Shown here piece by piece: positions 1 to 64,000 of a stretch of DNA of 64,000 nt. Made by a program: the position numbers and the translations under genes. Under the pieces are notes generated by a model that had not been told where the DNA came from, searched no databases, and was given only the letters and a program-made list of their open reading frames with translations. The number at the start of each line of letters is the position of its first letter. The stretch's first letter is position 1. This DNA comes from Vairimorpha necatrix (taxonomy: Eukaryota): the NCBI GenBank assembly GCA_036630325.1, contig CP142727.1, positions 1,240,001 to 1,304,000 of the forward strand, written 5' to 3'.

Positions 1-2
1 AT

Positions 3-1589
3 ATAAAAAATACTTCTAGTGCCGCGGCCCTTGTAGTGTCTCATGTATTAAAGACAGATGATCATGATATAAATAATATTAAGACAGGGAATAATTCCCT
101 GTCTTTGAAACTCCTCCCTTCTTCAGATAGTACATTTTACATATTTGAATCTAAAAGGGTTTTTAATAATAATAGTCCAAATTATAATGAAATTTTCAAA
201 TTTTTCAGTAGAGATTTACAAGTTGATGTAGTATCAATTTGTATAATAAATGATAGAAATTCAGAAATAATAGGCAGAGTTGGAATAAATTTACAAGATT
301 TAGTAGAAGGGAAACCTATAAAATATAAATTGAAAGATGCACGATCTGGTACTTTAGAAGCCCAGTTTGATTTTCAATATATAAATTTAGAACAAGAAAA
401 TAATAATTTTATAAATTATATTTCTGTACAGAAGATTACAGTAGAGACAGTCAGTGAACAGGGAATATTTTATGGGGTAGTAGAGACGAGTTTAGATATT
501 TTCAAGATGGATCCTTTTACATCTTCCTTGCCTATAAAGAAGAGTATATTTGTACCAGTACATGATAATGATAAGATGAAGTTTAAGTTGTATAAAGAGA
601 CGAGTAATGGAGATGTCTTTTTAGGAGAAGAAGAGATTTCTATAAATTACACAGGAGAATCAAAAAGATTAGGCCTGATTTTACCAGATAATATTTCAGT
701 GGTATTAAGAATAGAAGGGGAATTTTTAGAAGATTTTAAAGGGAGTCCAAGTAAGAAAGAGAATCTTAAGATAATACAAGTACAATTTGGGGAATTCGAA
801 GGATTAAATGAAGAAATATTTATAGAACTACTTAAAATTGATACTAGATATAATAATAACGAAAATAGTAATAACTCATTAGATAATAGATATACTAGTT
901 CTAATTATAGATTAGATTCTAAGGTTGCTTCTGCTTATAGTAGAAATAAAAAGATAAATAATGTCTTCACTATTTTATTAGGAAATGAAGACCTCTTGGC
1001 TTTAGTCAAAGTTGCAGATCAAGGAGAAAATAGAATCTTAGGGAGTTTATTTTTACCCTTGAGATTTACAAATGAGAAGATTTCTTTTAATGAATTCGGC
1101 CTATCAGCAGATATAAAAGTCCAAATCCAGACTTGTAATTATTTCTTACCTTTAAATCTCAAGAAGGGTTTCTTAGAAATTTATATAAAATCTGCTAAGA
1201 ATCTTAAGTCTTCAGAGAGAGGAAGAGTCAATGCTTATGTCAAGGTCTTAGTAAATGATAATACTGTGTATAAGACTAAGTCTGCTTCAGAGAGTAATGA
1301 TCCCATATTTTATGAATCTTTTGTTATGCCTGTAGATAAAATCAGGGATATATTCTGTATACAGATTTATGATCAATATTCCAGTAGTAAGAATTCCTTA
1401 TTATGTTTTGTAGAGTTTCCTCTTCATAATATTTTAGAAGGGTTTAGTGAAGTAGATTTTAAGATGATGGATAGTAAGAGTTTTAAGAGGAGTGAGAGTA
1501 GTTTAAGAATAGGGTTTAATTTCTGTAGGGATAGTAAGACCCTTAAAGTGAAGAAGAGGAATATACTTGGGGATTTCTTTAATTTTTAA
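3..1589 (+). CDS. Multi-C2-domain membrane-tethering protein (tricalbin/extended-synaptotagmin-like), 5'-truncated by the window
   Basis: Frame is open from position 3 (IKNTSSAAALVV...), so the GTG at 36 is probably not the start. The C-terminal C2 domain is recognisable (GFLEIYIKSAKNL...AYVKV...KTK...NDPIFYESF...IQIYD), with more degenerate C2-like segments upstream. Confidence 0.75.
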   Translation: MKNTSSAAALVVSHVLKTDDHDINNIKTGNNSLSLKLLPSSDSTFYIFESKRVFNNNSPNYNEIFKFFSRDLQVDVVSICIINDRNSEIIGRVGINLQDLVEGKPIKYKLKDARSGTLEAQFDFQYINLEQENNNFINYISVQKITVETVSEQGIFYGVVETSLDIFKMDPFTSSLPIKKSIFVPVHDNDKMKFKLYKETSNGDVFLGEEEISINYTGESKRLGLILPDNISVVLRIEGEFLEDFKGSPSKKENLKIIQVQFGEFEGLNEEIFIELLKIDTRYNNNENSNNSLDNRYTSSNYRLDSKVASAYSRNKKINNVFTILLGNEDLLALVKVADQGENRILGSLFLPLRFTNEKISFNEFGLSADIKVQIQTCNYFLPLNLKKGFLEIYIKSAKNLKSSERGRVNAYVKVLVNDNTVYKTKSASESNDPIFYESFVMPVDKIRDIFCIQIYDQYSSSKNSLLCFVEFPLHNILEGFSEVDFKMMDSKSFKRSESSLRIGFNFCRDSKTLKVKKRNILGDFFNF

Positions 1590-1742
1590 AAAAATAGTCT
1601 AATATTATTATATTTAATATAGTCATGATTATATTTAATACAGTCTAATATATTGTATAATTATATTTAATATCTATTATTATATGTAGTAGATATTAGA
1701 AGCTTTTTCTTCTTTATATTTTTCTGATCCCTTAATTTTATA

Positions 1743-2132
1743 ATGCCCTCGTCTTATTCTTGGAAACAAGATCTCAATGAAGTCCAAGTCTCTTTCCCTC
1801 TTAAGGAATCAGACAAGATCAGGATAAAATCCACTATAAAAGACAGGAATATAAAAATAAAGTACAATGGGGAGATTGTACTAGAAGGAGTACTCTTTAA
1901 GAGGATACAAGTGGGCTTTGAGTTCTGGCTTAAAAATGAAGAAGATCAGACTATTGACTTCTTCTTCCCTAAGAAGGCGAATGACTGGTGGGAGTCACTC
2001 CTTGAGGGATCAGAGAAAGTGGACACTGATAAACTGGCAGAGGAGAGTGAAGGGGATTTCAGTATGTTAGATCCAGAAACGAGAGCATCGATAGAAAAGA
2101 TGGCCTATAATTTCCATCGCCAAAATGAATAA
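1743..2132 (+). CDS. nudC: NudC nuclear movement protein (CS/p23-like domain, minimal)
   Basis: YSWKQDLNEVQV, DWWESLLEG and the NudC C-terminal motif LDPETRASIEKMAY; CCC motif about 12 nt upstream of the ATG. Confidence 0.85.
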   Translation: MPSSYSWKQDLNEVQVSFPLKESDKIRIKSTIKDRNIKIKYNGEIVLEGVLFKRIQVGFEFWLKNEEDQTIDFFFPKKANDWWESLLEGSEKVDTDKLAEESEGDFSMLDPETRASIEKMAYNFHRQNE

Positions 2133-2295
2133 ACCAAGATTTTATAATATACTATATATATTTAATTTGTATACATTTAATTTAGACTAAATAAAGTTAA
2201 GTCTAAATAAAGTTAAGTTTAAATAAGACAATGCATAATTAAATATAAATAATGCATATTTAATATAAATAATGCAAATACAATTAATGCATATT

Positions 2296-4056
2296 TTATT
2301 TATGCATATGTAATATGTCACGATTAAGTGGTAAGTATTTCACATTGATTATTGCTAGTGAAGCTGATAATATCCTTAGAAATTTAGTATGATTATTCCA
2401 CATTAGAAATCCATTCTGGAAATTATATTTATGCTTTACTAAAATATTAAGTTTTATATAAGCTGAGTCAATAATCTCCCCTGTGTGTATTTGTATACTT
2501 TTATAAGCCTTATCTTCTTTAACAAGTCTATTTAGAATATCTTGTAATATTTCCATCTTCCTATCAGAAGTATGGGAATCTATAAGAAATTCCAAATTCC
2601 AAGTCTGGCCTTGAGATCTTCTTATATTTGTAATAGATTTATCTTTTATTCTCAAATTAGAAATATAACATTTATATCCATCCCATCTTATCAGAGTAGT
2701 AGTTAATAATGAAATATCTCTGACTATATAATTCTCATTATCTAAATATATTCTATCTCCTGGGTCATAAGGATGACTATAACAAATAAAAAGAAAAGAT
2801 TCAATAATTTCTTTAAGAGTAGAAAAAGCAGGCAAAATGAAGATAGGTAGACATAATTCAACAAGTAAAGGCTTAATATTTAACCAATTAGAAATAAACC
2901 AGTATAAAACTAATAATTCTATAAATATTAGAGTATGTCTTACTTTACTTAGTAAATTTCTATTACATTCTATTACTATAAATAGATTCTCTCTTTCATT
3001 ATTAATTTGTCTAATATTATCTCTAAAGACAAGATAATTTAATTCTTCAGTTCTATTAAAAGATAGAATATTGTAAAGTAAATCAGATTTATCTTTAAAA
3101 TGATATTTTAAAGATTTCTTAGTAATTCTACCAGATTTGGGCTGAGGAGGCTGAGCCTTCCTAATTTCTTCATTTATAGAGATCCACAAATTAGCTTCTT
3201 GATCTTTTTTCTGTATGAAATTTGAGGAATCAGAACTAGAATCATCTATATCATCTATATCAATATCTATTAAATTTGATATTAAATTGGAATCTATATT
3301 AGATTTATCATTATCTATTAAATCAATATTAGATTTATCAATATCTATTAAATCATTTTTATAATCGATATTAGATTTATCATCTATTAAATCTTGAAAT
3401 TTTTCCTGCTTTTTATGGGGAATCTTTCTACTTATTAGAGATTTTTTATTAAAAAATCTCGCTTCTTTACTAATTTCTTCTGCTTCTGTTCTTAAACTAA
3501 TATCTTCTTGTGTATAAACTGCCAAAGATTTATTAATTTGTAATGATTCATCATTCCAAATATCAAATAAATAATCATAATCTAAACTAACAGGTTTACC
3601 TCTACTAAAAAACTCATCAACAGATACTTGACTACTAGTACTAGAATTACTAATTGAATTATTAGAAATAAATGGTTCTATTTCTAATATTTCATTAGAT
3701 ATTCTAGATTTGAAATTTCTGGAAATTATTTCATAAGAAAAAGCACGAATTAAATCTAAAATCATAAGAATTATTAGGCCTGTGTATAAAGAATCAGAAT
3801 AAGTTATTAAGATTATTTCTTGTACTGTGTGGATAAAAATAAAAAAGAAGAGAAATTTAAATAATCTGAAGAAAGTTTTTATAAAAATATTAAATGGAGA
3901 TTTCTCCCTGGTTAAATAAGTGAGATAAACAATAATACAATGAAGAAATGAGAGAGGGAAAAATAAAAGACGCTTAGTTTTAAGATTAGAAATTTCGAAA
4001 ATGAAAAGAAGAGTCAAGTCTAAGAAGACAGACAAAATGAAAGGGACTAGAATCAT
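2296..4056 (-). CDS. MscS-like small-conductance mechanosensitive channel
   Basis: N-terminal TM helices; MscS signature IESFLFICYSHPYDPGDRIYLD...SLLTTTL...NIRRS; CCCCC upstream of the ATG; internal low-complexity IDxDKSNID repeats (~3240-3390). Confidence 0.88.
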   Translation of the reverse strand: MILVPFILSVFLDLTLLFIFEISNLKTKRLLFFPLSFLHCIIVYLTYLTREKSPFNIFIKTFFRLFKFLFFFIFIHTVQEIILITYSDSLYTGLIILMILDLIRAFSYEIISRNFKSRISNEILEIEPFISNNSISNSSTSSQVSVDEFFSRGKPVSLDYDYLFDIWNDESLQINKSLAVYTQEDISLRTEAEEISKEARFFNKKSLISRKIPHKKQEKFQDLIDDKSNIDYKNDLIDIDKSNIDLIDNDKSNIDSNLISNLIDIDIDDIDDSSSDSSNFIQKKDQEANLWISINEEIRKAQPPQPKSGRITKKSLKYHFKDKSDLLYNILSFNRTEELNYLVFRDNIRQINNERENLFIVIECNRNLLSKVRHTLIFIELLVLYWFISNWLNIKPLLVELCLPIFILPAFSTLKEIIESFLFICYSHPYDPGDRIYLDNENYIVRDISLLTTTLIRWDGYKCYISNLRIKDKSITNIRRSQGQTWNLEFLIDSHTSDRKMEILQDILNRLVKEDKAYKSIQIHTGEIIDSAYIKLNILVKHKYNFQNGFLMWNNHTKFLRILSASLAIINVKYLPLNRDILHMHK

Positions 4057-4156
4057 ACAAGGGGGTAGTAAAAAAACAACTTAAAAAACAAAAAGGAGTG
4101 TACCAATCAACAAACACAACAATAAATACCATATATTTATATTTAATAAATACTGT

Positions 4157-4365
4157 GGACTGTTGTATGTCCAACAGTCCTCGAAGAATCTTTACTGTTA
4201 AAATTTTATTAGATTTCTTCATACCCTTCTAGGGATGTTTTTTTTTATGTTTATGGGCGGGAAAATGTGGTACATTTCCCCTCTAAAAACATGATTAAAA
4301 ATAAGAGGAGACTTTCTATATACTAGTATTCTCTGGCCTCCAGGGTAGGCGTAGAACCACTGGAG
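4157..4365. other. Cluster of stem-loops, candidate structured RNA or regulatory element
   Basis: Five consecutive inverted repeats in ~210 nt that are GC-richer than the flanks (e.g. GGACTGTTG/CAACAGTCC 4157-4180; CTCCAG/CTGGAG 4338-4365). No known RNA family recognised. Confidence 0.3.
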
Positions 4366-4398
4366 AGCTGTCCCGTGACAAATACTATTTGATTTTAC

Positions 4399-5257
4399 GG
4401 CTAATTTCCACTTTATCCCCCCCTTACCAATATAAATACAGAATTTTTTATTTTTAGCCCTGTTTTTCAAAAGTCAAAGTGTCCAGAGCGGAAAGGAACA
4501 GAGAAAAATTTACATAAGTAAAAAAATGGTCTTAGAAATATCTAATTTGAACATAGTTTATAAAAATTTATTATTTAAACCAATTTAATGTTTTTTCTAA
4601 AAAACTATGAGTTAAATAGAAGTCTAAATTTGTAAAAATATGTTTTAACCTATTGCTTTCTTTTGTCATTACAATTAATTTTTTGCCAAAGATAAACATG
4701 TTTATACACAGTTTATGTTGTTTAAAACAGATTCTAGGTTTGGTTATTCTTAGTTTGAAGTATATTTATTAGTCTTGTTTTTTAGGTTTTCATTGGTTTT
4801 TTTAGACAAACAGAGAAAAAATAATGTTATATTTATGCTCTTTAAAGAATTATTGATGTGTATATAATATCAATTTAATAAGATATGTTATATTTTAGCT
4901 CCAAAAGTAAAATATTACATGTTTGGAAAATTCTTTAATTCTTGAAAAATATTCATTTATAACAGCAAATGAACCTTATAAATATTGTTTATATAGAGAT
5001 TTTCGTTGTTATACATTGCAATGTACAATAAAGATAAATCTTGATCAATAATTGGAAGAAGGAAATTTTTAAAAAATTGAAAAAAAAACGAAAAAAAAAT
5101 TGTTTTATTTTTGGTAAATATGCTATTTTATTACAACTTTATTTTTTTGACTTTTGCTCCTTCACATTTTTTCCGCTTCGAATTTCGAAAAAAAGGGATA
5201 TTTTTTAAGAATTCTTAATTTATATTGGTAAGGGGGGGGATAAAGTGAAAATGCTCC
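4399..5257. mobile_element. Non-autonomous TIR element (MITE), Merlin-like
   Basis: Inverted repeats CACTTTATCCCCCCCTTACCAATATAAAT (4409-4437) and its complement (5218-5247), extending to GG...CC termini. Flanks GATTTTAC / GATTTACA resemble an 8-bp TSD with one indel. No ORF. Confidence 0.7.
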
Positions 5258-5431
5258 GATTTTACATATTTATTTACATATATCTTATTTTACATATTAT
5301 AACACTACAATATTATAACTACAATATTATAACTATTATTTTACAATATTATTATTACTACAATATTTGATTCTTACATATTATTATTATCACTTCAAAA
5401 GTTTATGCTTAAAATAAAAAATCAAAAATAA

Positions 5432-7792
<2,361 letters not shown>

Positions 7793-7875
7793 ATATGTAT
7801 TCTTTTAAAAAAATTATATTATAGACATATATTATTTAAAAAGATTTATATGTTAATATATAAACTTACTTTATA

Positions 7876-8008
7876 CATATTTATTTCATATAGACTTATT
7901 TTTTAAAAACTGATTGCATACATATTTATTTCATTTAGACTTATTTGTTAAAAACTGATTAATGCATATTAATTTCATATAGGTTTATTTCATATAGGCT
8001 TATTTCAT
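7876..8008. repeat. Degenerate AT-rich tandem repeat (~45-bp unit x2, decaying into ~15-bp TTATTTCATATAGG units)
   Basis: CATATTTATTTCATxTAGACTTATTTxTTAAAAACTGATT occurs twice, followed by shorter copies. Confidence 0.6.
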
Positions 8009-8290
8009 GTGCTTTCTATAGTTTACAAGTCATTAAAAATCTTCATTATTGAGATTTTTTAACAAATATTTCAAGTAAATCTTTTATTAGAATTTTTAAA
8101 TAACTAATTATTTATTAGATTCAACCTAATTAAAAAAAAATTTACAAACATTTAAAAAAAATAATAGAAAAAATCTAATATAAAGAGATACACTTGTAAG
8201 TTTGTAATATAAATATTTTTACTCGATCATTTTTGATCTAAAAATATATTGGTCAATTCTAGTTTTAATATTCAGAGAATGTTTTAAGTC

Positions 8291-9016
8291 ATGTCTCCTG
8301 TAAAACTAGAAGTACAAAATCTTAATACTCCTATAATAGTACTAAACTCCGGCAATAAACTAGATTTAAATGTAAAAAACAAGATAATCATAAAATACAA
8401 CGAGTCAACTACAACACTCTTCTCATTAAACCTTACTCAAAACAGAACATATTTAAGTATAGAATACACTGATGGTCCTGTAGAACTCGACATAGATGAC
8501 AATGTACAAACATTTGATATCACAAATAATATCTTAAAAATAGAATTTATTTTCCAACAAAACACAAAAATAATATTAAATTGTGAATCTAATTATATGA
8601 ACTACTTGATTGAAAACCAAACACCGTCTGCTATCTTTTTAACTAGGAATAGAAGTGAAGATTCAAGTTTCGAAGAAAAAAATTTTCAAAATGAAGGATA
8701 TGAAGAACATCACTTTTTTAGTGATGATACAACTACAATAATAATTAGCGAGAAATATAAATTACAAATGGTGGGACAAAATATAAATAAGGAATATATT
8801 GGGGATAGTGTAAATATTGTCAATAAACCGAAAAATGTAAGGCTTATGGGGCCATTGACATTGTCAATGATGAATATATTGGTGTTTTTGTTTTTATTGT
8901 TTTTTATATTGTTCTTTCTACCTACTTTGTGGTTATTATCGAAGTTTCTGGTTTATGTTATTATGATACTTATTTTGGCTTTTATTGGTAGAGTGATAAT
9001 TGAAATGTATAAATAA
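8291..9016 (+). CDS. Hypothetical membrane protein (two C-terminal hydrophobic helices)
   Basis: 241-aa ORF; beta-rich N-terminal part and a long hydrophobic C-terminus; no CCC motif at the start. Confidence 0.75.
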   Translation: MSPVKLEVQNLNTPIIVLNSGNKLDLNVKNKIIIKYNESTTTLFSLNLTQNRTYLSIEYTDGPVELDIDDNVQTFDITNNILKIEFIFQQNTKIILNCESNYMNYLIENQTPSAIFLTRNRSEDSSFEEKNFQNEGYEEHHFFSDDTTTIIISEKYKLQMVGQNINKEYIGDSVNIVNKPKNVRLMGPLTLSMMNILVFLFLLFFILFFLPTLWLLSKFLVYVIMILILAFIGRVIIEMYK

Positions 9017-9273
9017 AAATTTTATATTAAATAATATAGATTATAATGGGAAATTTAAGCGAATTTGAGAGTAAATTACTCTTAAGATTACATAAAGAAT
9101 GTTTCAATGGACAACTTTAAAGATATCAAAAAAAAAGAATGAAGTAAGTAAATGACATTTATCTTTACACTTAATATAGTTTAAAGTGGAAAACTATGAA
9201 AAATTGATTAAAAAAGTATTAAATAACTTCAATTTTAAACTACACTATGTGAAAAGTTGTAAATAAGAAGATT

Positions 9274-10302
9274 TTATTGATTAAGTATAAGAATTAATTT
9301 TTTATAAATGTTTATAACACTGTTCGATCTTGATGATAATTTAATCAATTTTTTTTGCATCGAGTTGAAAATTTTATCTATTTTTATTTGAACATCAAAA
9401 TTTCCGTATTTAATTTTTTTCAAATCAGTTTTTAAAACTTTAAATAATTTGCTTATTGGTATGTGATCAAATAAACTAAATAGTTCTATATTATATTTAT
9501 AAATTTTCATTCTATGTTTGTTGGATAAATTTGATGGTAAATATTTAAGTTTCATATCATAAATATCTAGAAAACTACTAAATATTTTTATAAATTCATA
9601 TATTATATTTTGAACATTCGAAGGTGCTTGAGATTTTCTTAACTTTTTTTTTATTTCTGGTAATTGAAGTTTTCTCAATTTACTTATACTACCTATGTAT
9701 ATATCTATAATTTTACCATAAGATTTCCAAGCATCTTTATGTACTTGCAGTGGGAGATTAATTCCCATACTTTCTTCTTTTTTCGGCGGTGCTTTTCTGT
9801 CCATCTCTTCTTTAAAATTTTGAATTTTTTTTTTACATTCCAAAAAACATTTTTCTATATTTTTAACGTCAAAAGTAGTTTTATTTATGGTATCCTTTGC
9901 CAACTGTGAAGTTTTGTACGTATAAAAAATTAGCTTTGGTTTATCTATGTGTGTATTTTTAGAATTATTATCTATTTCTATTAACTCAATATCATTATTT
10001 GGGAAATAAATATCCATTTCATTTTTTATTTTACTAGAATCACATATGTCGTCATAAAAATCTAATATATTTATATCTTGTGTAAATTCCAGGCTAGGAT
10101 CTAATACATTAGCAAGATCATCGCCGATGTATTCCATTTTATTTTTTTTTACTTTTAGATTTTCACATGTTAAAAAGTCAGAAGCTCTTTGAGAAGATAC
10201 TGTAGATACGTAATTACCGCTTTCAGTATCATAAACTACATCCCTTATGTTTTCATCAAAAGCTAATACGCCACAATAAATAATTTCTAATATAAAAATC
10301 AT
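9274..10302 (-). CDS. Hypothetical secreted protein (signal peptide, helical C-terminal domain)
   Basis: ORF track begins at a GTG (10347). The ATG at 10302 follows CCCC and starts a signal-peptide-like MIFILEIIYCGVLA. A decayed paralogue lies at 12971-14001. Confidence 0.8.
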   Translation of the reverse strand: MIFILEIIYCGVLAFDENIRDVVYDTESGNYVSTVSSQRASDFLTCENLKVKKNKMEYIGDDLANVLDPSLEFTQDINILDFYDDICDSSKIKNEMDIYFPNNDIELIEIDNNSKNTHIDKPKLIFYTYKTSQLAKDTINKTTFDVKNIEKCFLECKKKIQNFKEEMDRKAPPKKEESMGINLPLQVHKDAWKSYGKIIDIYIGSISKLRKLQLPEIKKKLRKSQAPSNVQNIIYEFIKIFSSFLDIYDMKLKYLPSNLSNKHRMKIYKYNIELFSLFDHIPISKLFKVLKTDLKKIKYGNFDVQIKIDKIFNSMQKKLIKLSSRSNSVINIYKKLILILNQ

Positions 10303-12970
10303 TTTATGGGGAAAAAATATTTTGTGAAAATCGTCGTACTTAAACACAATTTTTATATAAAGAAAATCATATGAAACAATATAATGTCAATTGATTGTAA
10401 CAGCCATATAGTGTTATGTGAATGTTTAAAGAAATATGAAAAAAAAATAATAATTAGAATTTAGCTTAAGATGTAAGTAAAGGCTTACTTACAATATAAA
10501 ATAATTTTACAAATGTGAGTGCATTAAGATCCATTTTTAAATAATTTTTGTTTTTTTCAAGATTTAATACTAATCATACTATTCATAATGAATAAGAGAG
10601 CAGTAAAACATCATGAAAAAGAAATTTGACTATAATGTAGACAATAAAAATTTGTTTGGGTTCTTTTGTGTACTATATTCGCAAACAATCATAGTAAAAA
10701 CATTATACATGTATTCATATTGTTAATTGCTTTATATAATTTAACAAAATAATTTAACTTAAGAGCAGTTTTTTAATGAGTAAAAGATATAGCATGAGAT
10801 TCAAGATAGTTTGATGTTAAATAATTAAAAAGGAGGCTACAACTATTTTATATATTCTCTATATTAAATTTTCTGTAAATTTAATAAAATCTACAATCTT
10901 CTCACAAATTAATCATATATCAAATTGACTGACGTAAAAAACAGTCCATTATATTTGTGGATCTTTAATGTTTAGGATTGGCTTTATTTAAAAGTTTTAC
11001 ACATGTTTTTGTATGTGAATATTCTCTTGACTACGACAATACATCTATTTTTTGTGTTGATGAAATATCTTTATCATAATTTTTCAGATTCTTTGTAAAA
11101 TAAGGAACGTTATGATCATTGCTCTTCATATACTTGCTAATAATATTAGCATTGCTAGTAAATGAGGGAAGACATTAATAATATCAGTCAATGGATTGTA
11201 ATATTGTACAATTTAACTAATTTGGCATTTTTATTTATTAAACTTTTATAAGAAAAACTGTACATTTTATTTTAAAATAAAATAATCTTTTTCATCTATA
11301 TATCTCAATAATACATAATATAATAGTCCATTAATGATCAAAAAAGAAAAAATTATAATTACCACAATGGGAGCAGTTTGTAAATTCAACTCAAAGCTAA
11401 GAATTTGTCGTAAAATACCTAATTATTATCTTTGAAATTAAAAAAAACATAATAAAGGCACTCATAAAAGTCCAAAGTCGTTGAACCAAATTTTTAGAGA
11501 TTATTTTGACTAAATGAAAAAAATATATGCCCATTTACACTGTATGCAACCATACCCATTTACTCACACTTTTTATAGTTTTCTTTAAACAAAATTGCAA
11601 GATATATATAGATTAATGTATTTTATAAGTCGGATTCAATAAAAAAAAATATGTGTTATATAAATTAATATTTACATTATGTCAATTAAAAATCATAAAA
11701 ACCACTATATTTTTAATTTGATGATTAAATGAATATTACATTCTTATAACTGTTTATCAAAAAAATAAAATTGAATGCATATCGATATCGAAATAATTTC
11801 AAAATTAATTTTTTTACATGGAAATGTTAAAAAACATGCTTCTAAATGTTTTATCTTATAAGCAAGTATTATTTTATGCGATAATATTTAAAATGTAAAT
11901 ATTTATAATTTATAAAGCAGAAACCTTTGTAAATTTTTTTAAGGTGTAATTATACACCAACATATAAATCAGATATTGCGATTAATGTCTATTTTAATTA
12001 TTGGAAAGAAGAATTAAAAATTTAATTTCTAAAAAAATATTATTATCAAGTCGACATACCATCATTTGACTATGTTGTCGTGAAAATTTTCGAAATAAGT
12101 TTAATTTTTCTATAAGGTAATTGCGGCTTTCCTTCTATATTGCATATTATTTATCATGAGGATTCGTTATGATAACAGTATCGGTATAATTATTCTTTTT
12201 AATATTATATATTAAATAATACTTAATTTTCACTTTATAGTATCATTTTATCTATAACAATTTTAAATAGTTTTAACATAGACTATAACATTTTTTTATA
12301 TGTGCTATTCAATTTACTACAAACAGTGCAATGTTATTTGTTTGTATTATTGATCTAAATCGGGTCTTAAGTCCGACGTCTCTCGTAACAAACATTTTTT
12401 GCATATATTTAATAAAATTTACCATTTCATGGTATATCTTTTAGGTTTAGTACAAAAATTGTATGTATTTTCGGAAGTAAAAACGGTGTATCGGGTAGCT
12501 GATACACAGTATTTTTGTGTAAAAAATCTTGATTATATACAAAAAGTAATAATAAAGAAGAAAAATACCCCATTTTGTCTTTCTTATGCTATATTTGAGG
12601 ATTAAAAACTCATTATCCTACCATATTTTACAATATAATTTTTAATTACGCCGTATTAGAGATAACTTCAAAGGTTTTACAGTTTAATGTTATTTTTAAT
12701 AAACTAAAAACATTCTATAATACGAGAAATCTTGTACATAAAAAATTACACATTGAAAAAAAAACTTAAAAAATGGAATCTCGACAGACAATATCATTTA
12801 AGAAATAACATCTTAATGGAATGAGATTTATTATACTAATATAGTTTTCATGTTATTGAATATTTCAGACAATGACTCATTGGATGCTATGATTCCATCA
12901 ATAATATATATTCAAATTCTTTTGGCATTGTATTTTTATATTATTATAAAAAAATGAAAATCTAATAACA

Positions 12971-14001
12971 TTGATAAAATTTTTTTTATTTTTTTATTGC
13001 TTACTTTTTCACAAACAAACGAATCAAACGAGAAAGTATATATGATAACAATTATAATCACATAACATCAACTCCATACCAAGATACATCATATTATGAA
13101 TTGAATAGTAACGATCAGCAACCAACATGTACATGAATATCTTATATACGATGACCATAACAGCAACTAAGGTACTAATTGGGAATGTTTTGGTAATGAT
13201 GATGCAGGAGACATTCTATTAATGTGTATATATTATTCAGAATCTTATAAAGACGAAATAAACATAATTACTTCAATAATGTCTGTGATAAAGATGTTTA
13301 TGCAGACGCAATACAATTAGAAACAAGTTCTGTTCTGTATATGTACACAGAAACATGTAAAATACAAGATTACTTGTTTTAAACTTCGCATTACAATCAA
13401 AATTCCAGTGCTGATATGTATTTTGGTTTTGACAAGATAGAATATATTTATCCGAATGTGAAAATAAAATAAAAAATTTTATTGAAGACAAAATAGTTAC
13501 AAAGATTCAAGAATAGAATTTATTGAACATATAAAAAATAATAAACATCATAAATCTATTTAGGACGATATGAAAAAAACAACGACAAAAATTAAGATTT
13601 CTTATAGATTACCTAAAATTAAGTTGCTAGAAATACTTAAAAAAATCGCGAATCTTGTATTCCAATCAATATTCGAGAAATATTTAGAAATCTATAAAGT
13701 TGATTGAATTTTTAACTCTTTATAAAATGAAAAAAAAATTCAATCGCTTTGCATCAAACACATATAAAGTAGATTGTTACAAAAACAATATTTTGATATT
13801 TTTTTTGATTATATACCGATAATCTAAACGTTAAAAAAAATGAAAGCTGATTTGATTTTTTATACATCTGGCCCTACAGACATTCAAAAAGAAGTAGGTA
13901 GCATTATGATTTCGACGCAAACGCTCTTAACTAATTTATCATATAAATCATGCGAACTTTTTAAAATTTATGAAAATTTAATGAATATATGTAATAGATA
14001 G
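12971..14001 (+). pseudogene. Pseudogene paralogous to the 9274-10302 secreted protein
   Basis: Last segment translates FDYIPII*TLKKMKADLIFYTSGPTDIQKEVGSIMISTQTLLTNLSYKSCELFKIYENLMNICNR*, collinear with FDHIPISKLFKVLKTDLKKIKYGNFDVQIKIDKIFNSMQKKLIKLSSRSNSVINIYKKLILILNQ*. The 5' end reads like a signal peptide (xIKFFLFFYCLL). Many stops and frameshifts; 5' boundary approximate. Confidence 0.75.
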
Positions 14002-17000
14002 ATAGAGGTATCTTCAAATCACTCAACTTCGTATATTTTTTTGTTTTAACGAACATGTATCTAGATTATTATTAGAAAAAAAACAATAAAATGTAATTGT
14101 TTTAGGAGGTAATAAAGTTACACAATCAACCCAAATGTCTGAATAAAGGCCACATGAATTTTTTACCTTTAACTACTAAGAAAATAAGCACACTGGGGTT
14201 GTTTATTAGTGACAATTTTTCTTTCATGTTATACTATAATAGAATAATATATTTAAACATCCTTTATAAATAAGTACCTTAAACGAGGATTTTGTGCATA
14301 TTTTTGTATTGCCTAGTTGTTTTTGATGCCCATTTTGCATTTAATTATGCCAGAATGAAACTCGGAAAGTTGATTTCATCTTTAAATATACAAATAGTCT
14401 AAGAAGATATTTTAGTTGCCTAACACGTACAGTATTGTCTAATTTTTGTATTGCTTATTTAATCAACACATCACCAAAGATACATTGTAAGGAAAGATTA
14501 ATATCATATCTTGCAAAGTTTTAGATCACGTGTAAAAAATTATTTTTGAATAAAGAATACATAAATTACTCTATAAAGTCTTTTTTATCTAAAGTATCAC
14601 ATATAAAAAAAATCTATATAGATTATATAGTCCATTTAGTACTATTAATACACCGACAAACACAGTCTATATTATATATATCAAAATGTGTGATTAAAAA
14701 CTAGATAAACCTATCTGACAGAACCGAAAGTAGTTCTAAATATACTTAATAAACATGAACATTCATCTAACACCAATAAACTCTAAAATATAAAAAAATT
14801 TATTAAAAAGAATGCAAAGTATTTTTTGTATTTAAAAGTCGATTGCGATTACAAAGCTGCATTCTCAAATAATATAAATGATTTTCGCATCTAATTTTGA
14901 CCAACAACATTAAACCAATTTAGGTAATCGTACAAAATACACACTCTTTATTAAAACCATAAGATCATTAAGCATAAAAAACCATTCTAACGAGGGAATA
15001 TCCAAATAAAATAATAAAGGTCAAATTTATAAATTAAGAACAAAGAGAGTTTGTACGTTTTTCCTTGCAGTTGTATTAGATCTCATCTTTTAATTAAATT
15101 ACGTTTTTTATTCATGCATAAATGACCATTAGTTAACTCATTTAAAATGCTATACAGCTAAGTTCAACTAATAAATTTAAATTGGAAAATGATAAACATT
15201 CATATATTTTTATATTGGCATATTATTGTACTCTCATAAAAAGGTTTTTTTGAAAAATATTAAATATTTTATACAAGTTATTAAATTATGAAAAAAATGC
15301 GTTACATATGATACATTATAACACGAAAAACATACTTTAGTTTGCACAACAAACCAAATTATAATACTTCAAAATTAAAATAGTGTGTGTTTGTTTCCAG
15401 AATTAATTGGAAATATGAGTTAATTTCTTAGTGTATAGTTAAATAGTAAAAAACATTGAGTTTTATGTATATACTGATGGTTAAAAAGTTTTTGCAGATT
15501 TTGTTCCTATGAGCTGTAAAAACACTTTTACTTTCCCAAAAAATCCAACAAGGTTCTATTCCATAGTAAAGTTATAAATAAAAAGTGAGATCAGAAAGTA
15601 CAGTATTTCTTCTGCATAGTTTACCAAGAATCTGATGAACAAAAGGTTCTAAATTCATAAATACAAAAGATTTAGTCGTTAAAAAACATTTAAACAAAAT
15701 TTGTGGTTATTATTTGTAGAAATATTTGATTTGTGAATGAAAATACAAATTTAATCTAAAAAATATTTATTTTTTCTTGGTTACAAAAAAATCGTTCGGA
15801 AAAATATCCAACCTCGTGTTTGCGCTAACAACGATAGTAGTTTATTATTTTATTTTTTTTTATTAAGTTAATAGCGGAAATTGAACTATTCAAAATCGAC
15901 GACTTACTTTAACCGAAAATAGAATGCTACAAAATGTCTTATGAAATTGAACTAGGATATATGCAAAAAATTATGACAAAAATAATTGATTTATATCTAC
16001 ATTAGTTTTTTCATGATCAAATATCAAAAATGTAAACCAAAACCAGTGTATCATTTCATGAAGCATACGAATTATATATTGTTCTAGAGAGAAATTTAGA
16101 TTATCTCTTGTGGTCATGTCGAAGATATAGTTATACATATTGAGAAGTGAAAGAAACGGATATTGCCACCTGTGACTAGTTGGAGACAACTGCTACAGAA
16201 GAATGCAACTCCGGAAAGTTTTGTTAAATTTTGGAAACAACAAAATTAATAAACCAACACTAAACCCAAAATGTGAAAAGCTAAGGTCATAAATAGAACG
16301 AAAAGTTGTTACAAATGACATCTGTCTCCTTCTTAAAGTAACTTCTATATTAATACACAAAACACATATTATCTAAGTTTAATTAACCACCTTATGTTTT
16401 TATACCTTAAATGTACTTAAGAATCAGCATCTACTTACCATTGATCTTTTTTTTATTGTTTTCTATACTACAGTTGTTTTTTATTTGCGTCGCTTTAATA
16501 TTTACCCTTTAGAAATATTCCACTTAACTTTATATTGCATTTAAAGTGTCTTTTTCATACGTAGGCCTTAATTTGTACGCTTTACTCAGAAATCTTTTTC
16601 GGGTGTAATTAGTTACACACCACCAACTTGATTTTTTACTTGACATCCTTGATGTCATGTGTTTAATGATTTAACATGTACATACTTTGACGTATTACCT
16701 GTTTTTACTTCAAATTGTAAAGATTTTTTTAATTAAAATATATCAGAGCTTTTAATTTAGGTTTTCGGGTATTTTTTTCAGATAAATTTTTATCGTTTTA
16801 TATTAAAAAAATATTCATTCATAAAGGTTTCTATAAATAGCACAACCCAAAACACTTAATATTGCAATTGATTGACATAAAGATTCTAAAATTCTTGAAT
16901 AGGCAATTCATATTATACATAATAGAATAATGTTTTATAAAGACTGATTATATCATAAGGCACAATTTATTTGACAAAAATTATTACAGATTAATTATCG

Positions 17001-17013
17001 AGCCCAAAGGCCC

Positions 17014-17943
17014 ATGTTTTTGTTTATTTCTTTAATAAAATGCTCGAATAATATATATAACACTAATGAAATATGCACCAGATTTTTATTAAATGTTGAA
17101 AGCAAAGAAAACACCTTTAGCTTTAAAATGAACGATACAAAAATTGATTTTAATTTAATTTTGGCTGAAGGAAATAATGAAATGACACTCGAAGAAAACT
17201 TAGATCCAAACATGGAAATATTGTTTGAGTATTTAATAAATGGAGGCGATTTTGAATTGTATAAAAAATCATTACGGGCAAATAACAATTCATTACATTA
17301 TGATTCTATAAACGAGAAAGATACAAAACTAAATAAACACATGACCTTACAACAACAACTTATCAATATGCAAATTGAATTTGAAAAAATTAAAGAAGAA
17401 TGTATATTAAATTTCGTAAAATCTCCATATTACAAAACCAAAATTACCTTTAATAAAAAGCAAACCGAAAAAATCAACAATTGTAGAAACTCAATAATGA
17501 AATTTTTCAAATCTTTTGCATGTAAAATATCATATTATACTCATGATTGCGAAAATAAGTTGAGAAAACTAAATTTCCTTGACAACAAACAAGTATTTGT
17601 AGTTTTGAAATTTGTTAAAGATGTTTTCAATTTTATAAAACCAAAACACAGTAGTTTGCGGTTAGCTGAGGATTCTTTGCTTTTGTTATATAACTTTTCG
17701 ATGGTAAGATGGAAATTACTCAAGGTGATGGACGTTATTTACATACCTGATCTGTTAATTTCAACATATAATTTTTTTGAAAGTAATATGCCAAGGAAAT
17801 ATAGCGAGGAAGCACGTATTTTAGATGACTTAAATTATTTAAGAAATAAATTCAATTACATATATAACAAAAAAGATATATTAAGCTCACGATTACAGAA
17901 AATATGCCAAATTATTCTGGAAAAGAACAATAACAAGGAATAA
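17014..17943 (+). CDS. Secreted protein of local multigene family (short member)
   Basis: MFLFISLIKC signal peptide; C-terminal domain aligns by eye with the ORFs at 46378, 53439 and 58277 (KFVKDVFNFIKP...LLYNFSMVRWK...RLQKICQII); CCC immediately before the ATG. Confidence 0.85.
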   Translation: MFLFISLIKCSNNIYNTNEICTRFLLNVESKENTFSFKMNDTKIDFNLILAEGNNEMTLEENLDPNMEILFEYLINGGDFELYKKSLRANNNSLHYDSINEKDTKLNKHMTLQQQLINMQIEFEKIKEECILNFVKSPYYKTKITFNKKQTEKINNCRNSIMKFFKSFACKISYYTHDCENKLRKLNFLDNKQVFVVLKFVKDVFNFIKPKHSSLRLAEDSLLLLYNFSMVRWKLLKVMDVIYIPDLLISTYNFFESNMPRKYSEEARILDDLNYLRNKFNYIYNKKDILSSRLQKICQIILEKNNNKE

Positions 17944-20900
17944 ATATTCGTAGATTATAATAAAAATATAAACTGCTTACAGCTATAAAATAGGAATTAC
18001 GGGGAAGTTTTGTTTTTGCTTAAATTTCATCAGCATAAGTTTGGTGACATTTTGTCATTTAAATGAAAGACACATACACTTCATATATTTTATGCGTATT
18101 TAAGCGTTTTTACATAGTATCTTATCTTTTAAATAAACAAAGGGGTTATATAGTAAAAATATATTCATGTTCCAGTGCAAAGTTCAAATTTTTGTCTTTT
18201 TCGTACAAAGTCAAATTTATAAATTTGATGTCTATAATCTAGTTTGATTTTATATCTTGTGCAAACCAAATTTACTTATAAGTTTTTCATATAAAACATT
18301 TTTTTTGATTCTTAAATACACAAAAATTTGTTATTATTGTAAAAACGGACTAAGTAATATTTTTTTTATATCAGAAAAGGATCCAATTTATACAGTAAGA
18401 TCAGATTGTTACGTTTTAATGTGTTTATAACTCTAGTTCATATTTGAGCATATAATTTATTTTAGAGATTACATAAAATGTATCAGCTACGAGAAAAAAT
18501 CAATGCTACAAATATTTCTTAAAATATATCATATCATACTTCCAAAGTTAAACATATTACATGAAGAGTATTGTAAAATAAAAAATAAGTAGATTTAAAA
18601 TATTTAAACATCGATATTCTGTAATTTAAATGTAATTTTGTGTTAAATTCTTAAAGTTCTTTTTTAGTCTTAAATTAATACAGTTACCGGTAGTTCCTTT
18701 GTTAAACATAACTCAGAATTTTTTTTATCAGTTAAAAACTGGATTTTATAGTATTTACATATTGAATATAAAGCATATAGATTCTAGAAGCGCATAGATT
18801 TATCATTTGGCTTTTTCATAAAACATTTTGTACATAAATTCTCGATAAAATTTATAAGCGTCAATTTATGACTATAAATTATTTGTACCAAGTAAATTTA
18901 TTAATTTTTTTTATTTTAAGCAAAAAAATGATAGCTATTCGAGAGTATCAAATATAAAAAAATTATAAAATAGGTAACCCGAGGATCTTGTTATTTACAG
19001 GTTTATATAAAAGAAATTAAAAATCTATATTTTGTTAATTTTACTTGGTATATATACAATGAATCGTAAAACACAAATTTTTTTTACAAGTTATAAATTA
19101 TATTAAGCATTACAGAAAGATTGACCATGGTCGATTAAAGATTAATTACTCTGATTGCGGGGAGGATTATAAAGCAAAATCTATAGCGTAGACATCGCAG
19201 AATAGTATAAATACGCGCGAATATAAAGGCATAATAAGACAGGAATTATATTAATAAGAATCTCAATATTTTTCTCATTATGCCTGAATCTTAATTAAAA
19301 ATATAACTTTAATAGAAAGTATCGTCTTTCTTGATTTTTTTTATTTTAAAATGACTATGTCTATAATTTATTTAAAATATTCATATTCAAATGAAAGTCA
19401 AAAATTAATTTATACATAGATATTTTAGAGTGATTAATGAACACTATATAACGGTTTTAATTTGGGAAATAAATTTTCTAATTTGATACAATAAAAAATA
19501 CAAGAGACATAATGATGAAATATAAATATTTTGATAATTATATATACATAAAATCCTTTTCAAGTATAAATTCTTGCCAATCTTACATCTAATTTCAAAA
19601 TTTTTTAACTTATACATCTTGTTTTGTAGTAGAAAGGAACCGCCACATTGCAAAAAAGAATCGGAATTTTTTGAAACAATAATTTATAAGATGCAATTAC
19701 TACCTTATTTTAAAGTAAGTTATTATTTTTTTCATGAAATATTGCATAAATTAAATTCGAAAGGAAGGCGTGTAAAATAAGTTAAAAAAATTAGAAAAAA
19801 ACTAATTAAACGTACGTATAAATTACAAAAAAGAAGTTATAAGTTATTTAAAGACCCATAACAATAAAATGTAAATCAATTCCGTTTTTTTAAACTAAAC
19901 ATAAGTAATTTATATGGGAATTTTATGCGTTGAAATAGATTAATAAAAACAATAAACTATTTTTAACAGTTTATAATACAAACAGGGGATCATTGATCCC
20001 CGGACCTTATATAAATAGAAACAAAATCTATAATTACAAAATAGAAATATTTTTTTTCAAAACGTTTCAATATAAGAATAACAAAATTAGAAAAAAAAAT
20101 TTTAATAGCAAGAAAATATCTTAAATTCCAAGAAAGGTATAAGATCTAAATTCTATTGAAAAGTAAATTAGAAAATAAAAGCAAGATCGAACAAAAGTTT
20201 TGAAATTTATAAAAGCATAATCAGTTATATAATATAAACGAAACTCTTTAGCATACGTTAAAGTAGAAACATCATATAAATTTGTTTTAAGATTCATTTT
20301 CGAATATAGTTTACTATATTATATTTGAGCTCTTTATGAGGTATTAAAGTATATTTTAGTATATAGCCTCTTTTCTACATCGACCAACTATTTTTATGGG
20401 CTTCAATCGACTTAATATATACGTTTTAATTATAATTATTCCGATGCAAGATTATACAGACACGTAGTTCTAGATAATAAGGATTGTTCGATTTTGGACA
20501 CAGCTTTGTATTGCAAATCTTCATTATTTATTTATAATGTTTTGTTTAGTATGTAGAAATAGATAAATATTTGAGGAATCGCTAAACTTAATTATTCAAT
20601 GGTATTTTTAATATACAAACGTTATGGTCGAGGTTTACGACTATTAATTATTATTTTAAGACACATTAATATCCCGTTATGTCCTATTATAAAATTTTTT
20701 ATAAAAAATCATCAAAAAACAAAATTAAAAACTGGCCTTTATACACTTGTGAACAATTATAAAAGATATCCGTTTTTTACAAAAGATAGATATATTTTAT
20801 ACTTTTGCAAAATTATATATTATCTGTAAACTATCGCATATATCTTGTAATCTTTTTTTTCGTAATTTTTATATCATACAAGATATTAAATTATAAAACA

Positions 20901-21959
20901 TCTGCATTTAAAAAACAAAATTTATCGATAATATGCTTAAAACGACAATCATATGATTATAAATATTATAAAAAAAATTTATACATATACTACTGATATA
21001 ATGTGTATAATCTCTGCGTTGATTTACAGTCTAAATCTTGAAAGCAAGCTTTACATGATATAGTAATTATAGAATCTTAAAGTATACTAAAGATAATAAA
21101 TGAACATTCAATGCAACATTATATTAAACCTACAAAACGTATAAATTTTTTCTTGAGGATAATATGTGCCTATAAATTGTTACATATTTTTAATACACTT
21201 TGTAAAAACATGCCTAATTTTATATACATCTCTCATTAAAATTTGTTCTTTGAATCATTTTATCTATATTAATGTTTAATATCATTTGGCTGCAACCTAT
21301 AAATTATTTTACCCCATTTATTAATATTATTAATTTATAAGACTTAAAATAAGTGGTGCTACAATCAACAACATTTATTTTGAATCATAATAGTTCATTC
21401 TGCTCATTGCCATTAAAGATGCTTACATACATCATTTATTTATCGTTTATATCTAAAGTTTTCTTTTTAATTTTAATTCGACGTATTACGAAAAATACAA
21501 TCTAAAACAATTTATATACTGATAAAGTATGACGAAACAATATAATATCAACAATGAAAATATTGAAATTTCAATCACATAAAAAAATAAATAAAACAGT
21601 GATTTATATTTACAAGTAGGCCTTGCAATATAAAAAATTAGAACAATTTGTATGCATATTTTTTTTTCGGTTAATGCATAGTTGTTTAATGAAAATATAA
21701 TTTATTTGGGTATAATATTCGGCTTATTAATTACTTTTCACAAGATACGCTTACAGTCTCATCTGGCAATTCCAGGACTTCCTTCTGAGATTCACTCATT
21801 GGGCTCTCGAAACCCCCTTCCTGATCTGTATCAAGCCCATGTCTGGCTGACATAGTTAGGCTAGTTGTTTAATGATATATGTTATTTTTATTTTTTGTCA
21901 GTTTAAAATAATGGTACATGACCGTTTAGAACCTGCTTTGAAATTTTAAAGGATCCCTT

Positions 21960-22561
21960 TTAAAAAATGGCAAAATTGGCAAAAACAATGTTTGTTAAGG
22001 CAGATGAGCTTTTTATTTTGAAACGTATTTATACATGGAATACAAAGAAAAGTTTATTTTAAAAACATTTGATGCTGAATCGGCGTACGCCTTGCATGTT
22101 TTTGTAACTAGTAGAAACACTGTTTTTTCCTTGAGGTAATACAAGATAATGTATAACCTGTTTTTATTATGATCTCTAATCAATGGGTAGCATATATGGC
22201 CAAATTGGACAAGCAAAGGGATCGAGCACAGTACTATGAATCATTTTACCAATGCCGTAACCCCTAGAGATTATGAATTACAATACCAAATAATTTGGTT
22301 GGTATTGGCTCATTTCTATAAATGATATTCGATCTAGACATAAACAAAGCCAAACACTATGAGTACCTTTAACAGTGCCTTTGGGCTATCCAAATTCCCA
22401 AAAATCATCTGATAAATTGTCTTCCGTTATTATTTAAATAAATCGTTAAGTCTCTTTTTTATAATTTTTTTTATTTTTCCCTTTATTTGAATTTTTCAAA
22501 GCGGGTTTATTACCCAAAGCGAGTTCATTTTCCCAAAGCGGGCTCCAAACGGTCATTTTCC
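21960..22561 (+). mobile_element. Decayed Merlin (IS1016/IS1595-like DDE) transposase with right end
   Basis: Broken frames give KIG...VKADE (~21972-22008), EVIQDNV*PVFIMISNQWVAY (22133-22195) and GIEHSTMNHF (from 22218), matching the IS1595-type pattern VxxDE...GSxIxSDxWxAY...HxTVNH. Followed by three CAAAGCG(G/A)G subterminal repeats and an end GGTCATTTTCC at 22561. Confidence 0.7.
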
Positions 22562-22952
22562 AATTTAATTTATTGCTTCAAATAATATAAAATTATTCAT
22601 AAATAGTCAATGCACTTAAAATACTCATAAATTAAATTTTATGCCTAAAAAAATTTATTTGTTTTTGTTTGCAATGGTTACATTAACATAATAATAAAAT
22701 TTTGAACTCCTAAAAAAATAAGCTTGGAAGATTCATGTATAGATCTATGTAAAATTGTTTCTTTCATAATAATAACATATATGTAAAGATACTATAAAAA
22801 AAAATTCAGAAAAATTAAAAAATTTCTAATGCAAAAAATCACTATAATATTGATGTTATTACTTTCATTTAAAGCGACAATTGGTAATTTTAAAATAAAA
22901 TAATACAATTTTTAGTTAGTTGATTAAATTTGAAATTTACAAATTAATGCAA

Positions 22953-23735
22953 TTATAAATTCTTACAGTAAAATCCAACGAAAAAACCAACTGATAATAC
23001 CGCAACAGTGCGAAGTAAATGGACTAAACACCAAGAATAATTGCCATTGTTCCCATCAGGTTCATTATTAGAGTGGGAATTGGTCTTTTTAGTTGCACTT
23101 GCAACATTTTTTTTGTCTTTATTGTAAATAGAATTCTTTAAATTGTCATCCTTTTCTAAATTTTGTTCCTTTTTCTCATTTTTGCATCCTGTTATATCAG
23201 AATAATTTTTGCTGACAATTTCTTGATAACATTGTGTCGATGCATTAAATTTTGTAATTTTGTTATTTTTCATCATAATTTTATTATCATAATGTTCATC
23301 AATCTTTAATCTTCTTTTGGGCTCATAATTTTTAGATTTAGAAAAACTAAGCTCAATTTTATCGATATCTTTTGCTTTGTTTTCTGTGAAATAAAATTCA
23401 CTATCTTTTTCGCTATCCAAATCGACGTTTATATTAGTCAACCCGTCTCCATTGGCTAAGTTTTTGTCATGTTCTGAATTGTCAAATTCAATAAATTCGG
23501 GATCTTGTCTGTATGTAATATTAATGCTATATTCTGGGCACAAAGCTTCTCTAATTTTTTCAGCTTCTTTTGTAGAAACCATAAAAGACTCCAAATTATC
23601 ATTATTTTCTAATCTTCCGACAGAAAAAATATTTCTATTTCGGGAAATATCTCGCTCGTTTTTATAATGACAATTGCAATTAATCTCTGAACATGCGACA
23701 TCTTTATGTTCTTCATTATTTTTTTCGGAGACCAA
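22953..23735 (-). CDS. C-terminal membrane-anchor segment of the frameshifted surface-protein gene
   Basis: Acidic ORF ending in a TM helix and short tail; track start is a TTG and the frame continues upstream. Confidence 0.55.
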   Translation of the reverse strand: MVSEKNNEEHKDVACSEINCNCHYKNERDISRNRNIFSVGRLENNDNLESFMVSTKEAEKIREALCPEYSINITYRQDPEFIEFDNSEHDKNLANGDGLTNINVDLDSEKDSEFYFTENKAKDIDKIELSFSKSKNYEPKRRLKIDEHYDNKIMMKNNKITKFNASTQCYQEIVSKNYSDITGCKNEKKEQNLEKDDNLKNSIYNKDKKNVASATKKTNSHSNNEPDGNNGNYSWCLVHLLRTVAVLSVGFFVGFYCKNL

Positions 23736-23755
23736 AGACTTTAAACTATCATTAT

Positions 23756-26254
23756 TTAATAATATTTGTTCGGTTTCAAGGTTAAATACCTCGCCGAACC
23801 CCAGTTCAACTTCACTGTTATCTTGAAATGTGCAATCAACAAAACTAATTTTCTTGCCTTTTCTGTTGTAACAATAGATTTATCAAGATCATTTTTGCTA
23901 TAAAATCTTTGGTTTGATTTCACAATTCCACATTCAAACAAATCTAGTTCATTATCATTGGTATCATCAACTTCGTATATTGCACTTGAGATTACTTTGG
24001 CTTCTTCTTTATACAATACATCATCTGAATCTTTTAAATTGTCTTTATTCTCTTTGTTTTGATCATGTTCTTGGTCTTTGAAGTCTGTTTTGTTAAGATT
24101 TTTATTTTGAGTGCCACGAATGTCATATTCTGTGCCTGCGATTTTTTTAACTTCTTCGATTGCTTTTAGATTTCCTAAATTCTCCAAAATATCATTATTT
24201 AGAAAGCTATGATCAGATAAAATATTTTCATAATATTGATTATCAACCTCGTGTGTTGAGCCAGAAGTTTTTATTCCTTTTTTATTTTCTTTAGTAAAAT
24301 CTGAATAAATATAATTATCTCCACCAGTAAATTTCAACTCGTGTTCATTACTTTTACATTCCGCAGCATCTTGTTCGATTCTACTGTCATTATAGACGCC
24401 GTATTCTGTAGATAAAATTTCTTCTGGAATTTCATCTTCTTTTATAACAAATGAATACTTCATACGATTGTCATTTTCTAAACTTTTATCGGACACAATA
24501 GTTTCACTTTCAGATAATTCTATTTCATTTTCATTAGTATCATCAGCATCGTATTCTGCAAGCATAGTTTCTTGAATAACGTCGTTTTCAAATTCAAATA
24601 CTGGATCATACAGAACATCATCTTTCTTTCTGCATTTATCGAACAAAATAGTATCATCTTCAGTAAAATCTATTTCATTTTCATAAGTACCATATTCTGA
24701 AAGCACAGTTTCTTGGATATCTCCATTTAATAATGGAATTACTGGTTCGTGCACAATATCATCATTCGATAAGCATTGATTGTGTAGTTCATATTCACAA
24801 ATATTATAAACTTTATAATTTGTATATGTTGTTTTCGGTACTATTTCATTTTCACTTATAACAACCGTATCATTCACATGATTATTATTTTTCGATTTTT
24901 GATCGTTTTTTTGGTTTTTTTCGTTGTAATCTTGTTTAAATTTATCGTAAACTTCTAAAGGCACGCCAGTGGTCTCGTTTGCGTCTTTACTTTTCATAAT
25001 AATGTTCATATCCTCTAAATTATAATCATTCTCTAAGTTTTGACATGGTAAAACATTTTCACATTTACCGTTACCTGTTACATTTTTGCAAGACAAAAAA
25101 GCCTCGTGTTCTGATAAACAAATTTCTTGAAGATTGTCGCTTAATTTTGCAACAACTATATCATTTATATTTTCGACACTTCCTAAATTTTCTTCATGCT
25201 CATTCTTTTTAGATTTTGCGATACCTACTCCGTCTTCATACATACAATTTATTTTATATAAATCATTCACAGTTTCTTTTTCAATTTTGTTTTCCAATGG
25301 AACAACTCGACTATACAAATTAGTTGCACTTTTAAAACTATGTTTTGATAATCTATTTTTTCCTTCAGTACTATCTGTTTCATTTTCGCAAGTATCAAAA
25401 ATCTTATATTCAGTAAATAGAGTTTCGGTACATCTTTTGACTTTCTCTGTATAAACTATAGCGTTATCACTTTCAACACTATTTATGTTTCTCTCATGCT
25501 CATTATTTTTATATTCTGCAATATCCTGTTCATTTTCATATGTATTATCAACTTTATGTTTGGTTGCTACATTTTCTTTGGTTTTTTTGTTTTCTTTTAT
25601 AGCTACTAAATTAACAGAAATTTTGTTTTTCAATAAATTTAGACTCTCTGTATGGTTTTTACATTCAGAGGTGTATTGTTCATTTCCCTTTGTATAGTTA
25701 AATTCGTTAATCGCTAGAGCCTCTTTAGTTTCTTTTGTAGCAACTGCATCTTCAAAATTATTATTACTCTCTATGTTTCGGTCAGTATCTTGATTTTCAT
25801 ACACTGCGTTATCAAATTCATTTACATTAGTATCATCAATTTTGTATTCTTTCAGTAGCGGGTTTGTTCCACTTTTGTTTTCTTTTGTAACAACTAAATC
25901 TTCCATATGCTCTTCATTCATTAATCTTTGAACAAATTCTTTTTTCTTGAATCCTTCGATCTCCGACTCTTGTTTACGACTATCGTTAACAATATGTTCT
26001 GCACTTGGGGTTTCTTTACTTTCTCTGTTTTCTTTCGTAACAACCGAATTTTCAATATTATCTTTTTTCTTTAAAATCTGATCATTATCCTTAGGCTGTC
26101 CTATAATATTTGTATTAGTGTCAGTAGTTCTCAAATTATCAATAAAATCTAGGCTTTCGGCAGTTAGATCGAAATTTTTTTCAATTATATCTAGACTTTT
26201 CGTTTTATCAAATTCTATCTTTTCACAACTTATTTTATATTCAAAAGTGTACAT
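23756..26254 (-). CDS. Central repeat-bearing segment (832 aa) of the frameshifted surface-protein gene
   Basis: Long acidic ORF with recurring VVTKEN...EYxxxxTxENE units about 50 aa apart. Confidence 0.6.
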   Translation of the reverse strand: MYTFEYKISCEKIEFDKTKSLDIIEKNFDLTAESLDFIDNLRTTDTNTNIIGQPKDNDQILKKKDNIENSVVTKENRESKETPSAEHIVNDSRKQESEIEGFKKKEFVQRLMNEEHMEDLVVTKENKSGTNPLLKEYKIDDTNVNEFDNAVYENQDTDRNIESNNNFEDAVATKETKEALAINEFNYTKGNEQYTSECKNHTESLNLLKNKISVNLVAIKENKKTKENVATKHKVDNTYENEQDIAEYKNNEHERNINSVESDNAIVYTEKVKRCTETLFTEYKIFDTCENETDSTEGKNRLSKHSFKSATNLYSRVVPLENKIEKETVNDLYKINCMYEDGVGIAKSKKNEHEENLGSVENINDIVVAKLSDNLQEICLSEHEAFLSCKNVTGNGKCENVLPCQNLENDYNLEDMNIIMKSKDANETTGVPLEVYDKFKQDYNEKNQKNDQKSKNNNHVNDTVVISENEIVPKTTYTNYKVYNICEYELHNQCLSNDDIVHEPVIPLLNGDIQETVLSEYGTYENEIDFTEDDTILFDKCRKKDDVLYDPVFEFENDVIQETMLAEYDADDTNENEIELSESETIVSDKSLENDNRMKYSFVIKEDEIPEEILSTEYGVYNDSRIEQDAAECKSNEHELKFTGGDNYIYSDFTKENKKGIKTSGSTHEVDNQYYENILSDHSFLNNDILENLGNLKAIEEVKKIAGTEYDIRGTQNKNLNKTDFKDQEHDQNKENKDNLKDSDDVLYKEEAKVISSAIYEVDDTNDNELDLFECGIVKSNQRFYSKNDLDKSIVTTEKARKLVLLIAHFKITVKLNWGSARYLTLKPNKYY

Positions 26255-26687
26255 TTTTGTATTTGCCCACGAAATAGTAGATTTTTTTTCTCTCAGAATA
26301 TATTATTTCAAAAAAAAAATATACAAAGTTCCGAACTTTAAAACTACATTTATAAAATTTAACACTTTCAATAAATGTTTTACGTATCTTTTTATCTTTT
26401 ATCGCGGAAGCTTCTTTTTTTATTTTAAACTGATCTTTGTCACCTACCAATTCAAAAAGAAGACCATTGTGAGCTAGTTGAAAATTCCTTTTAATGTTAT
26501 TAGGTTTATGTATTTCATTATAATAAGAGTATATTTGGCTGGAGAAAAAAAATTTATATTCGGCGAATTTGTCAGCTTCATTGGAAACGCCTATATAAAC
26601 ATTACAAATATCATTTCCAACATAATTTATAAAAAAAGTCAATTCTCCGTATCCATAATAAAAATACAATAATATCTTATAAAACAT
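26241..26687 (-). CDS. N-terminal signal-peptide segment of the frameshifted surface-protein gene
   Basis: CCCC-ATG, MFYKILLYFYYGYG; overlaps the next ORF by 14 nt. Confidence 0.55.
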   Translation of the reverse strand: MFYKILLYFYYGYGELTFFINYVGNDICNVYIGVSNEADKFAEYKFFFSSQIYSYYNEIHKPNNIKRNFQLAHNGLLFELVGDKDQFKIKKEASAIKDKKIRKTFIESVKFYKCSFKVRNFVYFFFEIIYSERKKIYYFVGKYKNVHF

Positions 26688-28819
26688 GGGGCTCGAAAAT
26701 CCGTTGGTTATAAATAAAAATTAATTTATTATGGAAATGACGGTTAATTAAAATCATGTAATACGATTTTGATCAACATTAAAGATCGTTCAGAAATAAA
26801 TGATACAACAGAAAATAAAGTATAAGAATTCATAAAAAAACTCAAAACGTTTAAAAATGATGAAAACATGCTCACACTAATATTATTATTGATAAGTAAT
26901 TTATGTTTGTCTAACAAAGTGTTGGATGAGCCGAATGTTACTTTGTTTTTTTAATATAAATTTACCTTGTAATTCGATATTTATTCACAGACGGTAAGAA
27001 GAGCATTTTTGTGCTGTTTAAAACGGATAATGTATATAGGAAATTATTTAAAAGATTTATATATATTTTTCTTACAATATACAACTTTTATAAATATATA
27101 AATTAATGTAAAATAAATTTTAATTTCGATTTTTTTTACTTTTTTTTATTATTTGTATTATGTCTTTACTTTATAGAAATACTTTCATAAAATAAAATAG
27201 TACTTTAACGATGAAAGATGTATCCCATTTAAGATTGGCCGTTTATATAAAAGACATGAATATATCTCGGCAATACAGTTTTGTACAGAATTTCAGTACA
27301 ATTGGTTATAACTAGCGTCAAAAATACTTAGTTTTTTAATATAAGTTTCGTCGTGAAAGTTAAATATGTTGTGGTTTTTTTAAATTTGTTTAATACACAT
27401 AAAAAAATTGTATGAAATTTTGTACGTTGGCATAAATTGTTTTTTAATGATAACAGCAATAATTTAGAGTAAATAATTATACTCTAGTTAGTAATCATTT
27501 AATTTATTATTCTAAGTTTATAAAACTAAAGCGTTAAAGTAGTTTTATGCACAATTATAGTTTAATTAAGATAACTTTTTATAATGTGGTGCGTCAAGGA
27601 TTAGAAACATTTTGGACGAGTGCAATAATTGTCATCAAAGAATACTAAGCTGAAGAATAATCACACCAAAGCTTTAATTTGTTAGCTCAATATTTAGAAA
27701 CTTATTTCTGTTAAAAAAAAACTACGCACGGGACCATACCCCAAAAGAAATATTTAAGCATATATAGCCATTTATATACAGCTTAAAAAGATAAGAGACA
27801 AACAAATGCAAGTGAATTTTTAACTGAACAACAAAATTATATGATTTTGCATTTTTAAGGCTATTATTTCTTAGTTTATAATAGCTTAAACTAATATATA
27901 ATTTACTGTCTTATTATTATCATTATGATTAAAAGTTTTGTAATCTGATGTTTCGGTATATTAATGCTGCTATTTAAACTTTGTTTTCGTCTCACATTTA
28001 GGTTCAGAGTCAACAATTATCTATAACGATCTATTCGTATCTTCTTCAACTATTCACATTTGTAATTGGACTTTCACTTCTAGAATTTACAATACAAAAA
28101 GTACTTTTGCAGATGATTTTGGTTCTTGCTTGTTGGGTTTATACATAAAGGCTGCCGTATTTTTAAGACGCGTCAAAACAATTCCCACAAATCCAAAGAG
28201 AATATTATTGCCTACAACTAATAAAAATCTATCTATTTCAAGATCAAACTTTTTACGTTTATATAATGTATATTTAATATTTTATTTCTAGCTTAAAATA
28301 AATAAAATTTTTTCCTAGATTGCATCAATAACAAAAATTGCTTTCGTTAAAATCAAAACGAATTAACCAGCGTGAAAAAATTTCATAATATTTTTAGTTA
28401 TTCTAAACTCTAATATGCATCATTATCTTTAAACAGCGACAATTTTGGCCTGACGAATATAAATATTTTACTTCGTTTCTTTTCATATAAAAAAATCAAA
28501 CTTTTGGTCACACACAAGTATATTGTTTGTAAGCTTTGTATAGGTCTTAATTACCGTTTGTCGACCTTCATAAATAGAACTAAATTAACTGTCACAGTGT
28601 AAAGATCGCCCGTTCGGAGTGCTTTTATGCAGCAAAAATTAAAAGAACACTGCTGAGTGGCTAAATCGAAATAAAACAAATACAATGGTTTGTATTTATA
28701 ACTGTTTAAAATTTATCGATTTTTGAAGAGTATAGTTTTATTTTTTATAATTTTGGCGCAACATAAAAATACAAAAAAATAAATAACTGCCTTTTCCAAT
28801 TCTTTATTCATTATCAAAA

Positions 28820-29811
28820 ATTCTGAATTATAGTATACTTTTCTTCTGGTGCCTTTGCATAATTTAACTCAATTAGATTGTGATACGTCTGTCACGATGT
28901 AAATTTCTTGATTTAAATGTTACAAAGGAATGTTTCTGATCTATACGTCGTTGTCTATAATAGGTTTTTTAAAAGATCCCATCTTTTATTTTTTACTTTA
29001 AGAAAATATCTCCAGATACCTTTTTATAGCATTCTATCTGAAGCAATTTGTGCATTTGGCCTCGCAATATCATGATAAAGTTTTAAAAAAAGTATGTTTA
29101 TCAAAACAAGTAGGTGATATATTCTACAATTTTTTTGCATATTAAAACACTTTCCCTTCTTTAGCTTATTCTTCGTCCGCCATTCTTGTTCATCGTTTTC
29201 ACTATTAATCAAATCTAGAATGCCAATGTTTCAAGACACGTACATTAAATCTATTATTGGTCTATCAAACATTGGAATAATGATGTTTGTCTCGTAGTCT
29301 AGTGTCTATAATCGTTATATGATCAAGTAACTTCTTTTCGTACCAGGTAAAATGCCCAAAAATATTTTTTTGTTATCGATGAAGATGCACTCATCCATTT
29401 TATTGTTTTTATAGTTTTTTCTGTTCTTGTATTCATAGATATCTAGCTCTACTCCTTACGTGTCTTATTTCATAGTTCTGACATAAATATACGAGTTCTT
29501 GGTAGACAAATTCGATTTCGTTATCAATATGAAGTATATAACAAGATCTAAACGTTCTAAAGGGTGCGTTGTAGGCATCACTTTCATTTTGTGGTATCCC
29601 GGGCTAACTTTCCCGCTGAGTAAATATCATTCTATAATATTTTTAATGTAAATGTTTTTAAAATTATGTTGGTTTGCTGGTTTAGCTTCTTTCATATCTG
29701 ATTCTCTCATTTGTCTCCTTTTTGGAATATTATTTATAATAAATAAAATTCTAGAAAATTCGTTGATTGTTTTGACATTGAGGGAAATAAAGTAAATGTG
29801 GTTTAATTACA
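28820..29811 (-). mobile_element. Degenerate Ty3/gypsy LTR retrotransposon (5' LTR, gag start, RT/RNase H scraps)
   Basis: 100-bp TG...CA LTR-like segment (29712-29811); ATG at 29710 giving ...IKNIIE*YLLSGKVSPGYH, homologous to the 38365-38559 ORF; downstream fragments AFYLVRK, DYRH, IYIVTDVS resemble RT and RNase H motifs. Lower boundary approximate. Confidence 0.5.
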
Positions 29812-30190
29812 TTCTACAACCATTTGTAGCTGGTTTATCACGCATTGTATTTTCCAACAAATTTTTTAAATAAATCTATAATCTTCAATCCCATTTATCC
29901 TCCATTATGTTCAAGATATAGTTCGAGATTGACCAAGACAGCAAAATATCATCCCATAAATCTTTTACTATAATAGATCTGACGCAATCCAGAGGAGCTA
30001 CCTCTGTATAAATAAAGTTCTATTAAACTAATATTTTTATTTGTAATTTTAAAGCCTCGTTGGGCATATTCATTGGGAGTCTGGTCCCTGGCTTTGCAGC
30101 CCTTGCTTGGTCTTATGTTCCAAGGTAATTGATCGTTTCTCTGCTTCATAATCCGGTATGGGTCAGGGCAAAAAAGAAATAAATATTTGA

Positions 30191-30281
30191 TTTTTGGAAT
30201 AGACCGGTCGAATGGTCTATTTTCCAAAAAAAGGAAATTGATAAATAAAAATAATTAATTTGTGGTATTTGTAATACCACA
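30191..30281 (-). mobile_element. LTR-like fragment of the same short-LTR family
   Basis: Begins (minus strand) with the hairpin TGTGGTATT-ACA-AATACCACA and a TATTTTTATTTATC tract like the 38562-38685 LTR; second imperfect hairpin at 30191-30228. Confidence 0.35.
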
Positions 30282-30730
30282 AGATCTAAAAATTGGTCTA
30301 GTTACTTGGGTTCTCCTTGATTGACATATATCACAGCCATTTAATATCCCATGGACAGCTTTTTGTCTGTTTATTAAACTTTTGTTTGCAATAATGAACA
30401 TATGTCACTTAAATCATGCTTAAATTATGATGTGCATCAATTTTAAAGCGTTGCACGTTGGGGGTAAATAATCATAATGATCTTCATAGACCTACCTTAA
30501 ATATTTTTGAGCAATGTAGTTCAATTATTTAATCCTCAATTAAGACAAGTTCTTTAGTTTTACCCTAAAAGCAATTGTTTTCTGACTTTCTACTGGCCTT
30601 GTTGGAAAAAAATAGTCGTAAAAAACAAAGATTTCTTGGTTTTTATCATAATCCAAAATTTTATAAAAGAAAGATTTAAAGTACAGAAAACACCCATGTT
30701 ATTAATTTGTAATATTTTTTACCCTTTTTA

Positions 30731-30816
30731 AGTAAGCATTTCCTTTGAAATCTCTCCGTACGATTTATTTTATTTTTTAAAGTAAGCATTTGCTTTCAAT
30801 CGCTCTGATGGGGGTA
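30731..30816. repeat. Two imperfect 50-bp-spaced direct repeats
   Basis: AGTAAGCATTTxCTTT at 30731 and 30781. Confidence 0.45.
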
Positions 30817-30995
30817 TTAAATAATGAAAATTAATAAAATAGTGTCCTTAAGTACTATTGAAAATTATGTAAAGAAATTATACCAATAAATATAGAAATT
30901 ATATCTTATAATTAGAATATATTTGTTGAGTTTTTGTTTCAAGATCATAGATGTTATTATAAAAAGTCATATAATTAATAGTTTAATTTTTTTCT

Positions 30996-31865
30996 CTAAA
31001 TATTGATTGTACAAATTATTGATGAATCGGGGTTGTCTTGTTCTACTGAAATCTTCCCTATAGAAGCCTGTCTTAATAAATCAAAAAATAATTTGGCTTT
31101 GTCTTCCTTGTCCAAATATTCCACATGCTCATTAAAGACAAATTTATTGGGAAGATTGTCAATATCAAGACATTTCTCGACATCATATTCGCTTATACTT
31201 TCATTATTGAATGATTCAATAATATCTTCGCCGTATTGTTCCCCTATGGAAATTTCATTATATTGCTCTAATAGTGTTTCATCTCTCATTGATTCAACTG
31301 TAAGCTTCAGCCTTTCATTAAAGAATTCGGGAATATTAAAATTATATTTTGTATTTATTTTATGATCTGGCGGTGCTGATATCCTGGCCCCACATATATT
31401 ATCCCTATAATATTTACTATCGTACTCAATAATCTCATCTTCTAATTTTTTCCTCTTTATAGGAATATTAAAACTTTTTAAAAGTGTGCTGTCTAGACTT
31501 TGTAAATGTGTGCTGTCTCTTATCTCTTCGTCGTCTCTCATTGGTTCAATGGAGTAGTCACTGGTAATATCTGGCACTATTATATCTGAAATATAAACAT
31601 CTTCTTGTTCGACCACCCTTTTCTCTCTATTTACCTTTATTTTCTTGTAATATCCCAAAAGTGTTAGTATCTCATTAGATTCATCTAGTAAATATTTTAT
31701 CTTTTTGCAATATATCTTTACTACACATATTAGAATAGTTGTACTATTATTTAATGATGTTTCAATTAGCATTTTATTTATATCTGTCTGTTTTAAGTCT
31801 TGCTTTTTTATAGTGTTTTCTGATGTTTTTTTGCAGATTTTTAATATCAGCGGGATTGTATACAT
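30996..31865 (-). CDS. Rad21/Rec8-family cohesin kleisin subunit
   Basis: N-terminal kleisin motif (IKKQDLKQTDI...ILICVVKIYCKKIKYLLDE) and C-terminal winged-helix motif (KAKLFFDLL...ISVEQDNPDSSI); ExxR separase-like sites between them. Scc1 versus Rec8 not decidable by eye. Confidence 0.82.
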   Translation of the reverse strand: MYTIPLILKICKKTSENTIKKQDLKQTDINKMLIETSLNNSTTILICVVKIYCKKIKYLLDESNEILTLLGYYKKIKVNREKRVVEQEDVYISDIIVPDITSDYSIEPMRDDEEIRDSTHLQSLDSTLLKSFNIPIKRKKLEDEIIEYDSKYYRDNICGARISAPPDHKINTKYNFNIPEFFNERLKLTVESMRDETLLEQYNEISIGEQYGEDIIESFNNESISEYDVEKCLDIDNLPNKFVFNEHVEYLDKEDKAKLFFDLLRQASIGKISVEQDNPDSSIICTINI

Positions 31866-32149
31866 TAAAAAAGGAGGGAGAAAAAAATAATATTAAGGAG
31901 AAAATGATAGAAAATTGGAAACGAATAACCCAGCACATTAAAATGGTTAATGTTTACCATTTTTAAACAATAAGACAAGTATATACACAAAAAAGTGACG
32001 TGACTAAAGCACAAAAAAAAATGAGCATATACATACAAATAATAAGGATTCCACTTGTTATGGAAGTTTTTATGTATTCTTTAAATTATTATTTTTTACC
32101 GTTATTTTAGTATTAAATTTAATTTGTCCGTTTTTTTTAACCCTCAAAT

Positions 32150-32773
32150 ATGTCAAGTTATTCTTCATCAGATAATAGCGAAGAATACATTTCATCGGAA
32201 TCAGAAACATTTGAATGTTCATTAATCTCTGAAATTCCTATGGATGATTTTTGTTTTCTACTTACAAGATGTAAATTCTTTAGTGATCCAGATAAACTTG
32301 TTTTTGTTGATAAAGTATTTGTAGTCTCTAATGATATCGTTTTATACTACATATTATTCCTAGACTATAATAAAATAATATCATTAGTAGATAAAAAAGT
32401 AAAAAAACATATTAACGCTCTAACTAATAAAAAAGATATCATCTTAGTATATATTGATAAGTTGTGTAATATCAATATACAAGAAATAGTAAAAGCGTAC
32501 AAACATTTAAATATAACTGATACGACATATATAGTTATAAGCAAATGCTATAACCCGGCGCATGAAGAAAAAGAAGAATTTAAAGAATTATTTCCAGATT
32601 ATAAGGAATCACTAGAAGTAATACCAGTTAGAATAGAAGAAATATTTTTGAGTGAATTTTCAAAGAAAAAAAATTTTACACTTGGAGGATTTCCATTTCA
32701 GCTGTGTTTAATTGAAGGTAAAGATATGAAGAAATATATAGAGATATTAGAAAAAGAAGTAGAACAAAAATAA
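32150..32773 (+). CDS. Probable BCP1/BCCIP-like protein (divergent)
   Basis: Acidic/Ser N-terminus; ILVYIDKLCNINIQEIVKAYKHL, YIVISK and EEIFL resemble BCP1 motifs (LLxxERxxNxP..Y..L, YxLxISK, EDE.F); CCC before the ATG. The CDS is well supported, the product less so. Confidence 0.6.
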   Translation: MSSYSSSDNSEEYISSESETFECSLISEIPMDDFCFLLTRCKFFSDPDKLVFVDKVFVVSNDIVLYYILFLDYNKIISLVDKKVKKHINALTNKKDIILVYIDKLCNINIQEIVKAYKHLNITDTTYIVISKCYNPAHEEKEEFKELFPDYKESLEVIPVRIEEIFLSEFSKKKNFTLGGFPFQLCLIEGKDMKKYIEILEKEVEQK

Positions 32774-34087
32774 ATAAATTGAAAAAACAATACTAAATTT
32801 TTTGCATATTTTTGTAATTTGAAATCATCGGGGAATCATTATAAATATATATTATATAAGTGATCAAGCAACAAATAATGATGATTGGTCATGGCGTTTA
32901 AATAAACAACGCGAGAAAATTTTTCATGGGCAATCATCTATTCACATGATCCAAATCAAAATATATTGTTAAGATAAATGTGTGTATATATTTATAATAT
33001 AAATTAAAAGACATAATGTTGCGAGGTCTGCTATCAATTTAAAATTATTGAAAATTTTAATCTACTTAATTTACGTAATCGAAAATGAAGAAATCTTAGC
33101 ACATTTGTAAAAAATTTTGTATATTTGTTGGGTTTTGTTTTTGATGAAAGTAAATAAAATACAATCAAATTTAAGTGAACACTCTTTTTATATTAGTTAT
33201 GTGTTACTTATATAAGAAACCAAGTTATCCTGTATTTTATAATTTTAATTTTACATCACATATTTCGATGTATATTTAAAATAACTCTGAGTGGTGGACT
33301 AAAATATAAATTTTACAAATTAGAAACGAATATAATAATATTATTTTCAATTCTGTGATCATATTACCTATAGAACTTTGATAAACATCCTTTTAATGCA
33401 ACGGCACCCGTTCACACAATACGCAAACATACTAAATACCTAGTTTTTATGATAAATTTTTATTATGATAAAGATTTTGAGATTCTTGAACCATCAATGT
33501 GTTATTAGTAAAGATTATTAAAAATTTGATCTTAATATCTTGATAAATGTTTTATAAATTGAAACATATAAAATTTTTTAGCTATATAATTTGTCATAAA
33601 AGATTTTAAAAAAATGCTTTTAATAAGACTAAAGGTATTGCTTAATCTTAATATAAATATAAGCAAACATTTACTTTTATATTATCTATTCTAGTACAAT
33701 GCAATACCTTGGTAGAAACTCAAACATTGATTTTTTGGTATATATTAGCTTAATATTATTTATTAAAAAACGGTTTTATTTCTAAATTAAAATACTATAA
33801 TCATTTTTCACGATTTAGATTACACAATATAAAATCGAAACACTGCCATACTTGTTTTTATACTAATCGCCTCATGAAAAAAAGTATGTATTTTATTTTA
33901 TAATGAATTGAAATGCATCAAATATTTTAAAACCTCCCCATTTTTGTATAAATACCTAATTACTCATACTATATTTATAATACTGCGTAAAAAATATATT
34001 TTGCTTTCAATTCATAATTTAACTTTTTAAAATTGAACTTTATAGTTACTAAATTGAAATATAAGTGAGGTGTATGATGTATAAATT

Positions 34088-34981
34088 TTAATGTTTAAAT
34101 TGTATATCTGAATCTTTCATACATTCTTGAATCAAATCAAGGTTTTTACGTATACGTGTTAAATATTTATCAATGTTTTGATAAAACTTATTTATATTTT
34201 TAACTAAATATCTTAATTCTACTATAATTTCATTCATTTTAGCCACACTAATATCAATTTCTACTCGTAAACATTGTTCTGTATGATATAAAATTTTTGG
34301 AAGGGAAATATTATTAACCAACATATGCATGCAGTGTTCATATGTTTGATATCGATTAATAATATAACTATAATGTAATTTAACGTGCGTTTTATGAGTA
34401 TTATTGGTTATGAAATCAAAAAGTATTCCAATAAAATCGAAAACAAATTCATAAAATTCAACCTTATTCTTCGTCAAGTTAGACGTATTAATGATTTTTT
34501 TTATCGAAAAAATGTACTTTTTTCCAAGTCTTTTTAGTCTTTGGCTTCTATCATAAATATATTTTTTATTTATATTTATCTCATATAAAACATCTTCGCT
34601 TATATTTAACTTGGCAGAAGAACTTTTTGAAATTTTTAATAAATTTTTTTTTATTTCTAAGATTTTTTCAAAATTATCTAAAGACTTACATAGTTCTTGA
34701 AATAATAAATAATGATCATCATTGTTTTTAATTAAATGTACATCTACAACGTTATAAAGATTATTGAGCTCGTCCTGGCTTAACATGATTAAACTTTGTT
34801 TAAAATATTCAAATTCCCTCATATTTACGTCTGTTCTTGATAATATAGAATGGTCTATTTGGATCTGACGACTTCTATAATTATTGACACAACCAGCGTG
34901 AAAGCTACAAAAAGAGTCTGAACAAAAAATCATCGAAATTATAACAATCATCACGTAATAAATTTTTATAACTTCATACAT
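34088..34981 (-). CDS. Hypothetical secreted protein, distant member of the local family
   Basis: ATG at 34981 directly after CCCC (track start at 35020 is a TTG); hydrophobic N-terminus. C-terminus DFIGILFDFI...ISLPKIL...IIVELRYL..NINKFY...LTRIRK parallels the 17014 ORF. Confidence 0.8.
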   Translation of the reverse strand: MYEVIKIYYVMIVIISMIFCSDSFCSFHAGCVNNYRSRQIQIDHSILSRTDVNMREFEYFKQSLIMLSQDELNNLYNVVDVHLIKNNDDHYLLFQELCKSLDNFEKILEIKKNLLKISKSSSAKLNISEDVLYEININKKYIYDRSQRLKRLGKKYIFSIKKIINTSNLTKNKVEFYEFVFDFIGILFDFITNNTHKTHVKLHYSYIINRYQTYEHCMHMLVNNISLPKILYHTEQCLRVEIDISVAKMNEIIVELRYLVKNINKFYQNIDKYLTRIRKNLDLIQECMKDSDIQFKH

Positions 34982-37900
34982 GGGGTTGTTTTGGATGCAA
35001 ATACAAGTTATATTACTCAATGTTTGTGTTGCGTCAACAAAATTTTAATTTATATAACTTTAAAATTTTATCTCCTGTATTTTCAATTCTTTTTATGTTG
35101 CTTACATGAAATCATCTTCGTTATGCAATTATAATAGAAAATAAAGAAATAATTAATGCTCAAAGTTATTTTAGTTTTGTAATATGTAATTGCTACGCCT
35201 TGCTTTGTGTGTATCACGATCCAAAATTACCAAAAAATTTGGAATTTTGTAAGTATTATTTTCAGTGAATCTAACTTATTAATAAATTGTTTTGTTTGGA
35301 TGACGTCCAAATTATTCAACTTTTGAAAAACAGTCTACGAAAATATTTACTTATGGATTTAATAAACTTAAATACTTTTTGTCTAGCAATGTTCGCGAAA
35401 TCTAAATAATAAATAAAAAATAGTATATATCATTTACTAAATTATTAAAATCCGAATTCACGGCTATACATATACTATAATATTTCAAATATAATGACTT
35501 ATACTAAAGTAATTATTAATAATTGATATGATATGAAAAATATAAGCCAGGTTATAAAATCATTTTGAAATGAAGTTGCATTGAAAAAAATTGGGTTCAA
35601 AATTTTATATTTCATTTTGTAATTAATCATGCACCGACTGAGCAAGATAAATTGCCTGTAGATGGACTGAAAGTATTAGCTATATATAGCAACTAGTGTT
35701 AAAAGAACCATATAGACAATATGATTGCTCAATCATAATATGGGTACAAATTACATTGAAATGCATTTTAGTAGAGGTTTACGATAAGGATAATAAAGAC
35801 ATCAATTACTCATCTAAAAGGATTTATTCAAAATACATAAAAAATACACCAAAATATAATATGTGCCAAATGATATGATTTAAGTAATAATTTAAAGCAC
35901 AAAGACAATTTCTAATATAAAATAACGTCATATATAAATGTTGCTATTTTGGGAACGATAAAAAACTTAATGAAACAATAAATAAATTAGACTGGGTTAA
36001 AATATCAACTATATGCTAAGGTAATAAACTGGTAGTTTTTTATAAACCAAATCATGTTAAATGTAATTTTTAGATATAAATAAGCAGTAAACATATAAAT
36101 GCCATTTTTTAACAAGAAAAAAAAATTTATGGTATAATTGTCGGATGTTTGTTTCAAAACACCGGATCATTTGAAAAAAGATTTATCAGGAAAAATATTA
36201 ACAATGAGCATTTATGAACTCAATATGCGAATATATATAAATCACAATTCTCATATAATATATAATATTGGACACGCTGATATGAAAACATATGCAATAT
36301 ATAACCTATTGCATAATAGTTATTTTTCCAAATTACTTTTTATTCCATGGTGATTTGAACACTGGTTGTTTGATTCCTCATTATACTTTATATGATTATT
36401 TCTACAATAGTTTTTAAAGCTTAAGATACATTTTCTATGTATTTTATGAAGTTAAATCTTCAATTATTCCTCTTTCGTTGTTTTGACCTAAGATATATAG
36501 ACATAAGTTATGATGATAAAATTCTGATATTTCGAGATATATATAGTATGGAATTATAAAAGTGTAGCCAATTCTAAAAAGCTCTTTAATAAATTCATCA
36601 TAGTCGTTAGAGTAAATGATATTTGTGGAAAAAATCAAGAATATCAAGATTTCTATCCAAAATTTTGATTTAAATTTTTACAAAAAATATTCAGCTATGA
36701 ATATTTTCTTTTTATATATAAATTAATTAAGAGAGATGGCAACCTCATTCTTTAGATACTCCCACAGGGCACTAATTCGTCAGCTCCTAATGATAAATTA
36801 TATTTTAATAATCAGACAATTCTATTTGTCTTAGGAAACAGCACAATAATATTTTTAGTTATAACAAAAATCTTGCATTAGTGTTATATGTTTAAGTTTT
36901 TAAATAAGGGGTTCTTTATTTCCTTAGGTATGTTGAAATATATTGCATACCATTCACAAATCACTTATGCTACATTTACAATTTTTTTTTGCACATTCAT
37001 TGTCATATATCTTTATAAGCATTTTTGCGATTAATGACTAATCTATATATATTTGTTATTAAAATAAAAAAATCTCTTATTCATTACACACAATTAAAAA
37101 TTCATAACTTGATAAAATACAATGAATTAGCGACTTTACCTTTCGTATTATTTTACTACCATATTATGAGAATGTTTTTTCACTGCATAAAACAAAGATA
37201 TGGTAAAAATCAATTCACCTATTATTTAAATATGATTTAAGCGTAGAATCATATTTTTGAACAAACGAATAGATCATAGTTTGATTTACTCCGTGCATTA
37301 GAAAGTAAATTTTTTTCATATGTTCTATGCGATCTTAATTTGTATCATATTTAGTGAGTTATAATTACTTTAGTCCTACGTCGATAGATAATGAGATTTC
37401 TTTCATACTCAAAATTTAACATAATATTGTTTTTTTTCAAGAAATTAAAACCTTCATATGGTTTATAAGTGGCTTCAAAGAATTTTATCATATGAACCGA
37501 CCGAAGAACCAAACAAGCCACACTGGATGGGATTCCCTTAATTTTTGTTTTAGTATCTTTATTTCTATCGGCCGTTTGCAATAATATAGGTAAATTTCCG
37601 TGCATTCATGCTTTTTTTATGAAATATGTATACTAAGCATCATGATATTTTCTCAATTTAATACGAATGTAAGCCTATGTTGGAATCATTGATAACTTTC
37701 TATATGATATAGGATTTTTGCTATGATTTTTTGCTACTAACTTTTCATGCATATTTCAGAAAAAAAATTATCTTTATATTCTATAGCAAAAAAGGAATTG
37801 ACGACAAAAGAATGTGTTAAAAAAATATGCTTTTTACGCATCAAAATAAAGATAAAGTGATTGTAATCTAATTATCGACAATTTTTTCTTATAAAACATT

Positions 37901-38364
37901 TATCAAAAAGCTCTTAATAATCTTGAATTTTTTTAGTTTCTCAATGTGAAAATGGAATTTTTGTTTATGTTTGTACTATTAAAAGCTATTTATTAATATT
38001 GGGTGTTGTTTGCAGTAAATTGTTATCCCGTATTTTAAAAAAACGCGTTGTGGACATTCTGAATACGATAATATTAGAATATTAAAGGACATAGCCATTT
38101 GATTTCAAAATAATCTTAATTGCCAAAAATAAAACATAAATAGCCGGAAAATAGATTTTCATGAGTAACAAAAAGAGAATTCTGCATTTAATCATAAAAC
38201 ATATATAATTGATTAATCAATAATTACGAAGCTCATGGCGGATCTTTTAAAAACCTGAAATGAATGATTTAATTTAAAAAGATAAAAATAATAATAAATA
38301 GAATGATAAATTTTTCTAATGTGTACTTATGCTATATACACAAACTCCTCTGAAAAATATAAAT

Positions 38365-38685
38365 TTAGATTTTAGTTGAAGGATTTAGAATGATTTTCTT
38401 ATTGTGGTACCCTCTAGTGAGGGAGCCAAAACGAAAATATTGCTCCAACAGGGAGCGGATACAAGTTTGTTTTTTAAATGATTTATTAGGGGTGGAACTC
38501 ATCTTTGTGGTTCCTATGTTGGCTTTGTTGTAATTAATATTAATCTTGTTTATTATCATTTTGTCGCACCCTTCTTTGAATATTTTTTATTTATAAAAAA
38601 TAATTTCTAGAAAATTCATTTTTGTTAAATATTGAGATAAATAAAAAATAGAAGAAATGTAAAAATTATGTGGTAGGATACCACA
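38365..38685 (-). mobile_element. LTR retrotransposon 5' remnant: 124-bp LTR plus gag-like start
   Basis: 38562-38685 reads TGTGGTATCCTACCACA...GGGTGCGACA on the minus strand and is similar to 29712-29811; ATG at 38559 gives IRSLLEQYFRFGSLTRGYH. Confidence 0.55.
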
Positions 38686-39109
38686 CTTATGTATCTATAT
38701 AAAGACTAAATCAACAAAATCCCTACGTTAAATTACACTGACTTTTTTCGGGCGATAGATTAATTAAAAATTCTCAATAAAAAACGTCTAATATAAAACA
38801 AAAGAAGATTAATGTAATTATATATATGCTGTATCTATTCTTTCATTTACTTGTAGAATGGTTTTTATTGTTAAACTATATTACATAGATTTTCATGCAT
38901 TTAATCCTAATTGTCTCGTTTGTCCATGATTAATCGTAAATAAGCAGAATTTCTCATAAAAAGTTTAGGCCATGAGCTTTTAGGACAAATTTATATTGTA
39001 GGAAGTGTCACACGTGTCAAATACGCCGTGTACTAGTTTTGATATATTAGACTTGTCATTTCTTTGAATATTTTATAATAAATAAACCAATGTTTTCATC
39101 TAAAATAAG

Positions 39110-39179
39110 GTGCCCTTAGCCCAGTGGTAGAAAGCGATGCTTCCATTGAAAAATGGCTGAGTTCGATTCCCGGGGCACA
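39110..39179 (+). pseudogene. tRNA-Gly(TCC)-derived head (not a functional tRNA)
   Basis: A box TAGCCCAGTGG at tRNA position 8 (39117-39127), CTTCCAT anticodon-like loop, B box GTTCGATTC (39161-39169), GTGCC/GGCAC acceptor remnant; anticodon and T stems are broken. Confidence 0.7.
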
Positions 39180-39897
39180 AAAATTGTTTCTACTTTCTAT
39201 GTTGAAGTTGGAACAACTCAGATGATGAAAATGTCCACGATATTCATTAATTTGATTCAATGAAACTTGTGTGTGTCCAGCCACAAGAGGATTAGCATCT
39301 TTGTAGAAACGCACCTCAAAGCCAAAAAGCAGTATCGCCCTTGTGGTGACTTAATAATACATAAAGGTATCTAATGGGTACGGCCTAGTTAGAGCCCATG
39401 GCTGGTGCACTCTAGAGTGGGATCATTAAGCTAACTTAGAGACTAGACGAAGTAGGGCAATAGAAGGTCTCGTGGACCCCATCCTAGAAGATTTTGTAAC
39501 ACGGTGGTCGAAACTAGTGGTAGACTGGTGGTCAACGCAGCCCAATAAAAATTGCGGACGGTGATGTGGTATGTAAGAAGTCGTGTGTGCAATACAGATT
39601 ATTGTGGAGATCTTTGAGTTAGTACAATTATGTCTTTCCTTGGGTTATAGATAACCATGACCGTTAAGTATATCCGCTGTGAGGTCACTCTGGACGCAAT
39701 TTGAGGTATAAATGGAAAGTGTTCTCCTGGAGCCAAAGTCCATTAAATACGGCGGAGCCTGGTGCGCCGTTAAGTTGCATGGAGAGAGTTTTAGTGAGTA
39801 AGAATCTTACAATACCAATTGGAGAAGGATAACACTAAAATTCTTCTGGTTCCTATGTAAGGGTTCTCTCTACCTCTTAATTGCAAGAAAAAGAAAA
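39110..39897 (+). mobile_element. tRNA-derived SINE-like element
   Basis: tRNA-like head with A and B boxes, ~700-bp GC-richer non-coding body, A-rich tail, degenerate flanking direct repeat (TTCATCTAAAATA 39095-39107 / TACATCCAAAAATA 39898-39911). Confidence 0.7.
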
Positions 39898-39959
39898 TAC
39901 ATCCAAAAATACTATTATAAAATTTAACAAACAAAAAAGTGTACAAAATTAAATTCTAT

Positions 39960-42095
39960 TTATTTTTTTTGTTTTTTCTTCAATATTTCTACTAATGCGT
40001 TGTGTATCTTTATTCCCACTTCCCCATTTATCTCATATAATATGTCGTGATTACTTAATAATTCCTTGATGTTTTGTAAATTTTTTTCACTTTCATTCTC
40101 ATGATTTGTGACCTCATTTTTAAAGGTGTCTATTATAACTTCTGGCAGCAATGTAATAGCCGCTCTTTTAATGTTTTTTGCTATAATTATTTCTATTCTT
40201 TTGATATAATTATTTTTAATTTCGGTCTGATATTTTTCTATTAAAACATTGTTATTTTTATCTTTTTTAATCTCTTTATCATTGAAAATTTTGCTTATTT
40301 CTTTTATGCCTTTTTCTATTAATTCTTTTGAATGTTTATCCTTATTTTCGCATAAAACTGCAATATTTTTGAAAAAAGCTTCTCTTTTTATTTCATTTAA
40401 TTTTTTTCTTAGTTGTTTTTTCTGTACTTTCTTTATTGTTTTTTCTAATCTAAAATCATTTGTAATGATTTCTAGCTCATTTAAAACCACATCATTGTTC
40501 TTATTAATCTCGGAAATATTAATATTCAGGGTTTGTTTTATTTCTTCTATGGTGATTTTATATTTTGTATTATCAAAAATACAATAAACATCTCTTAACC
40601 CCGTAAATGGAGCTATAAATATAACAACATACTCAAAAAATTCAAGATTGCAGTGTAAAATTTCATCTTTCAGAATAAAAATTTTTCTATAAATTTTCAT
40701 TAAATCAATATCATATACTTTGCATATTTTTGTGTTATGTGATTGTTCAATATTTTCTTGTATTAAAATACTAGTTCCAATTTTTTTTAGTTTGTTAAAT
40801 ATATATTCGGTGTTAACATCGTTACTATTGATAAATCTCTCTCCGGCTATAAACAAACAAATTTTTAACATTTCCTCTCCTAATCTCGAATTGTATAGTA
40901 TTTGAAGTTCTGTTTTATTTAATATGGATTTTATTGATCTGTGCTCCCAAAATTTCACATTTTTTATTAGTGAATTTGCAGTTGTTTTATCTATTAGCTC
41001 TTCATGTAATAATATTTGTACAAATATTATATTTAGGGCGGTCTTAGGTTTATTTATTAGTTGATCAATAATAAACTCGACTTGATTATTTTTTTGTAAT
41101 AAGCGATAAAATAATTCTATTTCTTTATATTGATTATTTGTTTTAATATAGGTAACCCTTTTAAAAATATCCTCGAATTCATAAAATAATTTTCTTCTGA
41201 TGATTTTGTGTAGACATTTGTATAATGAGTAACAACGATCTCCAGATGGCGGATAAAACACTATCTGTTTATTTACTCTGTCTAATTTGATAAAAATTTT
41301 ATTTTCAATTTTGATTTCATTGGTCGAGCATTTAAGTGAATTCACGTAAGAATTAAATTTAAAGTCCTGAATTGTCGCAAACTTGTTTAGTTTAACAATA
41401 TTCTTTAGCATATCGCCATTATTTTTATTATTTCGATAGTAGTTAGAAATAAACAATGAGTAAAACTGTTCACTCTTAGTTTCGTCTAAATTAAGTGAAA
41501 ATATATAACGAATACTTTCATATTCAATCCAAAAGGCAATCCATACCATATTTTTAAAATATTTGTGAGTTATTGGTAAATGATAATTGTTAAAAGCCAT
41601 TTCGTCACATTTTCCATCAAATTTGGTTTTTGATAATAATTTTGCAAAAAAGCTATTTTTTTTAACAATATATTCATAATAAATTCCTTTCCTGCTTGAT
41701 TTCCTTTCTTTATTTTCTTTCTTTAATCTTCTCATTATTTTCTTTATAATTTGATCATGATAATTGTAATTATAAACCAATATTACAAAATCGAAATAGT
41801 TAATTGTTTCATATTTTATTATTTGTTCTTCTAGTACTTTATTAAGACTGTAAATATCCATATTGTCAATTATAAAGTCTTTTGTAAATTGACTCGTTTC
41901 TGCTTTTATATTTCCCCTTATTACATTATTTTCTTGATCAAAATCTATCATCACTCGTAAGTATTTTTTATTATAATCAAATCTATAAAAATTATTTCTC
42001 TTTATAAGATTTAGTATCTGTTTATAAATTTCTTTGTATCCAATTTTTTCATTTTGTGTTAAAAATAACAAAGAAAATATAAAAATTAAATTCAT
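39960..42095 (-). CDS. Hypothetical secreted protein, 711 aa
   Basis: CCCCC-ATG, signal peptide MNLIFIFSLLFLT, long uninterrupted ORF with Lys-rich helical C-terminus; no family recognised. Confidence 0.85.
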   Translation of the reverse strand: MNLIFIFSLLFLTQNEKIGYKEIYKQILNLIKRNNFYRFDYNKKYLRVMIDFDQENNVIRGNIKAETSQFTKDFIIDNMDIYSLNKVLEEQIIKYETINYFDFVILVYNYNYHDQIIKKIMRRLKKENKERKSSRKGIYYEYIVKKNSFFAKLLSKTKFDGKCDEMAFNNYHLPITHKYFKNMVWIAFWIEYESIRYIFSLNLDETKSEQFYSLFISNYYRNNKNNGDMLKNIVKLNKFATIQDFKFNSYVNSLKCSTNEIKIENKIFIKLDRVNKQIVFYPPSGDRCYSLYKCLHKIIRRKLFYEFEDIFKRVTYIKTNNQYKEIELFYRLLQKNNQVEFIIDQLINKPKTALNIIFVQILLHEELIDKTTANSLIKNVKFWEHRSIKSILNKTELQILYNSRLGEEMLKICLFIAGERFINSNDVNTEYIFNKLKKIGTSILIQENIEQSHNTKICKVYDIDLMKIYRKIFILKDEILHCNLEFFEYVVIFIAPFTGLRDVYCIFDNTKYKITIEEIKQTLNINISEINKNNDVVLNELEIITNDFRLEKTIKKVQKKQLRKKLNEIKREAFFKNIAVLCENKDKHSKELIEKGIKEISKIFNDKEIKKDKNNNVLIEKYQTEIKNNYIKRIEIIIAKNIKRAAITLLPEVIIDTFKNEVTNHENESEKNLQNIKELLSNHDILYEINGEVGIKIHNALVEILKKKQKK

Positions 42096-42250
42096 GGGGG
42101 CAAATTGTCAGTCTTGAAATATTATAATGAAAATTTTTTTAATAAAAAAAATCATTAACGTTACTTTTAAAAAAATATTATTGACTCGCACAAAAAAATT
42201 ATTTTATTGTAATTTTGTTATAAGATAAAATAAATTATTGATATAAATTC

Positions 42251-43057
42251 AGCTCAGCAGGATACTTACAGCCCATGCATTTGAGGTGTAAGATTTTTTT
42301 TTCGAACCTCGAAAACGAAGTGCAAAAAAAGTAGAAGCAAAAAGAGACAAAAATTAATAAGCACTTATGATTATAAAAAAACCAAATAAAAAAAAATTTA
42401 GATACAGAAATTTGGTTTAAAAAAAAAAGTATTAATCATTTTAATAATTATGCATTTTTTGCCCCTAACTTGCTGGATTTGAGGTCTAAAATGCCCCTTC
42501 TCAGAGGGTGTTCGCATTATTTTTTTGAACCGCAAAAACGAAGTGCAAATTCGGAGCAGTAAACATTAACACTCAAATACTTGCATCTTTAAACAATATC
42601 AATACCAAATTAATATATATTTTTAAATAAAATACAATTTAAAAAACGAATGTCTTTACTAAACTATAATTTTTTAATTGTTTTAACAATTTTTATTAAA
42701 AAACAGTCTAGATTTTAAAATATGTATTAAATTTTTTTGTATTTAAATCATATTTCTTCTTTCAATTGTTCGTTCATTTTAAAAGAAGATTATGAAGAAA
42801 TCACCTAATATAATTAAGAAACAACCAAAAAAATTTAAAAAATCGAAACATATAAAACGCATAAAAAATAAAATGATCAAAATTTTATTTAACATAAATT
42901 TTCCTATCTAAGTATATTCTTATTTATTTTTTATAATATAAGAACTACCTAGTAATTTTTGTCTCTTCATTCCTCCTCCTTTTTTTGCACTTCGTTTTAG
43001 GGTTCGAAAAAAAAATCTTACACCCTCAAATGCGTGGGTTGTTAGTTTTCTTTGGCC
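42251..43057. mobile_element. MITE family copy A (older, diverged)
   Basis: Long TIRs (CCCAxGCATTTGAGG(G)TGTAAGATTTTTTT..CGAACC...GAAGTGCAAAA); internal layout as in copies B-D; left end and TSD degenerate. Confidence 0.8.
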
Positions 43058-43699
43058 AAATAAACTTAATCCATAAGTATTTATAATTATTTTTTTTATT
43101 CTAGATTCTAATTTGGCAATTATTGACAACAAGAAAAAGATTTCAATAAATAACTTGTTTGGCCTAAAAATTATTTAACATGCACAGTTGTAAATAATGA
43201 TGCATAAGTGCTATGCGATATGGTATATTGATCGTAGATTTATATATATAATTCAATTTAAATTTTTTTGTTCAAATAAAATTCTATTTACTAATCACTG
43301 GGAAGATTGTTGGCTAAAAGCAGCATTAGTGTGAAAAAATATTAAGGGTCAAAATTTTGAAAAAATTGCTCCTTTTAAAAAAAAAGATAGATATTATAAG
43401 TAATTAAGATATTGGTAGGTTGATATAAGCCAATTAAAGTAGAAAAAACCAAATAAAAAAATGAGGTTTAAATACAGCCAAAGTATTAACTGAAACTTGC
43501 CTTTTAAAAGTCAAAGTTTTAATAAGCACGCACAGATTTTATAATTTGAAATTTTTTAAAAATAGAAAGATAAAACATTTATTATGGCTAAAAATTTTTT
43601 GTAGATCTTTTTAAAAAAAGTAATCCAATTTTTATAGTATTGGGTCATAATAAACAAAGCGTAAGTTACATCTTTTAAAAATTCTATAAAGTAAATATT

Positions 43700-44700
43700 T
43701 TATGATAGGTATTCGAATAAACTTTGACAAATAAAACCGATTAAATAGTTGTAGAGGAAGAAATAAAAATAATATGTAAAAAGCATAAGAAAAGTTACAT
43801 AGAGGTGCAAAACCAATTCTTTATAACTTAGAAACGACTATATTTGGCCTGATATTATAACACTAACCAAAAGAGAATAGATATTGTACTATACGTAAGA
43901 TGTATAATCCTAAGAAAAACAAAAAATTTAAAGTCGTAACAACGTATTCTTCGGGCGAAAAGATAAGTTTAGAAATTAAACTCTATAAACAAATTTAAAT
44001 AATAAAAGGATTAGATTATTACACCAGAAAAGGATTTGCTAAAAATTTTAACAATAGGTCCGGGTAAAAAGTAGCCCTATTTATAAAGGAAATTAATAAT
44101 CAGATACCGATAAAAACGCTTGTTAGGACAGCTCAAAAGAAAATTTCAGCAATTGTGTTATGAATATTGCAAGTACAAATGATGTTAAGGTACATTATAC
44201 GACACAATTCCATCATCAATCGAACGGAAGAGTGGAAATGTCTAATAGGACACTACAAGAGATGGTGAATAGAAACTATGATGATAAGTTTTAGAAAGCA
44301 AAAGTGCAGAATGCTATTCTAATATATAATAGTTTTTATCACGTAAGATTGTATGCATACCAAACAAATCATCGGATAAAAAATATAAAGAATTGGTTAA
44401 AACAACACAATTTAATAATATATTACAATATTTAAAGGCAAAAATAAATTGCCGAAGATAGAAGTCTTTTCTAAGGAGATTACGGGGTTCATAAAGAACG
44501 AAAATGTGACAAAATGGAAACCGAGATATTTGAAAAAGGATATATTTCCACTGATTTGGGAGAAAATCTATATTTAATAAAAATGGGTACCAAGTCTTAC
44601 AAAGACATGCCTCTTAATTAGAAAGACTTGTGGACAAAAAGTTAATTCGAAAAAGAAAAAGTTGTTGATTATAATAATTAAAATAAATTAACCCCTATTT
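43700..44700 (+). mobile_element. Decayed Ty3/gypsy integrase region with PPT and 3' LTR start
   Basis: HHQSNGRVEMSNRTL at 44211-44255 (integrase catalytic-E motif); C-terminal YLIKMG..YK(R)H; purine tract 44649-44661 followed by TGTT at 44663. Boundaries approximate. Confidence 0.7.
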
Positions 44701-46377
44701 AAAAATAAATCCATAGTCAAACAGTAGTCGGAAACAAATATTATTTTATTCAATATCTATAAAGAATGTCATATTTAATATCATTGTCACATTATATTTT
44801 AATGATCTAGTACATCTACAACCTAAAATTAAACTAAAATTTTAAATGGACATAACCACATAGCTGTACTGTTAATTGCTTAAATGCAAAAGTATGAGGT
44901 TTTTTTTGTCATTAAAAGCAAAATAACAGATCAAAGAAAATTCCATAGAATGAAAAATTTCAATTGTGTGAAACCTTGAATACAAAAGGGGTTCTCATAT
45001 CAACTATGTTTTTTAGCAAAGTTTAATCAATCACGTTTATCTTATATAATCATTAAAGTGTTGTGCAAAGTCTTTCTAGCGTTATGTTTATATTTAAGAT
45101 ATTTTTTTTTAGTCCAATGTTGTAATTGTCATATATTATGCTTTTAAATCAAAATTTAGAATTGAAATATTAAGAATTTTTTTATAGGCAAAACTGTGAA
45201 ATACATAAAACAAATGTAGTTGAGCTCAATTCATGAATATAACTGAATTTTATAAAATTTTTCGATTTCTTCAATTATTACTAACATGTGTAAATCAAAA
45301 TTTTTTATATGCGAAAACAAAAAGATTTAATGTATTATTGTAAAATTTGGTTGTTTTTTACAAAATAAAAATTTTTTAATGATATTTCTAAATTTTTTAC
45401 AGATCATTAAATTACAAATTAGCTATTTAAACTTAATTTAAAGATGTACCTTGTTTGATCAAAATTTCCTATTTTTGTGAATAAAAAGGCTTTTTGTAAA
45501 TTGTCATATCAACTGATTCGGATAATTATATTTAACTATGATTTCAAATATTTGGCACAGGTTTTTTTTTATTATCTTACAGAAAAGATCGCGAATAAAA
45601 ACTCTTTAAATAAAAAAAATGAAATACTGCCTTTGGATTTTTTAAAATATGGATGAAAACAAATTCTATACGTAAGAATTTAATATTGATCCTAAAAATT
45701 TAATCTAGATAATAAGATTAAATTAAAAAACATAAAAGTGTGGCCAAAAACTTAAAATTCATATTTACATAAATAATGTATCAACAAATAATTATGAATT
45801 ACCTTAAAAATAAATTTTAATTATCAGCCAGAATGCTCTTTATGCCTCAGCGGATAAAATAGATACAATTTTCAGAAAAAAACACAATACAGAGTGTATT
45901 ATTGGCAACAAGATAAACAATACTAAAACAACATGATTCCTAAGTTGGCAAAGGTCGAGAGCAAAAAATTAGACCGTAAATAAATATATTCCCGCAGATT
46001 AATAACCAGAAGATATTTATTAAAAATAGTGTTTTTCATAAAAATGATACCAAAAATGTAATGTTCTTAATTTTAGAGTTAATATATTTTTGTAGATCTT
46101 GTGCAAACAATCGAATAATTAAAAAAAATTCCAAAATCAAAACTTTATGAGTTTATCATATAATTTTCACGAAAAAGTAATAAAAAACAATACTGTAACC
46201 TGAACACAAAATTCGGACATGAAAATAAATATTGTCCTCACGAATACAAACGTCATCTATTGTTAGATTTTGCCAACTAATTTTTAATTTTGAAAAGGTA
46301 GTTTTCAGCAAAAACTCTTTTTGGGCACCTGTTTTGGTGATCCTAATATAAATTGTTGAAAATATAAAATAAAATGT

Positions 46378-47829
46378 TTAATTTACTATGATATCGTGTT
46401 TTCGACCGATTATCTCGCAAAGATCTTTTATACGTCCACATAAAGACGCCCTTTGTCTATAAAAACTATCAAAATTTACTAAAAGGATCATAAGATCCGC
46501 TAATATTTGTTTTTCACGAATATCAATTCCCGTAATTTTATTTTCGAATGAAAAATAAACCAATTCAATTAAATCTGGTAAATTAAGATCAACAACAATC
46601 TTTTCAATTCTCCAATAATCTAATGAAAGATAATAAAGCAACTCAAAAGATCTATTCTTTATTTGTAACCGTCGACTTTTTGGTATTACAAACTTGCTAA
46701 CCGAAATGATAAAATTTAATGATTTGATAATTAGTTCATTGTCATGAGATGTTAAGGAAATGACTTGTTTTTTTATCTTCTCGGCGCATATTGTCAAGCT
46801 AATTCGAAAATTTGGAAATATATGCGTTAAATAACTTCTATATTGTTTGATTTTTTTCATATCTAATCGATTAAAGTCAACTGTTATTTTTTTAGTGGGT
46901 ATATTTTGTGAAAAAAAAAACTCTTGGCTTTTAATTTGATCAAATTTAAGATTTAGTTCTCTTAACAGTGGATCCAACCATACACCACTAGTAATTATGT
47001 TTCTTACATTATCGTCATAGTTTAAATTCTGGCCTTTCTTATTTAAAATCGTTTCACGAAGTAACATTTTATGTTTATTTATCGTCGGCGCTGAGTCACA
47101 GGTATTAGGATGTATATTGTAAATTTCAGCTCCATTTGTTCGACCACTTTGTTCTGAGATTGAGCAAATTTCATTTGAATTATTTATTAAATTTCTTTGA
47201 TTCAATTCTTCTTCGTCTGAAAATCCCACATGAAAACTATTGGGTATGTTTACATCAAAACTAATGTCGTTATCTTCTTCGTTTAAAGTTTCTTTACACA
47301 TTAAATCCTCAATGTTCATATTGTCTGCCGCGTCATCATAATTGGCTTGACTTATTTCTTCATGATTTTTCTTATAAAATATTAAATTTTTATTTCTTAC
47401 ATTGTTTTCAAAAAAATTGCAGTATTTTTGTTTATTACTAATAATAGATTGTTTTCTATGAAATGGATATTCATTGGGCACATTATTTGATTCTTTATCA
47501 CAGTTAACTTGATGAATGAGCCTAGAAGGTACCTTTTCGTTTATAAAAAGTTCATTTGAAACATAAGTCGCACCCGTATCACAATCAATTTGTTCATTAT
47601 CTTTATATGCAATTGCTTCGTGTAGTATATAATTGCTATTAAGATGTTCTGGTGTTTCCTCTATGCTTTTACTTTCATTAATCCCTAATATCGTCTCGAT
47701 ATCTTCTTCAGTATTTCCTAAAATTGCGTCTATATGTTCATTGGTAAATCCTAGAACGGATTCGATATTTTCAATGTTTGTTAATTTACTAATCTTTATA
47801 CATTTTGCTAAAGAAAAAAATAAAAACAT
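46378..47829 (-). CDS. Secreted protein of local multigene family
   Basis: MFLFFSLAKC signal peptide; ESVLGFTNEHIDAIL motif; conserved C-terminal domain (LIIKSLNFIISV..F.IP...YYLSLDYW). Confidence 0.9.
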   Translation of the reverse strand: MFLFFSLAKCIKISKLTNIENIESVLGFTNEHIDAILGNTEEDIETILGINESKSIEETPEHLNSNYILHEAIAYKDNEQIDCDTGATYVSNELFINEKVPSRLIHQVNCDKESNNVPNEYPFHRKQSIISNKQKYCNFFENNVRNKNLIFYKKNHEEISQANYDDAADNMNIEDLMCKETLNEEDNDISFDVNIPNSFHVGFSDEEELNQRNLINNSNEICSISEQSGRTNGAEIYNIHPNTCDSAPTINKHKMLLRETILNKKGQNLNYDDNVRNIITSGVWLDPLLRELNLKFDQIKSQEFFFSQNIPTKKITVDFNRLDMKKIKQYRSYLTHIFPNFRISLTICAEKIKKQVISLTSHDNELIIKSLNFIISVSKFVIPKSRRLQIKNRSFELLYYLSLDYWRIEKIVVDLNLPDLIELVYFSFENKITGIDIREKQILADLMILLVNFDSFYRQRASLCGRIKDLCEIIGRKHDIIVN

Positions 47830-47867
47830 ATGGATTAATTAAAATCGGCCCATAATATAGGATCGAA

Positions 47868-47884
47868 TTAAGAACAACTTTATT
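47868..47884 (-). promoter_or_regulatory. Shared upstream motif of secreted-protein family
   Basis: TTAAGAACAACTTTATT (plus strand); similar motifs at 55148-55164 and 60225-60241 at a similar distance from the ATG. Confidence 0.5.
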
Positions 47885-48268
47885 TTTTTCGGAAATGAAC
47901 TTGATATTTGAATTGAAATGTTATAAAAAATCTTTTTTAAAAACGAAAAATTTTTATATGATTTAATTATGTGCGGAAGGGTCAAATATATCATATATAA
48001 GTATTAAAATTTGACATGTCGTTAAATATATCCAAGTTAAGAAAATTTCATAAAAACATTTACTTACATATTTACATTAAAAAAAACACAACAACTTTTT
48101 AATATTGTTATTTCTCACATTGTATAATAATTTTTTTGCATCAATATTTTTTTTAATTTTTTGATAAGAAAAATCACAATTCTGTTTTTTTGATTTTTAT
48201 TTATAGAAATTCCGCATATCGAAAATTTTTATAATTGTAAAAAAATTATGTACAGCCAAACTATTATA

Positions 48269-49111
48269 GGCTGAAGATGCCTAAACACCCCCCCCCCATC
48301 AGAGGGTGTTCACTTTATTTTTTCGAACCCCAAAATTGAAGTGCAAAATAAAGGAGGGGCAAAGAAGAGACAAAAATTACTAAGCACTTATTACATTAAA
48401 AACAAGAAATAAACATACGTTTATGTACAGAATTATATTTTAATTTAAGTTTGTATATTTATAACAATTGATAAGCAGTTTTTACCCTTCTGATATATTG
48501 GAATTGGGGACCAAAATGCTCCCCTCTGAGGGTGTTCACTTTATTATTTTGAACCCCCAAAACGAAGTGCAAAATAAAGGAGGAGCAATCATTAGCACTC
48601 AAATTACTTGCATCTTTAAACGGTAAAAATACCAAATAATTATATATTTGTATACGAAATTTAATTTAAAAAAAGAATATAATCATAAAACTACATAATT
48701 CTAAATAACTTAGCATCTTTCAAATTAATATTTTTTGATTTAACAATCTGTATAGATCGTTGAACATTTATTTAAATTTTCTTATATAAATAATATTTAT
48801 AATTTTAATTACTGGTTTATTATAAAAGTAGATTTTTGAAGAAAATCTACTTTTATAATAAACCAGTAATTAAAAAAAAATTTAGAAAAATAAGAAGGGC
48901 AAAAAAGATACAACACTTTAAATGATTATTAGAAATACATTTAAAATTAATTTTTGTATACAAGCATATATTTATTTATTATTTTTAATGTCATAAATGC
49001 TTAGTAATTTTTGTCTCTTCTTTGCTCCTCCTTTATTTTGCACTTCAATTTTGGGGTTCAAAAAAATAAAGTGAACACCCTCTGATGGGGGGTGTTTCGG
49101 ATTGTTCCTCC
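48269..49111. mobile_element. MITE family copy B (843 bp), Merlin-like
   Basis: GG...CC ends, long TIRs, perfect 8-bp TSD CTATTATA (48261-48268 / 49112-49119). Confidence 0.92.
48803..48875. repeat. Perfect 34-bp inverted repeat with TGAAG loop inside MITE B
   Basis: TTTTAATTACTGGTTTATTATAAAAGTAGATTTT-TGAAG-exact reverse complement. Confidence 0.95.
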
Positions 49112-51413
49112 CTATTATACAATAGTATCGCAATATAGAATAACATACGATAGAAGCCATGGTCTGTATTTATTATTTTCCGATTGTTACATTAACAATT
49201 ATTCGTTTTTAGCCCATATATTGAAAAAAAATTAAAGATTTCAGAATCTAAACTAATTTAATAAGAACATAAAATCTTTATTAGTATTTGAATAATATAA
49301 CATAATAAAATGAGGAAATAATGACCAAAATTTGTAAATTTCTAAATTATTTCATATTTACGGTAAGGCATATTGAACCGGTTAGAATAATTCAATTTAC
49401 AATAAATATGTCTAATATAAAATTACGAGGAAGATCTTGAAACGACCAAGGAAGAAATAAGCGTAGGCTAAATAGATCAATGTTTTTAAAGTGACTAGAA
49501 TATACACTATTCTCCGATTCGAAAGATTAACCATTTCCTATCATAGGAATGTCTGTAAATCTTACAATCACGTTAATTCAAGAAACCAATTTATAAAATG
49601 TAGAATTTTAAACAAATCTGATTCTGAGAAAAAAAATATAAGATTGAAAGTCTATATTTTAATGTTAAAATATACTAAATTTTACGTGCAAAAAATAAAT
49701 TTTTATTTTTAATTTTACTTTAAATTGCCAAAAATTTAAGATGACATTATATTACGACCAGCTACCTTCGAAGATTTTTTATACGTTTACATATGTTGGT
49801 TTTTTTGTATTAAAGTTATCAAAATTATTTTAACAAGACCCCCAAACATTTATAATTTTTCAAATTTGAGTCATTAGGCTAGTCATTTTTAACAAATTTA
49901 TAATATATTGATTTTCACAAAGGCTGCAAGTTTATCTTTAAAAAATTTTCCAAATTTCTTTCGATTTATGAAAAATTAGATAACAAGGGGGAAATGCCAT
50001 TTTTGGTATTTAATATTTACTCTTGGCATAAATAATCCAAATAGCAGTAATGAAATTTATAAATCAATAAATTAATCCATTGTTTTGTGATTCATGTATA
50101 TGACTTTTTTTTCTCAACGGCATATGTTTTTATGTTTTTCTAAAATAAACATTTATGCATTAAACATACTACATTAAGTTATATAATATTTCTTATAGTA
50201 TTGCTGAAATTAAATCGAACTTTTTTAGTTTACCCATTTAAAAAAAATTTCTCGGTTTTGCAAAGTAACAAATTAATTTTTTGTTTTTTAAAATTCGCTG
50301 TCAAGTTTTTTTTATAGATCATTATTATCGTATAAATTTTATTTTGTTTTTTTCTCATTTAAAAAAATCCTAATAAAAATTAACTCTAATTTTAGTTGTA
50401 TTGTGTTATAAATAATTGAGTGTTTTTCAAAAGTAGCTTAATCTTCATATTTAAATTTTTTATTTATTTGGTTACCCTTTATTTTATCGCAACTAAAATG
50501 TAGGTATTTATCTTGATATGTCACATAATGTTTAATATCAGTTTGTATTCCATCGATCGAAATCTTGTATTGTTTTAAAATTATCTTGACTCAGTCCATC
50601 TTTGTGTAATACTTTGATTGCAGTTTGTTATAACTAATTTACCCGTGAATAAATTAAGATCCTCATTATATGGGTTTTTACACATAAAAATCCATTTATA
50701 ATTTACCTGCCATTACTTCAAGATAATTAAGTTTAGTACTAGTGATTCTTCGCAATTTTGAGAGATAATTATTTGTGATATTGTTACACAATACCCAGTT
50801 AACAGGTTTATTAATTATTTTTATTAGGTTCGTTTTTTTAATTTAGATCTCATTTTGGTTTATAAGTCATTCGTATCTCTGTATTAATGTAATAGCTTGT
50901 ATCACGAACCGTCTTTTCGAGTGCAAAATTTAAATCTCTAATTCGCTAACGATTTGACCATTTTCCGTCGAAGGTTCTTCTCAAGTAATATATCAGCACT
51001 CTTATGATGTTTTAATATGTTAATATATTTTTCTCTATGTTAAAACCTAAAATTGTTTTTTTGAATTCTTCAATATTGTAAAAAAAGGCGTATGAATCTT
51101 CATTGCTAAATCATAAATTAGAATCGATAATTGATCCATCTGAAATATAACTGAACTTATAACAATTTTATAAAGAAATGAAATAAAATATTTTAAATAG
51201 AAAAAATCAGGATTCTAAATAACAACAAAATAAGATCAGCCATATTTTCATGTAAAAAAAATTGTTCTGGGGAACAAATCTTGTTAAAACAACCCAGTAA
51301 TATTTTGATGGACAAAAAAGTCTAAAGAGTTTATTTCTTAAAATGTGTTTACCTTAATTTTTTTATCGAATCTAAAATTTTATATGAGTATAATGTCTAA
51401 ATAGTGGTTTTGC

Positions 51414-51434
51414 ATATATATATATATATATATA
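51414..51434. repeat. (AT)10 microsatellite
   Basis: Read directly from the sequence. Confidence 0.8.
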
Positions 51435-53438
51435 ATAAAGTTTAATGCAAGTTATACGTTGTTTTGCTAGTTGAAGACATGTTCATGCTTAATAATAAAT
51501 ATTAAAGAGCCCACAATTACTTTTATAAAATATACTGTATTTACTTCCTTTCTAAATTTGGATCCTCATTTGGCGCCAAAGATTTTGCTATAATGTTGCT
51601 AAGAAAATACATTCCACAATTATTTATTGCTCACTTTACACAAAGATTAATTATCATTTGATCGAAACTATTTTTTTATATAATTTTACATAGAAACTAT
51701 AAGTGTGGCTTACGTCGAGTTAATAAACATTTTAAAAGATCAGAACCCTCTTTTTGCGGTTTTTATATATATTATTTTTTTTCCTAATCTTTGTTTTATT
51801 AATTTTGTTTTCTACATGTTTAATTAATTAAGAATAGTTATGATTAAAATTCTTTCTTATAGTTTTTTTGCAATTAGTTACATTAACTCTAACAAATACT
51901 ATTAGCTGATAATTATCTTTTAATGATCTAAATTCTAAATCAATAATTGTTATGTAAAAAGTGTAAAATAAAGATTCTTTAATTATACCTTTAAACAAAT
52001 CACTAAACGCCATTTAAAAATATCTATATATCAAGATTTTTAAAATTATAGCATAATATGAATATCAATTAAATTTTCAGAAATTTTTTAATTATCTGAT
52101 TTTCAAATTAATTTCTTGAAAGTGAGTTCGGCAACATTGTTACCTATGTCCAAGAACTACTTGTCTATATCAATCTTAATGAATGTAAATGTTTGAGTAT
52201 ACTTCATTTTACCTTTTCTTTTTGTTTCTAAAAGCAGCTAGATCATTGTACCCAAAAACCTTTTTTTCTTAGAAATACCAATAAATGCCAAACATTGTCT
52301 AAAAAAAGTGTAGCAAATACGAGATCCTCATTTTAATGAAATTGGTGAATTTTTATTAACTAAAACTTATACTATTTTACTTTTAGTAGCAATAAGTTTC
52401 GCAGTATTTATTGGACATTGGCTCTAGAAAAATCAGTTACCATTTATATTGTAAGTTTTCTAAATATTTATAGGTATATTATCTTTCGCACTATGTTTGT
52501 TTTTTGAGAAGAAAATTTGATGATTTAAAAAAAAGTCTCTACTGTAATCGGCATCCTGTACGCGTCTGCTTACACTTGCACATCCCCAACTTTGTATTAA
52601 GTAAGCTGCCTATCCACTCATAATCGACATGCTTTGACCAAGTGTTACAGAGTCATGTAGATCGTTGGAGCCAATTAAGCTATTTATATTTTACAATAGT
52701 ATCCATAATAAAAAAACCGTTTATTAGGATCCAATCAATTTTTGAAAACAGTTGAAGTACAAATTGAGACTATTTTTTTTCCCATAAAATAATTTTTTAT
52801 AGAAGGAAAACTCTTTGTAATATACTGCATAAAAATTGAATAAATCGACTTAGCAATTGCCGTGGACACATTTCATATTTGAGAATATAAGACATCAAAA
52901 AATTATATAATTAATTTTGTTAGAGGTAATCAAATATGTTTATAGCATAACACAATTTTCGACCAATGTCACGTGCACTTTTGCCAAATTAATTTCATAA
53001 ACTATAGTATGTTTATTATAAAGTATTTGAGAATATAATGATAATTATTATACAAAGAGTAACATAAGATTAAAGTATCAAATAAAACATCTTCAAATCA
53101 TAATTAGAAAAAAATATATTAATCAAACTATCACTAAATTTTTAGAATATATTCTCCACTTAGTTTAATGTAAACTCATTTTACAAATATGTATTTCAAA
53201 TCATAAAAATCTATAAATCTAATTCGTGTGTACTTAAGACAGATGGAGGAAAGACTGCGAAATGTGTTATTATAGTGCGCACGATACATTTCTAAAAAGT
53301 TTAATACTCTCAAAATAAAAAAATTATTAAAATTTATACACATTAAAAAAAAAAGCTCACGATGCTGTAAATAAACATCACGATTTAAAGAGGGTTCCTA
53401 AATTGATTATATTTAATTTTATCTACATTGGCCTAATT

Positions 53439-55115
53439 TTAGATTTTATAATTATATTTAGAACCAATTATCTCACAAATATTTTTTATACGTATAGACA
53501 ATATCTCTTTTTGTTTGCTGAAGTTATCAAAATTATAAAACAGAGCTTCTAAATCATATTTCGCTTGAATAATCTGTATATTTTTATTATTAAAATGATA
53601 AATAATTAATTCAATAAAATTGCCTAGATCAAGCTTATCTAACATTTGATCTAATTTCCAAAAATCCAATGAAAAATAATAAAACAATTTCAAAGTATCT
53701 TCACGTATGCGTAATTTCCTACTTGGAGGTATTGCGAAATCGCATACAGAAATTACGAAATTTAAAGAATCGATTATCAGAGAATTTTCGTGAAATCCTG
53801 TTGTTATTTTATTTATAATACTTTCTGCGTGTATTACCAAGCTTCTTTTGTAAAAACCAAATCTACGATTTAAATAATTTCTATATAATTCTACTATTTT
53901 TTTCTCTTTATTGTTTAAATTCTTGTTTTTCTTATTACTTGGTATTTTTGATATAAATTGTCGCGCTTTAAACTTAAATGTATCAAATTTGACTTTTAGT
54001 TCTCTTAATCGTTTTTCTAACAATAAAGCGCCATCAATTTGGCAAACAATAATATTGTTATAATTTTCATATTGGATATTAATTATAGGAGGTGTTATAA
54101 ATCTTTGGCTGCTCTGACTTATACTTGTCGATGATGTGTCATTAATAGTTGAGTAATTTCCATCTTTGGATGTAACTTCGTGCGTTACATCTTTATTTAT
54201 ATCACTGCTCATGTTTTGGTCATATTTGGTACATAAATTTGTCTGTTGATTTGTTTTTTCGTCTATTGAACAATTATTCACGATATACATACTTGGCGTA
54301 TATGTATTACTCTGTAGACTTTCTTTATGTATCTGTTCATGTATCAAATCACGAAAATTTCCTATGCCAATAATTGCCTCGTACATGGTATGTTGATTCT
54401 CCTGAAATCGTTCTTCTTTGTGTGGTAAAAACATATGTGCGCTATCATTCATATTTTTTACAAGTTCCAGTTCTTTTTCTTCCTGGCACGTAAGATCTTT
54501 GATTAATGATTGTCCTTGCATTTTATTGTAGCCAATTTCGCGGTAAGAATCATTAAGATCTTCTTCTTCAAATGTCTCGCCAAATGGTTTATAGTCCTTT
54601 GACGCATTGTATCTAACCATATTACAACATATATGGTTATCTTTCTCCTGAAACATACTTTTCTGCAGTATATTTTCATTTATTATTGTACTTCCTCCTT
54701 CGCCATAAACAATTTGATCATTTTCCGGACTATTTGTATTTATACGAATTATTGATTCATCAGATACATAAGGCATAGCTATGTCATGATTAATTTTAAA
54801 ATTTTTTGCACAAAGCATTTCATCTTGCGTAAAATTGTTGTTTTGAATATTTTTTATTGACATACATTTGTTATTTTTGTTAATTCTTTCGTCGTTTCTT
54901 TCATTTTGAGTACCATCAGCACTCATTAAATGTATTAATTCGTCTTCTCCAATTTTGTTTTCAATTATTCCTAAAATGGTCTCAATATTTTCTTCGTTAT
55001 TTTCTAAAACGTTATCAATATCTTCGTGTGTAAATCCTAAAATCGATTCATTGTTCTCTTCTTTAGAATAGAAGCTAAACTCTGTACATCTTAAGAAAGA
55101 AATAAATAATAACAT
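53439..55115 (-). CDS. Secreted protein of local multigene family
   Basis: MLLFISFLRC; ESILGFTHEDIDNVL; C-terminal SLNFVISVCDFAIPP...YYFSLDFWK; CCCC upstream. Confidence 0.9.
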   Translation of the reverse strand: MLLFISFLRCTEFSFYSKEENNESILGFTHEDIDNVLENNEENIETILGIIENKIGEDELIHLMSADGTQNERNDERINKNNKCMSIKNIQNNNFTQDEMLCAKNFKINHDIAMPYVSDESIIRINTNSPENDQIVYGEGGSTIINENILQKSMFQEKDNHICCNMVRYNASKDYKPFGETFEEEDLNDSYREIGYNKMQGQSLIKDLTCQEEKELELVKNMNDSAHMFLPHKEERFQENQHTMYEAIIGIGNFRDLIHEQIHKESLQSNTYTPSMYIVNNCSIDEKTNQQTNLCTKYDQNMSSDINKDVTHEVTSKDGNYSTINDTSSTSISQSSQRFITPPIINIQYENYNNIIVCQIDGALLLEKRLRELKVKFDTFKFKARQFISKIPSNKKNKNLNNKEKKIVELYRNYLNRRFGFYKRSLVIHAESIINKITTGFHENSLIIDSLNFVISVCDFAIPPSRKLRIREDTLKLFYYFSLDFWKLDQMLDKLDLGNFIELIIYHFNNKNIQIIQAKYDLEALFYNFDNFSKQKEILSIRIKNICEIIGSKYNYKI

Positions 55116-55147
55116 ATATTGATTATGGGGCCTAAAAAATCGGAAAA

Positions 55148-55164
55148 TTAAGAATGACCTTATT
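55148..55164 (-). promoter_or_regulatory. Shared upstream motif of secreted-protein family
   Basis: TTAAGAATGACCTTATT (plus strand), 33-49 nt upstream of the ATG. Confidence 0.5.
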
Positions 55165-58100
55165 GTATAATAGAATATCCATCAAATTTCTATAGAATAT
55201 GATGTCAATTGTTTAACTGATATTAATTGTTCTGCATTTATAAACTAACACAAAAAAAAATATAAAATTTCCAGCAATTCACTAAAGCATACAGGCATAA
55301 GCATTGTAAATTTTCTTATTTAGACACTGTCAGATTTAAAGCGCAAGCCTCGTGTAAAACAAGCATACAAGGCATTTATACTTGAAAACATCTTAATATA
55401 AGTAAGAATTGTTTTTTCGTCTTAGATTTTCGAAAGTTGAAGCAAAAATAATCTAAAAAATACAAACCCTCATATAGGTAAATAAAATGACAAAATAATG
55501 TGAGGCGTAAAATACTACCTCATGCTGATTTTTAGAATATAATCAAATCTTTAAAATGTTTTGCTACATATATTTTCTTTTATTTTAACTCTAATGCTCA
55601 TAACAAAGAAAGCCATTCTAACTAAAATTCTATAATAATACGCAATACTTTAATCATCACCGTCGTAATATAAAAAACATATAAAAGATTAAAAATTGTA
55701 TGTTTATTTATAGATTTGATGTGATCTTGACAATTCACGCTCCTAATGCTGCAGTATGTTTTAACAGAGATGTTAAAGTTTGCAATAGAAAATTATTTTT
55801 ATGGATTTTTTTAAAAAACAGAAAAAAGACTAATAGTATAGCGACAGTCCATTTAATATCGCAAAAAAATCAGACATGATTTTTTTACGAGTTCATAGCA
55901 AACAATTACTCAATAAAATGGGGTTTGTCGCCTATATCTTATTGTTTACATCAATTATAGTTTTTGTTCGAAAAAAACAAAAGTATATTTTTTCTTAGGA
56001 TATACTTGTTAATAAATTTACATCTTTACCTTACAAATAAGTATTACAGACGCAATTTTAAGAACATTTTATATAAGTGGTTTTTATTATAAAAGCATGT
56101 AAATAGCACGAAAACTTTAGTATGTTCATAATAAGGGTTTAAAATCATTTCATGTATACTTATTTTTCGACATGTGCGAAATGAAAGAATCATTTTTTGC
56201 TACAAGTTATGTGTGTCTAAAGAATAATTTACATGATGCGTTCTAAAATGGACAAATTTACCATCATGGCTAATAAATGTGTTGTATATAGAGATATGAT
56301 TTCACGTAAATATTTTTTTTATGAATATTATCCTGCATAAAAAAAACTTTAATACGTTTTAATTTTATTTGCTAGCTTTCTAAACATTTCTGATTAACAT
56401 TGATGGATCAAAAGCTTTAACCCCTTTATATAAGAAAAATATTTTTTCACGGATAAATATCTTATAAAAAGAATTTATGTGTATATTAAGGTGGAGAAAA
56501 TGCTTAATGATCATATCATGTTATTTAAGTGTAATTTATATGTCTAAAAAATAAACTTTTCTTATAATTTTGCCTGTATTCAGGGAAAAAGTATTGTAAT
56601 AGCATTTAAGGTTTAGGTAACAAGTCTGTTATTTCGATAAAACATATTTTAAATGCCCAATAAAATGTAATAATTGTTTTCTTATAAAATAAAAACTTTA
56701 ATTGGTATTATTGTAAATGAATTTTAATATAAGAATGCGAAAATATATATAAAAATTGCCATCTTAAGTGAGATATCCATTCAAAGTACTAAAAGTAATA
56801 ATAAAAAAAACAAAAGACTAACATAAACTATTGTTATTGTTGTAAAAACTCTTTATTTTATTTTTATCTTCACTCTTTGACTAAAATAGGGTTAAGATAC
56901 TATAAAAAAAAATATAGAAATGATCAAGCATTATAAATGCTCTGTTAAAGCGTGAAAAACTACAATAGTTATAAAAAAACATAAAAAATACACGCAAGGA
57001 GTGAACTATTGAAAAATACTAAGATCATGGTTTCCCGAAAAATTTGTAGTAAATAACTTCTGTTTTCTTGCAAGTAAGAGCAAAAGTGCTTACAAACGAA
57101 CTAAGACCACACGAACTAGAACCTTATCGAACAGTATTGTGCGATTCCTGTTTATGAGAACATTTCCATTTGCTATGCCTAGACTTGTACATCATTTTAT
57201 CCATTATGCTTTGTACAAAAAAAAATATTATCATTTATATTGTGTCGAGTCCAGAGAATTTACAAGCAAATAGCATAAAACAGAAATAATGAACTATAAT
57301 ATATGATAATTGTCGTCCAAATTCACACTGAAATCTATCTATAAACCCATAAAACAGCTTGTTTTTTTTATAGGTTGCATTGTACCGGTCTTCCATAAGT
57401 ATCGACCTAAATGTTGCGGAATCTCAAGGGTGTCCATAGGAACATCATAGCTCTATTATATACGAACAACAATTCGGAATAAAAATCTTTAAGAGGCCAA
57501 TAATGCAGCCTATCATCTAAAGGCCTATCATATTCAATAATGAATAGATTTTATTGGTACTAAAAGTATTCTTAACCATTTTTTGTAAAAATCAGATAAA
57601 AATTACAAACAGTATTTACATAAGAATCATTTCTTCAATCCCGACTTATATCGAAGTTAAACGTTTGCTCTTATTTCTTGTATTTTCATTTTAATTTAGA
57701 CCAAATAACTATGTGGGAGCAGCACAATCTTTTAAACATTCCCAAGCAACTATCATATCTCTACGTTAAATAATCTAAAAGATCCAACACATTATTTCTT
57801 GGAAAATGAATTAGATTGACAGAATTGGGTATTATGTACTATTATAATGCTTTCGACATATTCTTCAAAATTTAAACTTTTAGCTAAATTGTTTGTATAA
57901 AAATCTATTTTGTTAAAAGTACGTCTTTATCATAACCATGTCAAACATTTAAAGTAAAGAACAAGATTCTTAGCGAATAAAGCATTTTTATAGGATAGAT
58001 TCAATATTTTATCATTAAAAACAAATACTTATAATTCGTAGTTAAAAATAGGCACATATAACGATATGCAAAAGGCTTCTTGAAAACACACTTGAAAGCA

Positions 58101-58276
58101 TTTGACGTGATATTAGACTATTTTAATGGAAAGACACAATTTTTTTCTCGTAAACACGCAAGATATTTTAAATTTGAGTGAATTTTTTATATTATATTTG
58201 TCATATGAATTAGCGGTTACGACCATGAAAATATAAATGACGACTTAAAAAAAAACTTAAACAAACTAATAATTAT

Positions 58277-60190
58277 TTAGATATATCTTTTATTTTTTAA
58301 TTTAAAAATATGTTTTTGCCTCATCACCTCACAAATATTTTTTATGCGTTTAGACAAAGACTCTTTTTGTTTATAGAAGTCCTCAAACATATAAACCATA
58401 GACAATAAATCCTTTAATATTTCAAATTTTTTTTCAATCTCGCATATCGTTTTGTTATTTAAATTTTCATAAATTATCCTAATAAATTCAGATAGATTGA
58501 TTTTATTTAACACGGTTTCTATTTTCCAATAATCTAATGAGAAATAAAAAAACAGTTTATAATATTCTTTACGTTTGCTTAAAAGTCTATTTGGAGGTAT
58601 TGCGAAATTGCATACAGAGATCACAAAATTCAATGAATTGATAATCAATTCATTATGTTGGCTATCTAAGCAACTGACTTTATCTTTTATAGAATAGGCG
58701 TACATTATTAGGTTCTTTTCGTAAAAATCAAATTTAGACTTCAAATAATTTCTATTTATTTTTATTATTTTCATTTCTTGTTTATTTAGTATGAGTTTTT
58801 TCCCGTAGTTTGGTATACGCGAAATAAATAATGCTTCTTCATCTCTTAAAGTCTCTAATGTGATTTTTAGTTCTTTTAATCGTTTATCTAATAAAAGACC
58901 ATTATTTTTTACAGGAAACGTGGGGTTATTATTAGTTTCATTCTGGATTCTCTTACTGGCGCGATCTATGGATATTGATTCGCCATTAGCTATAGTTGTC
59001 GATGATATGTCATTAATAATTGCATTGTTTTTTTCTTGGAATGTGTCGTCATCTATTAAACCTTCCTTTGCATTATAATTACCGCTAGTGTCATAAATAA
59101 TTGTATATTTTCTATCCAAAAATGTATCTTCATGTGCTTCTTGATCATATATTCTTTGACTTTGTATAAAAACACGATCGGTATGTAGATTTACATCCTT
59201 GAGATTTTCTCCGCATGATAAATCACTATTGTTGTTATATTTACTTCGCACATATGTGATATTGCGATCTCTTTTTTTTTGTATTTGTTCATAAATTGAA
59301 TCATCACAAAAAGCATTTTGATTATCTTGAGATTTTTCTCTTTCATGTATAACAAACATCGGCCTCTCGTCAGTCGTAATTGTAGCACGTTCGATATCAT
59401 GACTTTCACAATACATCGGCTCTTGGGTTGATAATTGTTCATGTGTTTCACTATACCTAATTACTGCGCTACAATTATTACAATCTTTTTTTTTGTGTGT
59501 CTCGCTGGATGTTTTTTCCTTTTTATAACTAATTATACCGCAATTATAACCAGGATTTTCCTCGTGTGGCACATTTTTTTGTGTTTTATATTTCTTTGTT
59601 ATAGTCTTTTCATCGACAACATAATCTATATTATTTTTTTCCTTGTAAAAATTTGCACCAGTATTTAAAACTATATTTTTTACATCTGACAAAGTATAAC
59701 CCAAATTTTTATTATTATGATTATAAGCATTAATTATTTTGTCACAAGTGAAATTATTACTTGTTACATATTTCTCTATGCCGGAATCAAATTGATAATT
59801 TCTTTCATTTAAATTTTCATTATACTTTATATCTTCATTAATTTCATTTTTTGCTTCAGATTTACATTCAAATTGACGATTTTTTGCGACGTCTATATGT
59901 TCATCAAATAAGTCGCGGATTGGTATCTTTTTAGTAGAGACACAATTATTATTTTGAATATTTTCAATCTGGTGATTTTCCTCATGTGTATTATCAGTAT
60001 TCATGATAGATATTAATTTTTCTTCTGGAATTTTCTCTTCATAAATTCTTAAAATAGTCTCAATATCTTCTTCGTTAGATAAAACCGAGTCTATATCTTC
60101 ATGAGTAAATCCTAACAAAGACTCAAGATCTATTTCATTTGCAGATAAACTAACCGTAGTGCATTTTAGTAAAGAAATAATTAGTAACAT
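58277..60190 (-). CDS. Secreted protein of local multigene family
   Basis: MLLIISLLKC; ESLLGFTHEDIDSVL; C-terminal SLNFVISVCNFAIPP...FYFSLDYWK; CCCC upstream. Confidence 0.9.
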   Translation of the reverse strand: MLLIISLLKCTTVSLSANEIDLESLLGFTHEDIDSVLSNEEDIETILRIYEEKIPEEKLISIMNTDNTHEENHQIENIQNNNCVSTKKIPIRDLFDEHIDVAKNRQFECKSEAKNEINEDIKYNENLNERNYQFDSGIEKYVTSNNFTCDKIINAYNHNNKNLGYTLSDVKNIVLNTGANFYKEKNNIDYVVDEKTITKKYKTQKNVPHEENPGYNCGIISYKKEKTSSETHKKKDCNNCSAVIRYSETHEQLSTQEPMYCESHDIERATITTDERPMFVIHEREKSQDNQNAFCDDSIYEQIQKKRDRNITYVRSKYNNNSDLSCGENLKDVNLHTDRVFIQSQRIYDQEAHEDTFLDRKYTIIYDTSGNYNAKEGLIDDDTFQEKNNAIINDISSTTIANGESISIDRASKRIQNETNNNPTFPVKNNGLLLDKRLKELKITLETLRDEEALFISRIPNYGKKLILNKQEMKIIKINRNYLKSKFDFYEKNLIMYAYSIKDKVSCLDSQHNELIINSLNFVISVCNFAIPPNRLLSKRKEYYKLFFYFSLDYWKIETVLNKINLSEFIRIIYENLNNKTICEIEKKFEILKDLLSMVYMFEDFYKQKESLSKRIKNICEVMRQKHIFKLKNKRYI

Positions 60191-60224
60191 ACTTATCTGA
60201 TTCAGGGGTAAAAAAATTAGTAAC

Positions 60225-60241
60225 TTAAGAATAACTTACTT
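60225..60241 (-). promoter_or_regulatory. Shared upstream motif of secreted-protein family
   Basis: TTAAGAATAACTTACTT (plus strand), 35-51 nt upstream of the ATG. Confidence 0.5.
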
Positions 60242-60779
60242 TTTAAAATTAATATCAGTAAAATTTTTTAGAAAAATTGATTATAAATTAAATTCAGTTT
60301 TTAAACAAAAAATTCGACTAAAAAAGTAGCCACATATTTGAATTATTTTAATAAAGGTAGCTTTGGCACATAAAAATGTTTTTTATTTATTTTAACTTTT
60401 TGTTGAATGTAAAACTTTACAAAGGAAAACTAAAAAATCAAAAACACAACGTGTATTACTAACATATTAATTTATTTATTTTTATTCATTATTTTATTTA
60501 CAAATTAATGCCAATAAAATAGATAAACACGGCAATCTCATGGAAAAACAACGGAAGTGCCAACTTTCTACTCATTTCACACATCAGATGAACTATAGTC
60601 CGCGGAGCAACCAATAAATCAAATACAAGTTTAAACATAAAAAAATGACAGAGATGAACATCATAAAGGCGAAAGCAAAAAATAATTAATAAATGGTTTC
60701 TAGATACAATTTATGTAGCATTTTAGAGCTATAATTGTATACATTGAATACAAGTCCAGATCCATACTGAAACTTGCCC

Positions 60780-61617
60780 GGAGGTGGGGTACTTTAGACC
60801 CCCCCCCTTTGAAGCGCTTCAATTTTTTTTTCGAACCCCAAAATTGAAGTGCAAAAAAAAAGAGGAGCAAGAAAGGGACAAAAATTTCTTATCACTTTAA
60901 ACATTAAAAATACAAAATAAATATATATTTATGTACACAATTATATTTTAATACAAGTTTTTACAATAATATAAACCAATAAGCTAATTTTGCCCTTCTG
61001 ATTTTTTAGAATTGGGGACAAAAACGCTCCCCTCTGAGAGTGTTCACTTTATAATTTTGAACCCCAAAAACGAAGTGCAAAATAAAGGAGAAGCAATCAT
61101 TAGTACTCAAATTACTTGCATCTTCAAACAGTAAAAATACCAAATAAATATATATTTGTATACGAAATTTAATTTAAAAAAAGATTATAACCATAAAACT
61201 ATATAAGTCTTTATAACTTAACATATTTAAATTAAATTTTTTGATTTAACAATATGTGTAGATCGTTGAACATTTATTTAAATTTTCTTTTATAAATAAT
61301 ATTTATAATTTTAATTGTTGGTTTATTATTAAAGTAGATTTTTGAAGAAAATCTACTTTAATAATAAACCAACAATTAAAAAAAATTGAAAAAATAAGAA
61401 GGGCGAAAAAAGACACAATACTTCAAATGATTATTATAACTAAATCTAAAATTAATTTTTGTATAAAAGCATATATTTATTTGTTATTTTTAATGTCATA
61501 AGTGATAAGAAATTTTTGTCCCTTTCTTGCTCCTCTTTTTTTTTGCACTTCAATTTTGGGGTTCGAAAAAAAAATTGAAGCGCTTCAAAGGGGGGGGGTC
61601 TAAAGTATCCTTCACCC
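60780..61617. mobile_element. MITE family copy C (838 bp), Merlin-like
   Basis: GG...CC ends; 108-bp perfect inverted match (60790-60897 / 61500-61607); perfect 9-bp TSD AACTTGCCC (60771-60779 / 61618-61626). Confidence 0.93.
61309..61381. repeat. Perfect 34-bp inverted repeat with TGAAG loop inside MITE C
   Basis: TTTTAATTGTTGGTTTATTATTAAAGTAGATTTT-TGAAG-exact reverse complement. Confidence 0.95.
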
Positions 61618-63397
61618 AACTTGCCCTGTTAAGGAAATAAGTTATATAGTGACATGCCTATTGAGAGTTTAAAAAAATTTGAAATTTGACAGTAAAATTT
61701 TTAAAAAATTTATATACACACTCAAGGGTGTAAAGCACCACTTGACGCCCTTTATAGATGTTAAATATCTTTACCGGACATCAGCAATTATATAAACAAA
61801 TATACTCCCGATATAAAGCCAAGAAAAGGCTCAAACTCATAGACTTTTAAGAGCAGAAAAAAGGAAACTATCTAAAGTAAACAACAATATCATGCCGGCA
61901 GCCAGAAAAAGTCTAACAGAATATTTGACCATAGTTTTTTTATAAGAAGATGGGATATATTGATCCAATATCGTCTCTCTTAATCAATATATCCTTATAA
62001 ACACTTTTTTTTCATGTTTTAATGTTAAATCGTTTATCCTTTGAAGAATAAATTTTTAACGTGAATAATGTATATTATTTAATTCTCTGGTTTAAATGGT
62101 AATCTATAATTCTTAGAGAATGGTTATTGGCATAAAATTACAAAAATAGTGCCCAATATTCTTAACGCTGTCAATAGTATTTTACTTTCTATGCCTTTAT
62201 TAATTGTTTATTGCTATGTTAAACACATTTGAGACATTAATCGTGTTTATAATATTTTAAGATTATCTACCTAACTTTTTAATACAAAATACGTTCATTT
62301 TCATTTTTAGAAATTTCTTTTAATTTCCAAAGACAATTAAAAGTAAAATTTCTTTGTTGTGTTTTTTTAAAATGTTTCAAGTCATATATTACATCGTATG
62401 ATCTTAAAACAAATTCAAATTCGTCTGTTCAAGTATTGTTGCTTTGCGTTTATAAATTTTAAATACTTTTATTTGAAAATTTACTAATAAAGGTTACCGA
62501 AAAAACTCATTTAATGTTTCTCCTGTTGTTTAGGGGGTTACGTCATATAATTTTCCACATAATTTTAATAAATGATAAGAAGAGAAATTCATGCAAATAA
62601 ATTATGTACAATACGTATTTGACAATCTTTCTCTAGATTTTCGTCCCGATATTGCTAGTTTCTCGTTCATGCTGCGTATTTTCTTGAAGATTGCGCTATT
62701 AATATACCTAATGACTTGTTCACCCAAATCCTTTTTATTGTTATAAATTAACATATGCTACAATTCAATTTTTCACCCTTATTTTTCATATATGTGCTTC
62801 GCAATACTTTGATATTATACACTCAAAAGATATCAGCAAACTTATTAGCTAGGTTCAACCATGAATTGAGCATAAACTATTAATTAAGATATATTAATTC
62901 ATCAATTTTCCGATTCCGCCCATTGTTAATTATCGAAAAATTGTATGTTATCTTTTTATCTAGATCCTTTTCTTTTTTATATATTAAATAAAATTTGGTC
63001 TTTGTGGAAAATTCGGTTAAATCTTCTCAAATATCTACCAGAAATTACAAGTATCTGTCTGCGGCCATCTCTTGTGCAGAATGGTTTATAAATAGTTTTT
63101 TGGCGATATAACAAATTTTTCGCACAATACAAGAAATGTAAAGATAAAAAATCATAGATTGTATTCGAGCTAAATAATTCTTTACATTTATTCCAATTTT
63201 TAATGCGAAATGAACAACAATTATAATTTTTTAGACGTGAGTTTATTTTCTTTACACGGAGTCATTTTTCTTGTATTGTATTTAGAAGCCGTTTTGTGAT
63301 TAGTAGGTACATTGCGATGTCTGAATTAAATCGAGAAATCTTTTATTCAAATTCTATTACTCAGAGTCCAGAGTAAAACTTTTTTACAATAAGTTTC

Positions 63398-63844
63398 GGC
63401 TAAAGAGAACTTACAGCCCCCGCATTTGAGGCGCTACGATTTTTTTTTCGAACCCCAAAAATGAAGTGTAAAAAAAGGAGGAGCAAAGAAGAGACGAAAA
63501 TTACTAGGCACTTATGATATTAAAAATACTAAATAAAAATATGCTTTTATACAAAAATTAATTTTTAATACATGTTTTTTACAAAATTATAAACCAATAA
63601 GCATTTTTTGCAATTCTGATTTTTTAGAATTGGGGACAAAAAACGCTCCCCTCTGAGGGCGTTCACTTTATTATTTTGAACCCCAAAAACGAAGTGCAAA
63701 ATAAAGGAGAAGCAATCATTAGTACTCAAATTACTTGCATCTTCAAACAGTAAAAATACCAAATAAATATATATTCTTATACGAAATTTAATTTAAAAAA
63801 AGAATATAACCATAAAACTTTATAATTCTAAATAACTTAACATA
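63398..63844. mobile_element. MITE family copy D, left half, interrupted by a retrotransposon
   Basis: Starts GGCTAAAGAGAACTTACAGCCCC; collinear with copies B and C up to ...AACTTAACATA, then similarity stops abruptly. Confidence 0.85.
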
Positions 63845-64000
63845 TGTCTTTATTTATCATAATGGGGATAGAAATTATACAAATATATCACATCCCCCCC
63901 TCAAGACGGTTAGTCTCATCTAATTTTCACATCTACCCCAAGCATACCCTTCAGATCATAATGTCTCTTCTTCACAAGCCTACCATTACTAAGTTTTACA
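63845..64000 (-). mobile_element. 3' end of a Ty3/gypsy LTR retrotransposon (integrase C-terminus, PPT, very short LTR), continuing beyond the window
   Basis: Minus frame 63999-63916 reads VKLSNGRLVKKRHYDLKGMLGVDVKIR*; PPT GAGGGGGGGA (63893-63902) abuts a TGT...ACA segment (63845-63892). Confidence 0.75.

What the first reader, a model, noticed from the sequence alone, without database searches (positions are those of the whole stretch)
39110..39897. Long tRNA-Gly-derived SINE-like element with a structured body and LINE-like 3' tail
Seen: a Pol III head with correctly placed A and B boxes and a Gly(TCC) anticodon remnant; a ~700-nt body much richer in GC than the surroundings, with no run of five or more T (T-runs are everywhere else, so Pol III read-through is plausible); several stems (CCACAAG/CTTGTGG, ATGGG/CCCAT, ACGGCG/CGCCGT, AGAGAG/CTCTCT); an A-rich tail and a degenerate TSD. 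From memory, the tail GTTTTAGTGAGTAAGAATCTTACA...TAAGGGTTCTCTC...AAAA resembles 3' UTRs of insect R1-clade (Waldo-like) LINEs and SINEs that borrow them; this is unverified. I know of few SINE descriptions from microsporidia, so this may be a new family or a host-derived horizontal transfer.
Basis: partly seen in the sequence, partly recalled or inferred. Interest (0 to 1): 0.75.

Follow-up and report, generated by a model that had tools for sequence, protein, structure and literature searches.

The report
tRNA-headed SINE-like repeat in a microsporidian
A 0.8-kb non-coding, GC-rich insert that begins with a decayed tRNA-like promoter and ends in an A-rich tail is one copy of a many-copy mobile repeat (a SINE-like retroposon) in a Vairimorpha/Nosema-type microsporidian, an ordinary kind of element that has hardly been described in this group.

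Summary
The feature is real: 39110-39897 is 42% GC in a 25.8% GC window and is non-coding. It starts with a 70-nt stretch that the Rfam tRNA model aligns end to end, but at 11.8 bits against a gathering score of 29. An A-box/B-box pattern matches only there (1 match, 0.01 expected). ARAGORN calls no tRNA.

Contigs of two public runs decide the question. Summed depth over 39108-39911 is about 50-175 times that of the flanks, from hundreds of contigs at 80-100% identity, and it falls to zero right of about 39911. So this is a dispersed multi-copy family, not a single ncRNA gene.

The window also holds two old, AT-decayed copies of the 3' ~420 nt (52263-52660 and 57058-57455, minus strand). Both end in the same tail.

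The "structured body" is not supported: fold z-scores run from -1.25 to +0.96. The R1/Waldo tail and host transfer could not be tested, and no partner LINE lies in the window.

Best reading: a long tRNA-derived SINE-like retroposon (confidence 0.7). Pol III transcription and LINE-mediated insertion are inferred, not shown. It is a new member of a known kind. SINEs in Nosema appear in print only as a repeat-table line. Interest is moderate.

The parts
39110..39179 (+). tRNA-like head: 7-bp acceptor-type pairing, A-box and B-box/T-loop motifs; D, anticodon and T stems broken
   Evidence: Rfam tRNA model 1-71 aligned end to end, 11.8 bits vs gathering 29. ARAGORN finds none. A/B-box pattern: 1 match at 39123-39170, expected 0.01. 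Fold z -2.24, as a hairpin.
39180..39452 (+). 5' body, family-specific; no other copy in this window
   Evidence: Smith-Waterman scan of 39181-39460 over the window: best 46 vs 99th percentile 42. Covered at full repeat depth in X1 and X2.
39453..39895 (+). 3' module, also present on its own twice in the window; candidate LINE-derived part
   Evidence: Aligns to 57058-57455(-) (264 of 379 columns identical, score 91) and, from 39484, to 52263-52660(-) (248 of 380, score 105). The next best chunk in the window scores 46. nhmmer E 3.5e-93 and 7.8e-91; these are the profile's own training sequences, so they match by construction.
39887..39900 (+). A-rich tail; likeness among the three copies ends here
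   Evidence: Sequence. The alignments of both old copies end at 39892-39895 with the same tail motif. Depth is zero in bins 39912-40179.
39102..39107 (.). Left half of the only candidate target-site duplication (AAAATA); right half at 39894-39899
   Evidence: Longest exact direct repeat between 39080-39112 and 39880-39920 is 6 nt. This is weak in AT-rich DNA.
39963..39970 (+). First T run of 5 or more downstream (T8): candidate Pol III stop for a read-through transcript
   Evidence: function is inferred only.
52263..52660 (-). Old, AT-decayed copy of the 3' module (31% GC)
   Evidence: Lies 779 nt downstream of ORF 53439-55115(-).
57058..57455 (-). Old, AT-decayed copy of the 3' module (32.5% GC)
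   Evidence: Lies 822 nt downstream of the paralogous ORF 58277-60190(-).

Best explanation
39110-39897 is one nearly full-length, fairly young copy of a dispersed, non-autonomous retroposon family of about 0.8 kb in a Vairimorpha/Nosema-clade microsporidian. It is SINE-like, with three modules: a decayed tRNA-derived head that keeps Pol III A and B boxes, a family-specific 5' body, and a ~440-nt 3' module ending in an A-rich tail.

Proposed mechanism: RNA polymerase III starts at the head and reads through the body, which has no T run of 5 or more. The 3' module and tail are then taken by the reverse transcriptase of a LINE and copied into new sites by target-primed reverse transcription. Copies later decay towards the genome's AT-rich composition.

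Shown: the anatomy, the lack of coding capacity, many diverged copies bounded at these ends, separate occurrence of the 3' module, and AT decay of old copies.

Inferred: Pol III transcription, the LINE partner, and the insertion mechanism.
For: Multi-copy and bounded. In run X2, summed contig depth is 182-533 over the six bins 39108-39911, against 3.3-3.6 in the fully covered flank bins. In X1 it is 15861-21163 (one bin 101518), against 121.5 for the neighbouring gene. Both runs read 0 in 39912-40179. In all, 292 (X1) and 239 (X2) contigs were laid on the whole 4001-base stretch laid, with identity classes 26/58/83/125 and 7/44/73/115 (99+/95-99/90-95/<90%). At seven sites all or nearly all contig depth carries another base than the window copy, as expected for a copy drifting from a family consensus. 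Depth is flat from head to tail, so most copies are full length (all).

Head. Non-coding; no Pfam family in the 2 of its ORFs that I scanned. No terminal inverted repeats: best local score 10.

Two further copies of the 3' module in the window share the same 3' end and have 31-32.5% GC against 41%. c2 and c3 each resemble c1 but not each other (score 34 vs shuffle mean 33), which is the pattern of old copies of a family whose young copy is near the consensus.

Strand asymmetry of homopolymers: 0 T5+ against 5 A5+ runs.

LINE families exist in the clade: 4-15 per Nosema species (Table 1 of PMC4202319, passages); LINE Dong-R4 makes up 1.04% of N. bombycis (Table 2 of PMC3614468, passages).
Against: No other full-length copy could be read, because no whole genome was available. 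Family consensus, true 5' end and target-site duplications are therefore unknown.

The tool warns that summed contig depth is not a copy number. X1 flank depths are uneven (5.6, 14.8, 121.5) and its kind is only guessed as DNA.

The bin left of the head (38974-39107) is also deep (4100 / 95.7), and some contigs fit the left flank up to 39096-39099 and then diverge. Either the family carries about 50 nt upstream of the head, which a Pol III retrocopy should not, or it sits in a repeated target.

At 790 nt it is long for a SINE. Two T4 runs lie inside it. The absence of T5+ runs is expected from its composition (P=0.39). The TSD is only 6 nt of AAAATA.

No LINE or RT remnant was found in the 102 translated stretches of the window that I scanned (10 ATG-to-stop ORFs, 13 stop-to-stop frames of >=90 aa, and 79 of the 117 stop-to-stop frames of 55-89 aa). 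No expression data.
Confidence: 0.7

Rival explanations
1. It is a dispersed repeat of another kind, such as the end of a larger transposon, a non-autonomous DNA element or a recombination-spread low-copy repeat. On this reading it merely contains or abuts a tRNA pseudogene, and the head plays no part in its spread.
For: The left-flank bin 38974-39107 is also deep, and one X1 contig begins to fit at 39063, upstream of the head. Length of 0.8 kb, a weak TSD and no partner LINE seen. X1 shows many single-contig joints that skip 68-535 nt inside the element.
Against: Depth falls to 14.8 / 3.3 one bin further left and to 0 on the right, so the unit is at most about 0.9 kb. There are no terminal inverted repeats, and by eye no TG...CA ends. 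There is no coding capacity. The head sits at the 5' edge and an A-rich tail at the 3' edge, and head depth equals body depth.
Confidence: 0.17
2. The SINE-like family is real but was acquired by horizontal transfer from an arthropod host. This is compatible with the best explanation as to mechanism; it is a rival only as to origin.
For: Its GC content (42%) is far above the genome's (25.8%). Host-derived transposons are reported in Nosema (PMC3614468 abstract and passages; PMC4202319 passages). The element-to-flank depth ratio is similar in two runs from different studies (about 130-175 and 50-160), which places the copies in the parasite genome now but says nothing about their origin.
Against: Nothing was tested: no insect genome, Dfam or Repbase was on hand. 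High GC is also usual for RNA-derived and transposon sequence in AT-rich genomes. The old copies in the window have decayed to 31-32.5% GC, so the family has been resident for a long time.
Confidence: 0.08
3. It is a single-locus structured non-coding RNA gene transcribed by Pol III from a tRNA-like leader, in the manner recalled for yeast RPR1 and SNR52. Candidates would be an RNase P/MRP-like or telomerase RNA.
For: A GC- and G-rich island in an AT-rich genome, an A/B-box leader and no T5+ run. By eye, one stretch near 39455-39475 recalls the RNase P/MRP CR-I motif (recalled, not tested).
Against: It is multi-copy with hundreds of diverged contigs and has decayed partial copies. No Rfam family scores at E<=10 except chance-level U6 (13.7 bits) and PyrD, and none reaches gathering score in the window. 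Fold z-scores are ordinary. By eye there is no run of the telomere-template type for the TTAGG repeat reported for V. necatrix (PMC10759460 passages).
Confidence: 0.03
4. It is an assembly artefact: host contamination or a chimeric join.
For: The composition jumps sharply at both edges.
Against: An independent 455-nt contig of X1 spans 38827-39281 across the left junction with 13 differences. Flanking genes are microsporidian: CDC48 is 92% identical to Vairimorpha bombi. The neighbouring ORF lies on a 1.49-Mb contig. Old copies are embedded elsewhere in the same window.
Confidence: 0.02

Closest known systems
tRNA-derived SINEs (the SINE2/tRNA class of eukaryotic retroposons)
   Same: A small-RNA-derived 5' head with internal Pol III A and B boxes. 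Non-coding body. A separable 3' module ending in an A-rich tail. Many dispersed, diverged copies. No terminal inverted repeats. Decay of old copies.
   Different: At about 790 nt it is longer than the usual 100-600 nt (recalled range). The partner LINE and target-site duplications are not shown. There is possible extra conserved sequence or a repeated target just upstream of the head. The host group is Microsporidia, where I found no described family.
'SINE' line in the Nosema bombycis repeat table (PMC3614468, Table 2: 28,669 bp, 0.18% of the genome) and SINE as a RepeatMasker category in a comparison of Glugea plecoglossi with 10 other microsporidian taxa (PMC13702014)
   Same: Same clade (Nosema/Vairimorpha) or phylum, and the same class label.
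   Different: Those are automatic tallies. The passages I read give no sequence, structure or family description. Whether they are the same family cannot be told; I did not open the supplements of either paper.
Leader-type Pol III genes of budding yeast (RPR1, SNR52), recalled from memory
   Same: A tRNA-like A/B-box leader placed in front of a longer non-coding RNA body.
   Different: Those are single-copy functional genes whose leader is cut off. This is a multi-copy, decaying family with no Rfam match and no excess structure.
5'-truncated LINE tails / LINE Dong-R4 of N. bombycis (PMC3614468, Table 2)
   Same: The two old copies consist of a 3' part only and share the 3' end, as truncated LINE insertions do. 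LINEs are present in the clade.
   Different: No reverse-transcriptase sequence was found in any of the translated stretches of the window that I scanned. No sequence comparison with any LINE was possible.

Membership tests
SINE (tRNA-derived) | 5' head derived from a small Pol III RNA, with internal A and B boxes at tRNA spacing | tested here: met
   Rfam tRNA model aligned 1-71 to 39110-39179, 11.8 bits, sub-threshold. The pattern AGTGG-N28-45-GTTCGANNCC matches once, with 0.01 expected. The box consensus itself is recalled.
SINE (tRNA-derived) | Non-coding and non-autonomous | tested here: met
   Stops in all six frames and flat codon-position GC. 0 Pfam families for the two ORFs inside it.
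SINE (tRNA-derived) | Many dispersed copies with shared ends | tested here: met
   Depth is 50-175 times the flank in two runs from two studies, and hundreds of contigs at 80-100% identity were laid on the whole 4001-base stretch. The right edge lies before 39912 and the left edge within 38974-39110. Two partial copies lie in the window. Caveat: depth is not a copy number, and no second full-length copy was read.
SINE (tRNA-derived) | Short length (about 100-600 nt, recalled) | tested here: not met
   About 790 nt (39110-39897), longer than typical. This is a size convention rather than a mechanistic criterion.
SINE (tRNA-derived) | 3' end A-rich or simple-repeat, or shared with a partner LINE | tested here: inconclusive
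   The A-rich tail at 39887-39900 is conserved in all three copies. No LINE was available to compare, and there is no RT remnant in the window.
SINE (tRNA-derived) | Flanking target-site duplications | tested here: inconclusive
   Only a 6-nt AAAATA. An alternative 3-nt duplication is suggested by eye from loose ends.
SINE (tRNA-derived) | Transcribed by Pol III; no internal terminator | not testable with these tools
   No RNA run was listed. 0 T5+ and two T4 runs. The terminator length for microsporidian Pol III is not known to me.
Functional tRNA gene | Cloverleaf that passes tRNA detectors | tested here: not met
   ARAGORN: 0. Rfam: 11.8 bits vs 29. The MFE is a long hairpin.
MITE / DNA transposon derivative | Terminal inverted repeats | tested here: not met
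   Best local alignment of the first 80 nt against the reverse complement of the last 80 nt scores 10.
Known structured ncRNA families (Rfam 15) | Covariance-model match | tested here: not met
   0 at gathering score in the 64 kb. Only chance-level hits at E<=10 in 38900-40100.
R1-clade (Waldo-like) LINE tail | Sequence likeness of the last ~120 nt to R1/Waldo 3' UTRs | not testable with these tools

The most novel reading that the evidence does not exclude
This is the first SINE family to be characterised in Microsporidia. It is unusually long (0.8 kb), recently active and present at about a hundred or more copies. It inserts into a preferred repeated target just upstream of where its head now sits, and it was acquired from, or is shared with, the arthropod host together with a site-specific LINE partner.
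Probability: 0.08. Interest if true: 0.65.

Novelty: new member of a known kind. Interest (0 to 1): 0.4.

Why it matters
Microsporidian genomes range from extremely compact to repeat-rich. The published transposon surveys I could search list LTR, LINE and DNA elements but do not describe any SINE. 'sine' occurs 0 times in PMC4202319, PMC7313128, PMC12449221, PMC8206274, PMC10759460 and 10.1101/2025.05.12.652816. It appears only as a tally line or category in PMC3614468 and PMC13702014, and as zero in PMC11585130.

A defined tRNA-headed family would give four things:
- a missing class for repeat libraries, so that these GC-rich islands stop being taken for genes or ncRNAs;
- a marker system for strain and species history in the Vairimorpha/Nosema clade;
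- an indirect read-out of Pol III promoters and of which LINE is active;
- a test case for host-parasite transposon exchange.

It is not a new kind of biology.

Tried and rejected
- Whole genome: not held. Copy number, consensus, TSDs and the partner LINE could therefore not be computed.
- The look-up of sequencing runs: no RNA holder listed. Runs X3 and X4 hold next to nothing of the stretch.
- Other copies elsewhere. Metagenome scan with a 21-nt pattern from the deepest part: 1 locus (L001), a 21-nt chance match with no further likeness. Viral contigs: 0 of 2 patterns. Prokaryote genome contigs: 0.
- Search of the protein collection with the spurious 84-aa ORF of the element, hoping for ORF calls on other copies: no candidate.
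- Earlier findings of this scan: nothing by place, by sequence or by words.
- ncRNA-gene idea (RNase P/MRP, telomerase RNA, snoRNA cluster). I considered it because of the leader-plus-GC-island anatomy and by-eye motif likenesses. I dropped it after one search showed many copies and searches showed no family match and no excess structure.
- LINE remnants. Pfam scans of 10 ATG ORFs, 13 of the 29 stop-to-stop ORFs of >=90 aa (another 9 of the 29 had been covered as ATG-to-stop ORFs) and 79 of the 117 stop-to-stop ORFs of 55-89 aa (I left out 38, mostly those lying inside the large ORFs). No RT, endonuclease or integrase family.
- Head or 5' body copies in the window: none. A profile of the three 3' modules finds no fourth copy.
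- Block duplication of gene plus spacer plus element for copies 2 and 3: spacers score 92 against a shuffle mean of 89 and maximum of 117, so it is neither shown nor excluded.
- Left-flank motif at 39060-39086 as a common repeat: 1 match with up to 3 mismatches. Its 11-nt core has 11 matches against 9.8 expected, so it is not enriched in the window. 38300-38720 and 38960-39100 have no clear second copy in the window.
- The neighbouring 711-aa ORF has no relative but itself.

Full report
WHERE WE ARE. The window is AT-rich (25.8% GC) and gene-sparse. Its CDC48 homologue (5441-7792) is 91-93% identical to four database clusters, one of them named Vairimorpha bombi (92%). It is 81% identical to Nosema pernyi and 58-70% identical to the other named microsporidia in the list. 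I therefore treat the organism as a Vairimorpha/Nosema-clade microsporidian. Other recognisable genes are a C2-domain protein, a CS-domain protein, an MscS-type channel and a Rad21/Rec8 N-terminal protein. No whole genome is held for the window.

THE OBSERVATION. The interval 39110-39897 is a sharp GC island. 200-nt windows reach 0.36-0.47 GC, against 0.15-0.33 in all other windows of 36000-43000. The element overall is 42% GC. It is non-coding: all six frames are full of stops, and GC is flat over codon positions (0.42/0.38/0.40), unlike the neighbouring genes.

Its first 70 nt are tRNA-like. ARAGORN calls no tRNA anywhere in the 64 kb, and Rfam finds nothing at gathering score. When only 39095-39195 is searched, the Rfam tRNA model aligns end to end (model 1-71 on 39110-39179) at 11.8 bits against a gathering score of 29. 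The acceptor stem, the A-box region and the T-loop fit, but the D, anticodon and T stems are broken. A spaced A-box/B-box pattern occurs once in the window, at 39123-39170, with 0.01 matches expected (1 of 100 shuffles had a match).

The element has no T run of five or more. Other 788-nt windows carry 6.2 on average, and 9 of 618 have none. But shuffles of the element's own bases give 0.91 on average and none in 39% of trials, so the absence follows largely from its composition. What remains is a strand asymmetry: 0 T5+ runs against 5 A5+ runs on the + strand. There are two T4 runs. The first T5+ run downstream is a T8 at 39963.

- whole + strand: z -1.25
- whole - strand: z -0.58
- six segments of the body: z from -1.16 to +0.96
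- the short segment 39740-39780, around one of the named stems: z -0.47
- head alone: z -2.24, and it folds as a hairpin, not a cloverleaf

WHAT DECIDES IT. I laid the contigs of four public runs on 37500-41500. Two runs from two studies (X1, X2) hold the region. Their flank contigs are 97-98% (X1) and about 98.5% (X2) identical to the window, so they come from close relatives of the source.

In X2 the flanks have depth 3.3-3.6 where fully covered. The six bins from 39108 to 39911 sum to 228, 533, 484, 224, 366 and 182.

In X1 the neighbouring gene (40341-41500) has depth 121.5, and the six bins sum to 21163, 18558, 16571, 15861, 101518 and 20769.

Both runs read zero in 39912-40179. One bin left of the junction bin (38840-38973) reads 14.8 and 3.3. 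In all, 292 and 239 contigs were laid on the 4001-base stretch, most of them below 95% identity (26/58/83/125 and 7/44/73/115 in the classes 99+, 95-99, 90-95 and under 90%). The per-region split is not given, and 549 of the pieces are unlisted.

At seven sites (39366, 39578, 39581, 39606, 39629, 39743, 39844) all or nearly all of the contig depth carries a different base from the window copy. The tool warns that summed depth is not a copy number, and X1's flank depths are uneven (5.6, 14.8, 121.5). Head and body are equally deep.

A 455-nt X1 contig runs from 38827 to 39281 with 13 differences, so the same insertion at the same place exists in an independent data set.

MORE COPIES IN THE WINDOW. 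BLASTN found only a 49-nt match (39707-39754 to 52448-52400). A Smith-Waterman scan of the whole window in overlapping 1.2-kb chunks on both strands gave two outliers, with scores 105 and 91. The next best was 46, the median 33 and the 95th percentile 45.
- 52263-52660 (-) aligns to 39484-39892, with 248 of 380 aligned columns identical.
- 57058-57455 (-) aligns to 39453-39895, with 264 of 379 identical.

Both end in the same tail motif as the main copy, and both are AT-decayed (31.1% and 32.5% GC, against 41.4% for the matching part of the main copy). Each is recognisably like the main copy, but they are not like each other (score 34 against a shuffle mean of 33). That is what two old copies of a family look like when compared through a young copy close to the consensus.

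Neither the head nor the 5' body has any other copy in the window, and a profile of the three sequences finds no fourth.

The two old copies start at nearly the same element position. They lie 779 and 822 nt downstream of two paralogous ORFs (35% identical). They may be one old insertion copied along with the gene, or two insertions of a shorter form. The spacers are no longer detectably alike, so I cannot tell.

Either way the element has three modules:
- head: 39110-39179
- family-specific 5' body: 39180-39452
- 3' module that can occur alone: 39453-39895, plus an A-rich tail

That is the layout of a tRNA-derived SINE whose tail comes from a LINE, or of a SINE with 5'-truncated copies.

WHAT IT IS NOT.
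- There are no terminal inverted repeats, so it is not a MITE.
- By eye it does not begin with TG and end with CA, so it does not look like an LTR.
- No Rfam family fits. The leader-plus-GC-island anatomy made me consider a Pol III ncRNA gene of the yeast RPR1/SNR52 type (recalled), and by eye one stretch recalls an RNase P/MRP motif. The copy number and the ordinary fold energies argue against this.
- No reverse-transcriptase, endonuclease or integrase family was found in any ORF I scanned: 10 ATG ORFs, 13 of the 29 stop-to-stop ORFs of >=90 aa, and 79 of the 117 stop-to-stop ORFs of 55-89 aa. A partner LINE, if there is one, lies outside the window.

MECHANISM, WITH ITS STATUS. Shown: a non-coding unit of at most about 0.9 kb, many diverged copies, a tRNA-derived head with Pol III boxes at its 5' edge, an A-rich 3' end shared by all copies, separate occurrence of the 3' part, and AT decay with age. 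Inferred from established knowledge of SINEs: Pol III starts at the head and reads through to a T run in the flank; the tail is bound by the reverse transcriptase of a LINE; and new copies arise by target-primed reverse transcription. LINE families are reported in the clade: 4 to 15 per Nosema species in Table 1 of PMC4202319 (passages), and LINE Dong-R4 at 1.04% of N. bombycis in Table 2 of PMC3614468 (passages).

Weak points are the length (790 nt), the two internal T4 runs and the poor target-site duplication (a 6-nt AAAATA). The main one is the left edge. The bin 38974-39107 is also deep (4100 and 95.7). One X1 contig begins to fit at 39063. Several contigs (2 in X1, 5 in X2) fit the left flank up to 39096-39099 and then run on with other letters. 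By eye those letters look a little like the window's right flank from 39900. That would mean uninterrupted copies of a repeated target site and an insertion spanning 39100-39899, but this is a weak reading of 30-letter consensus strings. The alternative, that copies carry about 50 nt upstream of the head, would not fit simple Pol III retrocopying. I leave this open.

The likeness of the tail to R1/Waldo 3' UTRs, a host origin, and the comparison of the head with parasite and host tRNA-Gly could not be tested, because no Repbase/Dfam, insect genomes or whole genome were on hand. The Gly(TCC) reading of the loop is possible (by eye, U before and A after TCC), but the stem beside it does not pair.

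Attempts to find copies elsewhere failed. A metagenome pattern scan gave one 21-nt chance match. Viral and prokaryote contig scans gave nothing. A protein search with a spurious ORF of the element found no candidate. No RNA run was listed.

COMPARISON WITH WHAT IS KNOWN, AND NOVELTY. It works like, and is best filed as, a tRNA-derived SINE. Two membership features were inconclusive (LINE-shared tail, TSDs), one was not testable (Pol III transcription), and one size convention was not met.

In print, from six full-text searches and term look-ups in nine papers, I found no description of a microsporidian SINE family:
- The term is absent from the transposon surveys PMC4202319 and PMC7313128, from PMC12449221 and PMC8206274, from the V. 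necatrix genome paper PMC10759460 and from preprint 10.1101/2025.05.12.652816.
- It is reported as zero in Microsporidia sp. MB (PMC11585130).
- It is a RepeatMasker category in PMC13702014.
- It is a single table line, 28,669 bp or 0.18% of the genome, in N. bombycis (PMC3614468).

I read passages only, not whole papers or supplements. Supplementary repeat libraries of these papers, and Repbase, may already hold this family.

I rate it a new member of a known kind, of moderate interest. It is useful for repeat annotation, as a phylogenetic marker, and as a handle on Pol III promoters and LINE activity in a parasite group where such elements are barely charted.

Noticed in passing
window 17014-17943(+), 46378-47829(-), 53439-55115(-), 58277-60190(-): Four paralogous ORFs with no Pfam family. 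The last two are 35% identical over 647 columns, have a hydrophobic, signal-peptide-like N-terminus and share a conserved C-terminal ~200 aa. This looks like a lineage-specific expanded gene family in a loose tandem array.
   Followed up: partly
window 38304-38705: A second repeated stretch. Summed contig depth is 172-1085 (X1) and 10-42 (X2), against single-digit flanks. It has a slightly GC-richer core with short inverted repeats. It has no Rfam match and no clear second copy in the window.
   Followed up: partly
window 38974-39107: The flank just left of the tRNA-like head is also deep in both runs (4100 / 95.7). Several contigs fit it up to 39096-39099 and then diverge. It may be a repeated target site or part of the family.
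   Followed up: partly
window 39644-39777: In X1 only, this bin is about five times deeper (101518) than the rest of the element. It holds the stretch that gave the only BLASTN hit to the old copy at 52400-52448. It may be shared with another, more abundant family.
   Followed up: no
window 39140-39786 (X1 contigs): 28 single-contig joints (15 listed) skip 68-535 nt inside the element, for example 39250 to 39786. These may be shorter deletion subfamilies or assembly artefacts in a repeat.
   Followed up: no
window 39960-42095(-): The 711-aa ORF whose stop lies 63 nt from the element's tail has no relative but itself in the 5.8-billion-protein collection and no Pfam family.
   Followed up: no
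window 5441-7792(+): The CDC48 homologue is not listed at 100% in the protein collection (best 93%), although the neighbouring 711-aa ORF of the same window is.
   Followed up: no
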